Sequence record: MT611523.1 | Origin: Escherichia phage DK-13 | DNA length: 64,000 bases | Direction: 5' to 3' (one strand) | Shown here: piece by piece, positions 1-64,000 of the stretch | Numbering within the stretch: the stretch's first letter is position 1 | Layout of the letters: each line of letters starts with the position of its first letter | The notes under the pieces: model-generated | Databases searched by the model: none | Seen by the model: only the letters and a program-made list of their open reading frames with translations | What the model was told of the DNA's origin: nothing | Made by a program: the position numbers and the translations under genes

Positions 1-202
1 TACTATTCAGGATGGTACCATCTTTCATTTCAACTTTTTCAACAAAATAATCACCTTCAATATAACACATATCCAGGACTTTGAAGGAACTACCATGTTG
101 TTCCATCAACTTGACCATGCACGAATTATCATCAGGACTACCAGCGATGAATTGTTTTTTAGCAGCAGGGTCTAATACGTAAAATTTACCAGTTTCCATC
201 AT
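1..202 (-). CDS. hypothetical protein, N-terminal part only (gene runs off window start)
   Basis: ATG at 202 with GAGGAA SD 8 nt upstream; frame open to window edge; translation MMETGKFYVLDPAAKK...; lies downstream of gene 32 where T4 has frd-side small ORFs. Confidence 0.4.
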   Translation of the reverse strand, partial: MMETGKFYVLDPAAKKQFIAGSPDDNSCMVKLMEQHGSSFKVLDMCYIEGDYFVEKVEMKDGTILNS

Positions 203-260
203 TTTAATTTCCTCATTTTTGTTGAGGGAACATATTATCATGTTCCCGTTGGTTTGTATA

Positions 261-488
261 CTAAGCTTGAATCAAGCCCATATAAAATTCAGCGTCTTCC
301 GGGTGCATCCCTTCGCAATATTCATTTTGCATAAAGCGGGTAAGGTCTTCAAGAGGACCTTGAACTTCAATTTGAATACTAAAGAATTGGGTATCTTTAA
401 TGTAAGTCATACACAAAGAAGGATACCGATTACGAATAACTTCGTAAGTGTATTCAAAATCAACGATATCAATATTAACCTTAGCCAT
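261..488 (-). CDS. hypothetical small protein (75 aa)
   Basis: ATG ORF preceded by GAGGAAA SD and an early-type promoter; no recognisable domain. Confidence 0.5.
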
Positions 489-547
489 TTTATTTTCCTC
501 ATGTAGTTGATAGGTCTATAGTATCTCAACCATAGACCGTTGTAAAC
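489..547 (-). promoter_or_regulatory. sigma70-like early promoter with stem-loop and conserved leader
   Basis: minus strand reads GTTTAC (-35), inverted repeat ggtctat/atagacc spanning the -10 region, leader TATCAACTAC, then SD and ATG at 488. Confidence 0.4.
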
Positions 548-549
548 TG

Positions 550-912
550 CTATTTGAAAGCTTTTTGTAGAAGTTCAATGATTTGGTCGACGTTATTAGC
601 ATCTACAACACAATTAATAGAAACCGCCCCCGAAGGTGTTTTTGTATAATTGGAGTATTCACGGAAGCAATAAAACTCTTCTTCACTAAGTTCAAAATAA
701 TCATCACCCATGCCATCATCATTATAGATTGCACCATTAGCACAAATGATTTCGGTTACATAATCATAGCCGTCTAAACTTGATATTGATTTAACTTCAA
801 ACCAACCGCCATTTTCTTGGATGATGTCGACCATACTAGCATTCGATGAACTAATATCAATGAAAGATTTAATACGATGTGGATTGAACTCATATTTTTT
901 GCCGATTTCCAT
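550..912 (-). CDS. hypothetical protein (120 aa)
   Basis: ATG ORF with GAGGAA SD; preceded by promoter/terminator cassette; no recognisable domain. Confidence 0.55.
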   Translation of the reverse strand: MEIGKKYEFNPHRIKSFIDISSSNASMVDIIQENGGWFEVKSISSLDGYDYVTEIICANGAIYNDDGMGDDYFELSEEEFYCFREYSNYTKTPSGAVSINCVVDANNVDQIIELLQKAFK

Positions 913-949
913 TTTTATTTCCTCAGTTGTTATCAGTAGTTGATGGAAT

Positions 950-985
950 CATTATGCCTTAGCTCAAGGGGATTGTACACTACTT
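950..985 (-). promoter_or_regulatory. sigma70-like early promoter
   Basis: minus strand GTGTAC (-35-like), about 18 nt spacer, CATAAT (-10), then leader ATCAACTACTGA and SD GAGGAA before ATG at 912. Confidence 0.4.
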
Positions 986-990
986 TTTTA

Positions 991-1016
991 AAATAAAAAA
1001 GGGACCCGAAGGTCCC
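991..1016 (-). terminator. rho-independent terminator after gene 32
   Basis: minus strand GGGACC-UUCG-GGUCCC hairpin followed by U-run, directly after gp32 stop at 1023. Confidence 0.6.
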
Positions 1017-1022
1017 CTTATA

Positions 1023-1934
1023 TTAAAGGCCAGCCAGAAGGTCGTCAAGACCATCATCAGAAGGCTCTGGAGTGCTTGGAGCAGTCGCAGTGCGTTCAGA
1101 CTTAGCAGGTTTGCTGGAAGTGAAGTCTTCCATATCTTTATCAAAATCGTCCAGGTCAGCACCCAGTTTATCGGCTTGTGCAGCGGCTTTAGAAGCAGCA
1201 CCACCGAGAGCAGCCGTACCCATTACTTTAGAGAATTTCTTCTGATTCTCTTCAAGGGATTTAAACACCAGCAATTCATTCAGGTCAGACATTTCGTCCC
1301 AAAGTTTTTTCTGGAATGCTTCATCATTGATACCAGCGATTTCAGACTGGTTCATGAATTTGGAATCATCGTAGTTTTTATAACCGGAAACCATTTTAGA
1401 TTTCAGTACGAAGTTCGCACCTTCAAACGGACAAGTTACATCGATAGCAGTTTCACCCATGTCAACATCGACTTCAACCATCTGGTTGATTTTGTCCATG
1501 ATTTTCTTACCAAAGCGATATTTGAATACTTGGCCTTCGTTAGACGGAACTGCAGGGTCTTTAATGACCAGGATGTTAGCCCAGTAAGAAGTATTACGCT
1601 TCAGTTTACGATATTCGGATTCGTTTGTATTGTACAGGTCATTCTTATTCATGTACGCACACACAGGGCAGTTTTCATAATCGCCGTGAGTAGAAGTACA
1701 GTTTTCAATATACCATTGACCAGCATTTTTAAAGCCGTGGTTAACGAGCTTGATGAATGGAGATGGATTTTCTTCATTCTTAGAAGGCAGGAAACGAATA
1801 ACCGCAGAGCCGACACCATCAGTATCTTTCAGTTTCCATTCTTTTTTATCGTCAGAAGAGAAACCAGCACCACCTTTCAGTGCATTAAGGGAAGCAGCCA
1901 GGTCAGCAGGGTTTTTACGTTTAAACATAGACAT
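1023..1934 (-). CDS. 32: single-stranded DNA-binding protein gp32
   Basis: 303 aa; N-terminus MFKRK...[20 protein letters not shown]...AVIRFLPSK and acidic C-terminal tail resemble T4 gp32 as I recall it; synteny next to gene 59. Confidence 0.93.
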
Positions 1935-1983
1935 ATGATTTTCCTTAGATTATTTGATTTTTAGCAGTTGTTTTGATTACGTA

Positions 1984-2622
1984 TTAATTATACTTCAAAG
2001 TGATTGAAGCGATAAACTTTTGAAATTCAGAATCAAGATGGGGATTCCATCCTAATTTGAATTTATTTATAATGGAAATACCGGTCGTGTGTGTACACGG
2101 TAAACCAGTTTCTCTTGCCATAATAACTGGACCAAGTCTGGAAGTTCTATGCGGTCCTATATACCAGTCATAATATATTCCAGCATTTAACCAAACTAAA
2201 TGAGCACCTTTAGCTATTGTATTAGGATGTTCCCAAGGCAATAAACCTTTAAGGTGAGAATTTAATTTCATATTTATTTTATGTGATTCTGATTTTGGTT
2301 TACCTTTTAATGAAGACTTAAAGGTTCCACGAGCACTCGCCTTATTGAAAAACAATGGCGATTTAACCACATTATAGTGTTGATGGTAAAACTCTTCTTC
2401 TGACAACACATCGTCACACACATGCAGAATTTTAACGGTTGGTTTTTCAGACAATGCCTCAATAAAACGAGATTGTTTGCATGAAGACCAGTATTCTTTA
2501 TTATGTGAATCAATTATAACACCATTTTCAAAAGCACAATTATGCTTTGACCCAATGTAAAAATAAGGAGGCGTTTTATTTTTCAGACGAGTTTCAAATG
2601 TAAACCAATATACAACATTCAA
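1984..2622 (-). CDS. hypothetical protein (212 aa) inserted between genes 59 and 32
   Basis: ORF-track start is TTG overlapping the gp59 stop (TTGA); no internal ATG near start; weak GIY-YIG-like features (VVY...TRLKNK...YFYIGSK) that I cannot confirm. Confidence 0.5.
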   Translation of the reverse strand: MNVVYWFTFETRLKNKTPPYFYIGSKHNCAFENGVIIDSHNKEYWSSCKQSRFIEALSEKPTVKILHVCDDVLSEEEFYHQHYNVVKSPLFFNKASARGTFKSSLKGKPKSESHKINMKLNSHLKGLLPWEHPNTIAKGAHLVWLNAGIYYDWYIGPHRTSRLGPVIMARETGLPCTHTTGISIINKFKLGWNPHLDSEFQKFIASITLKYN

Positions 2623-3272
2623 AACTTACACCCTTTAACAGTCTCGATGAACAATTTACGGGCTTCAAGAGAATCGATATTTAAGATTTTCTTATAAGCA
2701 TTTAGTTTAGTTGAATACTTTTCCCAAACCAAGTCGTTAGTCTGTTCATCATGTTGGTCTATTATACCTAAAAATGAATCAAGCAAACAAAACGTTTCAA
2801 ATGAAATAACATTCGATTGGAGAAGTTTGAAAATATAACTTGTATTCACTTTAGTATTATACTCGAAAATCTCTTGGAGCGATTTGACTTCGACTTTCTT
2901 ACTGAAGTAATAGATGTTCTTTATATCATCTTCGTATACTTGTCTAATTCTTTTAAGTCGGCCAATGTATTCTCTATAAAATATCAGAGCATCGGCATCA
3001 CTTATATCGCCTATCCATGCATCCTGGTTCGCAACCAGGTTTGACATGAATATTAACGTTAATTCTTTAAGAGTGTACTTATCGCTAAGCTTTTCGAAAA
3101 AATACTTATCGCGACGTTTTTGATAAGCACTATCGGAGATTCGCATGGTCCAGTTATATTTGATAATATCATAACGACCCGAAAAATGCTGTTTGATGGA
3201 TAAGTACAGTTGGTATACTGATTTACCATTTATATATCGGTTGTTATTTGGAGGCATGCGAATCGTAATCAT
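2619..3272 (-). CDS. 59: helicase loader gp59
   Basis: 217 aa; sequence closely resembles T4 gp59 as recalled (MI.IRMP...YI.GKSVY.LYL.IKQH..G.YD.IKYNW.MR.SD.AYQKRRDKYFF.KLS.KY.LKEL); synteny. Confidence 0.93.
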   Translation of the reverse strand: MITIRMPPNNNRYINGKSVYQLYLSIKQHFSGRYDIIKYNWTMRISDSAYQKRRDKYFFEKLSDKYTLKELTLIFMSNLVANQDAWIGDISDADALIFYREYIGRLKRIRQVYEDDIKNIYYFSKKVEVKSLQEIFEYNTKVNTSYIFKLLQSNVISFETFCLLDSFLGIIDQHDEQTNDLVWEKYSTKLNAYKKILNIDSLEARKLFIETVKGCKF

Positions 3273-3562
3273 AACAAAAAGTCCAGCGTATTAGTTTTCT
3301 GTGTACGAGACATACTTGGGCGAAGCAGGTTATCATCATATGCTTCATTCATAATCTTATCAATGATTCCCGCAGGAATGTATCGTGCAAAATTACCTTC
3401 AGGAATTCCACGTTCTTCCAACCAGGCGGTCGCAGCTTCCAGATAAGACATTTCAGTTGACTCAACCATGGCTTCAATATCAAGCCCATTTTGCTGCTTA
3501 CTAATCGCCCCGGAAGGCGATTCAGTTTTCTGTGTATCGAAATTAACTAAAGAGGACATCAT
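3269..3562 (-). CDS. 33: late-transcription accessory protein gp33 (start uncertain)
   Basis: ORF-track frame 3269..3655; I place the start at ATG 3562 (MMSS...) because of GGAG SD 4 nt upstream; C-terminal ...TNTLDFLL tail; position between dsbA and 59 as in T4. Confidence 0.55.
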   Translation of the reverse strand: MMSSLVNFDTQKTESPSGAISKQQNGLDIEAMVESTEMSYLEAATAWLEERGIPEGNFARYIPAGIIDKIMNEAYDDNLLRPSMSRTQKTNTLDFLL

Positions 3563-3812
3563 AGAGCTCCACAGCTTCGGTTTTTTCATCTTCAAAACGT
3601 TCACGAGTGCCTTTATGATACAGGCCGAGCTGTGTATTGAACATCTTACCGTCAACGCCTAATTCAGTTTTTGCCTTATCTTTAAGGTCTTTAATTTCGT
3701 CTGCATATGCTTCCATTTTTAATTTGGTATCGGAAGCAGCTTTAATCAGCTTGGCTAGTTCAGCACCATGAGTATCAGGACAAAATTCAACTTTCACTTT
3801 TTTCTCTTTCAT
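3543..3812 (-). CDS. dsbA: dsDNA-binding protein DsbA-like (89 aa)
   Basis: 89 aa ORF between rnh and 33, matching T4 dsbA position and size. Confidence 0.7.
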   Translation of the reverse strand: MKEKKVKVEFCPDTHGAELAKLIKAASDTKLKMEAYADEIKDLKDKAKTELGVDGKMFNTQLGLYHKGTRERFEDEKTEAVELYDVLFS

Positions 3813-3820
3813 AATATACC

Positions 3821-4765
3821 TTAATAAAATTCAGCAATATTTGCAGTTAGTTTAGACAGACCAGACTTAACAAAGTAAGGATAAACTTTACTTTTGGCTG
3901 GGATAACGTAGTTATTATATCGTTCTAATATTGAAGCGGATATTTCCGTTGGGATAAAGTCCATATCAATCAACAATTGGTTTTCACAGAATCTATTATA
4001 TTGCTCTTCTGTTAAAAGCGTTTTCAAAACGTCATGGTCGTAATAGTTGAGTGCAATTTGTTCAAGCTCAGCTGCACGGGTTGGCGGAGTACGTTCACCT
4101 TCTTCATGAGTGTAATAAAAATCACCACGAACCTTGATGCTCGACACGTTATCTTTTTTGTCGCCTTTAACAACCTTTGTCACGCAATCCATAAGGGCAT
4201 CGCCTGATTTAGTTTTGACATATTTTTTCTGCATCGGGGACCATTGTTTCACCCCAGGGAATTTATGCAACTGGGTAAAGTCACCATCCGAAGAAACAAC
4301 CATAACCGGATGTCCGAGACTGGTGAGCAACTTCGTTAATACTGCAATATGGTCGTCTGCCTCGACTTTATCAATATTCATCACGATGTAAGGCATGTAT
4401 TTTTCCATTTCATCGATGATGATGTGCATGGCAGCATGTAGACCTTCCCAATCGAATTGAGACTCTTCACGAGCCTTTGCACGGTTTTTCTTATAATAAT
4501 AAGATTTAGTCCGGCGCCAATAGCCATTCTTCGAGTTATCAACACAAATAATTGGAATTGTATAACCAAGCTTTTTGAACTGTACGATATTTTTTCGGAT
4601 AGAGTTCAGAACCAAGTGTCTGGTCATTGCAGTTGTTACTTTCGGAAAGCCTGCGTCTTTGCCGAATTCCTGAAAGGCTGCAGCCATGATAAGCTGACTA
4701 AAATCGAGTAACTGAAAACCTTCTTTTTGACGGTCTTCTTCAGGGAGTAAAAAATCTAAATTCAT
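3821..4765 (-). CDS. rnh: RNase H (5'-3' exonuclease / flap endonuclease)
   Basis: 314 aa; motifs YYKKNR.KAREES.WDWEG, DKYEADDHIAV, SSDGDFTQLHK resemble T4 RNase H; synteny upstream of gene 34 on opposite strand. Confidence 0.9.
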   Translation of the reverse strand: MNLDFLLPEEDRQKEGFQLLDFSQLIMAAAFQEFGKDAGFPKVTTAMTRHLVLNSIRKNIVQFKKLGYTIPIICVDNSKNGYWRRTKSYYYKKNRAKAREESQFDWEGLHAAMHIIIDEMEKYMPYIVMNIDKVEADDHIAVLTKLLTSLGHPVMVVSSDGDFTQLHKFPGVKQWSPMQKKYVKTKSGDALMDCVTKVVKGDKKDNVSSIKVRGDFYYTHEEGERTPPTRAAELEQIALNYYDHDVLKTLLTEEQYNRFCENQLLIDMDFIPTEISASILERYNNYVIPAKSKVYPYFVKSGLSKLTANIAEFY

Positions 4766-4822
4766 ATGAACCTCTGTTCAATTAGTTGACTCGATTATAT
4801 TAGCATAAAAATTTTAAAGCAA

Positions 4823-4830
4823 TATAAATA
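4823..4830 (+). promoter_or_regulatory. T4-type late promoter motif upstream of gene 34
   Basis: exact TATAAATA about 30 nt upstream of gp34 ATG. Confidence 0.6.
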
Positions 4831-4861
4831 CACATATACCAAATCAATAAGGATAAAGCAC

Positions 4862-7800
4862 ATGGCCGATATTTTAAAACCAGCATTCAGAGCAACATCC
4901 GGTCTCGATGCTGCTGGTGAGAAAGTCATTAATGTCGCAAAAGCTGATTACTCAGTTTTATCAGACGGCGTTAACGTAGGTTTCTTTATAGAAGAAAACA
5001 CAATTCAACAATATGATGCGACGCGCGGATACAAAAAGAACTTTGCGGTTATTAATGATAACCGTATTTGGGTTGCTCAACGTGATATTCCGGCACCAGC
5101 TGGAGCATTTACCCCTCAGTATTGGTTAGCAACTCGTACTGACCCTAAATGGGAAACTGTTGCATCTCCAACTCGTCAGCTTAGCTCCGGGGAATTTATC
5201 GCAGTCGACTCAGCTGCAAGCTTTACCACATTTACATTGCCTCCGAACCCGACTGATGGTGATACCATCGTTATTAAAGATATCGGCGGTAATACCGGTT
5301 ATAATGAAATTAAAGTTCAATCGAGCAATGTGCCTGGTCAAGGTAACCAAAAGATTGTTCGCTTTGGTAATCAGTATTCAGAAGTTTTAATTACCAAACC
5401 ATTCTCTTATAACATGCTTATCTTTTCAAACCGCTTATGGCAATTTTGGGAAGCAGGTAACGAAGAACGTGGTATCAGAGTAGAACCGTCGACCGGACGT
5501 TTCCATGCACAAGCTGGCGACTTTATTATGCGTCGTTATACAACTGGTGCACCGATTACTTTCATTCTTCCTAAGTATGCAAACCAGGGTGATATTGTCA
5601 AATCTGTTGATATCGATGGTATGGGACCAACGTTCCACCTGATGGTTGAAACCTTTGACACTAGTTCCAGTCTTGATAAAGCTGGTCAGCATCAAATGGA
5701 ATTCCGCACCACAGGTGATGGTTTCTTCGTTTATGATGCTGCCGAAAAACTCTGGCATGTTTGGGACGGTGATTTTAAAACTCGTCTTCGCGTTATTCGC
5801 GACAGCGTTAAACTTTTACCAAACGAAAGTGTCATTGTATTTGGCGAAGATAACTCAACTCCGGCAACGATTAATATCGATTTGCCAACTAATGTTTTGC
5901 AAGGCGATATTGTTAAGATTGCGCTGAACTATCTCCGTAAATCGCAGACTGTTAATATAAGAGCTGCTGTTGGCGATAAGATTGCAACTGACATTAAATT
6001 GCTGCAATTCCCTAAACGTTCCGAGTATCCACCAGATACAACTTGGGTGATGGTTGATTCATTGACCTTTAATGGCAACATCAGTTATACTCCGGTTATT
6101 GAATTATCATATGCAGAAGATGCAGTGTCTGGAACAAGTTATTGGGTTGTCGCTCAGAACGTCCCGACTGTCGAACGAGTTGACTCATTAAATGATTCCA
6201 CGCGTACACGTCTTGGTGTTATTGCTCTGGCAAACCAGACTCAGGCAAACGTTGACCATGAAAATAACCCAGAAAAAGAACTCGCAATTACCCCTCAGAC
6301 TTTAGCCAACCGTGTTGCTAAAGAGAACCAACGAGGCATTGCCAGAATCGCAACGACTGCCCAAGTAAATCAGAACAGTGATTTTGCATTTGTTGATGAT
6401 GTAATTATTTCTCCGAAAAAACTCAATGAACGTACGGCAACAGAAACGAGACGCGGGCTCGCAGAACTCGCCACACAGCAAGAAACCAATGCGGGTGTAG
6501 ATGATACCACAATTATAACTCCAAAGAAACTGCAAGCTCGCCAGGGCTCAGAATCGCTATCCGGTATTGTAACTTACGTTTCAACAACCGGTGCAACTCC
6601 TGCTGCTTCGCGTGAATTAAATGGTACAAACGTTTATAATAAAAATACGGTTAATCTGGTTGTTTCTCCGAAAGCTCTTGACCAGTACAAAGCTACTTAC
6701 ACCCAACAAGGTGCGGTTATTCTTGCGGTTGAAAGTGAAGTAATTGCTGGTACTTCTCAATCTGGCTGGGCAAACGCAGTCGTTACTCCAGAAATGTTGC
6801 AGCGCAAAACTGCTCTTGATTCCCGTATCGGTTTAATCGAGATTGCAACTCAAGTAGAAACAGATGCAGGAACCGATTATACCAGAGCTGTGACTCCTAA
6901 AACGTTAAATGACCGTAAAGCATCAGAAACGTTAACCGGCATAGCCGAGATTGCTACGCAATCAGAATTTGATACTGGAACTGATGATACTCGTATCTCA
7001 ACTCCATTAAAAATTAAAACTAGATTTAATAATACTGCTCGCACTTCTGTTAATGCATTAAGTGGTTTAGTAGAAACAGGGACGCTCTGGGACCATTATA
7101 GCCTGAATATTCTTGAAGCAAATGAGACTCAACGCGGTACGGCAAGATTAGCAACTCAGGGTGAAGTCAATACCGGCACTGACGATAAAACAATCGTTAC
7201 TCCGCTTAAATTGATGTCGAAAAAAGCCACTGAAAATGCCGAAGGTATTGTTCGCATCGCGACAAACGCAGAAGCAACAGCAGGCACATCAAAAGTCTTG
7301 GCCATCAGTCCGTCGGCGCTGAAATATATTGCACAAACGGAAACAACCTGGGAATCATCTGAAACACTGCGTGGATTTGTTCGTTTATCTTCTGGTACAG
7401 CTACTTCGGCCGCAACTACAACGACTGGTGCAGGATTTACATATGCAAATGGTGTGTATACTCCGGACCCAAGTAAACTGGTTAGCTATTCAAAATCTGG
7501 TTATGCAGTTTCACCTTACGAATTAAACCGCGTATTGCAAAACTTCTTACCGATAAATGCGATGGCTGTTAATGCTGAAAAACTGGATAACCTTGATTCG
7601 ACCCAGTTTATTCGTCGTGATATTGCTCAGACTGTTGAAGGTGTGTTAACTCTTACTAAACAGACAAATATATCTGCTCCGGTTGTATCGACGAGCACTG
7701 CAGTGTTTACTGATGTAACGGCTGGCACTTCGACGTTCGGAACTGTGAATGTTGTTAACGGAACTAACAAGTGGAAAATCACCGCTCCTTCCGCCGGAAC

Positions 7801-8818
7801 GACAATGACTATTGGCGATACGACTAACGTATTGACATTAAACACCGCCTCGGGTAATGCTGCTGTATTGAACAACCTTAGTGCCGGAAATGATGTTCAA
7901 GCCAAAAATAATTACGTTCTAAATGGTCGTACTATCGCAACCACAACGGGTGAAGCTTCTGGCGCAACTCTGGCTCTGGGTGATAACTCGCAGAATTTAG
8001 TGCTTAAAACTCTTGATGCTGGCAATATCATAGCAAATGGTGGCGGCGCATTTAAAGTCCTGACCGAGAAAAACGCTGTTGAGATTGTAGATAGAAACTT
8101 TGTTAACCAAGCCGGTGATACAATGTCTGGTGTGCTCCGTGTGAATGCTCCGGTCCGTGTATTCGGTACGAAACCAAGTCTTATCGCACAAGCTCCGACT
8201 GCAGATACTGTTGGCTTCTGGTCTGTCGATATCAATGATGAACCGACTTATAGCCAGTTCCCTGGTTATTGGACAATGAAGTTAAAACGTCAGGTAAACA
8301 TTGATACAGTTCAAACTAAACCTGCTGGGGTAACTGATGAAGTTTGGAATGCTTCTGGTTGGTTAACTGAAAATGGAACTTTCGCCTCGCCTGTTATTCG
8401 TTATCGTAATGACGATGGTACACTCGGTGATGAAGTATTAGGTAGCTCTGGCCAAAAACTGCGCGGAACCTGGTTTGACTATTCGGTTCGTGATAAGGAA
8501 GTTAAATACCCTGGTACGTTAACTCAGTTTGGTAATACATTGGATTCATGTTATCAGGATTGGGTGTGTTATCCAACTGGATTGAACGGTGGTACTATTC
8601 GTTATACTCGTACATGGCAGAAAAATAAATCTGCATGGACGACTTTTGCAATGGTTTACACCGCGGATAACCCTCCGTCTGCAGAGGATGTTGGTGCATT
8701 ACCGGCCGACAACACAACAATGGGGAACTTAACCATTCTCGATTGGTTGCGTATCGGTAACGTGCGCATCATCCCAGACCCGACCACTAAATCCGTTAAG
8801 TTTGAATGGGTTGAATAA
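4862..8818 (+). CDS. 34: long tail fibre proximal subunit gp34
   Basis: 1318 aa ORF with ATG and AAGGA SD; size and position (after rnh, before 35/36/37) match T4 gp34; repetitive fibre-like sequence (multiple ...E.LRG.A..AT... repeats). Confidence 0.9.
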   Translation: MADILKPAFRATSGLDAAGEKVINVAKADYSVLSDGVNVGFFIEENTIQQYDATRGYKKNFAVINDNRIWVAQRDIPAPAGAFTPQYWLATRTDPKWETVASPTRQLSSGEFIAVDSAASFTTFTLPPNPTDGDTIVIKDIGGNTGYNEIKVQSSNVPGQGNQKIVRFGNQYSEVLITKPFSYNMLIFSNRLWQFWEAGNEERGIRVEPSTGRFHAQAGDFIMRRYTTGAPITFILPKYANQGDIVKSVDIDGMGPTFHLMVETFDTSSSLDKAGQHQMEFRTTGDGFFVYDAAEKLWHVWDGDFKTRLRVIRDSVKLLPNESVIVFGEDNSTPATINIDLPTNVLQGDIVKIALNYLRKSQTVNIRAAVGDKIATDIKLLQFPKRSEYPPDTTWVMVDSLTFNGNISYTPVIELSYAEDAVSGTSYWVVAQNVPTVERVDSLNDSTRTRLGVIALANQTQANVDHENNPEKELAITPQTLANRVAKENQRGIARIATTAQVNQNSDFAFVDDVIISPKKLNERTATETRRGLAELATQQETNAGVDDTTIITPKKLQARQGSESLSGIVTYVSTTGATPAASRELNGTNVYNKNTVNLVVSPKALDQYKATYTQQGAVILAVESEVIAGTSQSGWANAVVTPEMLQRKTALDSRIGLIEIATQVETDAGTDYTRAVTPKTLNDRKASETLTGIAEIATQSEFDTGTDDTRISTPLKIKTRFNNTARTSVNALSGLVETGTLWDHYSLNILEANETQRGTARLATQGEVNTGTDDKTIVTPLKLMSKKATENAEGIVRIATNAEATAGTSKVLAISPSALKYIAQTETTWESSETLRGFVRLSSGTATSAATTTTGAGFTYANGVYTPDPSKLVSYSKSGYAVSPYELNRVLQNFLPINAMAVNAEKLDNLDSTQFIRRDIAQTVEGVLTLTKQTNISAPVVSTSTAVFTDVTAGTSTFGTVNVVNGTNKWKITAPSAGTTMTIGDTTNVLTLNTASGNAAVLNNLSAGNDVQAKNNYVLNGRTIATTTGEASGATLALGDNSQNLVLKTLDAGNIIANGGGAFKVLTEKNAVEIVDRNFVNQAGDTMSGVLRVNAPVRVFGTKPSLIAQAPTADTVGFWSVDINDEPTYSQFPGYWTMKLKRQVNIDTVQTKPAGVTDEVWNASGWLTENGTFASPVIRYRNDDGTLGDEVLGSSGQKLRGTWFDYSVRDKEVKYPGTLTQFGNTLDSCYQDWVCYPTGLNGGTIRYTRTWQKNKSAWTTFAMVYTADNPPSAEDVGALPADNTTMGNLTILDWLRIGNVRIIPDPTTKSVKFEWVE

Positions 8819-8826
8819 GAGGTAAT

Positions 8827-9957
8827 ATGGAAAAATTTATGGCAGAGTTTGGACAAGGATACGTCCAAACGCCAGTTATATCAGAAAATAATGCCGTTAA
8901 ATTTAAAATGAGTATAGCAGGGAGCTGTACTCTTTCCACGGTGAAATCGTATATCAAATTTCAGGATGAACAAATCGGACCAACTACTTTTGGCAATGGT
9001 TTGACTCTATTAGAAATTGATACAACTACGAATAAAATTGTTAACACGAAAAACTATTCATTGACCAGCACACATGATGTAATCAGTCAGGCATTAATCA
9101 CCTTTGTGGAATCTGTTCCAGCTGGAAGATTGATTGCTTTTATTTCTTCTGGGAAACTAAATGCCTCGCAAACATTAATTGACTGGCTTCGTAAATGTGG
9201 CTCAAGAGCATTCCCCGAGAAATGGTTGATTGATAAAGTTGATACATCGTACTCGGCTTTTTACATAACCGGCCGGAACGTAATTGTTTCGGAGCATGTT
9301 AAGTATAATGACGGAATGTTAGTTGAGGATGTTTCAACTCCGCTTGAAGTCATTTATGATACCTTTAGTGATATAGGAGCAACAGGCTATCCTGTGCGCA
9401 TAACGGAAGACGAGAGCACGTATTCATCAACAGGTGATGGAACATCAACCGCGATTAGAAGGTTCCCCACAGAGGACCTGGTGACTCCTATGAGCACCTA
9501 TAACCTTTTACCTTTGGATGTGCTTTACTTGAAGTTTCAGATGTCATTTGACGCTGCACTGAAAGCCGCCGGGACTGTAAGGACTTCGGTTCGATTCTTT
9601 AAAAGCCCCAGCACTTCTCCAATATCAAATACAAACATCGATATTGCAGCGAACGTTCCAGCTGGTGCATGGGCAAGTTTCGAAAGATATGTCGAGATTC
9701 CAGCGGAAGCCGATGGCTTTACGGTAGTAACATCAAGGACTGTAGCTGTGGGAACTGGGTCAATACGTAATATTGTTATTGGTGAGATAACCAGAGGTGA
9801 CTCGGCATTCAAACCAGCTGAATTTGGTGTCAACGGCATAAGGATGTCATATGCAAACGATACAACAAATACAGGCAATACAATTGTAACATTACCAGAT
9901 GCGCAAGCTCCGAGAGCCGGCAAGATATATGCGGCCGAACTACGAGAAAAACAATAG
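8827..9957 (+). CDS. 35: long tail fibre hinge connector gp35
   Basis: 376 aa ORF immediately after gp34; size and position match T4 gp35. Confidence 0.8.
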   Translation: MEKFMAEFGQGYVQTPVISENNAVKFKMSIAGSCTLSTVKSYIKFQDEQIGPTTFGNGLTLLEIDTTTNKIVNTKNYSLTSTHDVISQALITFVESVPAGRLIAFISSGKLNASQTLIDWLRKCGSRAFPEKWLIDKVDTSYSAFYITGRNVIVSEHVKYNDGMLVEDVSTPLEVIYDTFSDIGATGYPVRITEDESTYSSTGDGTSTAIRRFPTEDLVTPMSTYNLLPLDVLYLKFQMSFDAALKAAGTVRTSVRFFKSPSTSPISNTNIDIAANVPAGAWASFERYVEIPAEADGFTVVTSRTVAVGTGSIRNIVIGEITRGDSAFKPAEFGVNGIRMSYANDTTNTGNTIVTLPDAQAPRAGKIYAAELREKQ

Positions 9958-9979
9958 GACTCTTCGGAGTCCTTTTTTC
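9956..9979 (+). terminator. rho-independent terminator after gene 35
   Basis: AGGACUC-UUCG-GAGUCCU hairpin followed by UUUUUU. Confidence 0.6.
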
Positions 9980-9981
9980 GT

Positions 9982-9989
9982 TATAAATA
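9982..9989 (+). promoter_or_regulatory. T4-type late promoter motif upstream of gene 36
   Basis: exact TATAAATA directly after the terminator and about 35 nt upstream of gp36 ATG. Confidence 0.6.
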
Positions 9990-10024
9990 CAAAATATCAT
10001 ATGCCGGTTGAAGAGGACTTATAA

Positions 10025-10672
10025 ATGGCAGATTTAAAACTAGGCTCAACAGCCGGAGGTTCGGTCCTCTGGCACCAAGGTAATTTCCCATTAACACCAG
10101 TCAGTAATGACTTATATTTCAAAACTTATAAAATTTATTCCGAATATAACAAGCCACAAGCAGTCGATAACGATTTCGTTTCTAAAGCTCTTGGCGGTAA
10201 TTATAAAGCAAATGTATATTTCGAACAAGGCTTGACATTTAACGATTCAAATGGTTATGGAATTAAGTTGGGAGCGAGAACGGGCGGTGCACCATTTACA
10301 GCATCTTTCCGTATTAAAGGACCGTTTGGATTTGAGACTGAAACGGGAACACCATTCGTTATTTTTGACCCTGACACTACAACAGGAGCAAAACGTCTTA
10401 CTGTTATGGGTGATACGTTAGCTCGACAAATTTATGATGAAACAGGTCGTGTATTTTCTCCAGGAAATACTCCGTCAAAAGCTCAAGTTGGTCTTGGTAA
10501 TGTAACTAACCAGCGACAGGTGGAACTAAATAATAGTACATTGCAAACAATGACAGGTAACTTGTCAGCACCTAATTTCTTCTCTAGGAACCCAGCATCA
10601 GACCCGGCCCACGTGCCCCGTTTTGACCAAATCGTTCTTAAAGACTCCGTACAAGATTTTGGATATTATTAA
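10025..10672 (+). CDS. 36: long tail fibre distal connector gp36
   Basis: 215 aa; MADLKLGSTAGGSVLWHQGNFPL... and C-terminal ...APNFFSRNPAS.P.HVPRFDQIV.KDSVQDFGYY resemble T4 gp36. Confidence 0.9.
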   Translation: MADLKLGSTAGGSVLWHQGNFPLTPVSNDLYFKTYKIYSEYNKPQAVDNDFVSKALGGNYKANVYFEQGLTFNDSNGYGIKLGARTGGAPFTASFRIKGPFGFETETGTPFVIFDPDTTTGAKRLTVMGDTLARQIYDETGRVFSPGNTPSKAQVGLGNVTNQRQVELNNSTLQTMTGNLSAPNFFSRNPASDPAHVPRFDQIVLKDSVQDFGYY

Positions 10673-10680
10673 GAGGCATT

Positions 10681-13600
10681 ATGGCTACTTTAAAACAAAT
10701 ACAATTTAAAAGAAGTAAGGTTGCCGGCGTTCGTCCGGCGCCAACAGTTCTTGCTGAAGGTGAACTGGCTATCAACCTGAAAGACCGCTTACTTTTTACT
10801 AAAGATGACACCGGCGCCATCATCGACCTTGGCTTTGCTAAAGGTGGTAATATTGACGGTAACGTTATTCATAAAGGAAATTACAATCAAACCGGCGCCT
10901 ATACTATAGCCGGAGATATTTCACAAACGTCTGGACATTTTACTACTACTGGTAATATAACAGCAAATGGTGATATTACTGCAAAAGCCCGTTTAATGAC
11001 AGATAACGGTGAAGTTCTTGTACGAGGTACAGGAACCACTCATGTTCGATTCCAGGATTTGGCTGATGCTCGCGAAAGAGGTATAATTTATTCTCAAAAC
11101 CGTACTGGGGATACCAAGCAAATCTTGAACGTTCGTGTCCAGGATTACACTAATTCAACATCTAATATTTTTGCATTCAACGGCGACGGTTTATTTTATG
11201 CTCCATCTATTTCCGGTGGAACATCGGTAAAATCTCCGGTAATTTATACTAATACCGTTGATACCGGTAATAAATCAGCTCTTGATTATGATATATCTTC
11301 ATTAGCAAATAATAATCCTGCAAGTTCAAGCGCAACAGCTATTAACTATCTTAGAATAAGTAGACACGCTGTCGATGGAATTAGGTATCGTGAACTTAAT
11401 AATGTAAATGGTATTTCATGGCATTCTATTTCTACAGCCGGAACAGCTAAGTATCTTTGGTCATTTAATGCAGATGGAGATGTCAAAACATCAAATTCTC
11501 TTTCCGTTGGCCTACCTGGGGATAGCTCAGGATACTCAACATTAGGTCCGTCTGCTATCGCACTTGGCGACAATAACACAGGTTTGAAATGGAGACAAGA
11601 CGGCCAGTTCCATATAGTTAATAATGGAGCTTATACTTTACTTACAACTCCGACTGAAGTTACAAGCCTTAAACAGTTAGTTGCGGGTTATTCAACCAAC
11701 GGTTCTGATTTAATTCTCCCTACAACCCAAAACTATCCATTAGTTATTGTTAATACTACTAATGATAAAAACGGCTTCGGTGACGGTCAAACTCTTTTAG
11801 GATATCACCAAAGCGGCAAATATCACCATTATTTTCGTGGCAAAGGTGTAACAAACGTTAACACCGATGGTGGGTTGTTGGTTACTCCTGGTAACGTTGA
11901 AGTCCGTGGTGGTTCGGTTAATATTGATGGTCTCAGTAATGCTTCGACAGTGCTTTTTAAAGGAAATACTACAGGTTCTAGTTCAGTTGATAATATAGAG
12001 CTCAAAGTTTGGGGTGACACTTTTAATACGGTAGATGGTTCTCGTAAAAACGTAATGGAAACATCTGATGCTACCGGCTGGATGCATTATATTCAACGAA
12101 CTACAGCAGGTAAAGTCGAATCCTATTTAAATGGTACCATGAATGTAATTGAAGGATTGACTGTCAATCAAGATACATCCTTAAAACGCAATCTGTATGT
12201 TTCTAATGAAATTAAAGTTCGCGCTGCTAGTGGTCTTCGTATTTGGAACGATAAGTACGGTGTTATTTTTCGAAATTCGGAAGACCAGCTGCATATTATC
12301 CCGACCAATGTTAATGCCGGCGAAAGTGGCGGATTAGGCCCATTACGCCCATTAAGTATTACGTTAGACACTGGTCAAGTTAAAATCCCTAATTTAGCGG
12401 CTGACCAAGTTTCTTTTATTGCTAACAGCGTATTAGAATTCCCTGCTGGTAATGGTGCATCTTATGCCAACCAGAATACGACTAAAGCTCCGTTGTATCA
12501 AACACTTGGTGCAGCAACCCAAGCATTCTATCCAATTACCAAGCAGAAAAATACAGTTTCTAATGTAACTATTACTCAAGGTATGGACCGCGCTACGAGC
12601 GAATACCGAATTGTTGCTCAAGGTGATTTGCTTGGTAATGGTGATGTTACAGGATTAAAATACTGGCGCTTTACCAAAGAAGGTAACTTCATAGCTCAGA
12701 ACCGCTTATATGCCGGTACAGCTTATATGAATACCGATGGTAATATTGCAGGTTCTATTTGGAAAAAGTATAGCGGTGCTACTAACCTTGATTCTGCGGT
12801 GAATACTCGTGTAGGTAAAGGCGGCGATACAATGACAGGCCGTTTAACTCTTAATGCAAACTCGGATGCTATTGTTATTAACAGTGCTGCAACCGAATCT
12901 GGTTATATGAAAGGACAAAAAGCTGGTATTGATAACTGGTATGTAGGTAACGGCGGTGCCGATAATGCTGTATCAATTTATAGTTTTCAAACTAATTCAG
13001 GTGTTAATATTAATGCAGGTGGTGATATTGCTTTAAACCCACAAGGTTCAGCCACTTTTAATTTTAATAGGGACAGACTTTTTATTAATGGCTCTGTCTG
13101 GGCGGCTCACCAAGCTGGCGATTGGGGAACCCAATGGAAGCAAGAAGCTCCGGTATTTGTAGATTTTGGTAATGTTGGTAATGATAGTTATTATCCGATT
13201 ATCAAAGGAAAATCTGGTATTACTAATGAAGGATATGTATCGGGTGTTGATTTCGGTATGCGTCGTATTACTAATACATGGGCCCAAGGTATTATTCGTG
13301 TAGGTAACCAGGAAAACGGTTCCGACCCACAAGCTATATATGAATTCCACCACAATGGAGTTATGTATGTTCCTAACATGGTTAAAACTGGAGCAAGATT
13401 ATCAGCTGGTGGTGGTGACCCTGTATGGACCGGCCCGTGTCTTGTTATTGGTGATAATGATACAGGATTAGTTCATGGTGGTGACGGCCGAATCAATATG
13501 GTTGCCAATGGTATGCATATTGCATCTTGGTCTAGCGCTTATCATATCCATGAAGGTCTTTGGGATACCAATGGTGCTTTGTGGACTGAGCAAGGAAGAG

Positions 13601-14010
13601 CTATTATGTCTTATGGTCATCTTGTTCAGGCAAACGACAGCTATTCTACATATGTTCGAGATGTTTATGTCCGTTCTGATATTCGTGTTAAAAAAGACCT
13701 TGTTAAATTTGAAAATGCTTCTCAGAAGCTTTCTAAAATCAACGGTTACACTTATATGCAGAAACGTGGCCTGGATGAAGAAGGTAATCAGAAATGGGAA
13801 CCTAACGCTGGTTTAATTGCTCAAGAAGTTCAATCTATTTTACCTGAATTGGTTGAAGGCGACCCTGATGGTGAAGCTTTACTTCGTTTAAACTATAACG
13901 GTGTAATTGGTTTAAATACAGCTGCAATCAATGAGCATACTGCAGAAATTGCAGAACTTAAGTCAGAGATTGAAGAACTTAAAGCATTAATTAAATCATT
14001 GTTAAAATAA
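10681..14010 (+). CDS. 37: long tail fibre distal subunit gp37 with C-terminal intramolecular-chaperone-like domain
   Basis: 1109 aa; N-terminus [48 protein letters not shown] resembles T4 gp37; last ~110 aa (SDIRVKK...[15 protein letters not shown]...coiled-coil) resemble S74-type auto-cleaving chaperone domains. Confidence 0.9.
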
Positions 14011-14013
14011 TAA

Positions 14014-14031
14014 GAGGGGCTTCGGCCCCTT
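14014..14031 (+). other. C(UUCG)G-type hairpin between genes 37 and 38
   Basis: GAGGGGC-UUCG-GCCCCUU directly after gp37 stop and before the gp38 SD (GGAGG); no long U-run. Confidence 0.45.
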
Positions 14032-14041
14032 GGAGGTTTAT

Positions 14042-14839
14042 ATGGCAGTAGTAGGACCATGGGTTGGAGGGTCTGCAGTAGCTAATACAGGACAAAACTG
14101 GATGGGTGGCGCGGCCCAACGATTAAGAATGGGTGCTCCGTTTTGGATGAGCAATATGATAGGTCGGTCTGTTGAAGTAATTCATACTTTAGGTGGAGAC
14201 CATAACTTTAATGGGCAATGGTTTAGAGACCGTTGTTTTGAAGCCGGCGCTGCGCCTATTGTGTTTAATCTTACAGATACATTAGTATCTTATACCCCTG
14301 ATGTTCCATTGTTCTTTATGTATGCGGATACTCCAAACGAATACGTTGTTTTGAATATTCATGGTGGGGTTCATATGTGGGGACGTGGTGGTCACGGCGG
14401 TTGGACCCACTCAGGTGGAGACGGTAACGGCCAACGGGGTGGTGATTGTATAGTCAACCATATAGGTCATAGACTACGTATTTGGAACTATGGGGTTATC
14501 TGCGGCGGTGGCGGAGGCGGAGGCGGTATTGCTTATCGACCTCACTCAGGTGCTAACTGGCAAGATATCGGCGGTGGCGGCGGACGTCCATTTGGTCCAG
14601 GTGGTGGTGGCGGGTATTCCGGCGGCGGCGCTTCTTATGAAAGCCCTGGCGGTGGATACGATTATGGTAACGCCCACTCAGGTCGTGGCGGGGATGCCGG
14701 CGGTGCAGGCCAGAACGCATGGTCTGATGGTGGTAAAGTTCTAAAAGTCGGAGCCGGTGGCGGTTCTGGAGCTGCTGTTGCCGGTTATGCTCCTGCATGG
14801 GGCGCGACAGGTACGATTTACGGTCCTTGGCTTAGTTAA
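14042..14839 (+). CDS. 38: T2-type receptor-recognising adhesin gp38 with glycine-rich motifs
   Basis: ORF-track start 14030 is TTG; ATG at 14042 has GGAGG SD; MAVVGPW..GSAV...[28 protein letters not shown]...PLFFMY.DTPNEYV.LNIHGG followed by poly-Gly tracts resembles T2-like gp38 as recalled. Confidence 0.8.
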
Positions 14840-14844
14840 GAACT

Positions 14845-14852
14845 TATAAATA
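14845..14852 (+). promoter_or_regulatory. T4-type late promoter motif upstream of holin gene t
   Basis: exact TATAAATA about 22 nt upstream of ATG 14875. Confidence 0.6.
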
Positions 14853-14874
14853 TCTTTAAAGTTAAGGAGAAAGT

Positions 14875-15528
14875 ATGGAACCAAAAGTAGGAATATCAAT
14901 ACCCGACCTACTTTTTGGACTTCTTGATAGAATTTTTAAAGATAATGCGACCGGGAAAGTTGTTTTTTCCCGGGTACTAGTTATTGTTCTATTATTTTTA
15001 ATGGCGGTAATCTGGTATAAAGGTGATGCAATTTTAGATGCGTACAGGGATGCTTCATATGCCTCGTACACAGAAATGATAAGGCAAGACCAGGATAACA
15101 GATTTAAAATTGCAGCTATCGAGCAAATCCAGATAGTCCACTCGTCAAGTGGAGCAGACTTTACAGCAATATATTCTTTTAGACCAACTAACCTTAACTA
15201 CTTTGTGGATATGGTGGGATATGAGGGGATATTGCCTGATACTGTCGACGAAAAAAATTTGGGTGGGTTTCCAATAGATAAAACTTCAGCAGAATATTTG
15301 GCGGGGGTTAATGGTAATTATTTTGAATCCAGTACGGAATCTGTATTCTTACCAACAAAGAAAAAAAGCAGCTTCTCATATATGTTCAGCTGCCCATTCT
15401 TTAATTTGGAAAACGTTTATGCAGGTACAGTCTCGCTGTACTGGTATAAGCAAAAACCTATCCTTGGTTTTGATAGGCTTTCTGCTATGTGTGGACAAGC
15501 AGGTCGTACGCTTGGGCGTACACGTTAG
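14875..15528 (+). CDS. t: holin T
   Basis: 217 aa; ...DLLFGLLDRIFKDNATGKV...YSFRP.NLNYFVD...YMFSCPFFNLENVYAGT...YWY resembles T4 holin T; N-terminal TM segment; position after gene 38. Confidence 0.93.
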   Translation: MEPKVGISIPDLLFGLLDRIFKDNATGKVVFSRVLVIVLLFLMAVIWYKGDAILDAYRDASYASYTEMIRQDQDNRFKIAAIEQIQIVHSSSGADFTAIYSFRPTNLNYFVDMVGYEGILPDTVDEKNLGGFPIDKTSAEYLAGVNGNYFESSTESVFLPTKKKSSFSYMFSCPFFNLENVYAGTVSLYWYKQKPILGFDRLSAMCGQAGRTLGRTR

Positions 15529-15800
15529 AATCCGGAGGTATACATCATAAGATAACGGTGTATATCTTCGAATCCTTCGTTAAATTGTTCAATGATTTGT
15601 TCAATTTCATCTTCAGATAAACTTTTAAACAACTTGTTAAACGATACATTGTTTAACTCATTCCCATTCTCATTCCGTAATCCTAACTCATTCAAAAACG
15701 CGATAAACACATCACGCTTCATCGTAATATCTTCCCGGTCGGTTTTAATCAAAATTGAAGTTACAGTAACAATTTCAGAAACGATTTCAAATTTAGTCAT
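15525..15800 (-). CDS. asiA: anti-sigma70 protein AsiA
   Basis: 91 aa; ...EIVTVTSILIK..REDI...FIAFLNE.G...FNEGFE...RYL.MYT resembles T4 AsiA; converges on holin t as in T4. Confidence 0.88.
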   Translation of the reverse strand: MTKFEIVSEIVTVTSILIKTDREDITMKRDVFIAFLNELGLRNENGNELNNVSFNKLFKSLSEDEIEQIIEQFNEGFEDIHRYLMMYTSGF

Positions 15801-15858
15801 TTTAATTTACTCAAGTATTCAATAAGACATTCAATTATTCAGTAAGGATATTGTACTA

Positions 15859-16023
15859 TTATTCCTCTGGGTTGTACACATGATTTTTCATCTGTACAAC
15901 ATATTCCTGATACATCTGTTCAACTGGTTCCTGGAACTTAAAATCAGCTCCAAGGAATTCCTCAAAGCAAGACTGTTCGTGTGTACGCTGGCCAGTAATG
16001 GTGTTCTCTAAGTTATGACTCAT
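15859..16023 (-). CDS. small hypothetical ORF (54 aa)
   Basis: ATG ORF below the track size cut-off, found by manual translation (MSHNLENTITGQRTHEQ...); weak support. Confidence 0.3.
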   Translation of the reverse strand: MSHNLENTITGQRTHEQSCFEEFLGADFKFQEPVEQMYQEYVVQMKNHVYNPEE

Positions 16024-16112
16024 AACGATTCCCCTTGTGCTTCTGCTTACGTTTGGACTGCATTTCAGTTTTCTTCTTATCCTTATGGACAGACGCCTTA
16101 TTGAAATCGTGC

Positions 16113-16391
16113 TTAGCTACCAGATTGTTCATGCAATTTCCTTAATTGATATTCAAGAGAACTGATAATTTCTTTATTAGTTGCAATATACATATCACGT
16201 AGGAAGGGTTTCAGACCTTCTCTAACTCTATACGTGTTATCACTAATATCCTTTATATATTCATGGTCTAAAGCATCCCAAGCCGGCTGGTTAACATAAG
16301 TTCCCCAGTTGTCTTCCATCATAGTGTTCAGACGTTTGATATGATTGATATGAGTTTCGATTGCATCAATCTGGAGTTGTTTAAGGTTCAT
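16113..16391 (-). CDS. hypothetical protein (92 aa), at the T4 arn position
   Basis: ATG ORF between asiA and motA; same length as T4 Arn, but I cannot verify similarity. Confidence 0.45.
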   Translation of the reverse strand: MNLKQLQIDAIETHINHIKRLNTMMEDNWGTYVNQPAWDALDHEYIKDISDNTYRVREGLKPFLRDMYIATNKEIISSLEYQLRKLHEQSGS

Positions 16392-16879
16392 TAATAAAGG
16401 TCCTCTGAATAAAGTTCTTTTTCACTACCGCCACGACGTTCAATACGCACTTGATTTGCATAAGTCGCAATAATCATTGCTTCTTCGCGGGTCCAGTAAT
16501 TGCTGTACTGGTCAATGAATCCTTGATTATCACCACAAACATGGTCTGACACAAGTTTATCACTTACTTGGTCAAGCACTTCTGCCATATCCTTGGAATA
16601 ATGTCTGGCACCAGGAATAACCAGAGTCCCACCATCTTTTAACTTAAATCGGTTGGCTGCACATACAATCCGTCGCTGATATTTTTCATTATTGTTCCAA
16701 TGAGCAATCTGCCAACAGATTTCAGGAACTTCTTCTAAAACATCCTCTTCCGTATATTCGGTGTATCCATAAGCCTGTAATTTAGCTGCTAGACTTTCTA
16801 GAGTTTCACGAGAAAGAGCTTTATCTAATAAAGCCATACGGTCTTTAAAGGATAATTCTTTACCTTTTAATGGATTCAT
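16391..16879 (-). CDS. hypothetical protein (about 163 aa)
   Basis: start placed at ATG 16879 overlapping upstream stop (ATGA); no recognisable domain. Confidence 0.5.
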
Positions 16880-17208
16880 TTGAACCAACCTTTAACACGT
16901 TGCCACAGACTTTTCTGTTGAGCTTTATTAACACCAATTGAGCGAATAACTGGTTGTGATTCCTGGTATTCTTTGTAGTCAGCTTTATATACTTCATATG
17001 CTGCTGGAACAAAGGCACCAATCGCTGCCATGAAGTTCTTGCGTGCACCAAACGGAGCTACTGCATCATCCTGACGATGGATAAGATACTGACCAGCTTT
17101 GACCTTGACAATAGTTCCAAGGTAAGCGCCATGATACCAAACATCCCAACCCTCTTGAGTAGGTTCTACACAAGCGCGCAATTCATTAACAATATTCAGC
17201 TTATTCAT
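16876..17208 (-). CDS. hypothetical protein (110 aa)
   Basis: ATG with SD (GAGGAAA) ; no recognisable domain. Confidence 0.5.
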
Positions 17209-17215
17209 AATTTCC

Positions 17216-17824
17216 TCACTTTAAGATGTTAATAACATGTTGAATGTTTTCAGTTGACATAACATTGTCAATGTAGGTATTCAATCCACCCACTTTAACG
17301 CTAAATCCCACATCTGTAAACTGTTTTACTATCTTTTGTTCAGTATTATACGCATGTACGCGAATCTGACCATCACGCCGCACATCAATCTGTTTTAATG
17401 TCTTGATACGCTTGAACTTCACAATCAGATTGCTGCGGTCTTCTGAAATGCTCTTAAAGTCAATACCAATAGACAATAATTGCTCTTTGATATATTCTGC
17501 AGTCGCTTCCATTTCATCAGTAACACCGCGTTTTGTTCTTGTCTTCTTCACTTCCAGAAGGTCGGGATTATTTTCATTCGCCCAAAGTTCAGCTGCATCC
17601 AGAATAAGGTCAACACCCTTTTCTGTAATCATCAAACCATCACCAGAAGCTTCAACATAGTTGTTATTCAACAATGTCTGCACGCTATCAATTGACGTGT
17701 TCTGCTGGCCTAAAACAACCTCAGGACGCACGAAGTTGTTTTTGTATACAAACACCAGAGCATTAACATCAGTCTCATGTAGAGCGTTCTGGGAGCATTT
17801 AACGATATAATTTAACTTGTTCAC
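17216..17824 (-). CDS. motA: middle-promoter transcription activator MotA
   Basis: 202 aa; start codon GTG with AAGGGA SD; N-terminus M.K..YI.K.S and overall pattern resemble T4 MotA; synteny between asiA and 52. Confidence 0.8.
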   Translation of the reverse strand: MNKLNYIVKCSQNALHETDVNALVFVYKNNFVRPEVVLGQQNTSIDSVQTLLNNNYVEASGDGLMITEKGVDLILDAAELWANENNPDLLEVKKTRTKRGVTDEMEATAEYIKEQLLSIGIDFKSISEDRSNLIVKFKRIKTLKQIDVRRDGQIRVHAYNTEQKIVKQFTDVGFSVKVGGLNTYIDNVMSTENIQHVINILK

Positions 17825-17826
17825 AA

Positions 17827-18042
17827 TTATCCCTTAATAGATTTCATATAATTTGATGCATATGATTGTACCACAGTACGTTTCATATGGGAAGTAGAAA
17901 CAATCACATCAATCGCTTGTTTACGTTCTTCTTTAGAGTTTGCCAGTTTGAACATGTCAAAGTAGTAATAACAAGCTTCTTTATTAGATTTGAATTTAGC
18001 GTTAATGTATTCTTGACCTTCATTCTGTTGTGCAGTAAACAT
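17827..18042 (-). CDS. hypothetical small protein (71 aa)
   Basis: ORF-track start 18054 is TTG; ATG at 18042 has GGAGA SD. Confidence 0.45.
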   Translation of the reverse strand: MFTAQQNEGQEYINAKFKSNKEACYYYFDMFKLANSKEERKQAIDVIVSTSHMKRTVVQSYASNYMKSIKG

Positions 18043-18085
18043 TTTATTCTCCAAAGTTTTTGTGATTCATTGTGTAACTCAGTAT

Positions 18086-18121
18086 GGAATCATTATGCAG
18101 CGGGTCAAGGGGATTGTACAC
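18086..18121 (-). promoter_or_regulatory. sigma70-like early promoter
   Basis: minus strand AAAAAAAGTAGTGTAC (A-tract and -35-like), CATAAT (-10), leader GATTCCATACTGAGTTAC. Confidence 0.4.
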
Positions 18122-18130
18122 TACTTTTTT

Positions 18131-18159
18131 TAAAATAAAAAAGGACCCCGAAGGGTCCT
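18131..18159 (-). terminator. rho-independent terminator downstream of gene 52 region
   Basis: minus strand AGGACCC-UUCG-GGGUCCU hairpin followed by U-run. Confidence 0.6.
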
Positions 18160-18252
18160 AGTCTTTATCTATCTTATTACCAATAAACATACCAACAATC
18201 ACACCTGCGATTGCCGCGAAAATACAAAGCAATGCAAACTCAACTCCAAAAC

Positions 18253-19632
18253 TCATAGAGCCTCCAGGTCATTAAGGTATTCAGTTTTAACATCAGTTGT
18301 CTTCCAGTACTCATGCTCAGCTTTCTTAGCCTTTGCTTCGTCTGCAAGCTTCTTGGCTTCATCAGAGGTCATATGGTAGATGTTCATCGCCACTAACTTC
18401 TCTGCATAATCGCCATATATTTCACTCGCCTGGAGTTCCTCAATCAACTTCTTACGAGGTTTCCCCTGGATAACAACCTTGCCATCAATCACTTCTTTAA
18501 TAAAGAAGACTTTTGCTCGGGCCAGTTTAAATGCTGCTTCAGTTTCTTTAATCTTACTGTCAATTCGCACTTGAACATAAGTCTTACGGACATCAACGAA
18601 ATCGCGAATCAGGTCAAGCGTGTTTGTGTATTCAGCCAGCTTGCCTTTGTGATTAAGCACTGTTAAGTTCTGGGAGAGCTTCTCAATCAGACCAAAGTCT
18701 TTCATGATTTTCTCATGATTTTCTTCTTCAGTACCATCCAACTTGTATTCTTTGCGGAATTTAATCTTAAACCCAAAACCATGCTCGCCACAGTTATCTT
18801 TCCAGGTGATAAAACCTTTCTCTTCCAGCGGGTCCAGGATTTTACTTGTATACTTTTCCAGGTTCCATTGGACCGGGATTTCAGTAATTTCCATTTGGGT
18901 CCTGGAAGTCATTTTGTATGTGCCATGAAGCTCATACTTACCAGGCTCTTCCAGCTCAACCACTTTACCGCGGAATTCTGGATATTTTACTTTCGGAGCA
19001 ACCGGCTCCCGACCTTCCACGATAGCTTTAACAGCTTCCTTGACGTCCTGGAACGAATGAGGAAGAATATCAGTAGCGAAGCCAACAGCAATCCCAGAAG
19101 TGGCGTTAAGTAATACAGTAGGAATAACAGGAAGATAAAAAGCAGGAGGCTTATGTTCTTCATCAGGATGGACCGGAGCATATTCTGTATCCTTAAACAA
19201 GTTATAAAAGTTCTTTGAAACCCTTGCGAATACATAACGAGCTGATGATGCTTCTGGAACCATTCTGGAACCAAAGTTACCTTGCCCATCAAACATGGGG
19301 TATTCATTTTTATATGTTGCGACCAAACCAGAAGTTGCTTCTTCCGCTGATGCTTCGCCATGGTGATAACCATAATCAGCTACGCCACCTGCAATGGAGG
19401 CAACCTTATGGAATTTATTCTTATCGCCACGAGCCAGGTCTAATGCTCTCGCCATAACAAATCTGTGAACTGGTTTAAAACCATCAATCATGTTTGGGAT
19501 GGCACGACCTTCCACAGTGTAGATAGCATATGACAATGCTTCCACATCAATAATGTCTTTTAGACTGCGTGGGTTAAGGGACCCCATGGAATCACTGAAC
19601 TGTTTGGACATCATACTTAAAACGTCAGACAT
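18253..19632 (-). CDS. 52: DNA topoisomerase II medium subunit gp52
   Basis: 459 aa; GyrA/ParC-like N-terminal region (RAIPNMIDGFKPV.RF...ARVSKNFYN) resembling T4 gp52; ATG with GGTGA SD. Confidence 0.93.
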   Translation of the reverse strand: MSDVLSMMSKQFSDSMGSLNPRSLKDIIDVEALSYAIYTVEGRAIPNMIDGFKPVHRFVMARALDLARGDKNKFHKVASIAGGVADYGYHHGEASAEEATSGLVATYKNEYPMFDGQGNFGSRMVPEASSARYVFARVSKNFYNLFKDTEYAPVHPDEEHKPPAFYLPVIPTVLLNATSGIAVGFATDILPHSFQDVKEAVKAIVEGREPVAPKVKYPEFRGKVVELEEPGKYELHGTYKMTSRTQMEITEIPVQWNLEKYTSKILDPLEEKGFITWKDNCGEHGFGFKIKFRKEYKLDGTEEENHEKIMKDFGLIEKLSQNLTVLNHKGKLAEYTNTLDLIRDFVDVRKTYVQVRIDSKIKETEAAFKLARAKVFFIKEVIDGKVVIQGKPRKKLIEELQASEIYGDYAEKLVAMNIYHMTSDEAKKLADEAKAKKAEHEYWKTTDVKTEYLNDLEAL

Positions 19633-19640
19633 ATATCACC

Positions 19641-19781
19641 TTACCAGATTAACGAATGTACTGCCATTATAGCATCAGAAATAAAAAGCACAACCTGTAC
19701 TAATGCAAACATAACTCCATAATACAACGCTACCAATAAGGTAGCAAGGGCTAACGAGTAGCCCAAGATTTTCTTAATCAT
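19641..19781 (-). CDS. small hydrophobic peptide (46 aa)
   Basis: manual translation MIKKILGYSLALATLLVALYYGVMFALVQVVLFISDAIMAVHSLIW; ATG overlaps upstream stop (ATGA); sits where T4 has ac/stp-type small genes before gene 52. Confidence 0.35.
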   Translation of the reverse strand: MIKKILGYSLALATLLVALYYGVMFALVQVVLFISDAIMAVHSLIW

Positions 19782-19942
19782 TTATTAATAGCCGATTCAA
19801 GAAATTTAACTAAGGCATCCAGTACAAACCATGTGCAAATAAATCCTGCAAAAAGAGTACTTGGGACCCATACACCTGTAGCAAAAAGAGTCACAGCAAC
19901 GATAACAGCTACGAGCCAGATAAAAGTAAAAACTGATTGCAT
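19778..19942 (-). CDS. small membrane protein (54 aa)
   Basis: track ORF 19778..19963; start moved to ATG 19942 with GAGGAA SD; hydrophobic; hairpin ggcgtc-tttg-gacgcc just upstream. Confidence 0.45.
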   Translation of the reverse strand: MQSVFTFIWLVAVIVAVTLFATGVWVPSTLFAGFICTWFVLDALVKFLESAINK

Positions 19943-20031
19943 GTTTTCCTCACAGGCGTCCAAAGACGCCAGTTAATTTCAGATTATGACGATGCCATTG
20001 CATCACATGTTCGTTATGGAAATTACTCATA

Positions 20032-20481
20032 TTAATAGCTCTGTAAAATGAATTTAAAGTTATCAGCAAGCATGCGATTCATTTCTGAAAGGGTCTGGCA
20101 ATCAGAACTATGTGAGCGAGTGAACGCCATCGCAATTTGACCTTTACCATAACCAGTTGTCAGAGGTTTCATTTTAGAAACTGGGACAAACAGGACTTCA
20201 TAGATAACCCCATTGTTCGCCATTGTGCGAGACAGTTGCGAACGCTGTTTGCGGATGTGACTTAATACAGTGTCAAACCCTTGTTGTGAACGTTGGTTAC
20301 CAACATAAAAACGTGCGGCAACAATACGTGATTCGCCTTCACCTTTGACCACGAAATAAAAACCTGGTTGGGTGACAGCTTCTTTAGTTGGACGCCCTGC
20401 AACATAATTGCCATTATGGATGTGAGCAACAGTGGTAGCGCCAGCATTCAGTACGTCACGACGGGTCATGTAAGTAGTCAT
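20032..20481 (-). CDS. ndd: nucleoid disruption protein Ndd
   Basis: 149 aa; ...[28 protein letters not shown]...Y.V...[39 protein letters not shown] resembles T4 Ndd. Confidence 0.88.
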
Positions 20482-20520
20482 ATTAATTTCCTCAGTAAGT
20501 TAAAGTTTTGTGCTCCAGTG

Positions 20521-20556
20521 GGGGTCATTATACTCTGACCCCAAGAGTTTGTACAC
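20521..20556 (-). promoter_or_regulatory. sigma70-like early promoter with stem-loop (PeSL-like)
   Basis: minus strand GTGTACAAACTCTTGGGGTCAGAGTATAATGACCCC: -35-like, TATAAT, inverted repeat GGGGTCA/TGACCCC flanking the -10. Confidence 0.45.
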
Positions 20557-20900
20557 TATTTTTGAAGTTGTTCTAAAATAAATCCGCTGGTGTAAAGGCT
20601 TGCATTATACAGGCGGTCAAGAGACAACGAATCCAATCCATAAGCTTCGCGAATTGCATTGATAACACTCTCATAACTTGTATAATAAACATCACGATAA
20701 TCGCGGTCCATAGTCATGCGGAACTTAATAAATTTGTAGAAACCAGTTTCAGGGTCCTGATAGAATGCAAATTCTGCAGACATCAAATTTTTAAGGTTAA
20801 CAGCTTTTGTACCACCTGAATAACTTAAATCAAATGCTTCTGATATGCTAATCTGTTTAAAGAACATAATGTTGCGATTACCAAAAAATACTTTAGACAT
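20556..20900 (-). CDS. hypothetical protein (114 aa)
   Basis: ATG ORF with SD; flanked by promoter cassettes. Confidence 0.5.
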   Translation of the reverse strand: MSKVFFGNRNIMFFKQISISEAFDLSYSGGTKAVNLKNLMSAEFAFYQDPETGFYKFIKFRMTMDRDYRDVYYTSYESVINAIREAYGLDSLSLDRLYNASLYTSGFILEQLQK

Positions 20901-20932
20901 AATATTTTCCTCAATTAAATTTTATTATCCAC

Positions 20933-20968
20933 GGGAACATTATACTCTGCTCCCAAGAGTTTGTACAC
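20933..20968 (-). promoter_or_regulatory. sigma70-like early promoter with stem-loop (PeSL-like)
   Basis: near-identical copy of the 20521-20556 cassette (GTGTACAAACTCTTGGGAGCAGAGTATAATG). Confidence 0.45.
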
Positions 20969-21213
20969 TATTCTACATCTACTGCGCCATCCCACAAGTC
21001 AACTTCTTCTGATGATTCCATCAGTTCATCAACTGTGAAGCACTCAGTATTATTTTCAATTGCAAAACGCTTCTGATAAAAAGGATAATCCAAACAGTTT
21101 TCAGTGCGCACGGGGCGTTCACTGTTATCCATTAAAGGCGAAATGCGAATCAGTTGTTGACCATTACCCAGGACAAATTTTTCACCAACTGCAATGTCTT
21201 TAAAAAGTTTCAT
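20968..21213 (-). CDS. hypothetical protein (81 aa)
   Basis: ATG ORF; no recognisable domain. Confidence 0.45.
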   Translation of the reverse strand: MKLFKDIAVGEKFVLGNGQQLIRISPLMDNSERPVRTENCLDYPFYQKRFAIENNTECFTVDELMESSEEVDLWDGAVDVE

Positions 21214-21416
21214 TGCTTAGCTCCATTCCAAATTACATCAACAACAGACTTCAAACCATTATCCTGGATTTGTGTGAATACTTCAGCAGCAATCCAGAGC
21301 TGGAAACCAATCATTGCAATGGCACCAATGAAAATCAGGATAATCATTGCCACAATAAACTTGAACATAAAGTCAAAGCGACGATTGGATTTCTGAAAGT
21401 GTGAATTGTAATTCAT
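21210..21416 (-). CDS. small membrane protein (68 aa)
   Basis: track ORF 21210..21464; start moved to ATG 21416 with GAGGATAA SD; one predicted TM segment. Confidence 0.45.
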   Translation of the reverse strand: MNYNSHFQKSNRRFDFMFKFIVAMIILIFIGAIAMIGFQLWIAAEVFTQIQDNGLKSVVDVIWNGAKQ

Positions 21417-21426
21417 AATATTATCC

Positions 21427-21543
21427 TCAAAAGAAATAGTTAAAGTAAACACGCACATGGTCAATCATAAAAACAATTGGGAAAATGCTCAGGACAACAA
21501 ACAGTACAAACATGTTCCAAATGGCTTTAAGTAACTTTTTCAT
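21427..21543 (-). CDS. small hydrophobic peptide (38 aa)
   Basis: manual translation MKKLLKAIWNMFVLFVVLSIFPIVFMIDHVRVYFNYFF; preceded by the conserved leader and SD. Confidence 0.3.
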   Translation of the reverse strand: MKKLLKAIWNMFVLFVVLSIFPIVFMIDHVRVYFNYFF

Positions 21544-21688
21544 AATCATCTCCAGTAGTTGATAGGTTCATTATACTACAACCACTGGAGATGTATACTC
21601 TTTTATGCAAGTTTCATTAATAATAAACTAAAACAAACGCAAATTACTGGGATACACAATATCCAGATAAGACACCAGGTTTTGCTGC

Positions 21689-21955
21689 TCAAAATATCAC
21701 CTCTTTGATTTCAATCAGACCACGGTGCAATGCAGTGCGAAGGTCATAAAGAATATCTATGCCATCAACATTATCCAGTTTTCCATCAATAAGCTTTTTT
21801 AAATCACGCTTTGATGCAACTAGCGGGCGAAGAAATTTACATTCAGAAAGAGACAACTCTGTAGTAACATCATCACCATCACCTGACGCATCATACATGG
21901 CGGCAACAACCATACCTGTAACTTTGTGCTTGGCGTAATATAATTTGATATCCAT
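21689..21955 (-). CDS. hypothetical protein (88 aa)
   Basis: ATG ORF preceded by promoter cassette. Confidence 0.5.
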   Translation of the reverse strand: MDIKLYYAKHKVTGMVVAAMYDASGDGDDVTTELSLSECKFLRPLVASKRDLKKLIDGKLDNVDGIDILYDLRTALHRGLIEIKEVIF

Positions 21956-21984
21956 TTTGTTTCTCCAGTTTGGTAACTCAGTAT

Positions 21985-22020
21985 GGAATCATTATACATA
22001 GACTCCATACTGATGTACAC
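21985..22020 (-). promoter_or_regulatory. sigma70-like early promoter
   Basis: minus strand GTGTACAT (-35-like), 17 nt spacer, TATAAT, leader GATTCCATACTGAGTTAC. Confidence 0.45.
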
Positions 22021-22030
22021 TACTTTTTAA

Positions 22031-22306
22031 TTAATTTTGCATTTGTTCTTTAACTTCTTTATATGCGCCAACTGCATTCACGACCCCAGTAAAATCTGCA
22101 GTCCCACGATAGAGATAGAAAGCAATTTCAGTCAGGTGGTAGACTTCAAATTCTGAAAGATAAACGATAACGTCATAATATGCAACTTGACCCTGGACTT
22201 CGTTGAATACCACATCAAAAATTTCATGGGTTGGAAAATTGATGTTGTTGTTTTTGAGTGCTTGGATAAGAATTTGTTTGATGTTGTGAGTAGTAACGTG
22301 TTCCAT
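22031..22306 (-). CDS. hypothetical protein (91 aa)
   Basis: track ORF 22031..22396; start moved to ATG 22306 with GAGGA SD; SD lies inside an 11-bp perfect inverted repeat. Confidence 0.45.
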   Translation of the reverse strand: MEHVTTHNIKQILIQALKNNNINFPTHEIFDVVFNEVQGQVAYYDVIVYLSEFEVYHLTEIAFYLYRGTADFTGVVNAVGAYKEVKEQMQN

Positions 22307-22353
22307 GATAATGTCCTCATTTGTTGGTATGAGGACATTATTACACAGTTGGT

Positions 22354-22947
22354 TCAGCTTGTAAACCGGTGATAGGGAAATTTTTCTTCTGAACAAGAAC
22401 GGAGGTACCAGCCATCCCCTTGTGACTTCTGCACAAGACCAGACTCAGGAACGAAAGCACCAGGCCCAGCAAGGAATTTTGGTTTAAATCTATAACCTTT
22501 GAGAGTCTCTTTTACATCGAGCATAATCATAAGGTCAGCAAGTTTGTGTTGCATAAAGGGACCAAGATTAACCCCGTAACCATGTGGATAATCGCCCTGG
22601 TGACCAGTATGCACGGATATCCATTTGGAACCAGACTGGTGGGTCTTGACTTCGATTCTTACCCCTTCCTTCGAAACTACATCAAATGCAAAGGAATAAG
22701 GATTATCGTAATCTTCATCACCGCCACATAAAAAACCGGAGGTCCATTTGGCAATAGCTTGTTCAGCCATTGTGGCCACCATACATCTTTGCATGACTTG
22801 CTCACGGTCCTGACCTGGGTCTTTACGCAATGAATACCGGGCAGTGTCTACAATCTTTTGCAGGGATTCGGGGGTTAAGTCTTCCTTTGTATAAAGGAAG
22901 GAGGGCATCTTTTTCAGATGCTCCCATGTTTTACTCTTCTGAATCAT
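22354..22947 (-). CDS. denB: DenB-like endonuclease (start uncertain)
   Basis: track ORF 22354..23031; start moved to ATG 22947 with AAGGA SD just after upstream stop; first ORF downstream of rIIB region as denB in T4; possible D-x(n)-E-V-K nuclease motif (AFDVVSKEGVRIEVK). Confidence 0.4.
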   Translation of the reverse strand: MIQKSKTWEHLKKMPSFLYTKEDLTPESLQKIVDTARYSLRKDPGQDREQVMQRCMVATMAEQAIAKWTSGFLCGGDEDYDNPYSFAFDVVSKEGVRIEVKTHQSGSKWISVHTGHQGDYPHGYGVNLGPFMQHKLADLMIMLDVKETLKGYRFKPKFLAGPGAFVPESGLVQKSQGDGWYLRSCSEEKFPYHRFTS

Positions 22948-22951
22948 CAGC

Positions 22952-23272
22952 TCATCCTTTAAAATACATATCGGATTTTTCGACAATATCCAAAGAATTT
23001 TGCTCAGCTTGCTCTTGATAATCACTGCCAATATAAACTTTGTCTACATGAACGACGCCATAATAAATTCTGGCACTTTCGGCTAGAGTAGAATGGTCCA
23101 GACTACGAAGTTCTTCTTTCGTTGCAAGAATGATGTCTCTCGCATATAACCGGCCAGTTGACTTTGTAGAAGCATAATGACAATCAACACAATAAACAAT
23201 ATCCGCAACATGATTACCATGCAACCGAATTTCATTAATAGATTCATCGCCAACGTTCATATAGTTAATCAT
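22952..23272 (-). CDS. hypothetical protein (106 aa) with Cys/His cluster
   Basis: ATG ORF; HGNHVADIVYCVDCH could be a small metal-binding site; not in T4 at this position to my knowledge. Confidence 0.45.
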   Translation of the reverse strand: MINYMNVGDESINEIRLHGNHVADIVYCVDCHYASTKSTGRLYARDIILATKEELRSLDHSTLAESARIYYGVVHVDKVYIGSDYQEQAEQNSLDIVEKSDMYFKG

Positions 23273-23275
23273 AAT

Positions 23276-23473
23276 TTATTCACCAAAATAAGAGATACGA
23301 GTTGCCAGAATATGAGCATATGCGCCCATCGCATCTAACTGGGCAATCAAAAGACCTTGTTGACGAGCATCGAGAGTTTCAAAAACACCACCCTTAATAA
23401 ATTCTTCAAGAGCATTGATTTTCAAAACCAGCTGGTCATGTTCTTCAACTACACGTGCTTGGAAACCTAACAT
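23276..23473 (-). CDS. hypothetical protein (65 aa)
   Basis: ATG ORF immediately preceded by a GGGGC-UUCG-GCCCC hairpin. Confidence 0.4.
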   Translation of the reverse strand: MLGFQARVVEEHDQLVLKINALEEFIKGGVFETLDARQQGLLIAQLDAMGAYAHILATRISYFGE

Positions 23474-23506
23474 AAAGCCTCATTAGGGGCCGAAGCCCCG
23501 ATTAAT

Positions 23507-24481
23507 TTAGAATTGTTCAGTTACATCGTCAAGGACTAAGTAACCACAGACCCGCATTTTGGAATCATTATAATCCACCGGGATACTTACAACATCACGC
23601 GGGTGAACTTTACAGGATACGATGCGTCCATCACCATGACCAAAACCACTTCCGATATAACCTTTAGAGCAAACATGCAGCCCGGTTGAACAGGTCTGTT
23701 CGTCATTATCGTTCACACGAGAGCGCGGCATTTTAACATATTGGCCAGGGCTGTTGTCGAATGTATTTGAGTGACAATCTTTGTAAGTTGCACGAACCAT
23801 TTTCCATGTGATGAAATGACCGTCTTCGGTGATTTCAATATCGTTCGCAACCAGGAAGTCAAACAAACGCTGTACAGCTTTTTCACTCGGGTTCTCAAGG
23901 AGATTCTCAAGGAACGGCAGATAGAATTCAAAGTCTTCGCCATTTTGCATTGAATCAATGATACGAGTAACCAGGCCGGAGCGCAGTTCAATTCCCTGAT
24001 AGAACAAACTACCACCTTCAATACGCACATCACCTTTCACATATTTTTGTACTGCAGCTTTGATTGAGATAAACTCGATAGCATCATCAAAACGAGATTC
24101 TTTGAGTGCCTGAATAATATCATCAAAGTGTTTATGGTCTTTTGTTGCGTTCCAGACTGTACGACCTTCAGTGATGGAAACGAATTTGCTTGATGCGTTC
24201 CATACGATTTCTGGACGGCTACCGCCGATTGTATCTTCAACAACCGGGACTTCAACCGTTACTGTCACCGGAGCATTAATCGCCACCCCGACAGCGGCTT
24301 TCAATGATGCAGAAATGGTTTTAGATAATTTTGATTCTTTATCATTTTTCAAAACACGGCGAATGGTGTCAACCGATACACCGAAATTATCTGCTAGTTC
24401 CTGTTGGGTATAATTACCAGTTTTATAAAGAGAAACTACCTGGTTTTGGTCAAATTTGGATAAAGCTTTAATATTAAACAT
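23507..24481 (-). CDS. rIIB: rIIB protein
   Basis: 324 aa; N-terminus M.NIK.L.K..Q..VV.LY..GNYTQQELAD..GVSVDTIRRVLKN resembles T4 rIIB; directly downstream of rIIA. Confidence 0.93.
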   Translation of the reverse strand: MFNIKALSKFDQNQVVSLYKTGNYTQQELADNFGVSVDTIRRVLKNDKESKLSKTISASLKAAVGVAINAPVTVTVEVPVVEDTIGGSRPEIVWNASSKFVSITEGRTVWNATKDHKHFDDIIQALKESRFDDAIEFISIKAAVQKYVKGDVRIEGGSLFYQGIELRSGLVTRIIDSMQNGEDFEFYLPFLENLLENPSEKAVQRLFDFLVANDIEITEDGHFITWKMVRATYKDCHSNTFDNSPGQYVKMPRSRVNDNDEQTCSTGLHVCSKGYIGSGFGHGDGRIVSCKVHPRDVVSIPVDYNDSKMRVCGYLVLDDVTEQF

Positions 24482-24482
24482 A

Positions 24483-26717
24483 TTATTCCTTATTGGCCGC
24501 TTCCACGGCCTTCATGATTTGAGCAACGTTCTGTACTTGTTCAGTTGACATGGCGTTACGGTTATATAAAAAGTGTGAAACAATCGGGTGATTCTTTTCA
24601 AATTCAAAAACCATTTTATCGCTTGTTACCGAAGCGTTTTTGGTCAGGTCGTCATAAATCTTATTACAAAGGACCAGAGTTTCCTGCATGGTCTTATCAA
24701 CTGTTCCACTGTTATATGCATTATAAGCAAAGAACTTATTGAACTGCATTAGTTCAGCATAGTCAGTGTTCACATCTTTCTGAACATCTTTCGCATAAAA
24801 ATACTTGAACATAAAATTCAGTTCTGCATATTCAGACAGGATAGGAATATAATAACGCGAACGGCTTGAAGCGGCAATGTACTGGTCCGCATCAACTGAA
24901 TCAATCAATTCCACATAACCATTGACTGCAGCTTCAATCAGACAATCACACTGCGCCAGCTTGGTAACCTTTTTCTGAAGCTGTGGACGAATAACACAGA
25001 ATTCATTGATTTCCAACAGGTTTGCCAGTTTACACAATGTCTGGGTCCCGAAGGTCGTGGTGCCATATTCTTGATTCAACGGGGAAATGCTGCTGCGGTT
25101 AATGAATACAGCATAACCATCGATTTCCTCTGCATCAGCAGCACACGTAAATTCTTCAACAGCCTGCCATCGACCATTGGTTTTAGTCCAACGAATCACC
25201 GATGGAGTCTTTGACTTAACACGCTCTTTCGGGTCCGCAACCGGAATCCAGTCTTTTACAAGGGCGGTCAGTTCAGACGTACGATAGATATTAACTGTAT
25301 CGCCTTTAAATCGTTCTTGAAGTTGAACCATCAGACGTGTTTGAATTTCGCTGGTTGGGTCAACGAACAATAGACTACTACCCTGCACAGTCGGAACTTT
25401 ACCAGATGCTTTGAGCTTTTTGGCTTTCGCGCTGGTGTCATACAGCATTGAACTGATACCACGAATCATCGCAATTCGCCCTTTAGCATCGTCAATAACA
25501 ATATTCAAGGTATCATTATGAATACCAAACATGCTTGTCAGGCTTGCAGTATTCGTGTTCGAGCTTGAGTTACGCAGACGTTTCAGACGGGTGGTGCTAT
25601 AGATATCATAGACAACCCCGGCATTAATAAGGTCTTTGTCCAGCTCGAACATTTCGTACATCTGGTTAAAAGTCAATTGTGATTTTGTAAATTTCGTTTC
25701 AGCATTACGAGCTTTCAGAAAATTACGAGCTTCATAACTCAGACTCTGCAATTCGCGATACGTATGGCGGATACATTCTGATTCCTGCCATTTCTTACAA
25801 TCATCTTCCATGACCTTCTTATCAAGCGATTCAATACGTTCAACGATATTTGCGACCGTACGTTTGTCCAGTGATAATGCTTCGCGAGAAGGTGCAATAT
25901 CCAACGAACCCATCGGGAACTTAATAAAGACAACATCATTTTTGGCAGTCATCCAGGTTTTCTTTGTATAACCATCACCAATCGGATAAACAATACCGCC
26001 GTAAATTGCATAAAGTCCATAACGTTCTGGGCTGCTATAATCAATACGCGCTGGAGCATAATAATCATCAAATTCTGGGAAGTAATTAATTTCGCCTACG
26101 CCTTGCACTTCAGCCAGTCCAGCAAATGGACGCATGATATACGCAATCTCGTAGCGGAACTTACCAAAATCATTACTATCAACCGGGACAACAACTTCAA
26201 TCCCTGTGCGGTCACCAGGTTTCATTGGTTCGCTAAAGGTTGGCTTAATCTGTGGACCATCGCCGTCCATATAAGCGACATATCCATTAACTTGACCATC
26301 ATGATATGAAATCAGGCTAAACGTCTCGGTATAACTGAACGGAGATTTAGAACCCAGACCAAAGCCACCAATAAAATCATTGGATTCAGCCTTGGATGAT
26401 GCAAAGAAACTGTTATACAGACCTGGAGTGTTTTCATCACCACGAATCTGGAAATCACTCATACCTGGACCAAAGTCACGACACACAAAACGTGGGTCCA
26501 GTTCACCAGGAGCTTGAACAATGAATTTATCCTGACAGCCATTGAGCATATGAGCATCAATCATATTGGTAATCAACTCACGAACAACTGCACGCACCTT
26601 ATTTGTGTAAAGGTCGCTGGTCAGAATCTTAAACACCTTTGGAGATGCCTGGATTGTGAATGCTGATGCCTTGGCACCATTACCAAGGATTGTTTCCTTT
26701 TCAGTTTCTAAAATCAT
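24483..26717 (-). CDS. rIIA: rIIA protein
   Basis: 744 aa; N-terminus MI..TEKETILGNG.K...F.I.ASPKVFKIL.SDLYTNK.RAVVRELITNMIDAH.LNG (GHKL-like ATPase region) resembles T4 rIIA. Confidence 0.93.
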   Translation of the reverse strand: MILETEKETILGNGAKASAFTIQASPKVFKILTSDLYTNKVRAVVRELITNMIDAHMLNGCQDKFIVQAPGELDPRFVCRDFGPGMSDFQIRGDENTPGLYNSFFASSKAESNDFIGGFGLGSKSPFSYTETFSLISYHDGQVNGYVAYMDGDGPQIKPTFSEPMKPGDRTGIEVVVPVDSNDFGKFRYEIAYIMRPFAGLAEVQGVGEINYFPEFDDYYAPARIDYSSPERYGLYAIYGGIVYPIGDGYTKKTWMTAKNDVVFIKFPMGSLDIAPSREALSLDKRTVANIVERIESLDKKVMEDDCKKWQESECIRHTYRELQSLSYEARNFLKARNAETKFTKSQLTFNQMYEMFELDKDLINAGVVYDIYSTTRLKRLRNSSSNTNTASLTSMFGIHNDTLNIVIDDAKGRIAMIRGISSMLYDTSAKAKKLKASGKVPTVQGSSLLFVDPTSEIQTRLMVQLQERFKGDTVNIYRTSELTALVKDWIPVADPKERVKSKTPSVIRWTKTNGRWQAVEEFTCAADAEEIDGYAVFINRSSISPLNQEYGTTTFGTQTLCKLANLLEINEFCVIRPQLQKKVTKLAQCDCLIEAAVNGYVELIDSVDADQYIAASSRSRYYIPILSEYAELNFMFKYFYAKDVQKDVNTDYAELMQFNKFFAYNAYNSGTVDKTMQETLVLCNKIYDDLTKNASVTSDKMVFEFEKNHPIVSHFLYNRNAMSTEQVQNVAQIMKAVEAANKE

Positions 26718-26724
26718 GTTTTTC

Positions 26725-26928
26725 TCACTTTATGTTACGTTTGATTAATTCTGCAACTTCAAGAAGTTCATCCTTTGTTGCGGTGTCTGAAGCTATTTTA
26801 ATACGGATTTCTTTGAAGCGTTCTTTAAACTCTTCAGCTTCTCTTATATCAAAAAATCGTTGGATAACACGGTATTCTTTATGGACGGCTTTATCAAACA
26901 GTTCCATATTCACTTTGAAGTTCGTCAT
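26725..26928 (-). CDS. hypothetical protein (67 aa)
   Basis: track start 26934 is TTG; ATG at 26928 has GGAG SD; position corresponds to T4 rIIA.1-type ORF. Confidence 0.4.
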   Translation of the reverse strand: MTNFKVNMELFDKAVHKEYRVIQRFFDIREAEEFKERFKEIRIKIASDTATKDELLEVAELIKRNIK

Positions 26929-27193
26929 TTCCAATCTCCTGCAATATTTTTCTCATACTACGCATGGTAGCTTTATGTTCTTGGTCATGGTATATCAATG
27001 CAAGGAGTGCTTCAATTCGCTCCTCAGGGACCTTCTGGCCAGCCTTAATGCTCATGGCTGTTGCTCTTACAGCCAACAAGTAACTTCGCTTCCTGTCGCT
27101 ATCTGGGAGCTCCTGTACCTTCCTCAGGCCTGCTTCCATAATACAACGAGCAACATTCTGCAGATTAACTAAACTTCCATCAGACATAATCAT
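26894..27193 (-). CDS. hypothetical protein (99 aa)
   Basis: ATG ORF between gene 39 region and rIIA. Confidence 0.45.
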   Translation of the reverse strand: MIMSDGSLVNLQNVARCIMEAGLRKVQELPDSDRKRSYLLAVRATAMSIKAGQKVPEERIEALLALIYHDQEHKATMRSMRKILQEIGNDELQSEYGTV

Positions 27194-27241
27194 ATTTTCA
27201 CCTCAAAGACATCTTAACGCAATTTTTATGGCTTGTACATA

Positions 27242-27265
27242 ATAAAAAAGGACCCGAAGGTCCTT
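27242..27265 (-). terminator. rho-independent terminator
   Basis: minus strand AAGGACC-UUCG-GGUCCUU followed by UUUUAUU. Confidence 0.55.
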
Positions 27266-27269
27266 TTGG

Positions 27270-27422
27270 CTACTCAACTTTATAGACTTGCCCATACGCG
27301 GTATAGTATTCACCATCCCAGGTCTCGCACATAATGGTGACAAAGGATGCAAACAGGGGTTTAGTATCGGCCCACAGATAACCGTATTCGCCATTTGACA
27401 ACGTAACCCACCACTTTTTCAT
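27270..27422 (-). CDS. small hypothetical protein (50 aa)
   Basis: manual translation MKKWWVTLSNGEYGYLWADTKPLFASFVTIMCETWDGEYYTAYGQVYKVE; AGGAGA SD 6 nt upstream; ends just before the terminator. Confidence 0.4.
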   Translation of the reverse strand: MKKWWVTLSNGEYGYLWADTKPLFASFVTIMCETWDGEYYTAYGQVYKVE

Positions 27423-27464
27423 GGACTTCTCCTATAAGACGGGAGAATATTCTCCCACATCTAT

Positions 27465-29297
27465 TTATAGCGTCGCATTCATCCAGTCTTTACGCTGCTG
27501 GGAATCTTTACCGAATAGCATTTCGAACAGTTCTTTCCAGTTGTCGGGCAATTGAACAACTTCGAATACCGGTTCGAGCAATACACGTTTATACTCGGCA
27601 TCTTCCAGAGAACCAAGCCCCTTGATATATCGGATGGTGTGCTTCGGAAGTTTATCCTTAGCTTCTTCATAGTCAGGGAGAGAATAGAACCATTCTTGTT
27701 TATCTTTGAGCTGTGCAATAATAACAGGAGTTTTCACAAAGCGAATTCGTCCTTCATGGAACAACTCTGGCCAGTTACTGAAAAACGCCAATAATGATGG
27801 ATAGATACTACCGACACCATCCACATCCGCATCTGTCATGATAGCAATGTTTCGGTAATTCATATTCTCGGCCGGTTGTCCAATCGTTAATCCAGTAATT
27901 GCACACACATCAAAGGCTTCAGCGTTCTTCATAACTTCAACAGCTTTCAGACCCCATGTGTTTTTAAACTTACCACGTAATGGATAAGCACCTTGCAATT
28001 CACGGTCACGAACCTTGATAAATGGACCGGTTGCAGAATCACCTTCAGTCAGGAACAGAGTTGTTTCCAACTTATCATTGCCCCATTCGTTGGCTTTGAT
28101 ATGCTTTTGTACCTTGGCCTTTGAAGCTTTCTTATTTGCTTTAGTCTCTGCTGCTTTCTCTGCAGCCAATTTACGGGCTAATGCAGCTTCAACAATCGGC
28201 ATAATCAGCGGTTCATTTTTCAGAATAGCTTGCGCGATTTTCTTGGCATCAATCTTAATGTGATTTCGAATTTCGCCAGCCGGAGAAGTCAATCGCTCCT
28301 TGGTCTGGGAATCAAATCGCATGTTGCTCATATCGCGGATGAACATAAGCATGGTGAGACATTCTTTAACTCGTGCCTTGGTCACCTCGATGCCTTTATA
28401 TTTGCGCTTAATCGCAGGCTGAAGGTATTCACAGATATCATCCATAACACATTCAACGTGGTGTCCGCCATTCTTTGTATGAATATTGTTGACATAAGTC
28501 AGCTGACGGAAACCGTCCGGGCTGGTCGTAAAGGCCATCGATACTGTATCAGTTTCCTGGATAACAACTTCAGTTCCGAATTGCTTGGAGAACTTCTTGA
28601 AATTACCATCAACCTTTTTACCATTAAAGGTGAACTGAATATCCGGATAAACAACCGCGAGAGTCTGTAAACGGTCTAATGTAATATCCAGATAAATCTG
28701 GGACAGACTATTTTCTTCAAAGTGACTAAAATCTGGAACAAATATAACAGTTGTACCTTTGCCCTTAGATTTCTTGGTGGACCAACCTTTGTTTTCCATA
28801 CCGTTGGAGCAGTTAACAGTAATTTCATTTGTCCCATCAGCGGTAATCCCGGTGAACAATACAGAGAAAATATTGGTCAGAGAAGACCCGACACCATTCA
28901 TCCCGCCAGTTTTACGTTCAGCATCATCACCGAAGTTGCCACCGGCTTTTGGAATAGTCCATGCTGCAACAGGGCCAGGGATTTGTTCACCGTTTTGGTC
29001 TGTAACCATTGCTTGTGGAATACCACGGCCATTATCAGAAACCGAAATCTGATTATCTTTAATTTGGACATCAATTTTATTGGCAAATTTAAAACTGGTG
29101 CGAATTGCTTCATCAACAGAGTTATCGATAATTTCATCAATCAGTTTTACAATACCAGGAACATAGCTTACGGACTTATATTCACCAAACAAGAATCGCT
29201 CATGCGCTTCATTTGAACTGGAACCAATATACATCCCGGAACGTTTTTTGATATGCTCGACGTCCGAGAGTACTTTAATTTCATTATTAATCATCAT
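27465..29297 (-). CDS. 39: DNA topoisomerase II large subunit gp39, single long ORF covering T4 gp39 plus gp60 regions
   Basis: 610 aa; GyrB-like ATPase N-terminus and TOPRIM-like region (LTEGDSA, DADVDG); T4 has 516-aa gp39 plus 160-aa gp60 with a bypass, here one uninterrupted ORF. Confidence 0.93.
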   Translation of the reverse strand: MMINNEIKVLSDVEHIKKRSGMYIGSSSNEAHERFLFGEYKSVSYVPGIVKLIDEIIDNSVDEAIRTSFKFANKIDVQIKDNQISVSDNGRGIPQAMVTDQNGEQIPGPVAAWTIPKAGGNFGDDAERKTGGMNGVGSSLTNIFSVLFTGITADGTNEITVNCSNGMENKGWSTKKSKGKGTTVIFVPDFSHFEENSLSQIYLDITLDRLQTLAVVYPDIQFTFNGKKVDGNFKKFSKQFGTEVVIQETDTVSMAFTTSPDGFRQLTYVNNIHTKNGGHHVECVMDDICEYLQPAIKRKYKGIEVTKARVKECLTMLMFIRDMSNMRFDSQTKERLTSPAGEIRNHIKIDAKKIAQAILKNEPLIMPIVEAALARKLAAEKAAETKANKKASKAKVQKHIKANEWGNDKLETTLFLTEGDSATGPFIKVRDRELQGAYPLRGKFKNTWGLKAVEVMKNAEAFDVCAITGLTIGQPAENMNYRNIAIMTDADVDGVGSIYPSLLAFFSNWPELFHEGRIRFVKTPVIIAQLKDKQEWFYSLPDYEEAKDKLPKHTIRYIKGLGSLEDAEYKRVLLEPVFEVVQLPDNWKELFEMLFGKDSQQRKDWMNATL

Positions 29298-29339
29298 CTT
29301 TCCTCTTGTGTATGGAGGTATTATAAGTCACATATTTTA

Positions 29340-29363
29340 AAGCAAAAAGGCCCGAAGGCCTTT
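29340..29363 (-). terminator. rho-independent terminator upstream of gene 39
   Basis: minus strand AAAGGCC-UUCG-GGCCUUU then U-rich tract. Confidence 0.5.
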
Positions 29364-29761
29364 TATTTGAATCGAAGCTGCTCTAACATTTTAATAGCTT
29401 GTAGACGTCCGGCTTCAGTTTTAACCGTAATAATAACATCACCGCCGGTAACAACGATATCCTCTTTTGATTCCTGTTCGGTTATTTCAGAATCACATTC
29501 CGGGACTTCTTCAAAATATTTAAATTCATCACCAAAAATAAGACCGGTTCCATTACGACTATGGAAAGAAAACCCAGTTCCATCGATAGTACTAAATTCC
29601 GTAACAACATTTGCTTCCATCTTAGTGACTGAAAACTCTTTGGTAGTAACCAAATCAATGATAGAGGTTCCTTGTTGGTTCAAAATGCTACCAGGCATAC
29701 CGACATGTTTAAGGAAGCCATCTAAATCTTTAATGCAATAACTCTTTCCAATTTTAAACAT
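29363..29761 (-). CDS. hypothetical protein (132 aa)
   Basis: track ORF 29363..29938; start moved to ATG 29761 (MFKIGK...) with GAGGA SD, which removes overlap with the lipoprotein gene. Confidence 0.45.
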   Translation of the reverse strand: MFKIGKSYCIKDLDGFLKHVGMPGSILNQQGTSIIDLVTTKEFSVTKMEANVVTEFSTIDGTGFSFHSRNGTGLIFGDEFKYFEEVPECDSEITEQESKEDIVVTGGDVIITVKTEAGRLQAIKMLEQLRFK

Positions 29762-29768
29762 AATATCC

Positions 29769-30029
29769 TCATTCGAATCGGATGGTTGAATTCTTAAACA
29801 GCAATCCAGAACAAACGGTTCCTTCAACTTTCTTACCAGTTGGGCCCACGGCTGTAAAACCTGTGTGTTGAAAATCATCTTTACCACAAGAGAACCAGTT
29901 ATAACCGGTGATTTGGATTTGCTCATAGCCGTTTGCATCTAATACACGAATGGCATTATCTGCATCAGTACAACCAGCCAATGAAACCGCCAGTACCAGT
30001 GCTGCAATAGAACGATTAATGTATTTCAT
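29769..30029 (-). CDS. small putative lipoprotein (86 aa)
   Basis: N-terminal signal peptide with lipobox LAGC (MKYINRSIAALVLAVSLAGC...). Confidence 0.55.
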   Translation of the reverse strand: MKYINRSIAALVLAVSLAGCTDADNAIRVLDANGYEQIQITGYNWFSCGKDDFQHTGFTAVGPTGKKVEGTVCSGLLFKNSTIRFE

Positions 30030-30035
30030 AATTCC

Positions 30036-30212
30036 TCACTTAGTCAGCAGGTCGTAAAAACCGCCATTAACATGTTTAGGAGCCGAGACTAACCGAACAG
30101 CCAGCCGATGGCAATCAGGACAAACATCATTATCTCTTTCAGAGATTTTCTTGATTTTTTCGTATTCTTTTGCGCAGTCATTGGATTGGCATTTGTAATC
30201 ATAAAGTGGCAT
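30036..30212 (-). CDS. small zinc-ribbon protein (58 aa)
   Basis: manual translation MPLYDYKCQSNDCAKEYEKIKKISERDNDVCPDCHR...; two CxxC pairs; AAGGA SD. Confidence 0.45.
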   Translation of the reverse strand: MPLYDYKCQSNDCAKEYEKIKKISERDNDVCPDCHRLAVRLVSAPKHVNGGFYDLLTK

Positions 30213-30213
30213 G

Positions 30214-30588
30214 TTATTCCTTAAAATGTGCTTTCAACATCTGGTACACGGTCCAGGCTTCAGAGTTATTAGAAATTGTGATTTTAGTCAAAGGGAATTC
30301 GCTTGGTTCAAATGCTTCATCAGCGTCTTCGCATTCATCTTCAGTATCGTCATCTTTTTCTTCTTCAAAGAAACGACGCTCATCTTCCTTTATGAATATT
30401 CTCTCTATTCCACCGGTCGAAAATTCTATCCGATATACATCACCACCTTCAATTCCGACTGGTCTAAATCCTTCACCATTGATTATAGCATCAGCTATAT
30501 TATCATTATCAGAGCATAACAAACGAAATCTGCTTTCAGCAACATTATCTTTAAAATAATACCATTTATCAGTTTCAAATTTCAACAT
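30214..30588 (-). CDS. hypothetical acidic protein (124 aa)
   Basis: track ORF 30214..30729; start moved to ATG 30588 with GGAG SD; acidic tract EEEKDDDTEDECEDADE. Confidence 0.45.
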   Translation of the reverse strand: MLKFETDKWYYFKDNVAESRFRLLCSDNDNIADAIINGEGFRPVGIEGGDVYRIEFSTGGIERIFIKEDERRFFEEEKDDDTEDECEDADEAFEPSEFPLTKITISNNSEAWTVYQMLKAHFKE

Positions 30589-30805
30589 GATAAGTCTCCT
30601 TCCAAAAATCTGTACCATCTTCTGATTCTTCGCGGAACAGCGCATAGCTAGGTAATTCCGCACCTTCATACGCATACACATAAATGATATCAGTGGTGCA
30701 AAGAAATTCATTGATGTTTTTCTTAACAATCACTTTATCACTTTCAGCGGTTTCCCAGAACTCTTCAGCGGTCAGGGAAGTGGTCACACAATCTTCATTA
30801 AACAT
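30575..30805 (-). CDS. hypothetical protein (76 aa)
   Basis: track ORF 30575..30841; start moved to ATG 30805 with GAGGAG SD; hairpin gataggg-N5-ccctatc just upstream. Confidence 0.45.
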   Translation of the reverse strand: MFNEDCVTTSLTAEEFWETAESDKVIVKKNINEFLCTTDIIYVYAYEGAELPSYALFREESEDGTDFWKETYHVEI

Positions 30806-30850
30806 AATATTCTCCTCATTGATAGGGCAAAACCCTATCATTTTTATAAT

Positions 30851-31342
30851 TTAGGCACGATGAATATCAGCATACTCAACGATAAAGCTTTCAGGAACCA
30901 CCTTAAAGGTTCCAAGGAACACGATGTTATAGAGCTTAACGCCTTTTTCAACCCACTGGTCTGTGATGTAACCAGACATGCTAGTGGTTTCATAAGTACC
31001 AAAAGGTTCGTCAACATATTCAAACGGTTTAGGTGAAACAAAAAAGACACCTTTGCCCAATTTCCATTTAAAATCAACCCCAACATGAGACTGGTCAATG
31101 GTTTCAACTTCTTCGGTCACAGGAGCGATGTACCCAGTAAATTCGGTTGATTCCAGGAATTTAGGATGTACATAAGCCAATTGAGTTTCAGTCTGGCCAT
31201 TTTTAGGAATAATACGCACTTTAACTTCTTTAATTCCACCTACTAAATTAGTGCGAAGACCCACAACCTCAACAAAACGACCAGCAGCTTTAGAACGAGA
31301 TTCTTTAGAAACACGTGCAATATCACCAACTTCAACTTTCAT
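30851..31342 (-). CDS. hypothetical protein (163 aa), paralog of the next gene in its C-terminal module
   Basis: C-terminal GYITDQWVEKGVKLYNIVFLGTFKVVPESFIVEYADI matches GWVTDQWIEDGVELLNVVHAGEFTVVPRSMAVEIFN of ORF 31419..32171; size and position similar to T4 motB region. Confidence 0.55.
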   Translation of the reverse strand: MKVEVGDIARVSKESRSKAAGRFVEVVGLRTNLVGGIKEVKVRIIPKNGQTETQLAYVHPKFLESTEFTGYIAPVTEEVETIDQSHVGVDFKWKLGKGVFFVSPKPFEYVDEPFGTYETTSMSGYITDQWVEKGVKLYNIVFLGTFKVVPESFIVEYADIHRA

Positions 31343-31378
31343 AATTTTCTCTCTTGGTTAATAAGTTTATTCTCCAGT

Positions 31379-31414
31379 GGGGCCATTATACTCCGGCCCC
31401 AAGAGTTTGTACAC
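31379..31414 (-). promoter_or_regulatory. sigma70-like early promoter with stem-loop (PeSL-like)
   Basis: minus strand GTGTACAAACTCTTGGGGCCGGAGTATAATGGCCCC; inverted repeat GGGGCC/GGCCCC flanks the -10. Confidence 0.45.
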
Positions 31415-31418
31415 AAAT

Positions 31419-32171
31419 TTAATTAAAAATTTCAACAGCCATGGAACGTGGTACAACAGTAAATTCACCAGCATGGACAACGTTCAGGAGTTCAACACCA
31501 TCTTCAATCCACTGGTCTGTTACCCAACCACAAATGGAACTATTAAATGGACGTTTGATTTGAACTGGTTTACACAACAAGTCAATAGGGTCACCCAGCT
31601 CGCTAACTTCTTCCAGCAGTACAGATTCACGCGGATAAAGGATAGCTTCAAGATTGTCACCTGATTCATTGACTGCAGTAAATTCAAAAATGCTTTGGTG
31701 ATTGTGGTACTTAACTGTTTTAACGGTAAATGGAGCAAATCCAAAAATACCTTTCAGTACCCGCCAACCGGCATTCAATGCATTAGTATTATCAAAATCA
31801 CCATATCCAACAAGTTGATAGGTTTTGTCAACTTTGATAGGAGTTTCTTCAACTTCTTTGAAGAGTTCAATCTCAGCTTCATAAACCATAATTTTTTCTA
31901 CTTCATTTGTATCAAGGCGACGTGCATGTAGAATATATGCTTTATCAAACCAGTTACTTTTTACAAAAGTTTCAACAATAAATTCACCTTCACCTAAAGC
32001 ATCAGTCAGAGTATTATACCCAGAAACCATAGCTGCGTTTTGAGTAATAGGTTCAATCAGTTGATAAGTTTTGTTAATTTCAATAGTCATATTTTGTTTC
32101 TCAAGTTTTAATGGTTTAATTGGGCGAACATACATACTTACAACATCAAAGTCAATAAATTCTGGTTTCAT
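31419..32171 (-). CDS. hypothetical protein (250 aa), shares C-terminal module with ORF 30851..31342
   Basis: see paralogy above; ATG start. Confidence 0.55.
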   Translation of the reverse strand: MKPEFIDFDVVSMYVRPIKPLKLEKQNMTIEINKTYQLIEPITQNAAMVSGYNTLTDALGEGEFIVETFVKSNWFDKAYILHARRLDTNEVEKIMVYEAEIELFKEVEETPIKVDKTYQLVGYGDFDNTNALNAGWRVLKGIFGFAPFTVKTVKYHNHQSIFEFTAVNESGDNLEAILYPRESVLLEEVSELGDPIDLLCKPVQIKRPFNSSICGWVTDQWIEDGVELLNVVHAGEFTVVPRSMAVEIFN

Positions 32172-32428
32172 TATGCAACCTTATTGAACATCGCCAGTTG
32201 ATTAGGTTGTACAACCATAATTTCACGACGACCTTTTGCATTTGACACGTTCAGGTAGATGCCTTTGTTCATATCAGTTTCTTTATCATATACCGCAATT
32301 TTATTGACAGTAAAGATTTTACCACGAATATTTGTAAATGCACATTCAAACGCTTTAGTCAGACCTGCTTCAGCAGCTTGAAGAGCAGACATTTCATATT
32401 GTTGGCCAATTTCAAAAGAAGTAATCAT
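32171..32428 (-). CDS. hypothetical protein (85 aa)
   Basis: track ORF 32171..32476 begins inside the promoter/leader motif; start moved to ATG 32428 after leader TCAACTACTGATGAGGATAA. Confidence 0.45.
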   Translation of the reverse strand: MITSFEIGQQYEMSALQAAEAGLTKAFECAFTNIRGKIFTVNKIAVYDKETDMNKGIYLNVSNAKGRREIMVVQPNQLAMFNKVA

Positions 32429-32495
32429 TTTGTTATCCTCATCAGTAGTTGATGAGATGATTATGTCTCTTTCCATTGGCCTTGTACACTACTTT

Positions 32496-33179
32496 TTATC
32501 GTTTTTTCGGTAAAGATAACGGGTCTGCATCTTCTTCGGAAGGAACTTCATCTAAACCAAGAGCATAGCGCTGGGCATACTTTAACATCAAAATATCTTT
32601 CGCGCAGTCATGTACCGAATCGTGCGCCACAAATCCATCTAAAGTCCCTTTCGGTAATGGGGTTTCACACATCTTACGGACGAGTGATAGGGCTTCGATG
32701 GCTGTCCTAATATCTCGCTGGTTCCAGAATACAACCGGCTCCAGGTTATAGGTATTCAATTCACGCTCAGGAATCCCCTCATTGCGCTGTAGGTCGCGGA
32801 TAAGGTCAACAAACAACGGGAAGTCAAAAGACATCCCACGGCACCACATAAGGCTTTCGTATTTGTTAATTCCATTGCCATTCAGATAGTCAATCGCCTG
32901 TTGGATACCGGTCAGAGTATCAACATCTTGCGCAGAAGGAGCCAGGTTAACACGGGCTTCTGCTGATTGCTTTTTCCACCAACCCATGGTTGTTGTATCA
33001 AACAGACGTTTTCCTTTTTGGTATTCGAGACTGAACTTAATACGTTTGCCGCGATTAACCAGAGTTTCGAATGATTCCACAATAGCAGGGTCAGATTCGA
33101 ACGTAATCAGGGCCAGGTCAATAACGGCTCCCTTCGAGCCGTTTCCCAGAGTTTCAAAGTCAATAATAGCATCAATCAT
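32496..33179 (-). CDS. dexA: exonuclease A (DEDD-type 3'-5' exonuclease)
   Basis: IIDFET.G.G.K.AVIDLA.I.F, WC.GMSFDFP..VDLIRD.QR, DGFVAHDS.HDCAKDI.M.KYA resemble T4 DexA; track start 33182 is GTG, ATG at 33179. Confidence 0.9.
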   Translation of the reverse strand: MIDAIIDFETLGNGSKGAVIDLALITFESDPAIVESFETLVNRGKRIKFSLEYQKGKRLFDTTTMGWWKKQSAEARVNLAPSAQDVDTLTGIQQAIDYLNGNGINKYESLMWCRGMSFDFPLFVDLIRDLQRNEGIPERELNTYNLEPVVFWNQRDIRTAIEALSLVRKMCETPLPKGTLDGFVAHDSVHDCAKDILMLKYAQRYALGLDEVPSEEDADPLSLPKKR

Positions 33180-33447
33180 CACACATCTCTTTTAATTTCT
33201 GAATTTCACCAGCAACATAATCAGAGATAAAAATCCCTGGCTCTTCATTGTTAAAATATTCAATCGCGGCCATACGTTTCCGAATAAGATTCAGTTCCAG
33301 TAAAACGTAATTACCCTGCACGACGATAGTCGAATTATCTTCGAAAAATTCAACCGCGTCTTTAATACCGTAGATAAGATTATCTAAATCTTCTTTATGT
33401 ACTTTATACATAATATGCGTCGTACCTCGCTCGTGTGATTCCAACAT
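33172..33447 (-). CDS. hypothetical protein (91 aa, start uncertain)
   Basis: ATG ORF between dda and dexA; overlaps dda 3' end. Confidence 0.4.
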   Translation of the reverse strand: MLESHERGTTHIMYKVHKEDLDNLIYGIKDAVEFFEDNSTIVVQGNYVLLELNLIRKRMAAIEYFNNEEPGIFISDYVAGEIQKLKEMCDD

Positions 33448-34732
33448 AAGCCAACTGGCTCGCTAATGAAGCTTCGGCCATATGGATGCATGGGGTATAG
33501 ATGAATGCTTTGTCTACTGAAACGCCCTGGGCCTTGTGGATTGTACTGACCGGAAGAGCACGAACTTTCAAGAAGGTCCGGCGAGCTTTCCAGAAGTCTT
33601 TCCACTCTGGACGTTTGCCAGCGGCTTTCATCTGTTTGTATGTGTCAGCAACTTTCGCCAGGTATGCCTGGAATTTTGGTTGCTGGTCTTCAGGTAAAAC
33701 TTTGATGCGGTCAACCTGATATTCTTCATCTTCATCAATTGACTCAACTTCCAGGTCCCAGTAATTAATCACCAACTGGTGCGATTCACCTTTACAACGG
33801 AGAATGGTGGAAGTGTATTTGCAATCCTTGATGCGAACCAACTGACCATTATTAAAAATGGTTTCGCTGAATTTCTTGCCTTCAAATTCCAGCTCTTTCA
33901 TGTGTGGCTCTTGCATAACCAGGACTTCATACGGTAAAAATGCTTTATCCGTTTCATAGAGCTTGCGACGAATAATATTGTTCAGTTTTTCAACTGATTT
34001 ATTCGTGTACGCGTACATCCTGTTTTCCATCAGCATATCAGCATCTTTTACAATACTGAAATAGTTTGCCATGAAATCCTTTAAAGCGGTTTGTGAGGTG
34101 AAACCCTGTACACCATGACCCTCATACATACAGTCACGGAACCAACCACCATTACGAATTTCTGTCGCCACTTCAATGATAGGAGCATTGCTTCGCATGA
34201 CCTCAGTCAGATGAATCTGTTTGAACTTAGGATGCGTAAAGAATGGGCTTATCTTTTGTTGTGTGCTTCCTGGGTCAACTGGCTGCAGCTGGTGCATATC
34301 ACCAATCCCAAGAATAGTACACCATTCTGGAACAGAGTTAAGAATAATCTTAAACAGAGACCCGTCATACATACTTGCTTCATCACAAACCAGAACATTA
34401 CATTTTGACATGTCAGGCATTTCGCGCTGTTCAAAAACGTTTTGGTCTTCATATGTGGTCGGGTTAATCTTCAGGATACTATGGATTGTATTCGCCGTTT
34501 GACCAGACAATTTAGATAGAACCTTTTTTGCCTGGTGAGTTGGTGCGGCAAGCACAATTCCCATAACTCCATTACGCACTAAGTGGTCAATGACAAATTT
34601 TGTCAGAGTAGTTTTACCTGTACCAGCTGGACCATTCAGAGTGATACATTCCCCTGAACGTCGTTGAATAGCTTCAGTGATATAATCAAAAGCTTCTTTT
34701 TGTCCTGTGTTCAAGTCTTCAAATTTAATCAT
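33404..34732 (-). CDS. dda: DNA helicase Dda (SF1)
   Basis: 442 aa; Walker A GPAGTGKTTLTKF, ILAAPTH.AKK.LSKLSG..A.TIHSILKINP resemble T4 Dda. Confidence 0.93.
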   Translation of the reverse strand: MIKFEDLNTGQKEAFDYITEAIQRRSGECITLNGPAGTGKTTLTKFVIDHLVRNGVMGIVLAAPTHQAKKVLSKLSGQTANTIHSILKINPTTYEDQNVFEQREMPDMSKCNVLVCDEASMYDGSLFKIILNSVPEWCTILGIGDMHQLQPVDPGSTQQKISPFFTHPKFKQIHLTEVMRSNAPIIEVATEIRNGGWFRDCMYEGHGVQGFTSQTALKDFMANYFSIVKDADMLMENRMYAYTNKSVEKLNNIIRRKLYETDKAFLPYEVLVMQEPHMKELEFEGKKFSETIFNNGQLVRIKDCKYTSTILRCKGESHQLVINYWDLEVESIDEDEEYQVDRIKVLPEDQQPKFQAYLAKVADTYKQMKAAGKRPEWKDFWKARRTFLKVRALPVSTIHKAQGVSVDKAFIYTPCIHMAEASLASQLAYVGITRARYDAYYV

Positions 34733-35025
34733 GCCAATTTTACTCGCTTAACATATAAAGTATCTAAAACTAATTTCAATTCTCGTGCGTGTTCTTCAGT
34801 AGGAAAAACAGTTTTTGTTTCCCGCTTATCAAACCACCATTTTCTGGGAATATACCGTGTTTCAATACGTCCCATGCGTAAATAGCGGTTTGTAGTATAT
34901 GAATAGTTGGCAAGTTCATACTCTGCGCCCGGTTTTGTGGTGTATAAGGTAACCTTTCCATCATACTCCAATGGGCGTTCAAAACCATCTTTATCTTTGT
35001 GAACCAGCACATATGCGTAGTACAT
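34729..35025 (-). CDS. hypothetical protein (98 aa)
   Basis: track start 35028 is GTG; ATG at 35025; position corresponds to T4 dda.1. Confidence 0.45.
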   Translation of the reverse strand: MYYAYVLVHKDKDGFERPLEYDGKVTLYTTKPGAEYELANYSYTTNRYLRMGRIETRYIPRKWWFDKRETKTVFPTEEHARELKLVLDTLYVKRVKLA

Positions 35026-35029
35026 CACA

Positions 35030-35776
35030 TTAACCTCTAATCAGTTTAAAAATTGACGCGTTCAAAGGTAGACCACGTTTCAGTTTTAATTTACCAATAA
35101 AACCAATCTTCTCAAAACGCTCAAGACCTTGAATGATTTTATCATAGCAATCAAAAAGCGTTTCAGCATCAGTTAATTTCTTGGTAACTTTCCAGTCATT
35201 ACCTTTGAGCAGGACATTCAATTTAGTAAGCTCATGTCCTTCCGCAACACGGGAACCATCAATGCGAGCCTTCAGAGCAACCATTTTTAATTGGTTTTCT
35301 TTGGACTGCTCTGATTTACTCATTTGAGCATAATGCTTAACGCGATTATCACGTTTGTGCTGGATGTTCTTGATATGAGTATATGACTTTTTAATCTGTT
35401 CCCATTTCTCTGAAGTCAGATTTAACTTTTCAATCTTCTTGGCAGAGGGGCGAGCAATTTTTACAGCAACATCATCGCGACGTTGTTTAAGCTCATCCAG
35501 GGACCAATCAGAACGCATGGTATTGTATTTCTTTTTAACAGGAATAACATTACCCTTGATATAACCAATATCATTGTTAAAACGCTCTAATGATAACTTC
35601 TCACCTTCAATAGAGTTATTAAATGCTTCACCAGAATAGGCACAAACTTTTTGGTCAAGAATGTTAACCAGGTAATTGAAATCCAGGTTAAAGTCTTTAC
35701 CGCGGCGTTTAGCGGAAGCTTGAGTGTGTTCCAAACGACGTTTAACTTTCAGCGTTTTGGTTTTTGATAAAGTCAT
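35030..35776 (-). CDS. hypothetical basic protein (248 aa), at the T4 srd position
   Basis: ATG ORF between dda and modA-like gene; Srd assignment is by position and size only. Confidence 0.5.
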   Translation of the reverse strand: MTLSKTKTLKVKRRLEHTQASAKRRGKDFNLDFNYLVNILDQKVCAYSGEAFNNSIEGEKLSLERFNNDIGYIKGNVIPVKKKYNTMRSDWSLDELKQRRDDVAVKIARPSAKKIEKLNLTSEKWEQIKKSYTHIKNIQHKRDNRVKHYAQMSKSEQSKENQLKMVALKARIDGSRVAEGHELTKLNVLLKGNDWKVTKKLTDAETLFDCYDKIIQGLERFEKIGFIGKLKLKRGLPLNASIFKLIRG

Positions 35777-35932
35777 GATATTTTTCTCATCTTACGGACG
35801 ATTGAAAACTCAGTATGGATTCATTATATACTATTCATCTTTTATGTACACTACTTTTTCACCTTTAACGCTTTTATTTTTACTGTGTATAATGGTTCTA
35901 AGGTCTTTGGCCTTTTGTTAACCCAGAATACT

Positions 35933-36547
35933 TCAGTAAGAAAGAACGGAAAGATTCCATAATTTATAGTCTTCCCATCTATAAATGCTCTCAATAGAGT
36001 CCACGCGTAGCGTAGTTCCCGCAGGGAACATCATCTCATCTTCATCATTTACTAATTGCAAGTTTGAAGAACGAGTTATTTCAGGATATAGTCCGTTGAA
36101 CTCTTCAGGAGGTGCCGCACAAATCATTTTAAAAATCGCTTCCTGATAATCAAATGCGAATGGTGCATCATTAATACAGAAAATATTTTTGGTTCCATAG
36201 AAGCTAAAGGAAGCAAAGTTACGCGCAACACTGAAATCTTTGGAGAAACTCATTACACGGTCAAACTCAATCGTAGCACCAACACATCCTACGGTTTCAA
36301 GATATGCCAAAGTTTTCTTAGAAATCCCGCGATATAACTTACCAGGCACAGCAGAAGTCAAATTCTTACGAATAATTTTGTTCAAAGTTTCCTGGATAGT
36401 GTCTGGCTTATTTTCCATACACTGCCAGAGTGTACTCTGTTCCAACTCAGAGTAAATTTCATCAATTTCAATCTGGGTATTTTCACGAAAATATTCACAT
36501 TTAACTGCATTGATGTACTCTGCTAATTGGTGACTTGCGTACAGCAT
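35933..36547 (-). CDS. modA: ADP-ribosyltransferase ModA-like
   Basis: track ORF begins inside leader motif; ATG at 36547; R-S-E-class ART-like motifs (GKLYRGIS; MSFSKDFSVA); tandem with paralog; position as T4 modA. Confidence 0.55.
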   Translation of the reverse strand: MLYASHQLAEYINAVKCEYFRENTQIEIDEIYSELEQSTLWQCMENKPDTIQETLNKIIRKNLTSAVPGKLYRGISKKTLAYLETVGCVGATIEFDRVMSFSKDFSVARNFASFSFYGTKNIFCINDAPFAFDYQEAIFKMICAAPPEEFNGLYPEITRSSNLQLVNDEDEMMFPAGTTLRVDSIESIYRWEDYKLWNLSVLSY

Positions 36548-36591
36548 TTTATTATCCTCATCAGTAGTTGATAGGAACATCTTAACGTGTC

Positions 36592-37152
36592 TTATTGCTC
36601 TTGTACACAGTCAAGAACATAATAATCACCAACAAATCCAGCATCAACTATCACGAATTTCTGGTCAACTGGAACAAACCATTCAAGCTCAGAATCAATC
36701 ATGTCCATGTATTCTTCACGTCTTAACGTTGCCGCCTGTTCGGAACCAGAAGCTGTATTGAAGAATTCCAGTGGAACATCAAGCGCGAGCTTACGCATTA
36801 CATCATGGTAACAAAAAGCTTTTGTCTGATTCAATCTGACGATAGTCCTTGTCACATATTCCATTGCAGCAAAATCCCTGGCAATACCATAGTCTTCTGT
36901 AAAGGAGGTTATCCTTCCAAATTCAAAAGGTTGCATTGATTCTTTTGCTTCATCTAACAAATCAATCTCTTGCTGGGTCACCCCACGATACAAGACTGTA
37001 TCAGGTATAGACAACCTTGACTTGATGATTGAGTTAACGTTTGAATGCAAGGTCTTATCAACCTTTGATGTGCGGCATTCAAATAATGAAGCTATCTCCA
37101 TTTCACTAAATTTTAACTGGTTGGGTTCGGTATCAGATTTGATGATGTTCAT
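36592..37152 (-). CDS. modB: ADP-ribosyltransferase ModB-like
   Basis: 186 aa; ART-like motifs (VLYRGVT; RITSFTEDYGIA; DSELEWF); paralog of adjacent ORF; position as T4 modB. Confidence 0.55.
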   Translation of the reverse strand: MNIIKSDTEPNQLKFSEMEIASLFECRTSKVDKTLHSNVNSIIKSRLSIPDTVLYRGVTQQEIDLLDEAKESMQPFEFGRITSFTEDYGIARDFAAMEYVTRTIVRLNQTKAFCYHDVMRKLALDVPLEFFNTASGSEQAATLRREEYMDMIDSELEWFVPVDQKFVIVDAGFVGDYYVLDCVQEQ

Positions 37153-37208
37153 AATGGCCTCTCTGTTGTAAGAAAGACCATTATGTCATTAGGAGGGGAG
37201 TAAGTAAA

Positions 37209-37442
37209 CTACTTAAATACTCCAAGTGGGACGCCAAAGACTGCAATGTCTACGGCCATGCCAATCGGAGATTGATATGATGAGTAAGAACTTTTCGATT
37301 CTGTCGGGCGTTTGACTTTAATTGTCTCGGATTCAGTCTTAAGCCTTTGTAAGCGATTAATTTTTTGTTGCTCAATTTCCTTATGATCGTGTTTACGGTC
37401 GATATCCAGCGTCGATGTGGGGATATTTGTTAACCAGTTCAT
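37209..37442 (-). CDS. hypothetical protein (77 aa)
   Basis: track ORF 37209..37463; ATG at 37442 overlaps upstream stop (ATGA). Confidence 0.4.
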   Translation of the reverse strand: MNWLTNIPTSTLDIDRKHDHKEIEQQKINRLQRLKTESETIKVKRPTESKSSYSSYQSPIGMAVDIAVFGVPLGVFK

Positions 37443-37618
37443 CGTTTCACCCATGGTGCCCATGGAGGTGGGTCGTCGTAATATGAGGCCAGGTCGCGTA
37501 GAACTTCCATTGGAAGACTAAAACCATGCTTCTGTATAATCGCATCAAGTTCGTCAACTAGGTCCACACGGGCTTCTGCGGGAGCTTTAGGCTCTTCAAA
37601 AAGTTCAAATAAATCCAT
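37439..37618 (-). CDS. small hypothetical protein (59 aa)
   Basis: manual translation [59 protein letters not shown]; start overlaps upstream stop (TAATG). Confidence 0.3.
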   Translation of the reverse strand: MDLFELFEEPKAPAEARVDLVDELDAIIQKHGFSLPMEVLRDLASYYDDPPPWAPWVKR

Positions 37619-38106
37619 TAGTAGCCACCGATAGGACCGTAACCATACATACGAGCACGCATTTTAGTATCTTGAATAGCTTCTTCTGTTAAAGTAAAGC
37701 GCAAGCCGATATCAAAGTGCTTCCAAATCTGACGTTCGACTTCAGCAAGGTCGTCGGTAGTGGAAATCAGATATGTGCGACCTTGAAGACGTTCAGTGGC
37801 CATTTTATCTCTATCTTTATAGAAAATATCCGCAGTACCTTCTGCATATGGGTCCGGGTGACGATAGCCTTTGATGTGCAGAGCTTCAGAAACAGTAAAC
37901 GGACACCCTTCGGCAACATCAACGTTTTTTCTATGAAATACCTTCAGCATAACGTTTTCTGGCATCGTCAGGTTCATTAATTTTGTTTCCAATGCAGTGA
38001 CCGAATCCATGCCATTGTAAACCATGATAAGGCATGCGGTAGCATCGTAAGGTCGTGTTTGACCTGCCGAATCACGGACATAGAATTCTAATTCATATAC
38101 TTTCAT
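37618..38106 (-). CDS. hypothetical protein (162 aa), at the T4 mrh position
   Basis: ATG ORF between soc and modB-like gene; Mrh assignment by position and size only. Confidence 0.5.
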
Positions 38107-38252
38107 AATGTTTTCCTCTTACCGACTAATGGACCATCAGGAACTTTATTTTCCTTGATGTACTTTTCGTTTTCTTCCATCATTTTACTGCCAATTTTCA
38201 AAAGCAAATCCAGTGCTTCTTTTGCTCGGCGTTCAGCATCTTCTTGTGTCAT
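38103..38252 (-). CDS. small hypothetical protein (49 aa)
   Basis: manual translation [49 protein letters not shown]; ATGA overlaps at both ends. Confidence 0.3.
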
Positions 38253-38443
38253 GATTTATCTCCGTAGATATCACGCATCAGTTTAAGCGCTGCTCGTTCA
38301 GTCTTCTTTTCCTGCATGGCTTTAAGCCCGTTAACGGCCCATTCTTCAGCTTCGCGCTGCATTTCTTCCTCGGCCCTGGCTACCCAGGAATCATCAATCC
38401 CTGGAGTAACCAACCAATCTTTAAGCCAACTTGTAATTCTCAT
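38249..38443 (-). CDS. hypothetical protein (64 aa)
   Basis: ATG ORF; N-terminus [10 protein letters not shown] resembles N-terminus of next ORF. Confidence 0.45.
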
Positions 38444-38785
38444 TTAATCACACGAGCTGGAAGACGAATCACAGCTTCCCGAATCATAGGAGGAATAAGA
38501 CGAATCACCGGTCCACGAACTAACTGCGGCAGCGGTGACCACAATCGAAGTAGTATCGATACTGCTTTGCGCTTGGGCTCTTTGTTCTTGCAGTCGAGTT
38601 AAACGTTTTTGTAAGTCTTCTTCTGACATTGTAGAATATAGGTCTTTTGATTTCGATTTGACCACTTCTTCCATCATGCCATCACCCATGTAAACATATT
38701 CTCTTAGCTTGACATCTGGTATGCTAACAGGAACCACACCTTCACCCGGTTTGGTCTTGAATAAATTCTTGAGCCAACTAATCAT
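38444..38785 (-). CDS. hypothetical protein (113 aa) with Ser-rich C-terminal tail
   Basis: ATG ORF; N-terminus MISWLKNLFK; C-terminal SSWTGDSSYSSYDSGSCDSSSSSCD. Confidence 0.45.
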   Translation of the reverse strand: MISWLKNLFKTKPGEGVVPVSIPDVKLREYVYMGDGMMEEVVKSKSKDLYSTMSEEDLQKRLTRLQEQRAQAQSSIDTTSIVVTAAAVSSWTGDSSYSSYDSGSCDSSSSSCD

Positions 38786-38979
38786 AGGAAACCACGTTTA
38801 AATTCAACTTTACCATCATCACAACGGATTTCAATATTGAATTCTAAAGAATCATCATCGTGCATCATAAACGAGTGCACGACAACCTCGTCAAACACAC
38901 CCAGACCATACTTAAAATGTACATCATGGGCAATAACTTCGTCTAAAGTTTTGTTCGGTTTAATCCAACGGTTTAACAT
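38782..38979 (-). CDS. hypothetical protein (65 aa)
   Basis: ATG ORF preceded by TATAAT and leader TATCTCAACTACAGAGGAG. Confidence 0.45.
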   Translation of the reverse strand: MLNRWIKPNKTLDEVIAHDVHFKYGLGVFDEVVVHSFMMHDDDSLEFNIEIRCDDGKVEFKRGFL

Positions 38980-39024
38980 AGTATTCTCCTCTGTAGTTGA
39001 GATAATTATACCATCTCTATTAAA

Positions 39025-39050
39025 AGCAAAAAGGGAACCCGAAGGTTCCC
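39025..39050 (-). terminator. rho-independent terminator after soc
   Basis: minus strand GGGAACC-UUCG-GGUUCCC followed by UUUUUGCUUUU. Confidence 0.6.
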
Positions 39051-39055
39051 TATAA

Positions 39056-39289
39056 TTAAACTACTGGGGTAGGCGTAAACATCGCCGCGTTCTTAGTTCG
39101 CCAATCAGCTGCACTAGACGCTACGGTGACATAAGCGGCCTTTTCGGAAGGAAAAGTCTGATAGTGTGCATTAGCAATACGGTGCTCGTTCGAATAGATT
39201 TCAAACGGAACAGATACTTCAACACCTTTAACTTCAACACCTTCACCAGCTGGATGCGTAAAGGTTTTGATATTAACGAAACCACCCAT
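39056..39289 (-). CDS. soc: small outer capsid protein Soc
   Basis: 77 aa; ...VNIKTF.....G...KG.E.SV.F..YS..H.I..AHYQTFPSEKAAY.TV resembles T4 Soc. Confidence 0.85.
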   Translation of the reverse strand: MGGFVNIKTFTHPAGEGVEVKGVEVSVPFEIYSNEHRIANAHYQTFPSEKAAYVTVASSAADWRTKNAAMFTPTPVV

Positions 39290-39332
39290 AATTAACTCCT
39301 TTGTTGTTTAATTACAGGTGTATTTATACTGC

Positions 39333-39566
39333 TTATTTTATCATAACCTTTTTAGTTAAAAGCTCGTCGGGATGCCTTCTGGCGTATGAAGGGCTTTCTT
39401 TTACTGGGGTATTTGAAATAACATCACTTAATTTATCAGCTCTAGCTTTTAATTCTACGTGTTCTTTTGAATCTTTAAAAGGATGACTAATTATTTGCAA
39501 ATTAAGACCATGTAATTCATATTTAAGCCCTTCCATAAATCTTGCTGGGCACCCGTAATTATTCAT
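39333..39566 (-). CDS. hypothetical protein (77 aa)
   Basis: ATG ORF abutting the 3' end of the HNH gene; could be a separate gene or a frameshifted C-terminal part. Confidence 0.35.
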   Translation of the reverse strand: MNNYGCPARFMEGLKYELHGLNLQIISHPFKDSKEHVELKARADKLSDVISNTPVKESPSYARRHPDELLTKKVMIK

Positions 39567-40392
39567 TTTCGAACCTCTTTACCATGTTTATATAATTTTC
39601 GTCTGGATAACCTAAACTAACTGCTAACTTTCTAAAATTCACATATTTAGGTTTGTTATTACTAAGCCATAAATCTCTAAGCTCAATTTCATAATTCCAT
39701 TTAAGCTGGTTTCCTCTAGCAGTTTTGCTCAAAGTTTTTCCTTTATCTTTTAGAGCTTTTTCCGAAGACTGTTTTAATTTTTGGAGATTTAAAACTTCCT
39801 CAACAGATAAATTATTTTCTTCTGCATAGCGCGCACAAAAATCTTTTACTGTAGCTATTAGACAGTTTTTGTGGGTACCTAAAACTTCCGGATTATTTTC
39901 TTCAACCAAAACTCCCCAGTATCTTCGATAGCGAGGCATATCCCGCGAAATCCAGTCATTATACCAGAAATCAAAATTAGAATACATAAAGGATTTTCTT
40001 TTACGGAGAATGTCTTGCTCTATCCACTCCCCGCGTTTATCGGCCCATAACTTAATAGTAAGGTCTTTCTCTAAATCAGAAAGCTTCTTAAACTGGGCAC
40101 TATTTGTTAGTGTCATTCTCTGGAATGCATTAAGCAAACCCAACACCCGAGTTGAGCACAAAAGATAATGAACATATATGTGTTGGTATATAGGAAGATA
40201 CACCCTATTCCAAGGAGAGATTTTAAAATCGCTGTATTCTGGAAATGCACACTTCGGAAGTATATGATGAGCTTCCGTTTTAGATTTGGTATGGACGTTT
40301 AGTTTATACTTATCTATAATTTTTAAGTAATCATCTAAAAGTTCCCATTGCGGGAACTTTTCTTTAAGAACGGATTTGAAATTAATATCCAT
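39559..40392 (-). CDS. HNH-family homing endonuclease-like protein
   Basis: track start 40407 is TTG; ATG at 40392 with AGGA SD; HNH motif EAHHILPKCAFPEYSDFKISPWNRVYLPIYQHIYVH; inserted between 56 and soc. Confidence 0.7.
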   Translation of the reverse strand: MDINFKSVLKEKFPQWELLDDYLKIIDKYKLNVHTKSKTEAHHILPKCAFPEYSDFKISPWNRVYLPIYQHIYVHYLLCSTRVLGLLNAFQRMTLTNSAQFKKLSDLEKDLTIKLWADKRGEWIEQDILRKRKSFMYSNFDFWYNDWISRDMPRYRRYWGVLVEENNPEVLGTHKNCLIATVKDFCARYAEENNLSVEEVLNLQKLKQSSEKALKDKGKTLSKTARGNQLKWNYEIELRDLWLSNNKPKYVNFRKLAVSLGYPDENYINMVKRFENE

Positions 40393-40897
40393 TGTCCTGA
40401 CGTTCAAAGTTGTGTTTATTTTTCAAATAATAAAGTTTAAACATTTCTTCGGCTGACATATTAAGACCAATAGCCATATTGAATACAAAGTGCATAATGT
40501 CAATTAATTCAAATTTAATTTCGAGTTGGTCTTCAGGAGACATTTCTGAAATAGGTTTAGCTTGTGCTTCCAGATAACGAGCTTTCCATTTTTTCCAGAC
40601 ACCTGAAGCATCTTTTTCACCTTTAGACATTTCACCGAGAGAAGTCAAAAGTTCACGGAATTCATCATCAATACAGTCTTTCTGTTCGCGCATCCAGGCA
40701 ACTACATCGCCTGCAGTGGCCAGTTTATCCGGATGGTAGCAATAATCACGGTCATTAGCCAGACGAACCTGCAATGATTTCTGCATATCAAGCATAACTT
40801 GCAGTGGGTCAGTGCCTTCAAAAATTGCATTATCATAAGCGCCTTGAGCTTTATCAACACCAGCAATCAGTTGAGAACACTCGTTAAAATGAGCCAT
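40382..40897 (-). CDS. 56: dCTP pyrophosphatase gp56
   Basis: start moved to ATG 40897 (MAHFNEC...); ...DPLQVMLDMQ..LQ.RLAN.R.YCYHPDKL.TAGDVV.WMREQKDCIDDEFRELLTSLGEMS.GEK.AS.VWKKWKARY.EAQ resembles T4 gp56. Confidence 0.9.
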   Translation of the reverse strand: MAHFNECSQLIAGVDKAQGAYDNAIFEGTDPLQVMLDMQKSLQVRLANDRDYCYHPDKLATAGDVVAWMREQKDCIDDEFRELLTSLGEMSKGEKDASGVWKKWKARYLEAQAKPISEMSPEDQLEIKFELIDIMHFVFNMAIGLNMSAEEMFKLYYLKNKHNFERQDNGY

Positions 40898-40981
40898 TAT
40901 ATTTTTCCTTATCAATTCATGTTGTTTGTATGTTAATTATATCGTATTGGTTTAAAGCATAAATACACGGAAGGAGGATAT

Positions 40982-41179
40982 ATGCTCAAACTATCTAGTC
41001 TAATTCAAGCCATCAAAGGCAGTCGTAAGCGAACGATTCTGGTCCTTTCGATACTCTGTTTAGTTCTACTCTGGAACTTCGTTGTTGCCCCTATTGCATT
41101 GGCACATGGTGTTATATTGCCAGTCGTCGCGCTCGAATCAGTTGTAGATGTTTCACTGGCATTAATCGGCCTTATATAG
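40982..41179 (+). CDS. possible small membrane protein (65 aa) on the opposite strand
   Basis: ATG with strong AAGGAGG SD 4 nt upstream; CATAAATA (late-promoter-like) at about 40958-40965; two hydrophobic segments; all neighbours are on minus strand. Confidence 0.35.
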   Translation: MLKLSSLIQAIKGSRKRTILVLSILCLVLLWNFVVAPIALAHGVILPVVALESVVDVSLALIGLI

Positions 41180-41358
41180 GTGGAACTATGTGAACATTAT
41201 TCTATCAGATTTGGAAATTAACCAGTAAGAAAAGCCCATGATGTTTCTCTGTGGAACTTACTGGTTGTGCCTATCGCTGCAACACAAGGGGTGCACTTAC
41301 CTCAGGTCACAACGGAACATATCCATTCCATCATCGGTTACTTTACCGGAATCCCTTC

Positions 41359-42108
41359 CTAAACTTTTGCGTACTTCCAAAAATGGCCGTTTGACCTATA
41401 CATTCGGCCTGTCTTTTTATTTCTTTTACAAGCTGTGTATATATTTTGAGTATTGCCCGCCAATTGTAATAATTCCTTTGCCTCAGCTCCCGAATTATAC
41501 TTTTCAAGTATATTACCAAATTCATCGCATCTACAAACCGGTGTTCCAGTTGCCTTTCGGCATGCTTCTCGGCGCAACTTTTTCGTTTCTTCGGTTTGCG
41601 GATTTTCTTTAAATCGTCTCATTTGTGCATCGCGATTCTTTTGCCGTTGTTCATCAGTAATTGGATTATTTTGATAATACAATTTTAATGAGTTGGCTAT
41701 TTTGCTTTTGGTTTTATCAGACGCAGGGTGGTCGTTATGTCGCTTGTGTAAAGCAATTAACATTTTGTCTTTAAACTCGGATTGACTCCATAAGTTTGAC
41801 ATATGTTCACTAACGGCTTTACTATGTTCTTTTCGCATCCATTCATATTTTGCGCTATCAAATTTGTCACCACACATCCGGTGTATAGCAAACATTAATT
41901 TAGAAAGTCGATAAATTTTAAAAAGTAACAAATGCGCAATAAAATGTTCTCTTGCTGATAACAATACCAAATTATCTTCGGTGTCAGGCCCACCCAAACA
42001 CCTTGGTAGTATATGATGGGACTCCGTATAAAATGGGATATTCTTTTTGTTTAGGCCCCTTGCGAGGCCTTTGTCTATTAATTTATTATATAATTTTAGA
42101 TAATTCAT
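41359..42108 (-). CDS. HNH-family homing endonuclease-like protein
   Basis: 249 aa; HNH motif ESHHILPRCLGGPDTEDNLVLLSAREHFIAH; N-terminus paralogous to plus-strand HNH ORF at 56212; inserted between 61 and 56. Confidence 0.75.
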   Translation of the reverse strand: MNYLKLYNKLIDKGLARGLNKKNIPFYTESHHILPRCLGGPDTEDNLVLLSAREHFIAHLLLFKIYRLSKLMFAIHRMCGDKFDSAKYEWMRKEHSKAVSEHMSNLWSQSEFKDKMLIALHKRHNDHPASDKTKSKIANSLKLYYQNNPITDEQRQKNRDAQMRRFKENPQTEETKKLRREACRKATGTPVCRCDEFGNILEKYNSGAEAKELLQLAGNTQNIYTACKRNKKTGRMYRSNGHFWKYAKV

Positions 42109-43133
42109 ATTTTTGCATATTTGGATAATCGAAGTTTTGCCATTAAACCTTGTGCAATATTATCATTCATATAGGCTTCAATTTGCTCAGGCGTTGCTCC
42201 TTCCGATTTAATCATTTCATTTATATCTTTCGTATGCCACGGTGCATTGTCCCAGAACATAACAGCTTCTCCTGCATCGACTAATTTCTTCATACGTTTA
42301 ATTGTATCAGGATGTCTTGCTTCTGAATCCATCACCCATACTCTGGTTTCTGGATAAGGAACAGCTTCCAATGACAATGTTCCACCAGTTATCGCAATGC
42401 TGTTAGGGATAAACAAACTATCAATCGGACCTTCCATTACCCATACACGTTTACGCTCATCAATCTTGTCTACGCCATAGACTTTGGAAGCTTCTGGGTG
42501 AGCTTTGATTGTGATATATTTTTGTGGTGCATCTTTGCGAAGAGCTCGTCCTTGGAAAGATTCGATTTCTTTTTTGCCGTTGAAGATAGGAATAACCAAG
42601 CGTGGTTCATTCGTTTCATTCTTATACGTCCCAGGATTAACGGAGTTAACTAATGCGGGCCATTGGTTTGTAAACCATAACCGGTTCCAAACATTGCTCG
42701 GAATACACCGACTTTTTACATACTTAACTATCGGATGCGCTTCTGGTAAAGTATCGAGTCTTTCACAAAAAGCAAGCTGCTCAATAACCGGAGTTTTTTC
42801 TGGTTCTTTCGGAGTTTCAATGACTTCATTGCGTTGTCGCCCGAAGGCGTTCTCCTTATACTTCTCAACCATATATTCCCGGTGTAAATCCGGCTCAAAC
42901 TCTTTTATGTATTTGCTTATATGCGTGGAGTAGTCACAGTTAAAACATTTCACGTAAACCGCACCATCAGCCGGATTAGTATACGCCCAGAATCGAGCCT
43001 TGTGTGAATCTTTCTGGGAGTCCCCACAAACCTTGCAACGACAGTTTGCTTTAAATGTGCTCCCGGTGACTTCTCTATAACGTGGTTGATACGATAAAGC
43101 TCTGACTGCAAATTCTTTATCAATATATGACAT
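42105..43133 (-). CDS. 61: DNA primase gp61
   Basis: 342 aa; zinc-ribbon C.VCGDS...C.NC then TOPRIM-like region (...EGPIDSLF..N.IAITGG...); C-terminal IAQGLMAK.RLSKYAKI resembles T4 gp61. Confidence 0.9.
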   Translation of the reverse strand: MSYIDKEFAVRALSYQPRYREVTGSTFKANCRCKVCGDSQKDSHKARFWAYTNPADGAVYVKCFNCDYSTHISKYIKEFEPDLHREYMVEKYKENAFGRQRNEVIETPKEPEKTPVIEQLAFCERLDTLPEAHPIVKYVKSRCIPSNVWNRLWFTNQWPALVNSVNPGTYKNETNEPRLVIPIFNGKKEIESFQGRALRKDAPQKYITIKAHPEASKVYGVDKIDERKRVWVMEGPIDSLFIPNSIAITGGTLSLEAVPYPETRVWVMDSEARHPDTIKRMKKLVDAGEAVMFWDNAPWHTKDINEMIKSEGATPEQIEAYMNDNIAQGLMAKLRLSKYAKI

Positions 43134-43165
43134 AGTTTCCTCATTTCAATGGCCCCGAAGGACCA

Positions 43166-43333
43166 TTATACTGTAGGTTTATCGTCTTTGTTCTTACGCT
43201 TTTTTGATGGGATTTGTTCAGGGCCTTTATTGACAACTGCCCCGGAAGTGGTACCTGTTGCGATATTAGTTGGGTTTCCACCTGCATCACCGGCAACCAT
43301 ATTTTCGTTGATAAAATCTTTGAATGTTTTCAT
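43166..43333 (-). CDS. small hypothetical protein (55 aa)
   Basis: manual translation MKTFKDFINENMVAGDAGGNPTNIATGTTSGAVVNKGPEQIPSKKRKNKDDKPTV; strong SD AGGGGGTG. Confidence 0.4.
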   Translation of the reverse strand: MKTFKDFINENMVAGDAGGNPTNIATGTTSGAVVNKGPEQIPSKKRKNKDDKPTV

Positions 43334-43352
43334 AACACCCCCTTTCCGCTAT

Positions 43353-43544
43353 TTATACAACGAAGATAGCTTTATCACCATTTGCATCAGTCACTTCATA
43401 AGTGTCTTCATGATACAATGGAATAATCCAGGTAACACCATCATCAGCGATAACATGGATTGCTTCTTGGTCTTGCGACACGATTTCATATTCTTCAAAA
43501 ATCTGGAAGACGGAAATCTTAGAGCCCGTACACATTGCACTCAT
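43353..43544 (-). CDS. hypothetical protein (63 aa)
   Basis: ATG ORF. Confidence 0.4.
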   Translation of the reverse strand: MSAMCTGSKISVFQIFEEYEIVSQDQEAIHVIADDGVTWIIPLYHEDTYEVTDANGDKAIFVV

Positions 43545-43740
43545 ATTGTTCCCTTCTTTTAATCAGTTGGCGATGTGCCTTTTTAAGTTTACGAATCTGA
43601 CGTTTAGTCGGTCGAGCAACGTAAGCTTGAGTAGTTACTCGTCCAAAAACTCCATACTTGGGAGACGGAGTATCAATAAAGACTTCCCATTGACAAGAGT
43701 AACTATATATTGCTTTAGAGAATTGGGTCAAAACAAACAT
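43519..43740 (-). CDS. hypothetical basic protein (73 aa)
   Basis: ATG ORF; basic C-terminus. Confidence 0.4.
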   Translation of the reverse strand: MFVLTQFSKAIYSYSCQWEVFIDTPSPKYGVFGRVTTQAYVARPTKRQIRKLKKAHRQLIKRREQYECNVYGL

Positions 43741-43741
43741 A

Positions 43742-44095
43742 TTAACCTCGCTTCATGAAGGCATTAAAAATCTGGTCGTCAACAGACTGTTCTTGAGCTT
43801 TGACCCAAGCTCCTTCCAGAATGTCATTCGCTTCAGTAGATATCATGACCCCAATTTCAGGGTTTCCTGTTATCCATGCTGCACAATCGCGCACATTCTT
43901 TTTATCAAATGGGTAGCCGCGAGTATCTTCATAAGGTCCATTCATTACCATAAATGAGCGAGCCTTTATGATAACATCATCTTTAACGATAATATAACCA
44001 ATCGCCTGATTAAACCGAGGCTCACGGAATTCATAATGAGCATTACCGTCATTATTGCTCGCTAGTTCAAAATTCAGAAAATTATAATAACTCAT
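43742..44095 (-). CDS. hypothetical protein (117 aa) ending in VDDQIFNAFMKRG
   Basis: ATG ORF; last 12 codons encoded by a 37-bp sequence repeated at the end of the next gene. Confidence 0.5.
   Translation of the reverse strand: MSYYNFLNFELASNNDGNAHYEFREPRFNQAIGYIIVKDDVIIKARSFMVMNGPYEDTRGYPFDKKNVRDCAAWITGNPEIGVMISTEANDILEGAWVKAQEQSVDDQIFNAFMKRG
43747..43783. repeat. 37-bp direct repeat, copy 1
   Basis: ctcgcttcatgaaggcattaaaaatctggtcgtcaac, identical to 44102..44138. Confidence 0.7.
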
Positions 44096-44096
44096 A

Positions 44097-44534
44097 CTAA
44101 TCTCGCTTCATGAAGGCATTAAAAATCTGGTCGTCAACTGAATATACAGGGGTTTCCAGAATTTTCAAAAGACTGTTTTTGATGTACTTACCCGGGATAC
44201 CCATATTAACAATACTGTCATTCAATTCATTGTCAGGGTTGATGTCTTTAAATTCAAACCCGTCAAACTCAACCTTGTCAGGAATACCATCAGCGAAAAA
44301 ATAAACCAATTGGTGCATTGTATTGCACGAAAATAATTTGGACTTGACCGCAATAAGTTCTTTCCAATGGTTTAATTCTTTGTTAAGAAGCTTATGAGCA
44401 AACGTAATTCTATCATCACTATCAACAAGAAAATAACCCAGGTATTGAATGTCGTCGCTCCAAAACACCCGGTATGCCTGTGCATTTGGATTTTTACAGC
44501 GAAGTTTTTTGATAACTAAATTTCTGTTAATCAT
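44097..44534 (-). CDS. hypothetical protein (145 aa) ending in VDDQIFNAFMKRD
   Basis: track ORF 44097..44621; start moved to ATG 44534 with AGGTGA SD directly after sp stop. Confidence 0.45.
   Translation of the reverse strand: MINRNLVIKKLRCKNPNAQAYRVFWSDDIQYLGYFLVDSDDRITFAHKLLNKELNHWKELIAVKSKLFSCNTMHQLVYFFADGIPDKVEFDGFEFKDINPDNELNDSIVNMGIPGKYIKNSLLKILETPVYSVDDQIFNAFMKRD
44102..44138. repeat. 37-bp direct repeat, copy 2
   Basis: identical to 43747..43783. Confidence 0.7.
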
Positions 44535-44535
44535 T

Positions 44536-44829
44536 TTATTCACCTGTAACCCATTGAACAATTTTGCTATTGTCAAATGAAGCATCGCAATACAGAACAT
44601 AGTTATACTGCATAACGTCACCAGAAGTCAATTTGTCAGATACTTCTTTAACCATATCAGGGCGGTCACGTTTAGTTATGTTCATAATATCAGCATAAAT
44701 CTGATGTTCAACATCAGTCTGGTCGGCAGTCATAGACCACTCACAAAGGTCTTTATCAAGTCCAGCAGTAACTGGAGCTGTACCACATGATGCTACGGTA
44801 AGAATTGCCGCGATTAATAACTTTTTCAT
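44536..44829 (-). CDS. sp: periplasmic superinfection-exclusion protein Sp (spackle)-like
   Basis: 97 aa with N-terminal signal peptide MKKLLIAAILTVASCGTAP; same length and position (between 61 and 41) as T4 sp. Confidence 0.55.
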   Translation of the reverse strand: MKKLLIAAILTVASCGTAPVTAGLDKDLCEWSMTADQTDVEHQIYADIMNITKRDRPDMVKEVSDKLTSGDVMQYNYVLYCDASFDNSKIVQWVTGE

Positions 44830-44886
44830 TTCAATCTCCTCAGTAGTTGATAGGGATAATATACAGCATTATCCCTTTGTTGTACA

Positions 44887-45126
44887 CTATTTTAATGCAT
44901 CTTCCAGATAAATTTTGCGGAATTTGCGTTTTGTCTGACGAATCTGACGCTTGGTAGGTTTCACAGGAAATTCGAAGAACTCTACGTATTCTTGTTCATA
45001 ATCATTGTGGCCGACTGAAAGAACTAGTTCCCAGCTGCTTACGGTGCGTTGGATAAACATATTATGCTTACCAAAAGATTTATTCCAAAAAGAACTAGGG
45101 GTAGGTTTCATTAATGCGATATTCAT
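44887..45126 (-). CDS. hypothetical protein (79 aa)
   Basis: ATG ORF; basic C-terminal tail. Confidence 0.4.
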   Translation of the reverse strand: MNIALMKPTPSSFWNKSFGKHNMFIQRTVSSWELVLSVGHNDYEQEYVEFFEFPVKPTKRQIRQTKRKFRKIYLEDALK

Positions 45127-45330
45127 TTAAATTTCCTCAATGCGGGCATCATATTCAAAAACTTTATTGTCATTAACAAAGGCTTTAACCAGCGCATTAT
45201 TCACTTCTGCATACTGCACTGTAACCCATTCAATCATATTTTTGTCACTAACATCCAGCGCGGTTTCTTTGGTAAACATATTACCGTTTTCAAACCAACC
45301 AATAAATACTACGTTCTCTAATTTATACAT
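45127..45330 (-). CDS. dmd: Dmd-like antitoxin (discriminator of mRNA degradation)
   Basis: 67 aa; pattern V.F.GWF.N..MFTKE...W.T.QYAEVN.ALVKAF..D.KV matches my recollection of T4 Dmd; position near gene 41. Confidence 0.5.
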   Translation of the reverse strand: MYKLENVVFIGWFENGNMFTKETALDVSDKNMIEWVTVQYAEVNNALVKAFVNDNKVFEYDARIEEI

Positions 45331-45648
45331 TTAGATTTCCTCGCAGAAGGCCCAGGCAGCGTGATAAACTGTTGCGCCTTTAGTATCATTTAAACAAACC
45401 ACGTCAACCGGTGCAATCACACGATAAAGACGGGGTTCTCCTCCATATGAGCGAGCTGCTCTTCCTGCATAGATACGTGCCAAACCAATATCTTCAGTAA
45501 AAAACACACGCCCTAAATTTTTCTTACGCCCAACTTCTGACAGAACACCAGTTGCATCAGGAGGGCAAAGCATATTTTGGATTCCAGCATTAGAGCTTGA
45601 CCCATGATAATAAACTTTGTATTCTGCCTTGCAATCAATGGTTTTCAT
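45331..45648 (-). CDS. hypothetical protein (105 aa) with PARP-like NAD-binding signature
   Basis: YYHGSSSNAGIQNMLCPPDATG...GRVFFTEDIGLARIYA resembles the H-G-S and Y-F-A-D blocks of H-Y-E-class ADP-ribosyltransferases; ATG with leader/SD. Confidence 0.5.
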   Translation of the reverse strand: MKTIDCKAEYKVYYHGSSSNAGIQNMLCPPDATGVLSEVGRKKNLGRVFFTEDIGLARIYAGRAARSYGGEPRLYRVIAPVDVVCLNDTKGATVYHAAWAFCEEI

Positions 45649-45685
45649 TTTATTCTCCAGTAGTTGATAGGGTCATTATAACATA

Positions 45686-45710
45686 AGAAAAAGGGGCTGT
45701 AAGCCCCTTT
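45686..45710 (-). terminator. rho-independent terminator after gene 41
   Basis: minus strand AGGGGC-UUACA-GCCCCU followed by UUUUUCUU. Confidence 0.55.
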
Positions 45711-45719
45711 TAAAATATT

Positions 45720-47159
45720 TTAAAATTTCATTTGAGCAGCAAGGTCGTCCAGGTCGCTCCTGTTGACCCTGGTTTGTCGATTCATTTCAGCCTGGCGATT
45801 CATCTCACCGGTGGCTTCTTTAACTGTAGGGCCTTGTTTAGGAGCCGAATCATCATCAACCTCATACCAGCGCTGATTACCTTTCTTAACACCCATCTTG
45901 AATTTATTATAGTAGTTCTTATCACCATAACGAGACTTAAGCTGTTTGATTAACTGCAGCCCCATTTGAGCGAATTCTTCGGTCTCAACAACACCCAACA
46001 TAAAGTCAGCTGTATGAGCAATACCAAAGGATTCTGCGATGTCAGCCATATCAATCTCAGCTGCAACGTTCGCGCCCCTGGTTGTCTGCGCTGCAGTCCA
46101 CAGGACCACATTTTTCTCGACTGCCAGACCACGAAGTTCTTCTGCAACCATCTTAATCAGACCGTAACTATTTTCGGTAAACGTTTTCAGTCTTGAGCTT
46201 GCACAGATTGCCAGGTAGTCAACAATAATCACATCTGGTACAAACCCTTGCTTCAGCTTGTACTCGTTCAGTAATGCACGGAAGGTGTCCGCATGAGCAC
46301 CGCCAGTTGGATATTGTTTTATCTTCAGAGTCCCAAGAGTCCCGGAAGCACGCCATTTTTCCATCTTAGCTTTATATTCCGCCCATGACACATGACCTTC
46401 ATCAATATCATCCAGAGATACATCCAGCAAGTTGGCATCAATACGTTTGGCACATACTTCTTCAGCCATTTCCATGCTTATATAAAGCACATTATGACCA
46501 GTCTGAAGATAGTCAGCGGCTAACGAACAAAGTCCAAGGGATTTGCCGACGTTCGTCCCGGCCAGTAAAACGTTCTCTGTACCGTACTCAACCCCACCCT
46601 TTGTGATTTTATTCAGGATGTTAATACGGAACGGAACCTTCTTCGATTTGTTCAGATAAGTCTGGAATCGAGCTTCGTAATCGTTTAACCAGTCATGGCC
46701 CAGAGCGGAGTCAAAACAGATAGACAATGCATCGCGCATGATGTCGGGGATAGCACCAATATCCGGGATTCGTTTATCACGTTTATCTTTAGGAAGTTCG
46801 GCATTACTCTGGATTTCGATAATCCTGGATGTGGCATTGAACATCGCAGACTTCTGTACATACTTCTCGGTTTCTTTAACCAACCAGTCCTGGTCTTCTG
46901 GAGTATCGGCCAGGACTCCTAAGAGTTTCTTTGTGCCTTCATATTCGACTTCAGAAAGGTCAGAACTGTCGAGCGCGATATCAAGTGCAGTCTTAGTTGG
47001 TACCGCTTGATATTCTTTTACGTGTTCGTTAATCGTATTAAAAAGGGTCTTTGCAGGACCCTTTTCAAAATATGTGTTATTCAGATATGGCCAGACTTTA
47101 ACAAAATATTCCTTGTTAAAGAGTAGCTGGGATAAAATAGTTTCTACCACTTCCACCAC
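45720..47159 (-). CDS. 41: replicative DNA helicase gp41 (DnaB-like)
   Basis: 479 aa; N-terminus MVE...LS.L.F...YF.KVWPY; Walker A GTNVGKS; resembles T4 gp41; track start is GTG. Confidence 0.93.
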   Translation of the reverse strand: MVEVVETILSQLLFNKEYFVKVWPYLNNTYFEKGPAKTLFNTINEHVKEYQAVPTKTALDIALDSSDLSEVEYEGTKKLLGVLADTPEDQDWLVKETEKYVQKSAMFNATSRIIEIQSNAELPKDKRDKRIPDIGAIPDIMRDALSICFDSALGHDWLNDYEARFQTYLNKSKKVPFRINILNKITKGGVEYGTENVLLAGTNVGKSLGLCSLAADYLQTGHNVLYISMEMAEEVCAKRIDANLLDVSLDDIDEGHVSWAEYKAKMEKWRASGTLGTLKIKQYPTGGAHADTFRALLNEYKLKQGFVPDVIIVDYLAICASSRLKTFTENSYGLIKMVAEELRGLAVEKNVVLWTAAQTTRGANVAAEIDMADIAESFGIAHTADFMLGVVETEEFAQMGLQLIKQLKSRYGDKNYYNKFKMGVKKGNQRWYEVDDDSAPKQGPTVKEATGEMNRQAEMNRQTRVNRSDLDDLAAQMKF

Positions 47160-47485
47160 CTCTTTTTCATTTTAATCTTATCAATTTCATCTTGTATTTG
47201 CATTGTAACACACTTTTCTACATGCACAGCAAGCTCCGCTTTGCGGTCTTCGGAAGGGGTACCGAAATCAACTGAAACTTTTCCAGATGGTTCAATTTTA
47301 ATTCCGGTTACGTACACAATGTGACTGGACCCATCAGGGAGTGATAACAGAATTTCCTGTCGTACAGTTCCCATGGATTGCCGGATAATCTCCAAACTTT
47401 TTTCGTAGTAAGGTACAGAAGGAGCCTTAGCTCCCTCCGCATCTTTCTCGAAATTATCTAAATCAGATAAATCGATATCATTCAT
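47144..47485 (-). CDS. hypothetical protein (113 aa), at the T4 gene 40 position
   Basis: track start 47488 is TTG; ATG at 47485; between uvsX and 41 as T4 gene 40. Confidence 0.45.
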   Translation of the reverse strand: MNDIDLSDLDNFEKDAEGAKAPSVPYYEKSLEIIRQSMGTVRQEILLSLPDGSSHIVYVTGIKIEPSGKVSVDFGTPSEDRKAELAVHVEKCVTMQIQDEIDKIKMKKRWWKW

Positions 47486-48656
47486 CAAGGTCTTCCATCA
47501 TATCTAAATCGTTTTCGATATCTGCAGCGGACGGTTTTGTCTTACCTTCAGGAGCAGAGTATTTTTCAACCTTGGAGGCAATAAGCGCATCAACTTCGGC
47601 ATCAACAACAGCATTGCTATCGATTGCACCCAGTTGGTAATGGCGTTTGATTGCATCACGGAAAGGTTCGTGTTTAAACAGCGGCCCCCAGAATTCGGTG
47701 CAGTTAGTATCTTTTGCGCGCCATGATTTTTCTTCGCGGACCATTTCCCCGGTCTCAACATCAAGATATTCACGGTTATACCAACCAACTTTTGGTTTAA
47801 CCACAAATCCGATTTCTATTGCCATATCAAGCAGGCCAGAATACGGGTCAATACCACCATCGAATTTTACATCAATGAAGAATTTACTTTTCTCTTTGAC
47901 CATACGAGATTTTTCGGCGTTCAGAACAAATTGGAAGCCTTCAAGTTCTTTACCAGTTTCTTTAATCTGACGTTTACCGATAATGAATACAGTGTCCGCG
48001 GAATACATAACACCTGTGCCACCGGTCATAACGGTTTTACTGTACATCTCAATCGTCTCGATTGTATGGTTAACCGCGACACAAGGAATATCCTTGATAC
48101 TAAAATAAGGGGTAACAATACGGAACAGAGATTTCAGGGATTTAGCACGAGTCATATCGCCAACGACTTTTTCGTTCATCGCATCTTCTGTTTCTTTTTT
48201 CGACGCCATGTTACCGATTGAGTCAATAAAGATAATGACTTTTTCACCACGCTCAATTGCTTCAAGCTGGTTAACCATATCAACTTTCAATTGTTCAACC
48301 GACTGGATTGGTGTATGGATAACACGCTCCGGGTCTACTTTCATTGCACGAAGATATGCTTCTGTGATACCAAATTCTGAATCATAGAACAAACAGATTG
48401 CGTCGGGGTATTTGTTCATATATGCAGAGACCATCGTTAAACCCATATTGGATTTAAAGTGTTTTGACGGACCAGCAAAAATAGTCAAACCTGACTGCAT
48501 ACCACCATCTAGTGCACCGCTGATTGCAATGTTCAGCATCGGGATTTTTGTACGAACTACATCTTTATCATTAAAGAACTTGGACTTGGTAAGAGTCGCA
48601 GTCATTTTGGATGTAGAAGCTTTAATCAAACGGGATTTCAAATCTGCAATAGACAT
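47478..48656 (-). CDS. uvsX: recombinase UvsX (RecA-like)
   Basis: 392 aa; MSIADLKSRLIKAS..K....L..SKFFN.KD...T..P.LN.A.SG; Walker A-like GPSKHFKS; resembles T4 UvsX. Confidence 0.93.
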   Translation of the reverse strand: MSIADLKSRLIKASTSKMTATLTKSKFFNDKDVVRTKIPMLNIAISGALDGGMQSGLTIFAGPSKHFKSNMGLTMVSAYMNKYPDAICLFYDSEFGITEAYLRAMKVDPERVIHTPIQSVEQLKVDMVNQLEAIERGEKVIIFIDSIGNMASKKETEDAMNEKVVGDMTRAKSLKSLFRIVTPYFSIKDIPCVAVNHTIETIEMYSKTVMTGGTGVMYSADTVFIIGKRQIKETGKELEGFQFVLNAEKSRMVKEKSKFFIDVKFDGGIDPYSGLLDMAIEIGFVVKPKVGWYNREYLDVETGEMVREEKSWRAKDTNCTEFWGPLFKHEPFRDAIKRHYQLGAIDSNAVVDAEVDALIASKVEKYSAPEGKTKPSAADIENDLDMMEDLDE

Positions 48657-48735
48657 TCATTTTTTCCATAGGCACCATTATATTTTTCTCACAGGTTTAA
48701 GATAGGATAATTATATCACTGTATTTTCAGAGCAA

Positions 48736-48864
48736 TTAACGATTGAATCCACGATTAATTGCACGTTCAACAATCTTCCGGGTCTGACGTTTGTCCCACC
48801 AGTACATAAAACCAATACCAAATGCAGACAACAGCCATAGGCTAATCAATAACATACCAATCAT
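48736..48864 (-). CDS. small hydrophobic peptide (42 aa)
   Basis: manual translation MIGMLLISLWLLSAFGIGFMYWWDKRQTRKIVERAINRGFNR. Confidence 0.3.
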   Translation of the reverse strand: MIGMLLISLWLLSAFGIGFMYWWDKRQTRKIVERAINRGFNR

Positions 48865-48885
48865 AATATTCTTCTCGCAGTTTGT

Positions 48886-49389
48886 TTAGTTAATACCTTG
48901 GCGTGCTTTCTCTTTAGCTACACATTTATTAATATAGCTCAGACGGTTTTGAGCAGAACGCTGATACATATCGCGGTACTCATTAGCTTTTGGAGAACCC
49001 GTCTCTGCTGCCTGATAAGCTTCTGCGCGCATGATGTTTATCTGCATATTGATGTATGACATGCAGACCTGTGAAATCTGGTTAACAGTATCCAGGTCAT
49101 TTTGTCGCTTGGTTTCTGCTTCCAGCTTGGCAATGATTTCGTCATGCTTCGCAGCTTGCTCGCGTTTGTACTCAATTTCTTGTTGAGCATATTTCGCGCA
49201 GTTGTTTCCACATTGATTGTTGTCGCGTTTGTAGATAAGTCCAGTACCACCTTTGAAATCAAAGGAACCATTATGCACCTGACGGTCTGCAGCAATTCGC
49301 GCTTTACCAATCTCGTTGGCATTAACAACATCACCCTGGTAAGCACAACCAGATAGCAGCATAACAGCTGCGATAGCTAACTTTTTCAT
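48886..49389 (-). CDS. putative lipoprotein (167 aa)
   Basis: signal peptide plus lipobox MKKLAIAAVMLLSGC; coiled-coil-like remainder; occupies the interval where T4 has beta-gt and gene 42. Confidence 0.55.
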   Translation of the reverse strand: MKKLAIAAVMLLSGCAYQGDVVNANEIGKARIAADRQVHNGSFDFKGGTGLIYKRDNNQCGNNCAKYAQQEIEYKREQAAKHDEIIAKLEAETKRQNDLDTVNQISQVCMSYINMQINIMRAEAYQAAETGSPKANEYRDMYQRSAQNRLSYINKCVAKEKARQGIN

Positions 49390-49537
49390 TTTGCTTCCTA
49401 ATTAAAACATTCATAGCGGGCTTGGAGCCCCAAAAATACCCAACCCAAAATTAAAGTTGGAATCATATGTGGAGTCATTATTGCCCAGTAGATTGACATA
49501 CTAAAAAATGCAATCAGTACAATAATTGTAATTATCT

Positions 49538-49780
49538 TCATTTTGATTCCTTGATGATAATTACTTGTGCGTTTGATTTACGTTCAGCAACGAGTGCCCA
49601 GATAAATGCAATAAACCATCCGACCATTGTCCAACCTAACAGAAGGTTAACAAAGAAGATTCCGCAATTACTTTTGGTACCACGCAGCAGCGCGATAATC
49701 CACGGCAGAAAATATGCCAGTGCAGCCAGGAAGAAAGAACCAGCCCCAAGAACAACAGTACCCGCAATTAATGTTTCCAT
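49538..49780 (-). CDS. imm: immunity protein Imm-like (superinfection exclusion membrane protein)
   Basis: 80 aa with two hydrophobic segments; immediately downstream of gene 43 as T4 imm. Confidence 0.55.
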   Translation of the reverse strand: METLIAGTVVLGAGSFFLAALAYFLPWIIALLRGTKSNCGIFFVNLLLGWTMVGWFIAFIWALVAERKSNAQVIIIKESK

Positions 49781-49817
49781 TTTAATATCCTTAAGTTATT
49801 CATCAGTTGATGAGGTA

Positions 49818-49847
49818 ATCATACGGCAATCCATTGCCGTTGTAAAC
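49818..49847 (-). promoter_or_regulatory. sigma70-like early promoter with stem-loop
   Basis: minus strand GTTTAC (-35), inverted repeat ACGGCAAT/ATTGCCGT in the spacer, TATGAT (-10), leader TCATCAACTGATGA. Confidence 0.45.
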
Positions 49848-49849
49848 AC

Positions 49850-52564
49850 TTAAAAGTCAAACATGTCAAAAAGAGTTGCTTTCTTTTCGTAATCAACCTT
49901 TGCAGCTTCAGAGAAACCTGTTAATGGCTTAACAAAAGTCTTCTGGAACAGTGTGTTGTAGTCCATCCACTGCAGAACCTGGTCACGGATTTCAATCGGG
50001 AGTTCAATCCCAGATGGCCATGCAATCACGGTTTCACCAAACGGGTTGCCGACTTTAAGAGGAAGTACATACACCTTTTCCCCTTCCATGATTTGCGGAA
50101 CAGTCTTCAGACCTTTAGTTGCACGCATATAAGCAAGCACACCTTTGATATGAGCCGGGCACTTAAATCCAGGGAAACCACCTTCATTATATTTCTGGAT
50201 GTTGTTAACCGATGATACACCTGCGATGGTCATGTAGTTAAGCTCATTAAATTCCTTATTGAATTCCTTGAAGTATGTCTGCAGAGATTCTTCACCTTCT
50301 TGCAGCATGCGGCGGATACATTCTTTCAGAGCTTTCTGACATGCCTTTGGAGTACTCGACTTTTGAGTTTCCAGACCCATAATTTTCAGTTTCGGAACAG
50401 CATAACGTGTGCCTTCCATATCGTACACGTTCAGCGCATAACGCTTCTTCGCCGTCCAGAATCCACCCACACCTTTAGAACCCAGCGGAGGACATGCAAT
50501 CGCCTCACGGTCCATAAACATAAGGTGCTGTTTGTTGTTCATGTATTCAGCCAGCTCACGGAAAGCTTTATCGATTGCCGGTTCCAGACGGTCTTTCGCA
50601 AACTTGTCCATGAAGTCAACCAGGTGGTTTGTATCACGGAATTTAGATTCGCCACCAACCTTTTTAATCAGGTTATCACACTGGATATAAATGGAGTCAG
50701 TATCGCCATAGAACACATAAGTTTCGCCGCTTGTCCCACAAACACTATCGAAGTATTCGTTAACTTTACGCTCAATCCACTGCAATGCAAGTTGTCCGAA
50801 AGATGTAATCGCGGTTGCATTTCGCAGGTCAAAGTAACGGAACCAGATATTGCCCAGAGCGCCATAACAGCTGTTGATAAGCAGCTTACGGTTAATCTGT
50901 GCGGTCATGCCTGCAACTTCTTCCATCTGCGCTTTATACAACATACCATTTAGGACTGTTTGATTCAGACCATGCAAGGTTGTTTTCATATTGTCATCAA
51001 AGTCATGACGATAATCAACTTCAGGTTCGGTTGTACCAGTTCCTGGATTGCGCAGAGCTTCCTTAATCAGTTCACCATTACGTTGAGCCGCAAGCATATA
51101 GCCTTTGTGCTCTTTACGCTGATTAAACACCTTGGTGACTTCTGTCGGAATAATACCCGCAACATCTTTAAAATACATCATACCATTTGGAGCACAACTA
51201 AATGTATCAGATGGACGGTCAGCAGTTCCGGCGATGTATTCATGCATTTGCGCAGGAGCAAATGAACCGGCAATCGTTTCTGGACTGATGTTAATCTGTC
51301 GGATAATGCTCGGATACAGAGATGTTAAGTCACAGCTCATTACATATTTGTACGCGTTCGGAATAGGTTCCTTAACAAATGCACCAGGGAACGATTGACG
51401 AACATGCGATTTGGTTTCCGGAATGACTTTGTTTTGAGTCTTCAGGCTGTTAAAGATAATCGCATCCCAAGTTTTGATTGGGCTGAATACAGACTGAATC
51501 TGCATTTTTGCGTAATAACCCATTGACTGACTCAGGTTAATAAACTGCCGCTTACGGTCAATCTGCACAACACGATAAACGTCGATGATGTTATAAGAAA
51601 TATACCGCTGGTGATTTGATTCGCGCAGTTTAGAAATCGGGCCATCATACGGGAGTTTACCAACACCCAGTTCAGATTCCGCAACATAATCCAACGAATA
51701 AGACGGTTGGTTTGTGAAGCTGAACTTTTTATACAGGTCCAGATAATCCAGAACAGAGATACCCAGAATCTGAATGATTTCTTGTTCTTCACCAAAGCCA
51801 TTGTTAATGACCTTAACTTTTGTACGACGATGTGGGCTCAGACGTTTTGCCGTAGCTTCACCAAATACATTTTTAAGGCGGTTGTAGATATATGGAATAT
51901 CAAATTTCTCGATGTTCCAACCAGTTAACATAACCGGAGTTTTCTCGTTCCAGAATACCAAATACTGCTGGAGCATTTCTTCTTCTGAATCGAAAGCCAT
52001 ATAAACAATTTTTTCCAGGATTTCTTCAGGGACTTCATCACCGCCGTCTTCCTGCAGCTTAGCAGCAATATCAATAGACCATTGCTCCACAGTGGCGTAT
52101 GGTGAGCCCAAAAGGTCAAAGACATAGAATTTATCGTCTACCGAATCATAGTGCGTCAGGGCATCAATAGGGTGACGTGCTTCAGACGGTTCAGGGAACC
52201 CATCAGGAGATGTCACCTCGATATCGAAGTTAGCAACACGGATTTTACTTGAATCATATTTGATTTCGTGTGGGTAACGGTCGGACAAGTATGCGAGTTT
52301 AAAGTCATCCATACCCATAGCTTCGAGACCCATGTCATTCATTCGCTTCATCCACTGGGATGCATCACGCATGGAATCGAATTCTTTTTTCACACAACCT
52401 TTATTATAGATGTCTGTATACTTTGCAGCCTGGCCTTCCCGGGCGTGCATAAACAAGCATGGGGCATAAGGGATTTCACGAACACGTTCATGACCATTCT
52501 TGTCAATATATCGTTCGAGTAGGTTGTCACCGATTTGTTCGATAGTTAAATAAAATTCTTGCAT
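49850..52564 (-). CDS. 43: DNA polymerase gp43 (family B)
   Basis: 904 aa; N-terminus M.EFY..IE..G.N..ERYID.NG.ER.RE; family-B motifs incl. YGDTDS; resembles T4 gp43. Confidence 0.95.
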   Translation of the reverse strand: MQEFYLTIEQIGDNLLERYIDKNGHERVREIPYAPCLFMHAREGQAAKYTDIYNKGCVKKEFDSMRDASQWMKRMNDMGLEAMGMDDFKLAYLSDRYPHEIKYDSSKIRVANFDIEVTSPDGFPEPSEARHPIDALTHYDSVDDKFYVFDLLGSPYATVEQWSIDIAAKLQEDGGDEVPEEILEKIVYMAFDSEEEMLQQYLVFWNEKTPVMLTGWNIEKFDIPYIYNRLKNVFGEATAKRLSPHRRTKVKVINNGFGEEQEIIQILGISVLDYLDLYKKFSFTNQPSYSLDYVAESELGVGKLPYDGPISKLRESNHQRYISYNIIDVYRVVQIDRKRQFINLSQSMGYYAKMQIQSVFSPIKTWDAIIFNSLKTQNKVIPETKSHVRQSFPGAFVKEPIPNAYKYVMSCDLTSLYPSIIRQINISPETIAGSFAPAQMHEYIAGTADRPSDTFSCAPNGMMYFKDVAGIIPTEVTKVFNQRKEHKGYMLAAQRNGELIKEALRNPGTGTTEPEVDYRHDFDDNMKTTLHGLNQTVLNGMLYKAQMEEVAGMTAQINRKLLINSCYGALGNIWFRYFDLRNATAITSFGQLALQWIERKVNEYFDSVCGTSGETYVFYGDTDSIYIQCDNLIKKVGGESKFRDTNHLVDFMDKFAKDRLEPAIDKAFRELAEYMNNKQHLMFMDREAIACPPLGSKGVGGFWTAKKRYALNVYDMEGTRYAVPKLKIMGLETQKSSTPKACQKALKECIRRMLQEGEESLQTYFKEFNKEFNELNYMTIAGVSSVNNIQKYNEGGFPGFKCPAHIKGVLAYMRATKGLKTVPQIMEGEKVYVLPLKVGNPFGETVIAWPSGIELPIEIRDQVLQWMDYNTLFQKTFVKPLTGFSEAAKVDYEKKATLFDMFDF

Positions 52565-52649
52565 TTGATTTCCTTTATAGTCGAGTGATTGACTTTTGTT
52601 TTATGACTTGACGCTATTATACTACAAAAGGGACCGAAGTCCCTTTGCT

Positions 52650-52865
52650 TTAAATTTCTATTATACGACGTTCGATAGTCGGATTACCATTTTCATCTTT
52701 AGTTCTAACCATAGCCTGGAAGACTCTCTGTCCAGGATGCAATAATTTATTGAGTTCCTTTTGAAATTCTATTTGAAGTTCTTCGGAAAGGTCAAAAATG
52801 GTTTGAGTTGGGGAAAGTCCATATATTTCTTTAAGGCGTTCACATGTTTCAATTTCATGCTTCAT
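52650..52865 (-). CDS. hypothetical protein (71 aa)
   Basis: track start 52877 is TTG; ATG at 52865 right after regA stop; C(UUCG)G-type hairpin downstream. Confidence 0.4.
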   Translation of the reverse strand: MKHEIETCERLKEIYGLSPTQTIFDLSEELQIEFQKELNKLLHPGQRVFQAMVRTKDENGNPTIERRIIEI

Positions 52866-52866
52866 A

Positions 52867-53235
52867 TCAATTACCAATTGTATATTTGGCTACGAGCTTC
52901 CAGTCATCTTTTTGTTTGAATGAGATAACACGGAAGTTATTTGTTACTGCGAACAATTCATTATGCTCTTCTTCTTTGATAGCGATTAAGCCCCAGTCTT
53001 CGAGCAATTGGGCGATGGAATCACGGCGCTGATAGTCTTCGCCGTCAATATCCACCTGACGACCATCCATGCGCAGCATTTCTTTGAAGTGAACAATATA
53101 ATAACGACCTTGCTTCTGGAGGATGTGGCAGCTCTGGTACAGCACACGGTCTTTATTATTTGCGATGCCCATACGGGTCAGAGTTTCTTTAACTTTCAGG
53201 AAGTCTTCAGGTTGCTTTAATGTAATTTCAATCAT
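52867..53235 (-). CDS. regA: translational repressor RegA
   Basis: 122 aa; MIEITLK.PEDFLKVKETLTRMGIANNKD.VLYQSCHILQK.G.YYIVHFKEMLRMDGRQV resembles T4 RegA. Confidence 0.9.
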   Translation of the reverse strand: MIEITLKQPEDFLKVKETLTRMGIANNKDRVLYQSCHILQKQGRYYIVHFKEMLRMDGRQVDIDGEDYQRRDSIAQLLEDWGLIAIKEEEHNELFAVTNNFRVISFKQKDDWKLVAKYTIGN

Positions 53236-53236
53236 T

Positions 53237-53815
53237 TTACCATTCCAATATTTGTTTTTTAATTTCTTTTTGTTCTTTCACATTACTGGTAACGGTCTTT
53301 AAGAATTCATCCGTCACCAGACCTTTTGTCTTTTTCAAAACATCTTTAAGACTACCTTTGACTTTCAATGTTTCCATATACATCAAAGCATCATCTGCAT
53401 TAATTGTATAATATTTCATTAAAAGCTTTAACACAAGCTGGACGCTGACTACATCCGGCTCAGCCTTCGCCCATTTACCATAACGCTTGCCTTGCGGAAC
53501 CGCATGCAGCAAATAATTATAATGCTGTTGGTCTGTTAACCCGGAACCAATTAAGTTCATCACGTTCACCTGCATGATGCAATCGACATGTTGGCTCAAT
53601 GCGTTTTCTAACCAGAATTTATTGTAGTTTTCCGATTGAATCAGGTTCCGTGGTTTTTTACTAACGGTTATGTCATTAAGAATCGCGAACAATTCATTTT
53701 CTGCTTTCTCTTTGTATGAATCGGACAATTCCTGAATTTTGTTAAAGTCGCGTGATTTCCACGCAACCTCATGTTCGTTTAATTGAACGTCATCATCAAA
53801 GAGACTTACAGCCAT
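53237..53815 (-). CDS. 62: clamp loader small subunit gp62
   Basis: 192 aa; ...F.DD.QLNEH.VAW.S.D...AVP.GKRYGKWAK...LVTD.FLK.VT.NVKEQK resembles T4 gp62. Confidence 0.88.
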   Translation of the reverse strand: MAVSLFDDDVQLNEHEVAWKSRDFNKIQELSDSYKEKAENELFAILNDITVSKKPRNLIQSENYNKFWLENALSQHVDCIMQVNVMNLIGSGLTDQQHYNYLLHAVPQGKRYGKWAKAEPDVVSVQLVLKLLMKYYTINADDALMYMETLKVKGSLKDVLKKTKGLVTDEFLKTVTSNVKEQKEIKKQILEW

Positions 53816-54765
53816 TTCATTTCCCCAGCCAGTTGAGCAAACAGATAAGTCAAGTGAACTTCGGTATTGGCTGCAATGCCATGATACTGATTATTCTCAC
53901 CCACAATCTCATACATACGGATGATGCTTGCACCAGTCAGTTTGCCATACATTTCATCAGCCAGCTTTGCAATGAAGCTTGAATAATCATTTGCATGCTT
54001 AGGAGCCAGCCCACGGAGAACTTTAAAGTTACGGTCCTTAAGGGCATCAATCACATCATCAATTGGTGTGCGATTGTTTGTCACGATGCTCAGAATACCG
54101 GAATCGATAACACCTTTTGCAGAGTAACGGTCAAGCTCATTAATTGTCTTACGCAGGTCCGGGAAGTTATGCTTAACCAGAGCAGCAACAACTTTCAGGT
54201 CTTCGATTTCAACGCCTTCGTTTTTACATATCGCGACTGCACGATGAATCATCTCTTTCATCATAGTAGTCTGGTCAGCTGGAGTTGCTTCACCAAACTT
54301 AATTACGCGGCAACGAGACTGCAACGGAGTGATGATACCATCGATATTGTTCGCGGTCATAATGATTGAACAGTTGCTCGAATAAGCTTCCATAAAGCTA
54401 CGAAGGTGTCGTTGTGATTCAGCCAGACCCGCACGGTCAAACTCATCGATAACGATTACCTTACGGCGTCCTTCGATTGATTTAGATGATGCAAAGCGAG
54501 TCAATTCATTACGCACAAAGTCAATTCGACAATCGGAGCCGTTAACAAACAGCATATCAGAATTCGTATCCGCACACATAGCTTTTGCAACTGTTGTCTT
54601 ACCAGTACCAGGGGAACTACTGACCAGAATCAAGTTAGGAATCAAACCTTTTTTAACAATCGCCTCTAATGTTTCTTTATCATGAGCCGGAAGAATACAC
54701 TCTGATAATGTACCTGGACGGTATTTTTGTTCCCACATGAATTCTTTGTCATTAACCGTTAACAT
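53806..54765 (-). CDS. 44: clamp loader large subunit gp44 (AAA+)
   Basis: 319 aa; Walker A SPGTGKTT, Walker B VIVIDEFD; position between 62 and 45. Confidence 0.93.
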   Translation of the reverse strand: MLTVNDKEFMWEQKYRPGTLSECILPAHDKETLEAIVKKGLIPNLILVSSSPGTGKTTVAKAMCADTNSDMLFVNGSDCRIDFVRNELTRFASSKSIEGRRKVIVIDEFDRAGLAESQRHLRSFMEAYSSNCSIIMTANNIDGIITPLQSRCRVIKFGEATPADQTTMMKEMIHRAVAICKNEGVEIEDLKVVAALVKHNFPDLRKTINELDRYSAKGVIDSGILSIVTNNRTPIDDVIDALKDRNFKVLRGLAPKHANDYSSFIAKLADEMYGKLTGASIIRMYEIVGENNQYHGIAANTEVHLTYLFAQLAGEMKWL

Positions 54766-54821
54766 ATATTTTCCTCATATTAGTTTCTACTTTGTACTCC
54801 ATGGGGCCGAAGCCCCATTTA

Positions 54822-55517
54822 TTAATCTTGGAATTCGTGGCTAGAACCTTGTTCCATTGCAATCACATAGCTTGCTTGTGTACCTTCAAACTTCGTAGCA
54901 AATTTATCGTCTTTCGCCCAAAGCATAACACGGTAATCAGCCGGAATCATTTTCATGTTCAGTTTGTTAATGATAAATTTAAACGCTGCATCACCTTCGT
55001 AATCGCCACACACCAGGGAATACAATGGACGCGCTAACTCTTTATCTTCGAGCTGATTATAACCATGGATAACAATCTTACCGTCTTTGTTGGTGATTGC
55101 AAAAGTATCCAGTGACAAACCACCAGCCACACGCAGAAGTTGCTGCAGGTCACTACCTTTCAGGTCGAAGATAACCTTAGCTACCGGGAAAGGAATCTTC
55201 TTAGCAGGGAACACGATAGTGCTCGGGTCAGCCGCTGGCCAGTGAATCGTTGAACGTTGGTCTTTGATAATGATATTCGATGCATCTTCAGCCAGAGATA
55301 CTTCGGCTTGGTCAGTTACCAGGCCCAGGATACTTAAGAAGCCGTTCAGGTCATAAATTGCAGCTTCAAAGTCGATTGTATCATTGATTTCAGATTCACC
55401 ATATGACGCTCCAGTCACAGAACGAGTCAGGATGGTATTACCTGGCTTAAGCATAATGCCAGAGTAAATGGAAGTGAAGTTTTTCAGAACTGCGATAGTG
55501 TCTTTAGAGAATTTCAT
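54822..55517 (-). CDS. 45: sliding clamp gp45
   Basis: 231 aa; MK.SKDT.A.LKNF..I.SGIMLK.G...TR.V.G..Y.E..I.D.IDF..AIYDLNGFL.IL.LV resembles T4 gp45. Confidence 0.93.
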   Translation of the reverse strand: MKFSKDTIAVLKNFTSIYSGIMLKPGNTILTRSVTGASYGESEINDTIDFEAAIYDLNGFLSILGLVTDQAEVSLAEDASNIIIKDQRSTIHWPAADPSTIVFPAKKIPFPVAKVIFDLKGSDLQQLLRVAGGLSLDTFAITNKDGKIVIHGYNQLEDKELARPLYSLVCGDYEGDAAFKFIINKLNMKMIPADYRVMLWAKDDKFATKFEGTQASYVIAMEQGSSHEFQD

Positions 55518-55547
55518 TTAATTACCTTTTATTCAAATCAAAATTAA

Positions 55548-55955
55548 TTAAGCAACAACTGCCATTTGTTTGCGGATAGCTTCCGGAAGAGATTCAATAT
55601 ACTCTGGAAGTTGCGCAGCAATAATAGAACCAGCTTGGACCAGGTGGTCGTCGAAGTCAACACAGTAATCATCTTCGAGACGTTCGGAACCGTCACGGTC
55701 GATAACCAGTTTAGCACCAGCAGCCAGTGAATCGTTGTAGTGATTACGCATCAGTTCAATCCACTTATCAGATACATCAGTATCAATCACACCGTACAGC
55801 ATGAATTTAATTTCTTGCGGCAGAGACTGCAGACGGGCAGCAGATGCTTCATCACATGCCAGGACCCAGGATTTGCGGATGCGGTTTTGGTTGTGTGGGT
55901 TGGCGTCGGTGCGGATGGTTTTAACTTGGATATCTTTAGCAGTTACGTTGTTCAT
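55548..55955 (-). CDS. rpbA: RNA polymerase-binding protein RpbA-like (start uncertain)
   Basis: track start 55979 is TTG; ATG at 55955 chosen; position between 45 and 46 as T4 rpbA; similar size. Confidence 0.45.
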   Translation of the reverse strand: MNNVTAKDIQVKTIRTDANPHNQNRIRKSWVLACDEASAARLQSLPQEIKFMLYGVIDTDVSDKWIELMRNHYNDSLAAGAKLVIDRDGSERLEDDYCVDFDDHLVQAGSIIAAQLPEYIESLPEAIRKQMAVVA

Positions 55956-55979
55956 AATATTCTCTCTATTCATTATCAA

Positions 55980-56198
55980 TTAATCAAAGTATTCATATGC
56001 AAACCAGGCATTGTGTCTGTTCGCGATTATTTTAACATATTCTTCACCGAAAGCGTTTTGTAAGTCACGTTCAGTAACAAGGTGTTCATCTTTCGAAAAG
56101 GTATTAACTAACACATATCGTTTAATTTCAGGGACAGCCAGTAAATGCTGCCCGGTTAAAAAATTGCTCATAAATAATATTATCCGTTGCAGTATCAA
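55980..56198 (-). CDS. hypothetical protein (72 aa or shorter)
   Basis: track start is TTG; internal ATG at 56171; position as T4 45.2. Confidence 0.4.
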   Translation of the reverse strand: MILQRIILFMSNFLTGQHLLAVPEIKRYVLVNTFSKDEHLVTERDLQNAFGEEYVKIIANRHNAWFAYEYFD

Positions 56199-56211
56199 AC
56201 AAGGGTCTGAT

Positions 56212-56928
56212 ATGAATTATAACATCATTTACCAAAAGCTTATTAGCAGAGCATTGAATCGCAAATTAACCACATACTCTGAAAGTCATCACATTATACC
56301 CCGTTGCATGGGTGGGGCAGACGACGCTTCAAATCTTGTTGATTTAACTCCCGAGGAACATTTCGTTTGTCATCAACTGTTGGTCAAAATGCATCCAAAT
56401 AATGCTTCTTTGGTCTATGCCGCGCGCATGATGACAGTTTCCTCACCAAACGCCGACAGAAGCAAAAACAAATTATTTGGATGGCTTCGTCGTAAAAACT
56501 TGGAAGCTCAACAAAATAAAATTTTCTCCGATGAAACCAGAAAGAAAATGTCAGAATCCGCCAAATTAAAACCGAGAGTTGAATGTCCACACTGTGGAAA
56601 AACCGGTCTCGTTGGCAATATGAATCGTTGGCATTTTGATAACTGTTCCAAAGGTCCAAACAAGGTTGTTCATACTATTCCAGAAAAACAAAAGCAAAAA
56701 ATTTCAGTAGGATTAAAACAAGCTAAACATGAAATTTTAACTTGTGAATTTTGTGGTCTTGAAGGTAAAAAGTGTGTTATATCCACTCACCAACAATTCT
56801 GCAAATCCAATCCAAACCGGAAGAAAAAGGTGGACCCCAAAATTCAGTGTCCACATTGTAATGTAGTCGGTACGCCAGCCAATATGAAACGTTGGCATTT
56901 TGATAACTGCAAAATGAAGCCTCAATAA
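56212..56928 (+). CDS. HNH-family homing endonuclease-like protein with three C-terminal zinc-finger-like repeats
   Basis: track ORF 56011..56928; start moved to ATG 56212 (MNYNIIYQKL...); HNH motif ESHHIIPRCMGGADDASNLVDLTPEEHFVCH; repeats CPHCGKTGLVGNMNRWHFDNC, CEFCGLEGKKC, CPHCNVVGTPANMKRWHFDNC; only plus-strand gene in this early block. Confidence 0.75.
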   Translation: MNYNIIYQKLISRALNRKLTTYSESHHIIPRCMGGADDASNLVDLTPEEHFVCHQLLVKMHPNNASLVYAARMMTVSSPNADRSKNKLFGWLRRKNLEAQQNKIFSDETRKKMSESAKLKPRVECPHCGKTGLVGNMNRWHFDNCSKGPNKVVHTIPEKQKQKISVGLKQAKHEILTCEFCGLEGKKCVISTHQQFCKSNPNRKKKVDPKIQCPHCNVVGTPANMKRWHFDNCKMKPQ

Positions 56929-56933
56929 GAGGC

Positions 56934-58616
56934 TCATTCCAGAACAGTAAATCGACCGACTTTTTTCATTTGAAGATGCTGTCCATATGCTTCTGGGTCG
57001 TGTTCACGATGGCTAATGATAAACACGTTTTGACCTTCCAATTTATTAATAATTGCCTGGATAGCTTTGATGCCTTCGGCGTCAGTGGCTGAATCCATGA
57101 CCTCATCCAGAATCAACGTACTAATTTGCACACCAGATACTTTCGCAGCAATATCACGCCATGTAAACAGCAATGCGATATCGATACGAGCTTTTTCACC
57201 CTGGCTAAATGATGCATAGCTGAAGTCTTCACGTCCACGAGATTTAATCGTTTCGTTGAACTCTTCATCTAACGTAAAACTATAATCAGCTTCCATAACT
57301 TTAAGATAAGCGTTTATCTGCTTATTAAAGATAGGAATATATTTCTTAATAATCGCGCCCTTAATACCAGAATCTTTCAACATATCCGTTAAGATACCAC
57401 GTTGATATTTTTCCATCACAAGGTCGGATTTTTGTTTGACTATTTTATCAAGCTGGTCTTGAAGCATTTTAATGTCTGCTGCATGGTCAATAAATTCCGA
57501 CTTAGCTTGCTCGATTAATGCTTTAACCTTTTTAGCTTTTTCGACAGTCTGGACTAAGGTTTGTTTCTTAGTTTGAATGTCTTGAGCTATTGTACGCTGG
57601 TTTTGTCTTGCCTTGGTATACGCATCAAATTGCTCTTGAACAGCATTCTGGCGAGCTTTATGCTTATCAGCTGATGCATTACATTCTTCAATCTTTGACT
57701 CAATCCTGGCGACAATGGGGTCTCCTGGATGCAACTGACTGGCACAAGTCTGACAACAACCACCTTTCTCGTACAGACCAACAACCTTTCGGTAATCGTC
57801 TATCTTCGACTTAATCAGGAATGATTCCTGCTTTAACTTCGTGAGTTCATGCTCAGGGTCTTCTCCCAAGATTATCTCGGTCAGTCTTGTTGTTGCTTCT
57901 TCGATAGTCGTCTTGATTCCACGTGCTTCTGTGGCAAGTTCATCATACATCGTTTGCAGCCGCAACAGATTATCACCTGATAATTTTCTTTGACGGTCTT
58001 CGTTGTCCTGATAGATTTTAATCTGTTGAACAATACCATCATGCTGCACATCCATCACCTGGATTTGACTATTGACTTCACGGATAAGAGATTTGTTCAG
58101 CTTATCCATATCGGCCAGTACAGAAACCTCTAAAAGGTCTTCGACGAGTTTTCTTCTTGCAGGAGTGGATAGGCCCATAAAAGGGGTATATCCAGCTGTG
58201 CCGAGTACGACAATCTGTTTGAAGCTTGCGTAGGACATTCCAATGAGCTGTTCAAATTCCGCTTGGAAGTCTTTACTGCTGGCAGATTCATCAAGACGTT
58301 TACCGCCACAAGAGATTTCAAAAACATTGGGTTTTTGCCCGCGTTTGATATAGTATTCTTTTCCATCATATTCCATCCACAATTCAACGAGCATATCTTT
58401 TTTGTTGCTCGAGTTAATCAACTGGCCTTTCTTTACATCACGGAAAGGCTTACCGAACATAGCAAAGGTAACCGCTTCAAGGAACGTAGATTTACCCGCA
58501 CCATTCTTGCCGGTGACCAGAGTTTTTTGGACTTTATCCAGTTCAACAGTAATCGGTTGAGCACCAACCGACATAATATTTTTATAGATAACTTTCTTAA
58601 GCTTAAAAGTCTTCAC
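56934..58616 (-). CDS. 46: recombination endonuclease subunit gp46 (SbcC/Rad50-like ATPase)
   Basis: 560 aa; Walker A GKNGAGKST; coiled-coil middle; C-terminal ...LILDEV.D...; resembles T4 gp46; track start is GTG. Confidence 0.93.
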   Translation of the reverse strand: MKTFKLKKVIYKNIMSVGAQPITVELDKVQKTLVTGKNGAGKSTFLEAVTFAMFGKPFRDVKKGQLINSSNKKDMLVELWMEYDGKEYYIKRGQKPNVFEISCGGKRLDESASSKDFQAEFEQLIGMSYASFKQIVVLGTAGYTPFMGLSTPARRKLVEDLLEVSVLADMDKLNKSLIREVNSQIQVMDVQHDGIVQQIKIYQDNEDRQRKLSGDNLLRLQTMYDELATEARGIKTTIEEATTRLTEIILGEDPEHELTKLKQESFLIKSKIDDYRKVVGLYEKGGCCQTCASQLHPGDPIVARIESKIEECNASADKHKARQNAVQEQFDAYTKARQNQRTIAQDIQTKKQTLVQTVEKAKKVKALIEQAKSEFIDHAADIKMLQDQLDKIVKQKSDLVMEKYQRGILTDMLKDSGIKGAIIKKYIPIFNKQINAYLKVMEADYSFTLDEEFNETIKSRGREDFSYASFSQGEKARIDIALLFTWRDIAAKVSGVQISTLILDEVMDSATDAEGIKAIQAIINKLEGQNVFIISHREHDPEAYGQHLQMKKVGRFTVLE

Positions 58617-58831
58617 AAAAGATTCCTTTTAATGTATCTTTTAGACCATTCTATCATATCATCATAATCTAAAAAGCATTCATCAAATTCAGCCATGTAA
58701 ACCACTCCCTGCGCCGTTTTTGATGTGATATAAATTATTCCGACATATCTAGAATCTTCTTCGGTATAATCAATATTTGCTACAAATTCATCATCAAGAT
58801 TAAATTCAAAAGTCTTCATCATAATAAGCAT
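58613..58831 (-). CDS. hypothetical protein (72 aa)
   Basis: ATG ORF between 47 and 46, as T4 46.1/46.2. Confidence 0.45.
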   Translation of the reverse strand: MLIMMKTFEFNLDDEFVANIDYTEEDSRYVGIIYITSKTAQGVVYMAEFDECFLDYDDMIEWSKRYIKRNLL

Positions 58832-59069
58832 CCTTGATGCATGATTCAGCCATATGAATTAATGTCTCTGGAGTATCATCTTCCATTACATTAAAGCTAA
58901 ATTCCACGGCCCAATCGGTGACTACATAGACTTTGATAAGTTGACCAGTTTCCCGGTCAGTGATAGCTTCAAACCAATACTTAATAGTATTCGGTTGATT
59001 ATCGTCGTCAACCACAGCACATTCGCGGATATGTTCAAGACCCGCTTCATTAAAATCATAAAGTCTCAC
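58806..59069 (-). CDS. hypothetical protein (87 aa)
   Basis: track start is GTG overlapping gp47 stop (GTGA); between 47 and 46. Confidence 0.45.
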   Translation of the reverse strand: MRLYDFNEAGLEHIRECAVVDDDNQPNTIKYWFEAITDRETGQLIKVYVVTDWAVEFSFNVMEDDTPETLIHMAESCIKDAYYDEDF

Positions 59070-60085
59070 GGTTGCACCTCAAGGTATAATTTGTTGGCCA
59101 ATGCTTTGAGAGCTTTTGATTCTTTCTCATTGGCGTCAGGTAATGCATCGATATATTCTGCCATCATATCTGTTAAGCGTTTTATGTCTAACTCTTCATC
59201 AGAGTCTGATGTGTCAACACTGTTATCAACCTTATTGACAACACGCAATTCATGCACACGCTTTTCTAATTCAGATTCGAACTTGGTCAGGTCTTTATCG
59301 ACTTTTTCTACAATAACACGGACTGATAAGTCTTTGAAGTCGTCGTAGTTAATAGTTTCGTTTGGATAGAAAATCTTCCGATGCCAGGTGGTTTCATTCG
59401 GAATAAATTTCATCTCTTCGGTTTCGGTATCAAATTCCCAGAACCCGCGCGGGTCGTTCTCGTCACCTGCTGTTAATGTCCATGGTGTCCCGATGTACTT
59501 AACGTTTGCAGCTTCTGAAATTGTGTGGAAGTGACCAGACCAAACTTGCTTGTACTTCTTAAGGAAATCAGGCTCAAGTCCGTGGGATTTCAATCCTTTA
59601 TAGAAATAAAACCCGGTTAATTCCCAGTGACCGATGCAATATTCAGCCCCAGAAGTTTTGATATGTTGGTGAATGTCAGTTGCGTTCTCGTCACACATCC
59701 ATGGAATCATATCAATCTGACAACCGTCAAAATCAACAGTCGTTGGCTTATCGTAGATTTTAACATGGTCATACTTATTCAGGAGTTCAGTGATAGCATT
59801 AGGATGAATCTTATTCTTCAGATTCATGTCATGGTTCCCGACTATCGTGTGCATAGTAATTCCTGCTTCACGAAGGAGTTCCATAATCTCACGGCTGAAT
59901 TCCATCGTCTTATGCGTTACGGCCTTACGGACGTCAAAAATATCACCATATTGAATCCAGACTTTAATCCCATTCGCTTTGGAATATGCAATCGCCTGTA
60001 AAATACCATCGCGTTGAATGTTTTGAGCCCATGGGTCGTCAGCTTTGACACCTAAGTGCCAATCACCTAAATTTAAAATTTTCAT
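59066..60085 (-). CDS. 47: recombination endonuclease subunit gp47 (SbcD/Mre11-like)
   Basis: track ORF extends to 60112; start moved to ATG 60085 (MKILNLGDWHLG...) matching T4 gp47 N-terminus as recalled; phosphoesterase motifs GDIFD, GNHD. Confidence 0.92.
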   Translation of the reverse strand: MKILNLGDWHLGVKADDPWAQNIQRDGILQAIAYSKANGIKVWIQYGDIFDVRKAVTHKTMEFSREIMELLREAGITMHTIVGNHDMNLKNKIHPNAITELLNKYDHVKIYDKPTTVDFDGCQIDMIPWMCDENATDIHQHIKTSGAEYCIGHWELTGFYFYKGLKSHGLEPDFLKKYKQVWSGHFHTISEAANVKYIGTPWTLTAGDENDPRGFWEFDTETEEMKFIPNETTWHRKIFYPNETINYDDFKDLSVRVIVEKVDKDLTKFESELEKRVHELRVVNKVDNSVDTSDSDEELDIKRLTDMMAEYIDALPDANEKESKALKALANKLYLEVQP

Positions 60086-60225
60086 AAGCCAAGCGCCGTT
60101 ATCGCAGTGCAAAATAAAATTATTGAAATGAACCCGTCAGGAGTGGAAAAGAATCCTATCCAACAAGCTCTTGTGAATGTGTAGAATGCCATGAATAGCA
60201 CGACATATCCTAAAAATAATTCCAT
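60082..60225 (-). CDS. small membrane peptide (47 aa)
   Basis: manual translation MELFLGYVVLFMAFYTFTRACWIGFFSTPDGFISIILFCTAITALGL; GAGGAG SD; stop overlaps gp47 ATG (ATGA). Confidence 0.35.
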   Translation of the reverse strand: MELFLGYVVLFMAFYTFTRACWIGFFSTPDGFISIILFCTAITALGL

Positions 60226-60514
60226 ATACTCTCCTCAGTTGGTTCATTTTATCATCCCGAATATAAAGCAAAAAAGGAAGCACTAGGCTTCCTTTCCAAT
60301 TAATACACCATACAGAGGTTCATGAGAAGACCTGAACTTGATAGGCTTATAGGTAATAGTACCTTCATTTTCTGCTTTAATACGAGCAGCTTCAAATTGA
60401 AGAATCATCTCGTTTTTGTCAGATTTAATCTTATCAAAATCCGTCGAATTCGTCATTCATATGACCTCTTAAAAATCTGGATGTTCGTCGTTCATTAGCC
60501 ACCTGTCCATGTTA

Positions 60515-60715
60515 TCATCGTTGCCACCATTTCTTAAGTTGATGAGAATCGACCCAAACCTTGGCTACAGGCTCAATCTGAAAAATACCATCAGAATATT
60601 GGCCCATCATTTTGTATTCGGTTTCGGTTTGCTTGATACAGATATTACCGTATGAGCGAAGTCTGAAAGCGGCTCCAACAAGAAGCCGTTTAAAAGGTTT
60701 ATTTACTAATGCCAT
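60515..60715 (-). CDS. hypothetical protein (66 aa)
   Basis: ATG ORF in the 47-55 interval. Confidence 0.4.
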   Translation of the reverse strand: MALVNKPFKRLLVGAAFRLRSYGNICIKQTETEYKMMGQYSDGIFQIEPVAKVWVDSHQLKKWWQR

Positions 60716-61010
60716 TTACGATTTCCCAAATTTGTTTGCGAGTAGAATCCCACATCAACTTAATCAGGTCTTCCGTAACTGGTTGGCGGTAAATTCCACG
60801 CAGTTTAACAAGAGCATATTTGTATGCTTCAAAATTGTTTTCCAGCACTGCCCCTTGAGCATGCTTATTCAGTCGTGCAATTTCACGAGCATTCTTTTTC
60901 AGAATCTTCGCTGCTTGACTGGTTGCTTCGAGTGCGTTCGCTTCTTCGAGACGTTCCTGTGCTTCTTCAATCTGCTTATCGGTCAGTTGAGAAATATCTG
61001 GAGCTTGCAT
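60699..61010 (-). CDS. hypothetical protein (103 aa)
   Basis: ATG ORF in the 47-55 interval. Confidence 0.45.
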   Translation of the reverse strand: MQAPDISQLTDKQIEEAQERLEEANALEATSQAAKILKKNAREIARLNKHAQGAVLENNFEAYKYALVKLRGIYRQPVTEDLIKLMWDSTRKQIWEIVNGISK

Positions 61011-61011
61011 A

Positions 61012-61281
61012 TTAATCCTTGGGAGTTAACTCAATTGTAAAATATAGATTAGCATTATCCACATGATAACGGTAATCAACGTTATTGTCCGGAGAAGTAA
61101 ATTCCAGATTCCGGACGTTTAAAGGGTCGATATCAATTGGAAGACCTTTTATGTCTCGCAGATAAAGTTTAATGAAATATGGGAGAGCCGTAAAGTCTTC
61201 CTCGATTTTATCTAAAAAATCGGTAATATCAAATTGATGTTCCATATAAAAAATCCAAATCACCCTCTTTATCTTTGGCAC
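61012..61281 (-). CDS. hypothetical protein (89 aa, start uncertain)
   Basis: track start is GTG; internal ATG at 61245; overlaps 3' end of gene 55. Confidence 0.35.
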
Positions 61282-61786
61282 TCTTATCAGACCCTGGCGC
61301 TTTAACTAAGGAGGATTCGTACTGTGTCATTTTGTCATAGATGTCCTGGATAAATGTTTCATCAGCCAGAGCCACCATATCGTCATCACGTGAATCATAT
61401 ACGTTATGGACGAAGTAGCTATATTTCTTTGCCATTTCTTTACGTTCTTTTTTGATACGCTGAACGAAAGCATTGAAGCAAGCCATTGTTATGTAAGCAT
61501 GTGGATTATCGTATTTTGTTTCGTCGAAGTTGTGAAGACCTTTTATTGCGGCCTCAATACCGTCAGCAATCATTTCTTGCTTCCAGGATTGGGTATATCC
61601 GGAGAAGTTGAAACGTTTGCTAAGACCTTCGGCTATAAGCATAATCGCCAGACCAATAACATCGTTCTGGCGAATAATTTTGTTCGGGTCGGTGTTCGCA
61701 TTCAGCTTCTGTTTCCACTCCGAAATAGCTTTCAAAAGCTCTTTATTATTTACATAGTTATTCTTGGTTAATTTAATTTCGTTCAT
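61229..61786 (-). CDS. 55: late-transcription sigma factor gp55
   Basis: 185 aa; ...[129 protein letters not shown] resembles T4 gp55. Confidence 0.93.
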
Positions 61787-61834
61787 ATCGCCTCACTTAG
61801 TATATGAATATTATATCATCCTTTATACAAAGCA

Positions 61835-62101
61835 TTAGCGAAGTAAACAGTAAGCCTGAAAGACCTTCTCCATAATTGCCTTAAATTCATGGATGTCAAT
61901 ATAAGGGATAACCTCGGCATCACTAATGAATTCCATCAAACGGTCATGCTCGTTGCGGTATTGTCCTTCATTCAACATGCCGATATGGGACTCCCAAGAG
62001 CCATACCCTTCTACGTGTGGGAAGAATGTTATTTTCATGAATTCATCCACCCAAAACGTTCCCAGGTCCTGGATGGATATCATTGTATGATTGATGTGCA
62101 T
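61835..62101 (-). CDS. hypothetical protein (88 aa)
   Basis: ATG ORF upstream of gene 55. Confidence 0.45.
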   Translation of the reverse strand: MHINHTMISIQDLGTFWVDEFMKITFFPHVEGYGSWESHIGMLNEGQYRNEHDRLMEFISDAEVIPYIDIHEFKAIMEKVFQAYCLLR

Positions 62102-62367
62102 CAGTACACCAATTGGGCAGCTTCTAAAACATCATCAAGCTTATCAAACTGGTCAATATAATCAATCCCACCAACTTCATCTTTAGCATACAACCAATAT
62201 TGGTGAAATTCATATTCAATAATAAAGTGGTCACCTTCAATCTGGAGAACGCCAGCATTATTAAATTGAACTGCATAACCCGTAAAGCGAACATCATTCA
62301 GGAGTTCTTCTTTCATAGTAATCATTTCCAAGTTTTTATCGTAATTAGAGAGTTTTATTTTAATCAT
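62101..62367 (-). CDS. hypothetical protein (88 aa)
   Basis: ATG ORF; tightly packed with neighbours. Confidence 0.45.
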   Translation of the reverse strand: MIKIKLSNYDKNLEMITMKEELLNDVRFTGYAVQFNNAGVLQIEGDHFIIEYEFHQYWLYAKDEVGGIDYIDQFDKLDDVLEAAQLVY

Positions 62368-62623
62368 TTAAGTAGTCCAGGAATTCGTCTAATGTCATGC
62401 CTTCCGCCCAAGCTTCCCAAGCATCGATTTTAGTGTACTTGGTTTTAGTACACATAGGATAGATTTTGAATTCATATCCCATTGAAATGAAATAATTTAA
62501 AGTCCTTTGTAAATAGTAACCTTGACTAATTTTATGAGCTCGGCGAATTCCATTAGCATACGTATGTTTGTATGATACTATTACCGCAACACCTTCAGGT
62601 AATTCAATAGCAGGACACATCAT
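62360..62623 (-). CDS. hypothetical protein (87 aa)
   Basis: ATG ORF. Confidence 0.45.
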   Translation of the reverse strand: MMCPAIELPEGVAVIVSYKHTYANGIRRAHKISQGYYLQRTLNYFISMGYEFKIYPMCTKTKYTKIDAWEAWAEGMTLDEFLDYLND

Positions 62624-62946
62624 TTCGCACCCTTAACAATTTTCAGGTCAACAAAACCTTTCTTACGTTGGGAATTCATACGCTTGATGGCTTTGTCAGA
62701 AACTTCTTTGTTTTCACGTGGAAGCGGCAGACCAAACGCTACTACATCAAATTCATTCAGGATATACTGAACAAGACTTTCACGAATACGCGCTTTACCC
62801 ATTGTCTGACCTTCTGCAATAATCAACTTCTGTACATCGCCTTCCCACTGGTCCAGAATCTCAGGGGTAACGAAACCAGATTTCATCAGAGTGTTAACTT
62901 TAGCAAATGCGAAATTAGCGATGATGTTAGTGATAGATGCAGTCAT
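62620..62946 (-). CDS. hypothetical protein (108 aa)
   Basis: ATG ORF; start overlaps upstream stop. Confidence 0.45.
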   Translation of the reverse strand: MTASITNIIANFAFAKVNTLMKSGFVTPEILDQWEGDVQKLIIAEGQTMGKARIRESLVQYILNEFDVVAFGLPLPRENKEVSDKAIKRMNSQRKKGFVDLKIVKGAK

Positions 62947-63018
62947 GATATATTCCTCAGTCTCATTAAATTAAAATTTTATTATCCTGGGGCCATTATA
63001 CCATGACCCCGTTGGTTT

Positions 63019-63216
63019 TTACTGCGCTTTAGCGCCTTTCCAACCTTCATACATCATCGCGGCGGAAATTAATATTGCTCCTGCACATTTTGAATAATAG
63101 AGATTCCAAAACCAGTTTAGAAAAACTTCATCATCAATACCTTGAGCTATCATATTTTCAAAGAACTGACGACGAGATTCAGCAATTCGCTGTGATAATT
63201 TAGATTGTGGATTCAT
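63019..63216 (-). CDS. hypothetical protein (65 aa)
   Basis: track ORF 63019..63309; start moved to ATG 63216 with GAGGAAA SD, removing a large overlap. Confidence 0.4.
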   Translation of the reverse strand: MNPQSKLSQRIAESRRQFFENMIAQGIDDEVFLNWFWNLYYSKCAGAILISAAMMYEGWKGAKAQ

Positions 63217-63223
63217 ATTTTCC

Positions 63224-63517
63224 TCAGCTGTAACGATAACACTCGTTTGATTTACGTTTTGCAACACGATGAGAAGTATTATAATCCAAATCATCCTCAA
63301 CGTATACATCTTTTTTCAACTGACGAACTTCTTTACGCAGTTGACGATTCATCTCATTCTTGACTTCTGAATCAACGCCACGCATACGCTTCCATTTGTC
63401 TGAACGGAAGATATTTTCTTCAACTTGTTCTTGACTTACACCATCAGGCGCCTGACGACGCCCTGAATAATAAAAATCTTTTACAGACAATTCTTTGCGA
63501 CGAATAGTTTTACCCAT
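63224..63517 (-). CDS. hypothetical basic protein (97 aa)
   Basis: ATG ORF; Lys/Arg-rich. Confidence 0.45.
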   Translation of the reverse strand: MGKTIRRKELSVKDFYYSGRRQAPDGVSQEQVEENIFRSDKWKRMRGVDSEVKNEMNRQLRKEVRQLKKDVYVEDDLDYNTSHRVAKRKSNECYRYS

Positions 63518-63519
63518 AG

Positions 63520-63774
63520 TTACCTCAGCAGTTTGTATCCAATAAGATTTTTAATGTACTGGATATCTTTGACATCCAAATCCAACTTAAGGTCTTTCAG
63601 ACGGTCACCCAGGGTCAAAAAGGTTACATGTTTCCAATTCTTCACTGGGCAACAATAAGTCTTAGGACCATTTGCAATTTCAATATTCTTATCAGTGACG
63701 GTGAGAAAAATCAGGCGCTCATCATCCAGATTAAGGGTAATGATATTTTTCATTGAGTGTAATTTCAGGCTCAT
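63520..63774 (-). CDS. hypothetical protein (84 aa)
   Basis: ATG ORF; start overlaps upstream stop (ATGA). Confidence 0.45.
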   Translation of the reverse strand: MSLKLHSMKNIITLNLDDERLIFLTVTDKNIEIANGPKTYCCPVKNWKHVTFLTLGDRLKDLKLDLDVKDIQYIKNLIGYKLLR

Positions 63775-63947
63775 AATTTAATTTCCTTAGCTACTGAACA
63801 AAATACACCACGGTCACAAATCATTTTAATATTAAGGTCAATTATGGTATACCACACATCCAGGCTAGATATTTCAGTTACTAGAACAGCTTTGCCGTTG
63901 ATTGAATAATACTGGTTGACTTTAATTTCTTTATCTTGGATAGTCAT
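63771..63947 (-). CDS. small hypothetical protein (58 aa)
   Basis: manual translation MTIQDKEIKVNQYYSINGKAVLVTEISSLDVWYTIIDLNIKMICDRGVFCSVAKEIKL; preceded by conserved leader CATCAACTACTGATGAGGAAAAC. Confidence 0.35.
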   Translation of the reverse strand: MTIQDKEIKVNQYYSINGKAVLVTEISSLDVWYTIIDLNIKMICDRGVFCSVAKEIKL

Positions 63948-64000
63948 TATGTTTTCCTCATCAGTAGTTGATGGGATAATGATACATCATTCAAAGGGGC

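Follow-up and report, generated by a model that had tools for sequence, protein, structure and literature searches.

A likely counterpart of the gene considered here has been described in the computational work of Iyer et al. 2022 (PMC9503650), in which a predicted ADP-ribosyltransferase (ART) of enterobacterial phages was paired with Dmd as a toxin-antitoxin system; these p0068-like ARTs are among the most frequent viral ARTs and were placed in the H-Y-[EDQ] clade. Two other described ARTs are of relevance for the comparison, viz. Arr, an enzyme inactivating rifampicin, whose catalytic triad is H19-Y49-D84 (PMC8120803) with D84 located in a DPN[VL] motif that is 100% conserved (PMC6092378), and Tpt1, a protein of two lobes, in which the N-terminal winged-helix RNA lobe carries a catalytic R-H-R-R tetrad and a phosphate of the substrate serves as the nucleophile (PMC8120803). 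ART domains also occur in polyvalent proteins, which are thought to be delivered into the host with the DNA (PMC5512222). As regards the genetic setting, dmd and tifA (61.4) of phage T4 form a two-gene operon whose early promoter immediately precedes dmd (Srikant et al. 2022, PMC9391042), and the region containing dmd, tifA and adfA was described in the same work as a possible 'anti-TA island', whose other genes are attractive candidates.

The stretch of DNA analysed in this work (hereafter the window; 64,000 nucleotides of Escherichia phage DK-13, MT611523.1) shares 99% identity with Escherichia phage pEC-M719-6WT.2, and phages VR20 and SP18 are close to it. On its minus strand, at positions 45331..45648, the window contains an ORF with an ATG start and 105 codons, which was present exactly as given in the original prediction, with the quoted peptide contained unaltered in its translation, and which is annotated as a 'hypothetical protein' in the records of pEC-M719-6WT.2, VR20 and SP18. 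The ORF matches phrog_2110, a family listed as of unknown function, over its full length (E 1.3e-58), and its orthologue in phage RB69 is ORF040c, which is 85% identical. A tblastn search with the ORF identified relatives showing 35-100% identity in 609 phage records, from phages of Escherichia (215), Klebsiella (116), Acinetobacter (68), Aeromonas (62), Enterobacter (29), Vibrio (14) and other hosts. A few GenBank depositors have named members of this family 'putative ADP-ribosyl transferase' or 'rifampin ADP-ribosyl transferase'. Homologues were also sought on plasmids, where none was found, and the literature on T4-like phages, RB69 and the BASEL phages likewise yielded no experimental study of it; the HIDEN-SEQ preprint, which deals with T4, Bas37 and Bas54, does not mention it. 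The copy of the gene in phage RB43 (match at 3001-3246 of its locus, L055) corresponds to residues 24-105 only, in an ORF of about 80 aa from which the strand with H15-G16 is missing, and it probably represents a truncated or decaying copy or one with a mis-assembled start. The features of the locus in the window are as follows.

45720..47159, minus strand: gp41 replicative helicase, the upstream neighbour, which marks the insertion point relative to T4 (annotation in near-identical phages)
45689..45711, minus strand: terminator-like G+C hairpin plus T run directly past the gp41 stop, overlapping the -35 box (consensus match only)
45675..45703, minus strand: promoter-like site of the sigma-70 / T4-early type, CTTACA-17 nt-TG-TATAAT, 10/12 with an extended -10, the best match in the region
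45655..45658, minus strand: Shine-Dalgarno sequence GGAG, 6 nt upstream of the ART ATG, read from the minus strand as ...CTGGAGAATAAAATG
45331..45648, minus strand: minimal ART-fold protein of 105 aa, phrog_2110, orthologue of RB69 ORF040c, with the predicted NAD-pocket residues H15-G16-S17, F49-F50-T51 and Y60
within 45331..45648, minus strand: conserved polar cluster S37-E38-x-G40-R41-K42-K43-N44 of the ART protein
45127..45330, minus strand: dmd, antitoxin against RnlA/LsoA (Pfam PF17587, E 1.1e-20)
44887..45126, minus strand: TifA (gp61.4)-like protein, DUF7279, 79 aa, third cistron (PF23945, E 8.7e-20)
44536..44829, minus strand: Spackle (PF25676, E 4e-43)

All genes in this neighbourhood are on the same strand, with uvsX, a head-assembly chaperone (gp40-like) and gp41 lying upstream of the ART gene, and the genes for Dmd, the DUF7279 protein, Spackle, two ORFs with an AdfA-type tail and the gp61 primase lying downstream. 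The gap of 71 nt between gp41 and the ART gene is occupied by the terminator-like hairpin (a 10-pair stem with 5 G-C pairs and a loop of 3), the promoter-like site and the GGAG sequence. Between the ART stop codon and the ATG of dmd there are 0 nt and no promoter, and the stop codon of dmd is again followed directly by the next ATG; due to this spacing, dmd is expected to be co-transcribed with the ART gene. The TifA-like ORF is 48% identical to RB69 gp61.4, including its basic PTKRQIRQxKRKFRK cluster. In the T4 record, dmd is located directly 58 nt past gp41 and the ART gene is absent, and the statement in the original prediction that T4 has no gene of this size between dmd and gene 41 was thus accurate; its identification of the neighbours as dmd-like and sp-like genes is borne out by the Pfam matches listed above, and its view of the locus as one of counter-defence agrees with the presence of Dmd, the TifA-like protein, Spackle and the AdfA-tail ORFs next to the ART gene (PMC9391042). 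The T4 gap between gp41 and dmd contains a promoter, GTTTACA-17-TG-TATAGT, which aligns column for column with the promoter-like site of the window, indicating that insertion of the ART gene took place downstream of the early promoter and ahead of dmd, and that the gene is, by this position, the first cistron of the dmd-tifA operon. Further, when the 120 nt upstream of the gene were surveyed in 68 ART loci, a promoter scoring at least 10/12 was present in 28% of them vs 4% of control windows, with the -10 box ending 24-30 nt before the ATG in the Escherichia, Klebsiella, Acinetobacter and Aeromonas phage lineages. Judged from these sequence signals, the ART gene is probably the first cistron of an early unit that would be switched on at the start of infection along with the anti-defence genes.

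A number of other ORFs in this region also deserve mention. In RB69, an extra ORF of 124 aa belonging to no Pfam family (ORF041c; L073, 3525-3899) is found between gp41 and the ART gene, with its own promoter-like site after gp41; genes evidently insert with some preference in the gap between gp41 and dmd. At the position of T4 61.2/adfA, the window has two tandem ORFs on the minus strand (44097-44621 and 43742-44095), which have only their last 13-16 residues (SVDDQIFNAFMKR[GD]) in common with RB69 gp61.2/AdfA, their bodies showing no BLASTP similarity; a tail of the SVDDQIFNAFMKR type may thus be conserved C-terminally on bodies that are interchangeable. The GTG start listed for the 174-aa member of this tandem overlaps the Spackle gene, and its true start is for this reason probably internal. 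Lastly, the basic motif RPTKRQIRKLKKAHRQ of a 73-aa ORF at 43519-43740 (minus strand) resembles the cluster in the middle of the TifA-like protein (44887-45126; 20 residues aligned by BLASTP, E 7e-5), and the ORF may encode a further, diverged paralogue of the TifA type in the region.

The arrangement of the ART gene and dmd bears directly upon the interpretation that Iyer et al. (2022) reached computationally, in which the ART is the toxin and Dmd the antitoxin of a phage type II pair. The two genes are adjacent in the window, 0 nt apart and presumably co-transcribed, in RB69 they overlap by 4 nt, and many solo ARTs are toxins, all of which speak for such a pair. However, an iterative HMM search detected a Dmd-like ORF at a distance of up to 3 kb from the ART gene in only 11 of the 68 loci, and the ORFs following the ART gene belong to 27 unrelated clusters across the loci, the position being taken by Dmd, by a Cys-rich peptide of 41-46 aa, by lipoproteins, by a membrane peptide of 55-60 aa (Klebsiella-type), by others, or by no ORF at all within 200 nt. 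Further, the 797 phage records with Dmd are nearly all from Escherichia, Shigella and Yersinia phages, whereas the ART is widespread in phages of Klebsiella, Acinetobacter, Aeromonas and Vibrio, so that the host ranges of the ART and Dmd records are largely disjoint, and T4 together with several hundred other phages, which account for most Dmd records, have Dmd without the ART. Dmd is also proven to act independently against RnlA/LsoA (PMC9391042), the toxin-first order of the genes would be unusual in type II systems, and insertion between the early promoter and dmd provides a simpler account of the adjacency. As the two genes do not travel together across loci, which argues against an obligate ART-Dmd pair, we infer that the ART is not an obligate toxin partner of Dmd, and the toxin-antitoxin reading appears to us to have only a slim chance of being correct.

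The ART gene of the Klebsiella Slopekvirus phages is found at another locus, near RNA ligase 2, and that of the Acinetobacter Lazarusvirus phages is followed by ORFs of 45 and 40 aa. A conserved partner (an antitoxin, a macrodomain protein, an ARH or a NADAR protein) was sought among the 149 neighbouring ORFs of the lineages lacking Dmd, and none was found, 23 scattered families being represented among them; about 125 of these 149 ORFs have no known Pfam family, due to which the argument from neighbourhood is weak outside the group of Escherichia phages. In four loci of Enterobacter/Pectobacterium type (L008, L017, L018 and L019), the place of Dmd after the ART gene is taken by an acidic peptide of 41-46 aa with four cysteines (CxxC...CxxC), which may be a small zinc-ribbon protein. 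Two loci similar to those of VR20 and VR25 (L004, 3532-3873, and L024, 3492-3824) have a second Dmd-like ORF of about 110 aa directly past dmd, with jackhmmer E values of 2.6e-14 and 5.9e-14 and a Pfam Dmd E value of 1.7e-3 that is below threshold; it looks like a tandem, diverged duplicate of Dmd.

The fold and the family of the protein were assessed from its structural model and from sequence profiles. The ORF alone gave no match in Pfam, NCBIfam or PDB sequences, and likewise no match was obtained in these databases with a profile made from T4-like members only. The model of the ORF contains all six core strands, i.e. the whole core, arranged in the split beta-sheet characteristic of the ART fold. 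The comparison of the model by Foldseek, which the original prediction had proposed, gave a divided result: nothing significant was found in the PDB, where the top match was Arr-2 (E 0.83), but in a library of viral models the top match after two members of the family itself was a protein named 'Ms Rifampin ADP-ribosyl transferase' (E 2.4e-7), with ART-PolyVal proteins ranking next. A deep search of 1.84 billion representatives with the family profile identified 244 proteins, many of them large multidomain proteins in which a unit of about 95 residues is located internally or at the C-terminus, and in several of these large proteins that stretch exceeds the Pfam threshold for Arr-ms (27.5-31.5 bits, with a cut-off of 25). 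Two alignments were used in this work, viz. one of 40 sequences from the T4-like family and one of 52 sequences from the broad family, which includes distant fused domains. When the profile of the 52 sequences was compared with all PDB sequences, Arr was the only protein found (2HW2/9IAF, E 5.5e-4; Arr-2, E 0.029). Half of the broad family (26/52) individually match Pfam Arr-ms at E <= 0.01, the top value being 1.2e-10, and a PF12120 domain is precomputed for solo phage proteins with 46-54% identity to the window ORF. For the window ORF itself, a search against Pfam Arr-ms (PF12120) gave nothing even at E <= 1. As its relatives pass the Arr-ms profile but the ORF does not, it belongs to a related branch and is no member of Arr-ms by Pfam's criterion, and the agreement between the model library, the deep profile search and the bridging sequences identifies the family as a phage branch related to Arr. 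At the level of sequence, homology to Pfam Arr-ms is established through these intermediates.

Based on these results, the ORF most likely encodes a complete, stand-alone and minimal ART domain, with a core of about 95 residues, from an Arr-related phage branch. The suggestion in the original prediction that the protein might be truncated does not hold, as the family members are uniformly 95-112 aa in length (except for the RB43 copy), the model contains the six core strands, and the unit of about 95 aa recurs as a discrete domain in other proteins.

In the HMM alignment with Arr, H15 pairs with H19 of Arr, and V48-F49-F50-T51 with its I-Y49-I-T. For Arr D84, mapping through the intermediate sequences gave no aligned position, as every alignment stops at Arr residues 82-90; an extrapolation of two residues past the alignment, which is uncertain, places it on L86 of the window ORF, a position at which M, L or I is present in 40/40 T4-like members. 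The acids nearest to L86, viz. D82 and D88, are not conserved family-wide. Compared with the Arr catalytic triad, the histidine is thus present, the tyrosine is replaced by phenylalanine, and D84 falls by extrapolation onto L86. These observations are difficult to reconcile with the reading that the protein is a true Arr, which would inactivate rifamycin-like small molecules and in this way protect the host RNA polymerase that the phage needs. It is correct that Arr is the sole relative at the sequence level in the PDB, that some members bear the depositors' label 'rifampin ADP-ribosyl transferase', and that the target of Arr is a hydroxyl of a small molecule (PMC8120803). However, the window ORF has no Pfam Arr-ms match of any kind, its relatives cover only positions 1-67 of the 99 in the model, the match stops before the DPN[VL] motif with the catalytic D84 that is 100% conserved in Arr (PMC6092378), a hydrophobic residue is present, by extrapolation, at the position of D84, and the ORF of 105 aa is about 40 residues short of Arr. 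Further, true viral Arr proteins are found in actinobacterial (Microbacterium, Gordonia) and Sinorhizobium phages and were treated separately by Iyer et al. (PMC9503650). Taken with this evidence, a true Arr is hardly to be credited, and the placement of the protein in a related phage branch is retained in what follows.

The conserved residues provide information regarding the active site. Seventeen positions are invariant in the alignment of 40 sequences, viz. H15, G16, P30, R41, N44, L45, F49, T51, D53, L56, A57, Y60, A61, R63, G70, G91 and A92; in the 52 sequences, H15, G16, A57 and Y60 are invariant, and F49, T51, E38, R41 and P29-P30 are conserved at 90% or above. The H-G-[ST] motif of strand 1, by which NAD is contacted, is present, with S or T following the invariant H15-G16 in both alignments, as is the aromatic-x-[ST] motif of strand 2, with Phe at position 49 in 50/52 sequences (Tyr in 2/52), T51 in 51/52 and an invariant Y60. 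As a pattern of sequence, the motif is therefore beyond chance. The homologues on which the original prediction proposed to check it retain HGS, PP and FFT, but its other blocks vary: among the four blocks that were likened to PARP, H-G-S, the P-P pair and F-F-T-x-D are conserved, while N-x-A-G-I (residues 20-24) and the [DE]-A after P-P are variable. The strand-2 position is Phe in 40/40 T4-like members rather than the Tyr of the H-Y-[EDQ] clade, and within residues 78-98, where the strand-5 Glu/Asp/Gln would be expected, acidic residues make up at most 52% of any column in the broad family, and the strand G91-[AT]-[TS]-V-Y contains none. With Phe at the second position and no acid in residues 78-98, the configuration is H-F-(hydrophobic), with the third position extrapolated, and in sequence it resembles the H-H-h of Tpt1 more closely than the H-Y-E of PARP and diphtheria toxin. 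The original assignment to the H-Y-E/PARP-like class should therefore be replaced by an Arr/Tpt1-like one.

In diphtheria toxin (Y54/Y65) and in PARP1, the tyrosines flanking the nicotinamide have a spacing of 11 residues, and Y60 of the phage protein is eleven residues past F49. Due to this identical spacing, the parallel with PARP was geometrically apt, although the class assignment derived from it was wrong. The sole acid that is conserved family-wide is E38 (98%), which is part of the conserved S-E-x-G-R-K-K-N segment between strands 1 and 2, and a cluster of basic residues (R41, K42, K43, R47 and R63) is also conserved.

Additional clues to function come from the proteins in which the ART domain is fused to others and from gene settings. 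The window copy is solo; elsewhere the domain is fused within virion-associated polyvalent proteins of 1,492-3,924 aa, where its partners, which are modules of virions or of injected effectors, are as follows.

Minor tail protein: P0136, 3,924 aa
Lambda-type portal plus 2H/Acb1-like phosphoesterase: P0153
CHAP: P0173
LPD23: P0220
NUDIX: P0154
ART-PolyVal: five proteins
GNAT and Toprim: also among the fusion partners

The fusions with 2H and NUDIX may faintly echo the Tpt1-2H-Nudix association; polyvalent proteins mix unrelated domains, due to which this echo, itself an analogy, is weak evidence. A solo relative of 117 aa that is Arr-ms-positive was observed in a metagenomic T4-like contig (L070, 2980-5354; SRR33780589), where it forms one same-strand block with a NADAR gene and a gene with an Acb2/Tad1 hairpin, an RNA ligase gene and topoisomerase genes being close by. 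This block looks like a cluster of anti-defence genes and would be a second association of the ART with counter-defence folds.

The absence of a canonical acid also allows a different view of what the protein does. With Phe in place of Tyr/His at the second position and without a conserved acid, it could be a protein that only binds or a plain NADase, i.e. either a sponge for NAD-derived immune signals or NAD+ that has an NAD pocket and transfers nothing, or a simple NAD+ glycohydrolase. The very small size of the protein, the strict conservation of the pocket residues, which fits ligand binding, and the presence of a NADAR gene and a sponge gene of the Acb2/Tad1 type alongside one relative are consistent with this view. 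However, ARTs of the Tpt1 type (H-H-h) are active although they also lack the canonical acid (PMC8120803), the strictly conserved E38, R41 and basic cluster are outside the nicotinamide pocket and suggest a second substrate, and the domain is used beside other enzymes in the polyvalent proteins. A non-transferring protein or simple glycohydrolase is, on this evidence, unlikely, though worth keeping in view.

The mechanism that is best supported, and which we hold with moderate confidence, is that of an early-expressed, minimal ADP-ribosyltransferase directed at the host. Such an ART would be made in the first minutes of infection, would bind NAD+ and transfer ADP-ribose to a conserved host molecule, and this ADP-ribosylation would either aid takeover of the host or disarm one of its defences. 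In view of the Phe at the second position, the lack of a canonical third acid and the basic cluster, a phosphate or hydroxyl nucleophile is to be considered, and one on RNA, DNA or a nucleotide would be at least as likely a target as a side chain of a protein; the target class that we infer, by analogy and from the chemistry of the residues only, bears a phosphate or hydroxyl and is possibly non-protein. E38 and R41 would be the best candidates for additional catalytic or substrate-binding residues. In genome pairs, the ART is 83-90% identical vs 69-81% for the adjacent and essential gp41, with a diverged Dmd at 57%, and this degree of sequence conservation, which is unusually strong for an accessory gene, suggests a conserved substrate, although recombination between phages could contribute to it. 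A more far-reaching form of this proposal, which we consider quite unlikely to hold in all its parts, is that the protein would be the smallest working ART known (core of about 95 residues), with a site formed by H15/F49/Y60 together with E38/R41 from the connector of strands 1 and 2, and that it would ADP-ribosylate a phosphate or hydroxyl of a conserved nucleic acid or nucleotide messenger, not a protein; defences that target RNA or signal through NAD would in this manner be disarmed, in many Gram-negative hosts, by the protein that the anti-toxin operon encodes first.

As this kind of ART has already been predicted computationally and the gene is a member of a known family, the novelty of the gene is modest. 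The present work corrects two readings, viz. the assignment to a PARP-like class and the toxin-antitoxin pair with Dmd proposed in the literature. In coliphage biology, as in phage therapy, T4-like phages are the principal workhorses, and the ART is found in over 600 of the phages sequenced so far, among them RB69 as a model phage, is better conserved than the adjacent helicase, and heads an operon encoding two proven anti-toxin factors. If active, it would be a fourth kind of ADP-ribosyltransferase in the T-even repertoire after Alt, ModA and ModB, and from a different clade, and would probably bring to light either a host target or a counter-defence chemistry that is new. Its strong conservation, its atypical site and the availability of an orthologue in RB69 make it a good and cheap target for experiments, for which the residues of interest are H15, E38, R41, F49 and Y60 and the phage of interest is RB69 (ORF040c).

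When the protein is compared with the known systems, its relationship to Arr (PF12120; PDB 2HW2, 9IAF, 9IBA) is the closest in sequence. However, Arr is a protein of 143 aa compared to 105 aa for the phage ORF, Arr Tyr49 corresponds to Phe49 in the phage protein, and the match to the phage family spans the first two thirds of the model, without the Asp84/DPN motif and the C-terminal part. Arr in turn lacks the S-E-x-G-R-K-K-N insert that is conserved in the phage family, and it is a cellular/integron resistance gene, whereas the phage ORF is probably an early gene. The p0068-like viral ARTs (PMC9503650) were described as predicted ARTs immediately adjoining Dmd in phages of Escherichia, Shigella and Salmonella, a description that fits the window gene, a candidate member and the only ART-like gene next to dmd in the window; Iyer et al. 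assign p0068 to the H-Y-[EDQ] clade and regard it as a toxin with Dmd as its neutralising partner, whereas the family studied here has H-F, no conserved canonical acid and no obligate link to Dmd. The name p0068 does not appear in the work on polyvalent proteins (PMC5512222). With Tpt1/KptA, an RNA 2'-phosphotransferase whose C-terminal lobe binds NAD, no sequence similarity was detected in the Pfam, NCBIfam and PDB sequence searches, and the two-lobe architecture and the R-H-R-R tetrad of these enzymes are absent from the phage protein, which is a single lobe of 105 aa. AcrIF11 (PDB 6KYF) likewise shows no sequence similarity to the phage ORF; it is a phage anti-CRISPR ADP-ribosyltransferase of H-H-D configuration with the catalytic residue D115, modifies N250 of Cas8f (PMC8120803) and comes from a different phage group. 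Lastly, ART-PolyVal (PMC5512222) is a separate H-Y-D family, yet it is often part of the same polypeptide as the domain studied here. The likeness to the ART-PolyVal polyvalent proteins lies in early delivery into the host, but the window ORF is solo and would be expressed from a promoter rather than packaged in a fusion.

Follow-up and report, generated by a model that had tools for sequence, protein, structure and literature searches.

The 64-kb stretch of Escherichia phage DK-13 DNA analysed here (the window) covers part of a roughly 170-kb genome. Its interval between the recombinase gene uvsX and the DNA polymerase gene 43 holds four small minus-strand genes, which encode a 42-aa peptide, a 167-aa lipoprotein, a 47-aa ORF, and the immunity protein Imm (Table 1). 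The top DNA matches of the window are P479 (98.7%) and VR7 (94.6%), and its proteins are 95-99% identical to their VR7 counterparts. By these sequence comparisons, the window is a member of the VR7/SP18/P479 group of T4-like coliphages, genus Gaprivervirus. Imm, a small two-helix membrane protein near gene 43, scores 64.2 bits against PF14373, for which the gathering cut-off is 27.9. The 47-aa ORF, annotated as gp42.1 in VR7, has as its RB69 match a protein annotated as "similar to T4 42-imm intercistronic region."

Table 1. Features of the DK-13 window at the uvsX-43 locus and at other sites related to cytosine metabolism.
Feature	Position	Strand	Evidence
denB, homologue of endonuclease IV (specific for cytosine DNA in T4)	22354..22947	-	96% to VR7 DenB over 197 aa
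Gene 56, dCTPase/dUTPase homologue, putative dCTP-depleting step	40382..40897 (or to 40915)	-	VR7 gp56; Pfam dUTPase_2
uvsX, RecA-like recombinase (left border)	47478..48656	-	79% to T4 UvsX; Pfam T4_UVSX_C 7e-39; 98.5% to VR7 UvsX
MotA-box-like TTGCTCT followed by TATAAT, upstream of uvsX	48710..48735	-	Read from sequence and alignment
Gene for 42-aa single-pass membrane peptide	48736..48864	-	N-terminal TM helix, basic tail
Gene for 167-aa lipoprotein, T4 Imm.1 family	48886..49389	-	Lipobox L-S-G-C15; phrog_1754 6.6e-47
47-aa two-helix membrane ORF, "gp42.1"	49398..49541	-	phrog_3610 7.6e-27; 64% to RB69p054
imm, superinfection immunity membrane protein	49538..49780	-	Pfam Imm_superinfect PF14373 1e-17; phrog_1039 1.9e-30; 52% to T4 Imm
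Sigma-70-like promoter match TTTACA-17-TATGAT, between gene 43 stop and imm	49818..49846	-	Sequence pattern
Gene 43, DNA polymerase (right border)	49850..52564	-	98.6% to VR7 gp43; 78% to VR5 gp43
Gene 47-gene 55 interval, site of alpha-gt in T4	60113..61228	-	Small ORFs of the a-gt.2 to a-gt.5 type only

The original prediction set this arrangement against a T4 order of uvsX, beta-gt, 42, imm, and 43. The named genes do occur in that order, but the list is incomplete, the T4 locus reading uvsX, segA, b-gt, 42, imm, imm.1, 43. The distance of roughly 1.2 kb assigned to the uvsX-imm gap is that from uvsX to gene 43, the gap itself being 881 bp. The 42- and 167-aa ORFs are as described, but they are not the sole occupants of the interval, since the 47-aa transmembrane ORF had been overlooked. 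Two promoter-like elements flank the group. The MotA-box-like/TATAAT element directly adjoins the end of the 42-aa ORF at its stop codon and is unchanged in an alignment of eight phages; we take it, by the T4 middle-promoter consensus, to be middle-promoter-like, with a putative promoter function. The sigma-70-like match contains a 6-bp hairpin (49824-49839), and matches of this kind are no more numerous than in shuffled sequence.

The lipoprotein aligns with positions 2-147 of the 148-position phrog_1754 profile, to which T4 Imm.1 is also assigned (6.1e-43), and is 51% identical to VR5_047. Alignments reveal a conserved G-T-G..Y..QCGxNC motif, Cys109, and Cys156. Alanine at position +2 of the LSGC15 lipobox makes anchoring in the outer membrane, facing the periplasm, probable. 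The DK-13 protein and T4 Imm.1 have in common the PHROG, the lipobox, a mature N-terminal Q-G-x-V-V sequence, three conserved cysteines, and a gene position next to imm. They differ in length (167 versus 125 aa, with the GTG..Y..QCGxNC hairpin inserted in the longer protein), show 26% identity overall, and are encoded on opposite sides of imm. An AF2 model of moderate confidence (pLDDT 76.7) combines a β-hairpin with a long helical hairpin. Foldseek comparison of this model with the PDB returns nothing below E = 1, only generic helical hairpins, and a BFVD search yields only uncharacterised T4-like homologues. The protein has no significant Pfam family, its sole PHROG match is a family of no assigned function, and a literature search found nothing on the function of imm.1. 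No likeness to characterised exclusion lipoproteins (T5 Llp, Cor) or to lysozyme inhibitors emerges from the Pfam, PHROG, Foldseek PDB, or BFVD comparisons, and the part in superinfection exclusion or receptor masking that the original prediction suggested for the protein is a putative one.

The 42-aa ORF has no match in Pfam or PHROG. By tblastn it occurs in only 16 phage records, all from Escherichia phages and mostly identifiable Gapriverviruses, at 95-100% identity. An indel of ~140 bp deletes it in SP18 and EAWsc9, and a direct repeat, CRTTAATTKCT, flanks it. It is thus a variable cassette, missing from some Gapriverviruses. Its pN/pS across six phages is mostly 0-0.2, rising to 0.8 in one pair on a handful of substitutions; the low ratio suggests a real gene. 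The proposal that the lipoprotein and the peptide sit at the locus instead of gene 42 and beta-gt is not supported by these comparisons, as the lipoprotein belongs to the Imm.1 family and lies beside imm also in VR5, which has its modification cluster, and the peptide is variable. Along with the small membrane proteins, the lipoprotein belongs to a set of early envelope proteins whose genes probably share a transcript with imm and which may act in superinfection exclusion.

The Dhakavirus interval and the absent modification genes

The nearest informative comparison is with the Dhakavirus VR5, in which the order is uvsX, VR5_042-046, lipoprotein, imm, 43. VR5_043 shares 80% identity with RB69 gp48, shown by experiment to be a 5hodCMP synthase, and the other four genes match RB69 gp46:47, gp45, gp51, and gp52:53. 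The resulting ~4.2-kb cluster encodes arabinosyltransferase 1, a 5-hydroxy-dCMP synthase that is the homologue of gene 42, one nucleotide kinase and one phosphatase, and a sugar nucleotidyltransferase/kinase. Alignment of gene orders shows that, at the sequence level, the Gaprivervirus locus corresponds to a Dhakavirus-type interval minus this five-gene cytosine-modification cluster. What is left comprises imm, the 47-aa ORF, the Imm.1-family lipoprotein, and, optionally, the 42-aa peptide cassette. Direct reading of the sequence shows the cluster-less locus in the window and in P479, VR7, VR25, SP18, and EAWsc9, and 926-bp stretches of VR20, RZ, and MN01 (from the 3′ end of the lipoprotein gene through the 42-aa ORF to the start of uvsX) have the same layout.

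ORF reading and tblastn with T4 gp42 and beta-gt bear out the original observation that both genes are absent between uvsX and imm. The wider search covered the window and the whole VR7 genome, using T4 gp42, beta-gt, and alpha-gt, RB69 gp45-55, VR5_042-046, E. coli ThyA, and the Xp12 thymidylate synthase (TS) homologue as queries; the only enzyme gene recovered is td, the sole ThyA-family gene of VR7. In the window, the three T4 queries give zero tblastn matches, and no enzyme of the RB69 gp45-55 arabinosylation cluster is matched, the single hit being that of RB69p054 with the 47-aa ORF. Neither the window nor VR7 contains a counterpart of RB69 gp45-47, gp50-53, gp55, or VR5_042-046. The 5hodCMP synthases (RB69 gp48, VR5_043) likewise have no counterpart, their one weak match being td (E = 0.004). 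In the complete VR7 genome, alpha-gt, beta-gt, gp42, and every RB69 arabinosylation enzyme are unmatched by tblastn. No glycosyltransferase is found in the 47-55 interval of the window, which, like the uvsX-imm interval, is too short for an alpha- or beta-glucosyltransferase.

The original prediction had left two possibilities, that gene 42 lies elsewhere or that the modification pathway differs from that of T4, and had called for a search of the complete genome. Run on the relative VR7, the one complete genome in which whole-genome absence was checked directly, that search finds neither gene 42 nor a glycosyltransferase. Papers of 2021 and 2025 describe a genus that is without gene 42 but retains dCTPase, denA, denB, alc, and ndd. 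It is therefore very improbable that DK-13 carries gene 42 and a glucosyl- or arabinosyltransferase at another site and has ordinary T-even-type hypermodified cytosine. Such a relocation might have been expected from the mosaicism of T4-like genomes, from the VR5-like tail-fibre module of the window, and from the visibility of only 64 kb of the genome, but VR7 DNA is also described as unglycosylated in a published restriction analysis. As far as relatives can show, relocation of the lost function is rejected by sequence comparison, and the differing pathway is the part of the prediction that stands, on the VR7 restriction data and on the switch in td described below.

Several other genes were considered as replacement enzymes and set aside. 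ORFs of the window without a VR5 counterpart are all ≤121 aa. Among ten VR7 candidates, Pfam identifies Endonuclease_7, T5orf172/MUG113, and DUF7275/7277 domains and no modification enzyme. VR7ORF147c, noted in its annotation as a "cytidine/deoxycytidylate deaminase," has no Pfam match and no HxE/PCxxC motifs. The larger window-specific ORFs at 29363-29938, 39559-40407, 41359-42108, and 56011-56928, examined as possible metabolic enzymes, give HNH, zinc-ribbon, or no matches, a pattern that fits mobile endonucleases.

Retained cytosine genes and the thymidylate synthase orthologue

Genes that act on cytosine nucleotides or cytosine DNA have been kept. The gene 56 homologue named in the original prediction is confirmed (85.5% identical to VR7 gp56; Pfam dUTPase_2, 2.7e-5); the window also contains denB, and alc is found in VR7. 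In T4, alc and denB are incompatible with cytosine DNA. A figure legend in the published restriction analysis reports that VR7 DNA contains "modified cytosines" and is unglycosylated, and does not name 5mC.

The td orthologue lies outside the window, in the nrdA-td-frd cluster, and in P479 it is found 1.66 kb beyond the window start. Its key residue was read in relatives rather than in DK-13 itself, the closest being P479, in which the DNA flanking td matches the start of the window at 97.8%. In VR7 and P479 the segment around this residue reads LGLPF-D-IGSY, whereas in VR5 it is LGLPF-N-IASY. Asp at position 177 (E. coli ThyA numbering) is present in all four Gaprivervirus-clade Td clusters (85-98% identity; including Yersinia phage P8) and Asn in all other T4-like clusters (116 of 116); the Td of SP18 likewise has Asp177. 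The Asp-type motif occurs in 32 phage records. All 30 of the listed records with the cluster-less locus are among them, the other two being VR25 records. This concordance of Asp-type Td with the locus type (32/32), together with the finding of just one ThyA-family match per listed Gaprivervirus record, further argues against relocation.

In other respects the enzyme resembles a conventional Td. It is colinear with T4 Td (PDB 1TIS; 5.7e-128) and about 65% identical to Tequatrovirus Td clusters, from which few active-site positions differ. Besides D177, it retains L143, D169, C146, H147, R21, E58, Y94, R166, F176, H207, Y209, and the full TS C-terminus (...PMAV). Published diagnostic residues assign distinct roles to several of these positions: N177D confers use of dCMP as the substrate, a hydrophobic L143 directs methyl-product formation, and D169N is characteristic of 5hodCMP synthases, which combine it with N177D and L143E. 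Hydroxymethylases of the gp42 type have Asp or Glu at 143 and a truncated C-terminus; the Gaprivervirus Td has L143 and a complete C-terminus, and it keeps D169, unlike the 5hodCMP synthases. Asp177 in combination with methyl-chemistry residues, the pattern of a dCMP methyltransferase of the Xp12 type, is what the Td sequence contains. From these published residues we infer that the Gaprivervirus Td is a dCMP methyltransferase.

Another product of the same enzyme is conceivable. T4 gp42 also has Asp at position 177, many restriction enzymes are blocked by 5mC and hmC alike, and BREX acts with equal strength against VR7 and against T4 147, a phage with hmC DNA. If Td made 5-hydroxymethyl-dCMP or another C5 adduct, the DNA would carry non-glucosylated hmC, as in T4 gt mutants. 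This outcome is unlikely given Leu at position 143, where hydroxymethylases are acidic, and the intact TS C-terminus, an element that shuts the active site during hydride transfer and is absent from gp42 and gp48. In addition, the restriction study, which included treatment with T4 beta-glucosyltransferase, designates T4 147 as "hydroxymethylated" and VR7 only as "modified," and no arn is annotated.

A full-text literature search on Gaprivervirus, VR7 methylcytosine, and dCMP methyltransferase returned no report of the Td Asp. The observation may be new in Gaprivervirus, though the original VR7 and VR5 papers (Arch Virol 2010, 2011) could contain an earlier mention.

A candidate route to 5-methylcytosine DNA

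The sequence evidence is best accommodated by a probable replacement, in which the modification cluster was lost and its function was taken over by the td orthologue with Asn177Asp, with 5mC DNA as the predicted result. In the proposed pathway, gp56 would convert dCTP and dCDP to dCMP, which Td(Asp177) would then methylate with CH2-THF to 5-methyl-dCMP, the resulting DHF being recycled by the adjoining Frd. The gp1 dNMP kinase and host NDK would supply 5-methyl-dCTP, and gp43 would polymerise DNA with 5-methylcytosine in the place of cytosine. Alc, DenA, and DenB could still tell host cytosine DNA from phage DNA, and dTMP would come from host ThyA, Tk, and host-DNA breakdown. The balance tips somewhat in favour of the broader claim that Gapriverviruses are the first T4-like (Straboviridae) phages in which 5mC replaces cytosine, made at the nucleotide level by an N177D Td after cluster loss, with dTMP left to the host.

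Some points count against this pathway. It would leave the phage without a thymidylate synthase of its own. Fully 5mC-substituted DNA should also be open to attack by the E. coli systems McrBC, McrA, and Mrr, but the isolation host of RZ was K-12 MG1655. No arn homologue is annotated, and some other inhibitor would be needed.

A second class of explanation places the chemistry outside the ThyA family. An undescribed cytosine derivative has been suggested for Gaprivervirus in the 2021 and 2025 papers, the literature does not name the base, and many small Gaprivervirus ORFs have no assigned function; the Td Asp would then be unrelated or secondary. It seems doubtful, however, that such an enzyme exists, as a comparison of VR7 with VR5 outside the structural region 84001-124999 leaves, among VR7 ORFs ≥70 aa that VR5 does not match, homing endonucleases, internal head proteins, and other small ORFs, with no plausible enzyme among them. 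Asp177 Td, moreover, already explains a modified, unglycosylated cytosine.

Ordinary cytosine DNA of the RB49/RB43 type is also quite improbable. It would require gp56 to serve mainly as a dUTPase and Td(Asp) to be poorly active or a dual-specificity thymidylate synthase. In a published table, gp56 homologues do occur in T4-like phages with unmodified cytosine, and the GC content bears no sign of 5mC decay. Against this stand the modified cytosines reported for VR7 in the restriction analysis, the retention of alc and denB, and the fixation of Asp in two Td subclades that share 85% identity, a pattern that points to selection.

Implications and relation to known systems

Cytosine hypermodification is classically illustrated by the T-even phages, and Gaprivervirus is without every known modifying enzyme yet keeps dCTPase, DenB, and Alc. 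Recent comparative papers flag this gap as unexplained, and it has blocked advice on therapy safety with respect to transduction risk. Acinetobacter phages ZZ1 and 133 and Morganella phage MP1 are other T4-like phages reported to be without known modification enzymes. The Asn177Asp Td is a concrete candidate for the source of the non-canonical base that was raised for the genus in 2021 and 2025. If the proposed pathway is correct, DNA chemistry would have been changed via the deletion of one cluster and the substitution of one residue in a housekeeping enzyme, a natural case of the one-residue neofunctionalisation made earlier in the laboratory. The predicted defence profile is sensitivity to McrBC, Mrr, and BREX with resistance to many type II enzymes, and phage "thymidylate synthase" annotations may conceal dCMP-modifying enzymes.

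The T4 system resembles that of DK-13 in the neighbourhood of its modification genes (uvsX ... imm, 43) and in its upstream logic of gp56 dCTPase, gp1 kinase, and discrimination of cytosine DNA by alc/denB. It differs in that no homologue of gp42, alpha-gt, or beta-gt is present in the window or in VR7, and arn and dam are unannotated in VR7. The RB69/Dhakavirus arabinosylation system (Lee et al., NAR 2026) offers an ancestral-like state, in which VR5 carries its cluster on the uvsX side of the lipoprotein-imm pair that it has in common with DK-13; none of the five genes is present in DK-13.

The closest functional parallel is the Xanthomonas siphovirus Xp12, in which 5mC replaces cytosine, all cytosines being modified and free of sugars, and a ThyA-family Asp177 enzyme is encoded beside DHFR and dCMP deaminase. 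That natural enzyme is ~30% identical to VR7 Td and contains N143 and P147 where Gaprivervirus has L143 and H147; this departure indicates that the diagnostic residue code is imperfect. In contrast to the Xp12 enzyme, the Gaprivervirus protein is a near-canonical T4 Td orthologue with a candidate activity. The engineered TS variants N177D (E. coli) and N229D (L. casei) provide the nearest mechanistic match, being intact TS enzymes apart from this one substitution, and are reported to prefer dCMP instead of dUMP and to produce 5-methyl-dCMP. Whereas those are laboratory mutants, the Gaprivervirus change is natural, fixed across the genus, and accompanied by the neighbouring substitutions A179G, A182G, and F149L.

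Gene content of the uvsX-43 interval

By megablast the window belongs to Gaprivervirus. Query coverage of at least 80% is reached by 32 records, the region is 98.7% identical in phage P479, 98.1% in CJ20, 98% in SP18 and 94.6% in VR7, and the window is colinear with VR7 throughout (frd.1, tail fibres, rIIB/rIIA, 39, 56, 41, 43, 46, 47, 55, 55.6). Between 47.4 and 52.6 kb every gene lies on the minus strand. The original prediction that beta-gt and gene 42 are missing between uvsX and imm holds: T4 gp42, beta-gt and alpha-gt have no tblastn match anywhere in the 64-kb window. The gap measures 881 bp, not the roughly 1.2 kb proposed, and the 42-aa peptide and lipoprotein described there are accompanied by an overlooked 47-aa ORF. 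The T4 order cited for comparison (uvsX, beta-gt, 42, imm, 43) left out two genes, the full series being uvsX, segA, b-gt, 42, imm, imm.1, 43.

Features of the window and of relatives (L004 and L005, VR7 sequence pieces; L015 and L017, locus stretches of phages RZ and MN01)
Feature	Sequence	Position	Strand	Remark
gp37 + gp38	window	10681-14839	+	distal tail-fibre module
191-aa ORF	window	29363-29938	-	no Pfam match
ORF of 249-305 aa	window	39559-40407	-
ORF of 249-305 aa	window	41359-42108	-
gp40	window	47144-47488	-	Pfam match
uvsX	window	47478-48656	-	Pfam match
42-aa ORF	window	48736-48864	-
35-aa ORF	L015, L017	266-373		window 48865-48885
167-aa ORF (lipoprotein)	window	48886-49389	-
47-aa ORF	window	49398-49541	-
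80-aa ORF (imm)	window	49538-49780	-	Pfam Imm_superinfect, 1e-17
TTTACA-17-TATGAT	window	49818-49846	-	sigma-70-like match
CGGCAA-TCCA-TTGCCG	window	49824-49839	-	hairpin, 6-bp stem
gene 43	window	49850-52564	-
ORF of 249-305 aa	window	56011-56928	+
VR7ORF134c	L004	9937-10623
VR7ORF147c	L004	15136-15561
alc + ORF243c	L005	36496-37243

In VR5, of the sister genus Dhakavirus, the order is uvsX / VR5_042-046 / VR5_047 / imm / 43. The best matches of VR5_042 to VR5_046 are, in turn, RB69 gp46:47 (arabinosyltransferase 1), gp48 (80% identical), gp45 (kinase), gp51 and gp52:53, and gp48 has been shown by experiment to be a 5-hydroxy-dCMP synthase (Lee et al., NAR 2026). VR5_047 is 51% identical to the window lipoprotein. 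Because the cluster genes match RB69 modification genes and VR5_047 matches the lipoprotein, the Gaprivervirus interval is the Dhakavirus interval minus a modification cluster of ~4.2 kb. The lipoprotein, proposed to sit there instead of the lost genes, is no substitute for them, since it occurs in both genera.

Accessory genes of the locus and other variable regions

The lipoprotein, imm and the small peptides are ordinary T4-like accessory genes. The lipobox (LSGC15) has Ala at +2, which under the sorting rule for E. coli lipoproteins implies an outer-membrane anchor. The protein matches phrog_1754 over its full length (6.6e-47); T4 Imm.1 matches the same PHROG (6.1e-43), and the two align with a common mature N-terminus and three cysteines. 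Searched exhaustively with HMMER, 1.8 billion representatives yield a family of only 16 members, which have a G-T-G..Y..QCGxNC motif in common. The AlphaFold model (pLDDT 76.7) contains a beta-hairpin and then a long helical hairpin; nothing in the PDB resembles it, and BFVD returns T4-like homologues, all uncharacterised, and nothing else. An envelope or exclusion role is hinted at only by the constant adjacency to imm. The 47-aa ORF falls in phrog_3610 and has a match in RB69p054, whose annotation likens it to the T4 42-imm intercistronic region. Between imm and the gene 43 stop codon, a hairpin lies within a sigma-70-like match.

Just 16 records contain the 42-aa ORF, at 95-100% identity; its cassette is bounded by a short CRTTAATTKCT direct repeat, and SP18 and EAWsc9 lack it through a clean ~140-bp indel. 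In RZ and MN01 a further ORF, for a membrane peptide of 35 aa, separates the 42-aa ORF from the lipoprotein. The indel and the extra ORF together mark a spot between lipoprotein and uvsX that gains and loses tiny membrane genes. Substitutions in the 42-aa ORF are very few, and pN/pS, mostly 0-0.2 (0.8 in one pair), suggests that it is translated. Its stop codon adjoins a conserved MotA-box-like element and a -10 sequence before uvsX.

Elsewhere, the distal tail-fibre module is like that of VR5 (65% and 60% aa identity for gp37 and gp38); against VR7, gp37 is 33% identical and gp38, a 269-aa adhesin type where that of VR7 has 181 aa, has no match. The module is a host-range swap between genera. 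Three ORFs of 249-305 aa, with no VR7 counterpart at these sites, show weak likeness to Seg/Mob-type genes elsewhere, one with an HNH match, and are probably homing endonuclease insertions flanking genes 56 and 46. Beside gene 39, the 191-aa ORF occupies the slot of a 231-aa Endonuclease_7-domain gene in VR7. In VR7 itself, ORF243c (77 aa, with an Alc-like N-terminus) adjoins alc and may be a partial duplication. VR7ORF134c, of the RB69 ORF132c family and also in VR5, is common to phages of other cytosine chemistries; its HHD ... H ... R pattern recalls 2OG-Fe(II) oxygenases, with no Pfam match. Annotation of VR7ORF147c as similar to a cytidine/deoxycytidylate deaminase looks unfounded, with neither a Pfam match nor deaminase zinc motifs.

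Absence of gene 42 and glycosyltransferases

The complete VR7 genome was queried with T4 gp42, alpha-gt and beta-gt, the RB69 arabinosylation proteins gp45-55, the VR5 cluster proteins, E. coli ThyA and the Xp12 enzyme. The thymidylate synthase gene, td, is its sole ThyA-family locus, and the alpha-gt, beta-gt, RB69 gp45-55 and VR5 cluster queries find no transferase. VR7 retains gene 56, gene 1, cd, frd, alc, denA, denB and ndd; 42, a-gt, b-gt, arn and dam are missing. Either relocation of gene 42 or a pathway differing from T4 had been predicted; the complete VR7 genome lacks the gene, making relocation of the missing genes very unlikely, and a pathway differing from T4 is supported. The absence is real, genome-wide and genus-wide, no artefact, and an already documented open question. 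Two papers state it for the genus (2021, PMC8056088; another in 2025), the former (Frontiers in Microbiology) reporting no known non-canonical-base enzyme, yet DenB, Alc, DenA and dCTPase, and suggesting that 'possibly an unknown protein' is involved.

In the accessible text of Gordeeva et al. (NAR 2019, PMC6326788), VR7 is reported from restriction analysis to have modified cytosines in DNA that is unglycosylated, T4 147 is called hydroxymethylated, T4 and VR5 are called glycosylated, and VR7 is completely blocked by BREX. Unmodified DNA, against which that analysis speaks, takes part of the lesser share of probability left to alternatives by the methylation account developed below. An unknown enzyme takes another part; among ORFs of the window and VR7 lacking a VR5 counterpart, no Gaprivervirus-specific replacement enzyme was found, and td was therefore examined.

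Thymidylate synthase as a candidate dCMP methyltransferase

The motif that is LGLPF-N-IASY in VR5 Td and in every canonical thymidylate synthase (TS) is LGLPF-D-IGSY in VR7 Td, its Asp sitting at the position of E. coli ThyA Asn177. Of the best 120 relatives from a search of 5.8 billion proteins, four clusters, among them those of SP18, Yersinia phage P8 and two of metagenomic origin, are 85-98% identical and all have Asp177; the other 116, none above 69%, have Asn177. As td lies outside the 64-kb window, Asp177 was read in relatives, including P479, the closest, whose td is 1.66 kb past the window start. Motif tblastn finds Asp-type Td in 32 phage records, the next best matches being 82% identical; these include all 30 listed records whose locus lacks the VR5_042-046 cluster, the other two being VR25 records. 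In every Gaprivervirus record listed there is just one ThyA-family match. Td aligns colinearly with that of T4 (PDB 1TIS), and clade-specific changes A179G, A182G and F149L lie beside the base pocket. CJ20 and TH40 are near the window at the uvsX locus, yet their Td belongs to the Yersinia-phage-P8-type subclade (97% motif match), which indicates recombination within Gaprivervirus; the P8-type cluster is ~85% identical to VR7 Td, and both subclades carry Asp177.

Diagnostic residues of ThyA-family enzymes (E. coli ThyA numbering)
Enzyme	143	169	177	C-terminus and other residues
Gaprivervirus Td	L	D	D	full TS C-terminus; C146, H147 and all other catalytic residues
T4 gp42	D	D	D	truncated
RB69 gp48	E	N	D	truncated
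Xp12 TS homologue	N	D	D	extended, tip diverged

The N177D substitution is reported to change the TS substrate from dUMP to dCMP, with 5-methyl-dCMP as product (Hardy & Nalivaika 1992; Liu & Santi 1992). In published diagnostics, a bulky hydrophobic residue 143 accompanies a methyl product and an acidic one a hydroxymethyl product, and D169N marks 5hodCMP synthases. An hmC-type product, against which Leu143 and the full C-terminus speak, shares the lesser probability with unmodified DNA and an unknown enzyme. The most economical reading is that Gaprivervirus Td is a candidate dCMP methyltransferase, which would methylate dCMP to give 5mC DNA. This 5mC mechanism is favoured with moderate confidence. 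It fits VR7 DNA described as modified and unglycosylated and, in the accessible text, not called hydroxymethylated. Against it, one Gaprivervirus member infects K-12, where McrBC and Mrr should restrict 5mC DNA, and the phage would be left without a dTMP synthase of its own.

The dCMP methylase explanation has no match in the searchable literature, a scope outside which the original VR7 genome description falls, and it is directly testable. The nearest parallel is Xp12, a phage with 5mC DNA, in which the Asp177 TS homologue has dCMP deaminase and DHFR as its neighbours, although that enzyme departs from the L143/H147 pattern of Gaprivervirus Td. Cytosine modification at the nucleotide level by a ThyA-family enzyme is known in Xp12, T4 and RB69.

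Follow-up and report, generated by a model that had tools for sequence, protein, structure and literature searches.

A putative free-standing Mob-type homing endonuclease cassette between genes 45.2 and 46 of T4-like phages, linked to a diverged end of gene 46

Introduction

Between genes 45.2 and 46 of Escherichia phage DK-13, a T4-like phage of the genus Gaprivervirus, stands a single gene that reads against everything around it. Its presence raises the question of what kind of element it is, and of how much of the neighboring DNA belongs to the unit that moves. We analyzed 64,000 nucleotides of this genome (record MT611523.1), referred to here as the window. The original prediction, made from the letters of the window, described the only plus-strand gene in a long minus-strand block and a mobile insertion between the gene 45 block and gene 46. 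Both statements hold. The gene is the sole plus-strand gene in at least 18 kb, all other coding sequences being on the minus strand in four annotated relatives, and it is polymorphic for presence and absence in several genera. In this orientation it would be antisense to the early and middle RNAs from genes 46-45.2-rpbA-45.

Free-standing endonucleases of T4 provide the context in which such a gene can be understood. Their cleavage sites lie hundreds of base pairs from the endonuclease gene itself, and the flanking DNA is co-converted. MobE makes a nick in nrdB, a conserved gene next to its own, and owes its inheritance to gene conversion (PMC2790892). The cuts of SegF and SegG fall within a conserved neighbor, some way from the endonuclease gene, and the DNA in between is necessarily co-converted (PMC2988022).

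Results

An intergenic gene with an ordinary leader and a folded 3' end

The open reading frame encodes 238 amino acids and runs from an ATG at 56212 to a TAA at 56926-56928, with genes 45.2 and 46 both intact on either side (Table 1). A program-made reading frame opens at a TTG at 56011, and all annotated relatives use the ATG at 56212. The coordinate 56169, at which the gene had been said to begin, is the position of a promoter-like motif and not the start of the frame. The gene is intergenic, outside any intron or intein, and an Rfam search of 55500-57600 with E up to 1 gave no match to an RNA family.

I-TevI and Aeh1 mobE are known for hairpins that hide the ribosome-binding site. A hidden site of this sort was rejected for the present gene: its 5' leader folds no better than shuffled sequences (z +0.59), so that no hairpin would mask the ribosome-binding site. 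The region 56890-56960 around the stop codon folds at -20.2 kcal/mol (z -3.8), and none of 200 shuffles was as stable. The hairpin in this region may serve as a transcript end or as a stabilizer. It is without a T-run and was not called by a terminator scan; an intrinsic terminator 3' of the gene was rejected, the scan having given two weak internal sites only.

Table 1. Features of the 45.2/46 locus in window coordinates
Feature	Position	Strand	Basis or remark
Left cassette junction, first 45.2 codons, MADF... -> MSNF...	56158..56171	-	allele comparison
Late-promoter-like motif CATAAATA, 7/8 vs TATAAATA	56169..56176	+	overlaps CAT start codon of 45.2
Shine-Dalgarno-like AAGGG, 6 nt 5' of ATG	56201..56205	+	read from sequence
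Homing endonuclease gene, 238 aa	56212..56928	+	ORF reading; 100% identity to annotated proteins; PHROG 655
HNH (beta-beta-alpha-metal) motif, residues 24-54, ESHHIIPRCMGGADDASNLVDLTPEEHFVCH	56281..56373	+	
NUMOD3-like linker helix, residues 102-117	56515..56562	+	Pfam NUMOD3 E 0.23, weak
Zinc finger 1, C125-X2-C128-X12-H141-X3-C145, CPHC...WHFDNC type	56584..56646	+	sequence
Zinc finger 2, C178-X2-C181-X11-H193-X3-C197, CEFC...HQQFC type	56743..56802	+	alignment to I-TevIII
Zinc finger 3, C213-X2-C216-X12-H229-X3-C233, CPHC...WHFDNC type	56848..56910	+	alignment to I-TevIII
Hairpin AGCCTC-AATAA-GAGGCT	56918..56934	.	endonuclease stop codon in loop; abuts gene 46 stop codon
Diverged last ~66 codons of gene 46, linked to endonuclease gene	56934..57137	-	mismatch profile, identity
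Candidate recognition/cleavage site in endonuclease-free genomes, coding SGVNINTLILDEVFDSATDVEGVK (Walker B, D-loop, Rad50-like gp46)	57060..57137	-	inferred

A Mob-type HNH domain joined to three zinc fingers

The 238-residue protein matches PHROG 655, 'homing endonuclease', at E 8e-67 and is 100% identical to proteins of phages P479 and PSD2001 that are annotated 'homing endonuclease'. Its N-terminal 126 residues are 44% identical to MobB from a phage of the T4 species (E 4e-30), and by sequence the N-terminal HNH domain is of the Mob type. The HNH motif that had been predicted was found as H26-H27...N41...H50...H54, all invariant in an alignment of 60 homologues, and these residues align with the HH...N...H of McrA and Cas8-HNH. 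The Pfam HNH profile (PF01844) scores 16.8 bits (E 0.008), under its 21.4-bit gathering cut-off, and NCBIfam has no family at cut-off for this protein; in precomputed annotation, PF01844 is carried by two homologues, P0087 and P0106, and PF07460, of the NUMOD3-like linker, by many. An AlphaFold2 model (mean pLDDT 93) predicts a beta-beta-alpha unit at the HNH region. The gene is under purifying selection, with dN/dS of 0.06-0.11 against orthologues and values of 0.03-0.11 when the HNH domain is included. It also has the predicted paralogue in the window. The reading frame at 41359..42108 is indeed related (E 4e-20, 38% identity over 104 aa, and again PHROG 655) and lies on the minus strand.

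The C-terminus holds three Cys2-His-Cys units, CX2CX11-12HX3C, of the I-TevIII type. Three finger repeats had been anticipated and three are present; the proposed form, CPHCxxxGxxxNMxRWHFDNC, fits only fingers 1 and 3, whereas the middle finger is CEFCGLEGKKCVISTHQQFC, differing in sequence and alike in ligand arrangement. The ligands of finger 1 are conserved in six orthologues, the finger matches the second I-TevIII finger (E 9e-5), and it is modeled by AlphaFold2 as a beta-hairpin plus helix. Finger 2 aligns with the first I-TevIII finger, TCDFCGHIGKG...HNDRCKLNPNR, and finger 3 with the second, its four ligands being invariant in 60 homologues. The X11 spacing of finger 2 is one residue under the published I-TevIII range of X12-13. 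BLASTP aligns residues 154-236 with I-TevIII 180-266 at 37% identity (E 9e-12), and a match to PHROG 12324 (E 4e-11) supports the assignment. A profile comparison of the fingers with I-TevIII was discarded as circular because its alignment contained I-TevIII itself.

In I-TevIII the CX2CX12-13HX3C fingers bind zinc, are required for DNA binding and lie within the dimerization region, which allows a double-strand break (PMC1865063). BLASTP found no similarity between the HNH domain of our protein and that of I-TevIII. Judged by these comparisons, the protein is a Mob-type HNH nuclease domain followed by a tail of three I-TevIII-type Cys2-His-Cys fingers; it shares a module with I-TevIII and is not its orthologue.

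Empty sites in two genera

Whether relatives have an empty site had been set beforehand as the refutation test for mobility, and empty alleles were found in about 30 Gaprivervirus and about 440 Tequatrovirus records. In our phage collection, five Gaprivervirus records have the gene, and the approximately 30 without it have a 34-nt intergenic spacer instead, between flanks that are 90-94% identical. All five carriers have an uninterrupted reading frame, and their proteins are 97-100% identical. Tequatrovirus has the gene in 60 records. Orthologues lie at the same 45.2/46 site and in the same orientation in Dhakavirus, Tequatrovirus and Klebsiella phages.

A predicted late promoter

A late-promoter motif with one mismatch, about 40 nt upstream, was part of the original prediction and is indeed there. 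CATAAATA agrees with the consensus at 7/8 positions and begins 43 nt 5' of the ATG, and on the opposite strand its C-A-T serves gene 45.2 as start codon. The late consensus TATAAATA spans -13 to -6, and the first position of CATAAATA is a C, a base without documented function there; in T4-like phages this position is the least conserved of the motif, its T being only weakly kept, and the documented bases are A or T (PMC1524935). Neither motif is enriched in the window, which holds two copies of CATAAATA against 4.7 expected and, its genes being mostly early, seven of TATAAATA against 5.2 expected.

The case for a late promoter is strengthened by other genera. All six orthologues examined (Dhakavirus, Tequatrovirus, Klebsiella phage) carry TATAAATA without a mismatch at the corresponding place, 41-53 nt before the ATG. 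The Dhakavirus counterpart reads CATATAAATA, from which CATAAATA is derived by the loss of 2 nt. Most likely, as far as motif and conservation can tell, a gp55-type late promoter belonging to the gene itself drives its expression late in infection. Two other kinds of promoter were considered and rejected. The best sigma-70-type candidate, TTAAAA-16-TATTAT at 56156-56183, reaches 9/12, and such sites number 2 against 4.0 in shuffles. A MotA-box-like TGCTCA at 56165-56170 was rejected as a T4 middle promoter because the nearest TAnnnT is only 7 nt away, which is too close.

The cassette reaches into gene 46

The insertion between 45.2 and 46 stands as predicted, but the inserted unit exceeds the reading frame and includes about 200 bp of diverged gene 46 3' end. 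At the left junction, all endonuclease-carrying Gaprivervirus alleles read ...AAAAAATTGCTCAT and all endonuclease-free alleles ...AAGAAGTCAGCCAT, and leftward of it identity is 96-99%. On the right, mismatches against all six endonuclease-free relatives are 7, 15, 20 and 7 per successive 50 bp of the tract and 0-4 elsewhere. Identity is 74.6% in the tract and 96.7% in the following 300 bp. The tract has dS 2.6 and dN 0.13, against dS 0.19 and dN 0 in adjacent gene 46 sequence.

This diverged 3' end is strictly linked to the endonuclease gene in two genera. Sequences at least 96% identical to the window's tract occur in the five carrier records only. The same pattern is seen in Tequatrovirus when RB32 is compared with T4 and RB55, and the number of records with at least 95% identity to the RB32 tract is exactly 60, equal to that of Tequatrovirus carriers (the two compared as totals). 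The mobile unit is thus about 970 bp (56158-57137), more than the reading frame alone.

A search for the donor of the gene 46 tract found none, the best match outside the five carriers being 76.7% identical, and carriers from other genera have tracts that share only 63-73% identity with that of the window. Every lineage differs from the others in the last 200 bp of gene 46, with identities of 71% for FB against MX01 and 79% for T4 against RB55. FB and MX01 are both carriers, and alongside the tract they are 88-96% identical. T4 and RB55 are both without the endonuclease gene, and the RB55 tract is carrier-like.

These last 200 bp encode the Walker-B to H-loop part of a Rad50-like recombination nuclease subunit. 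Within 57060-57137, endonuclease-free alleles of the two genera differ from each other at 3-5 nt per 24, and every carrier allele is at least 4-7 away from them; position 57079 is one of only two that are fully diagnostic.

Discussion

Our analysis places the gene, with good confidence, as a free-standing ("intronless") T4 Mob-type homing endonuclease cassette with a target in gene 46, which the sequence comparisons favor as the best explanation as a whole. The target probably lies in the Walker-B/D-loop coding part, to which the linked tract points. We infer nuclease activity, late expression, the position of the target, the kind of break (nick or double-strand) and homing itself. We propose a model where, in a cell co-infected by an endonuclease-free relative, the enzyme would nick or cut that relative's gene 46 about 100-200 bp before the stop codon, in the Walker-B/D-loop coding segment. 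The break would be resected and repaired by the phage recombination machinery with the endonuclease-carrying genome as template, and the recipient would in this way acquire the endonuclease gene together with the part of gene 46 that lies between it and the break. The carrier would itself be immune because its own gene 46 stretch is a diverged allele, which would still encode a working gp46 C-terminus.

It is unlikely, in our assessment, that the protein is a genuine homing endonuclease with a target outside gene 46, be it the empty 45.2/46 spacer, 45.2 or rpbA, and that the tract is a remnant of foreign DNA from the original insertion. The tract matches no close sampled donor and could therefore mark recombination history rather than a target. 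The variation of the last 200 bp of gene 46 in all lineages points the same way, as do the few altered codons at the left junction and the habit of intron-type endonucleases, I-TevIII included, of cutting near their insertion site (PMC2988022). A neutral remnant, however, should erode by recombination with the many endonuclease-free relatives, whereas the tract is full-length in all five Gaprivervirus and all 60 Tequatrovirus carriers and the sequence 200 bp further in is already homogenized to 97-99%. The unit is also asymmetric, reaching about 200 bp into gene 46 and no more than 14 bp into 45.2, which fits a break on the side of gene 46. Insertion would, moreover, already destroy an intergenic target, so a linked tract would not be needed.

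The nuclease might instead be kept chiefly for its benefit to the phage, by damaging co-infecting relatives (interference, partial exclusion) or host or other DNA, with homing incidental. Homing endonucleases do cause marker exclusion between T-even phages (PMC2988022, PMC2993671), and purifying selection on the whole protein, a conserved late promoter of its own (predicted) and the retention of one locus across several genera would suit such a role. We nonetheless consider it quite improbable. The gene is a minority allele, present in 5 of about 40 Gaprivervirus and 60 of about 500 Tequatrovirus records, and a minority allele in both of these well-sampled genera is typical of a selfish element that is gained and lost in cycles and untypical of a gene with general benefits. 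The two accounts also overlap in mechanism, since exclusion is homing's population-level face. Hardly credible is the idea that the gene is a relic without catalytic activity, kept only for a DNA-binding protein or carried along as neutral cargo. The promoter motif is degenerate in the window's lineage, CATAAATA having lost 2 nt relative to CATATAAATA, the Pfam HNH score is under cut-off, and endonucleases that have become defunct can persist, T4 I-TevIII being an example (PMC2790892). Against this stand the intact frame in all five carriers with their 97-100% protein identity, a dN/dS of 0.03-0.11 that extends to the HNH domain, and the conservation of all catalytic and zinc-ligand residues.

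A further idea, which we hold to be doubtful, is that the last 200 bp or so of gene 46 may be a long-running arms-race locus, in which each specificity variant of the endonuclease, with its diverged finger tail, would have a matching gp46 C-terminal allele that is immune to it. If so, the variants could cut each other's alleles as well as endonuclease-free ones. Such a contest would explain the hypervariability of the tract between close relatives (FB and MX01), the carrier-like tract of RB55, which is without the gene, and why the amino-acid sequence of an essential ATPase motif region has been dragged along.

The gene itself is already represented among annotated phages. In phage P479 the gene recurs as QWQ55795.1 ('homing endonuclease'), alike in site, orientation and length and with 100% protein identity. 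RB32ORF054w ('putative site-specific intron-like DNA endonuclease, similar to mobB') agrees in site, orientation and length as well and is 60% identical; RB32 is listed with two mob-like HNH genes (PMC2993671, Table 5). There is no substantial difference between these orthologues and the window's gene, except that the window's lineage has CATAAATA for TATAAATA and has lost the spacer between promoter and 45.2.

Among characterized systems, the T4 Mob family (MobA-E) is the closest in its HNH domain, which in MobB is 44% identical, and in standing free between conserved genes. The Mob architecture has been described as an 'HNH domain plus a distinct C-terminal region' (PMC2988022), and the C-terminal half of our protein, a zinc-finger array, is unrelated to that of MobB. 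The site differs from those of the T4 mob genes, T4 having no endonuclease gene at 45.2/46 (PMC2988022, Table 1). In contrast to mobE, which is promoterless and co-transcribed with nrdA, the window's gene is on the opposite strand with a predicted late-type promoter of its own. I-TevIII, from the nrdB group I intron of phage RB3, has two fingers homologous to fingers 2 and 3, with ligands in the arrangement CX2CX11-13HX3C; the window's gene differs in lying outside an intron, in having three fingers and not two, and in a predicted target other than nrdB. SegF and SegG, the 'intronless homing' enzymes of T4, share the mode of spread, which for the window's gene is read from the sequence polymorphism only, but they are GIY-YIG nucleases and ours is of the HNH family.

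As a gene, this is in all likelihood an ordinary selfish homing endonuclease that adds little new: the identical protein is annotated in GenBank, and the orthologue in RB32 has been listed as mob-like since 2006-2010. The new detail is that the cassette always includes the last 200 bp or so of gene 46 in a deeply diverged form. For annotation, this means a mobile unit of about 970 bp, 56158-57137, that extends beyond the reading frame. It also leads to two predictions: T4 and other T4-like phages that lack the endonuclease should have the target in the part of gene 46 that codes for Walker B and the D-loop, and the diverged gene 46 allele of carriers should resist cutting. Because natural carrier and empty alleles exist in several genera of easily grown coliphages, the locus offers a convenient system. 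It would suit the study of intronless homing by HNH enzymes, of DNA recognition by I-TevIII-type fingers, and of the local mosaicism that selfish nucleases create in an essential recombination gene.

A mobile gene kept intact

The window phage is T4-like, of the genus Gaprivervirus; over the 2.2 kb around its endonuclease gene it shares 98.8% identity with Escherichia phage P479 and 97-98% with PSD2001, MN01 and Yersinia phage vB_YenM_P8. The original prediction described a lone plus-strand gene inserted in a minus-strand block between 45.2 and 46. All other CDSs across 18 kb of the four annotated carriers, as we call records with the gene at this site, lie on the minus strand, and the description is therefore correct. 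The proposed start coordinate, 56169, belongs instead to a promoter-like motif; the ORF opens at ATG 56212, with AAGGG 6 nt upstream.

Features of the endonuclease locus and of related elements in the window
Feature	Position	Strand	Remarks
Endonuclease ORF	ATG 56212, TAA 56926-56928	+	238 aa; ATG is the start in every annotated relative
Finger unit 1	C125/C128/H141/C145		CPHC...NMxRWHFDNC form
Finger unit 2	C178/C181/H193/C197		CEFCGLEGKKCVISTHQQFC
Finger unit 3	C213/C216/H229/C233		CPHC...NMxRWHFDNC form
Gene 45.2	55980-56171	-	left neighbour of endonuclease gene
Gene 46	56934-58616	-	right neighbour of endonuclease gene
Diverged gene 46 tract	56934 to about 57137	-	last ~66 codons
Candidate target segment	57060-57137		Walker B and D-loop coding; inferred from allele comparison
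T4 late-promoter-like motif	56169-56176		CATAAATA
Second Mob-like HNH gene	41359-42108	-	249 aa; PHROG 655, E 6.6e-45

The gene occurs in 5 Gaprivervirus records, while some 30 others with 90-94% identical flanks are ~730 bp shorter here, 45.2 and 46 being separated by a 34-nt spacer; these empty alleles, for which a comparison had been suggested, mark the gene as mobile. Orthologues with 60-77% protein identity occupy the same site and orientation in Dhakavirus (FB, MX01, Bp7), Tequatrovirus (RB32, RB33, RB51, F2) and T4-like phages of Klebsiella and Cronobacter. Within Tequatrovirus, 60 records have the gene and about 440, T4 included, do not. The frame is intact in every carrier, and in both halves of the protein comparison with MN01 gives a dN/dS of 0.06 and comparison with more remote orthologues ~0.1; the gene appears to be kept functional. 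In Bp7, IME281 and phage 04086 the endonuclease match is split into two pieces spanning 732 nt, which may reflect frameshifts, sequencing errors or real decay. Bp7 (3400-4900 of its locus) also has gene 46 annotated as two pieces, 3400-3582 and 3662-4900, and the 3' end of gene 46 beside the endonuclease gene is without annotation.

A stable hairpin (56918-56934, AGCCTC-AATAA-GAGGCT, z -3.8) lies exactly between the convergent stop codons: that of the endonuclease gene falls in its loop, and that of gene 46 adjoins it. In RB32, F2 and PhiKR8 the two 3' ends overlap by 4-8 nt instead, and gp46 is two residues longer.

A chimeric protein

The best family match of the protein is PHROG 655, 'homing endonuclease' (E 8e-67). 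Its family is large, with 3683 relatives at E up to 1e-5. The predicted N-terminal HNH motif is borne out by a signature at residues 24-54, ESHHIIPRCMGGADDASNLVDLTPEEHFVCH, whose H26, H27, N41, H50 and H54 do not vary across 60 aligned homologues. This segment scores 16.8 bits against Pfam HNH, under the 21.4 cut-off, and weakly matches IscB and the solved structures of McrA and Cas8-HNH. Over its N-terminal 126 residues the protein shares 44% identity with MobB from a T4-species phage (E 4e-30).

Three C-terminal repeats had also been claimed, and the C-terminal half does contain three Cys2-His-Cys units, although the CPHC...NMxRWHFDNC form given for them holds only for units 1 and 3. Units 2 and 3 are homologous to both zinc fingers of I-TevIII (37% identity, E 9e-12), whose motif is CX2CX12-13HX3C with one zinc bound per finger; DNA binding requires these fingers, which lie within the dimerisation region used for the double-strand break (PMC1865063). 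Unit 1 and the preceding NUMOD3-like helix form a module of wide occurrence that Seg-like GIY-YIG endonucleases also contain. A confident AlphaFold2 model from the 60-sequence alignment (mean pLDDT 93) places a beta-beta-alpha unit at residues 24-60 and gives each of the three small fingers a hairpin and a helix. In whole-chain structure searches, HNH domains and zinc-finger arrays matched only locally and marginally. The protein is thus chimeric, with a nuclease head of the Mob type joined to a tail of I-TevIII-type fingers.

A linked gene 46 tract and a predicted target

Mismatches were profiled in 50-bp bins between the window and 5 carriers and 6 non-carriers. The first bins inside gene 46 hold 7, 15, 20 and 7 mismatches against every non-carrier (background 0-4), and carriers are nearly identical to the window there. 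The tract shares 74.6% identity with UPEC07, the following 300 bp 96.7%; tract dS is 2.6, at saturation, and dN 0.13, compared with 0.19 and 0 in adjoining sequence. Because synonymous divergence is saturated, the tract reads as an old foreign allele and not as recent mutation. On the left, just the first three 45.2 codons differ (MSNF vs MADF). The cassette thus delimited is larger than the ORF.

Among 50,697 phage records, the window's tract is at least 96% identical in the five carriers only, the next best reaching 76.7%. RB32 differs from T4 and RB55 by 5, 19, 17 and 4 mismatches per bin over a background near zero, and exactly 60 records match its tract at 95% identity or above, as many as carry the gene (a comparison of totals). 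Linkage between tract and gene is strict. RB55 (2403-2600 of its locus) lacks the gene at 45.2/46, and its gene 46 3' tract is 79% identical to that of T4, against 96-97% next door, and equally close (78.7%) to the tracts of RB32 and FB, both carriers. Loss of the gene or partial conversion may have left a resistant allele here.

Free-standing T4 endonucleases cut in a conserved gene next door, at a distance of hundreds of bp from the endonuclease gene; co-conversion of the intervening stretch is unavoidable, and carriers have to be resistant (PMC2988022). MobE, for example, nicks nrdB, which adjoins mobE (PMC2790892). The fixed length of the tract in all carriers of two genera, its sharp inner edge and its asymmetry, with ~200 bp on the gene 46 side and no more than 14 bp on the 45.2 side, suggest that the endonuclease target lies inside it. 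Within the tract, non-carrier alleles of two genera resemble each other most in the candidate target segment, which encodes SGVNINTLILDEVFDSATDVEGVK: they show 3-5 differences per 24 nt, against at least 4-7 between them and any carrier allele. Only two positions are fully diagnostic, one of them 57079. Carrier MN01 has a ~20-nt patch of non-carrier sequence in its carrier-type tract, at the equivalent of 56998-57016, so this part is probably not needed for immunity. The patch has the appearance of short-patch conversion and substitutes D for E at one residue of the H-loop region.

Promoter and expression

The late-promoter motif noted upstream, CATAAATA, is not above chance alone (2 copies in the window, 4.7 expected), but every other-genus orthologue examined has a perfect TATAAATA 41-53 nt before its ATG, then a conserved leader, and through this homology the window copy would gain meaning. 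Relative to Dhakavirus CATATAAATA it has lost two bases, which brings it into overlap with the start codon of 45.2. In late promoters of T4-like phages, conservation is lowest at the first position (PMC1524935). The orientation of the gene, opposite to the surrounding early and middle genes, likewise fits a late promoter. F2 retains the original spacer left of the promoter, which places the ancestral insertion point immediately past the stop codon of gene 46. Scans found no other promoter type and no canonical terminator for the gene, leader folding revealed no hairpin hiding its ribosome-binding site, and the locus has no Rfam family match and thus no intron.

The insertion replaced the sequence upstream of 45.2 (56172-56195, minus-strand reading). 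In the empty allele, GAGG stands ~9 nt ahead of the 45.2 ATG; the carrier allele has only ACGGATAATATTATTT-ATG, with 760 bp of antisense endonuclease gene between 45.2 and gene 46; 45.2 translation and co-transcription may be affected.

Other insertions and mosaic segments

The second Mob-like gene, directly downstream of primase gene 61 and overlapping its stop, is also polymorphic: among Gapriverviruses it is present only in RZ and Yersinia phage P8, and P479, PSD2001, MN01, TH15, SP18 and VR7 lack it. Its distribution is independent of the gene 46 endonuclease, making the window phage a mosaic distinct from P479. Gene 46 of F2 has endonuclease genes on both sides, since a gene with the annotation MobD-like homing endonuclease (4889-5714 of the F2 locus) takes the usual place of 46.1 and 46.2 immediately upstream of it. 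An extra ORF of ~190 aa separates genes 44 and 45 in VR20 (6813-7403), MX01 (497-1063) and Bp7 (484-1062), each in its own locus coordinates; the window and most Gapriverviruses lack it, another insertion/deletion polymorphism in the replication gene block. A 400-bp profile against particular relatives delimits sharply bounded low-identity patches at 48600-49800 (VR25, 70-74%), 52600-53000 (at 52600, TH15 79.5%, VR25 74.8%), 57400-58000 (TH15, VR25 and VR7, 82-88% at 57400-58200) and 62200-63400 (RZ, 76.5% at 62200), which we interpret as mosaic segments.

Relation to known systems

The endonuclease belongs with the free-standing HNH Mob endonucleases of T4, which it resembles in head domain and lifestyle. 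With I-TevIII it shares the finger module, but the two are not orthologues: the loci differ, the window gene has no intron and the head domains have no detectable similarity. An identical protein is already annotated 'homing endonuclease' in P479 and PSD2001, and the RB32 orthologue, RB32ORF054w, is annotated 'similar to mobB'; RB32 mob-like genes have been counted (PMC2993671). Our literature search found no paper testing this particular enzyme. The predicted feature is real, and its interpretation as a homing endonuclease is supported. It is an ordinary and already known one; we add only the tract of gene 46, with its strict linkage, and the target predicted from it.
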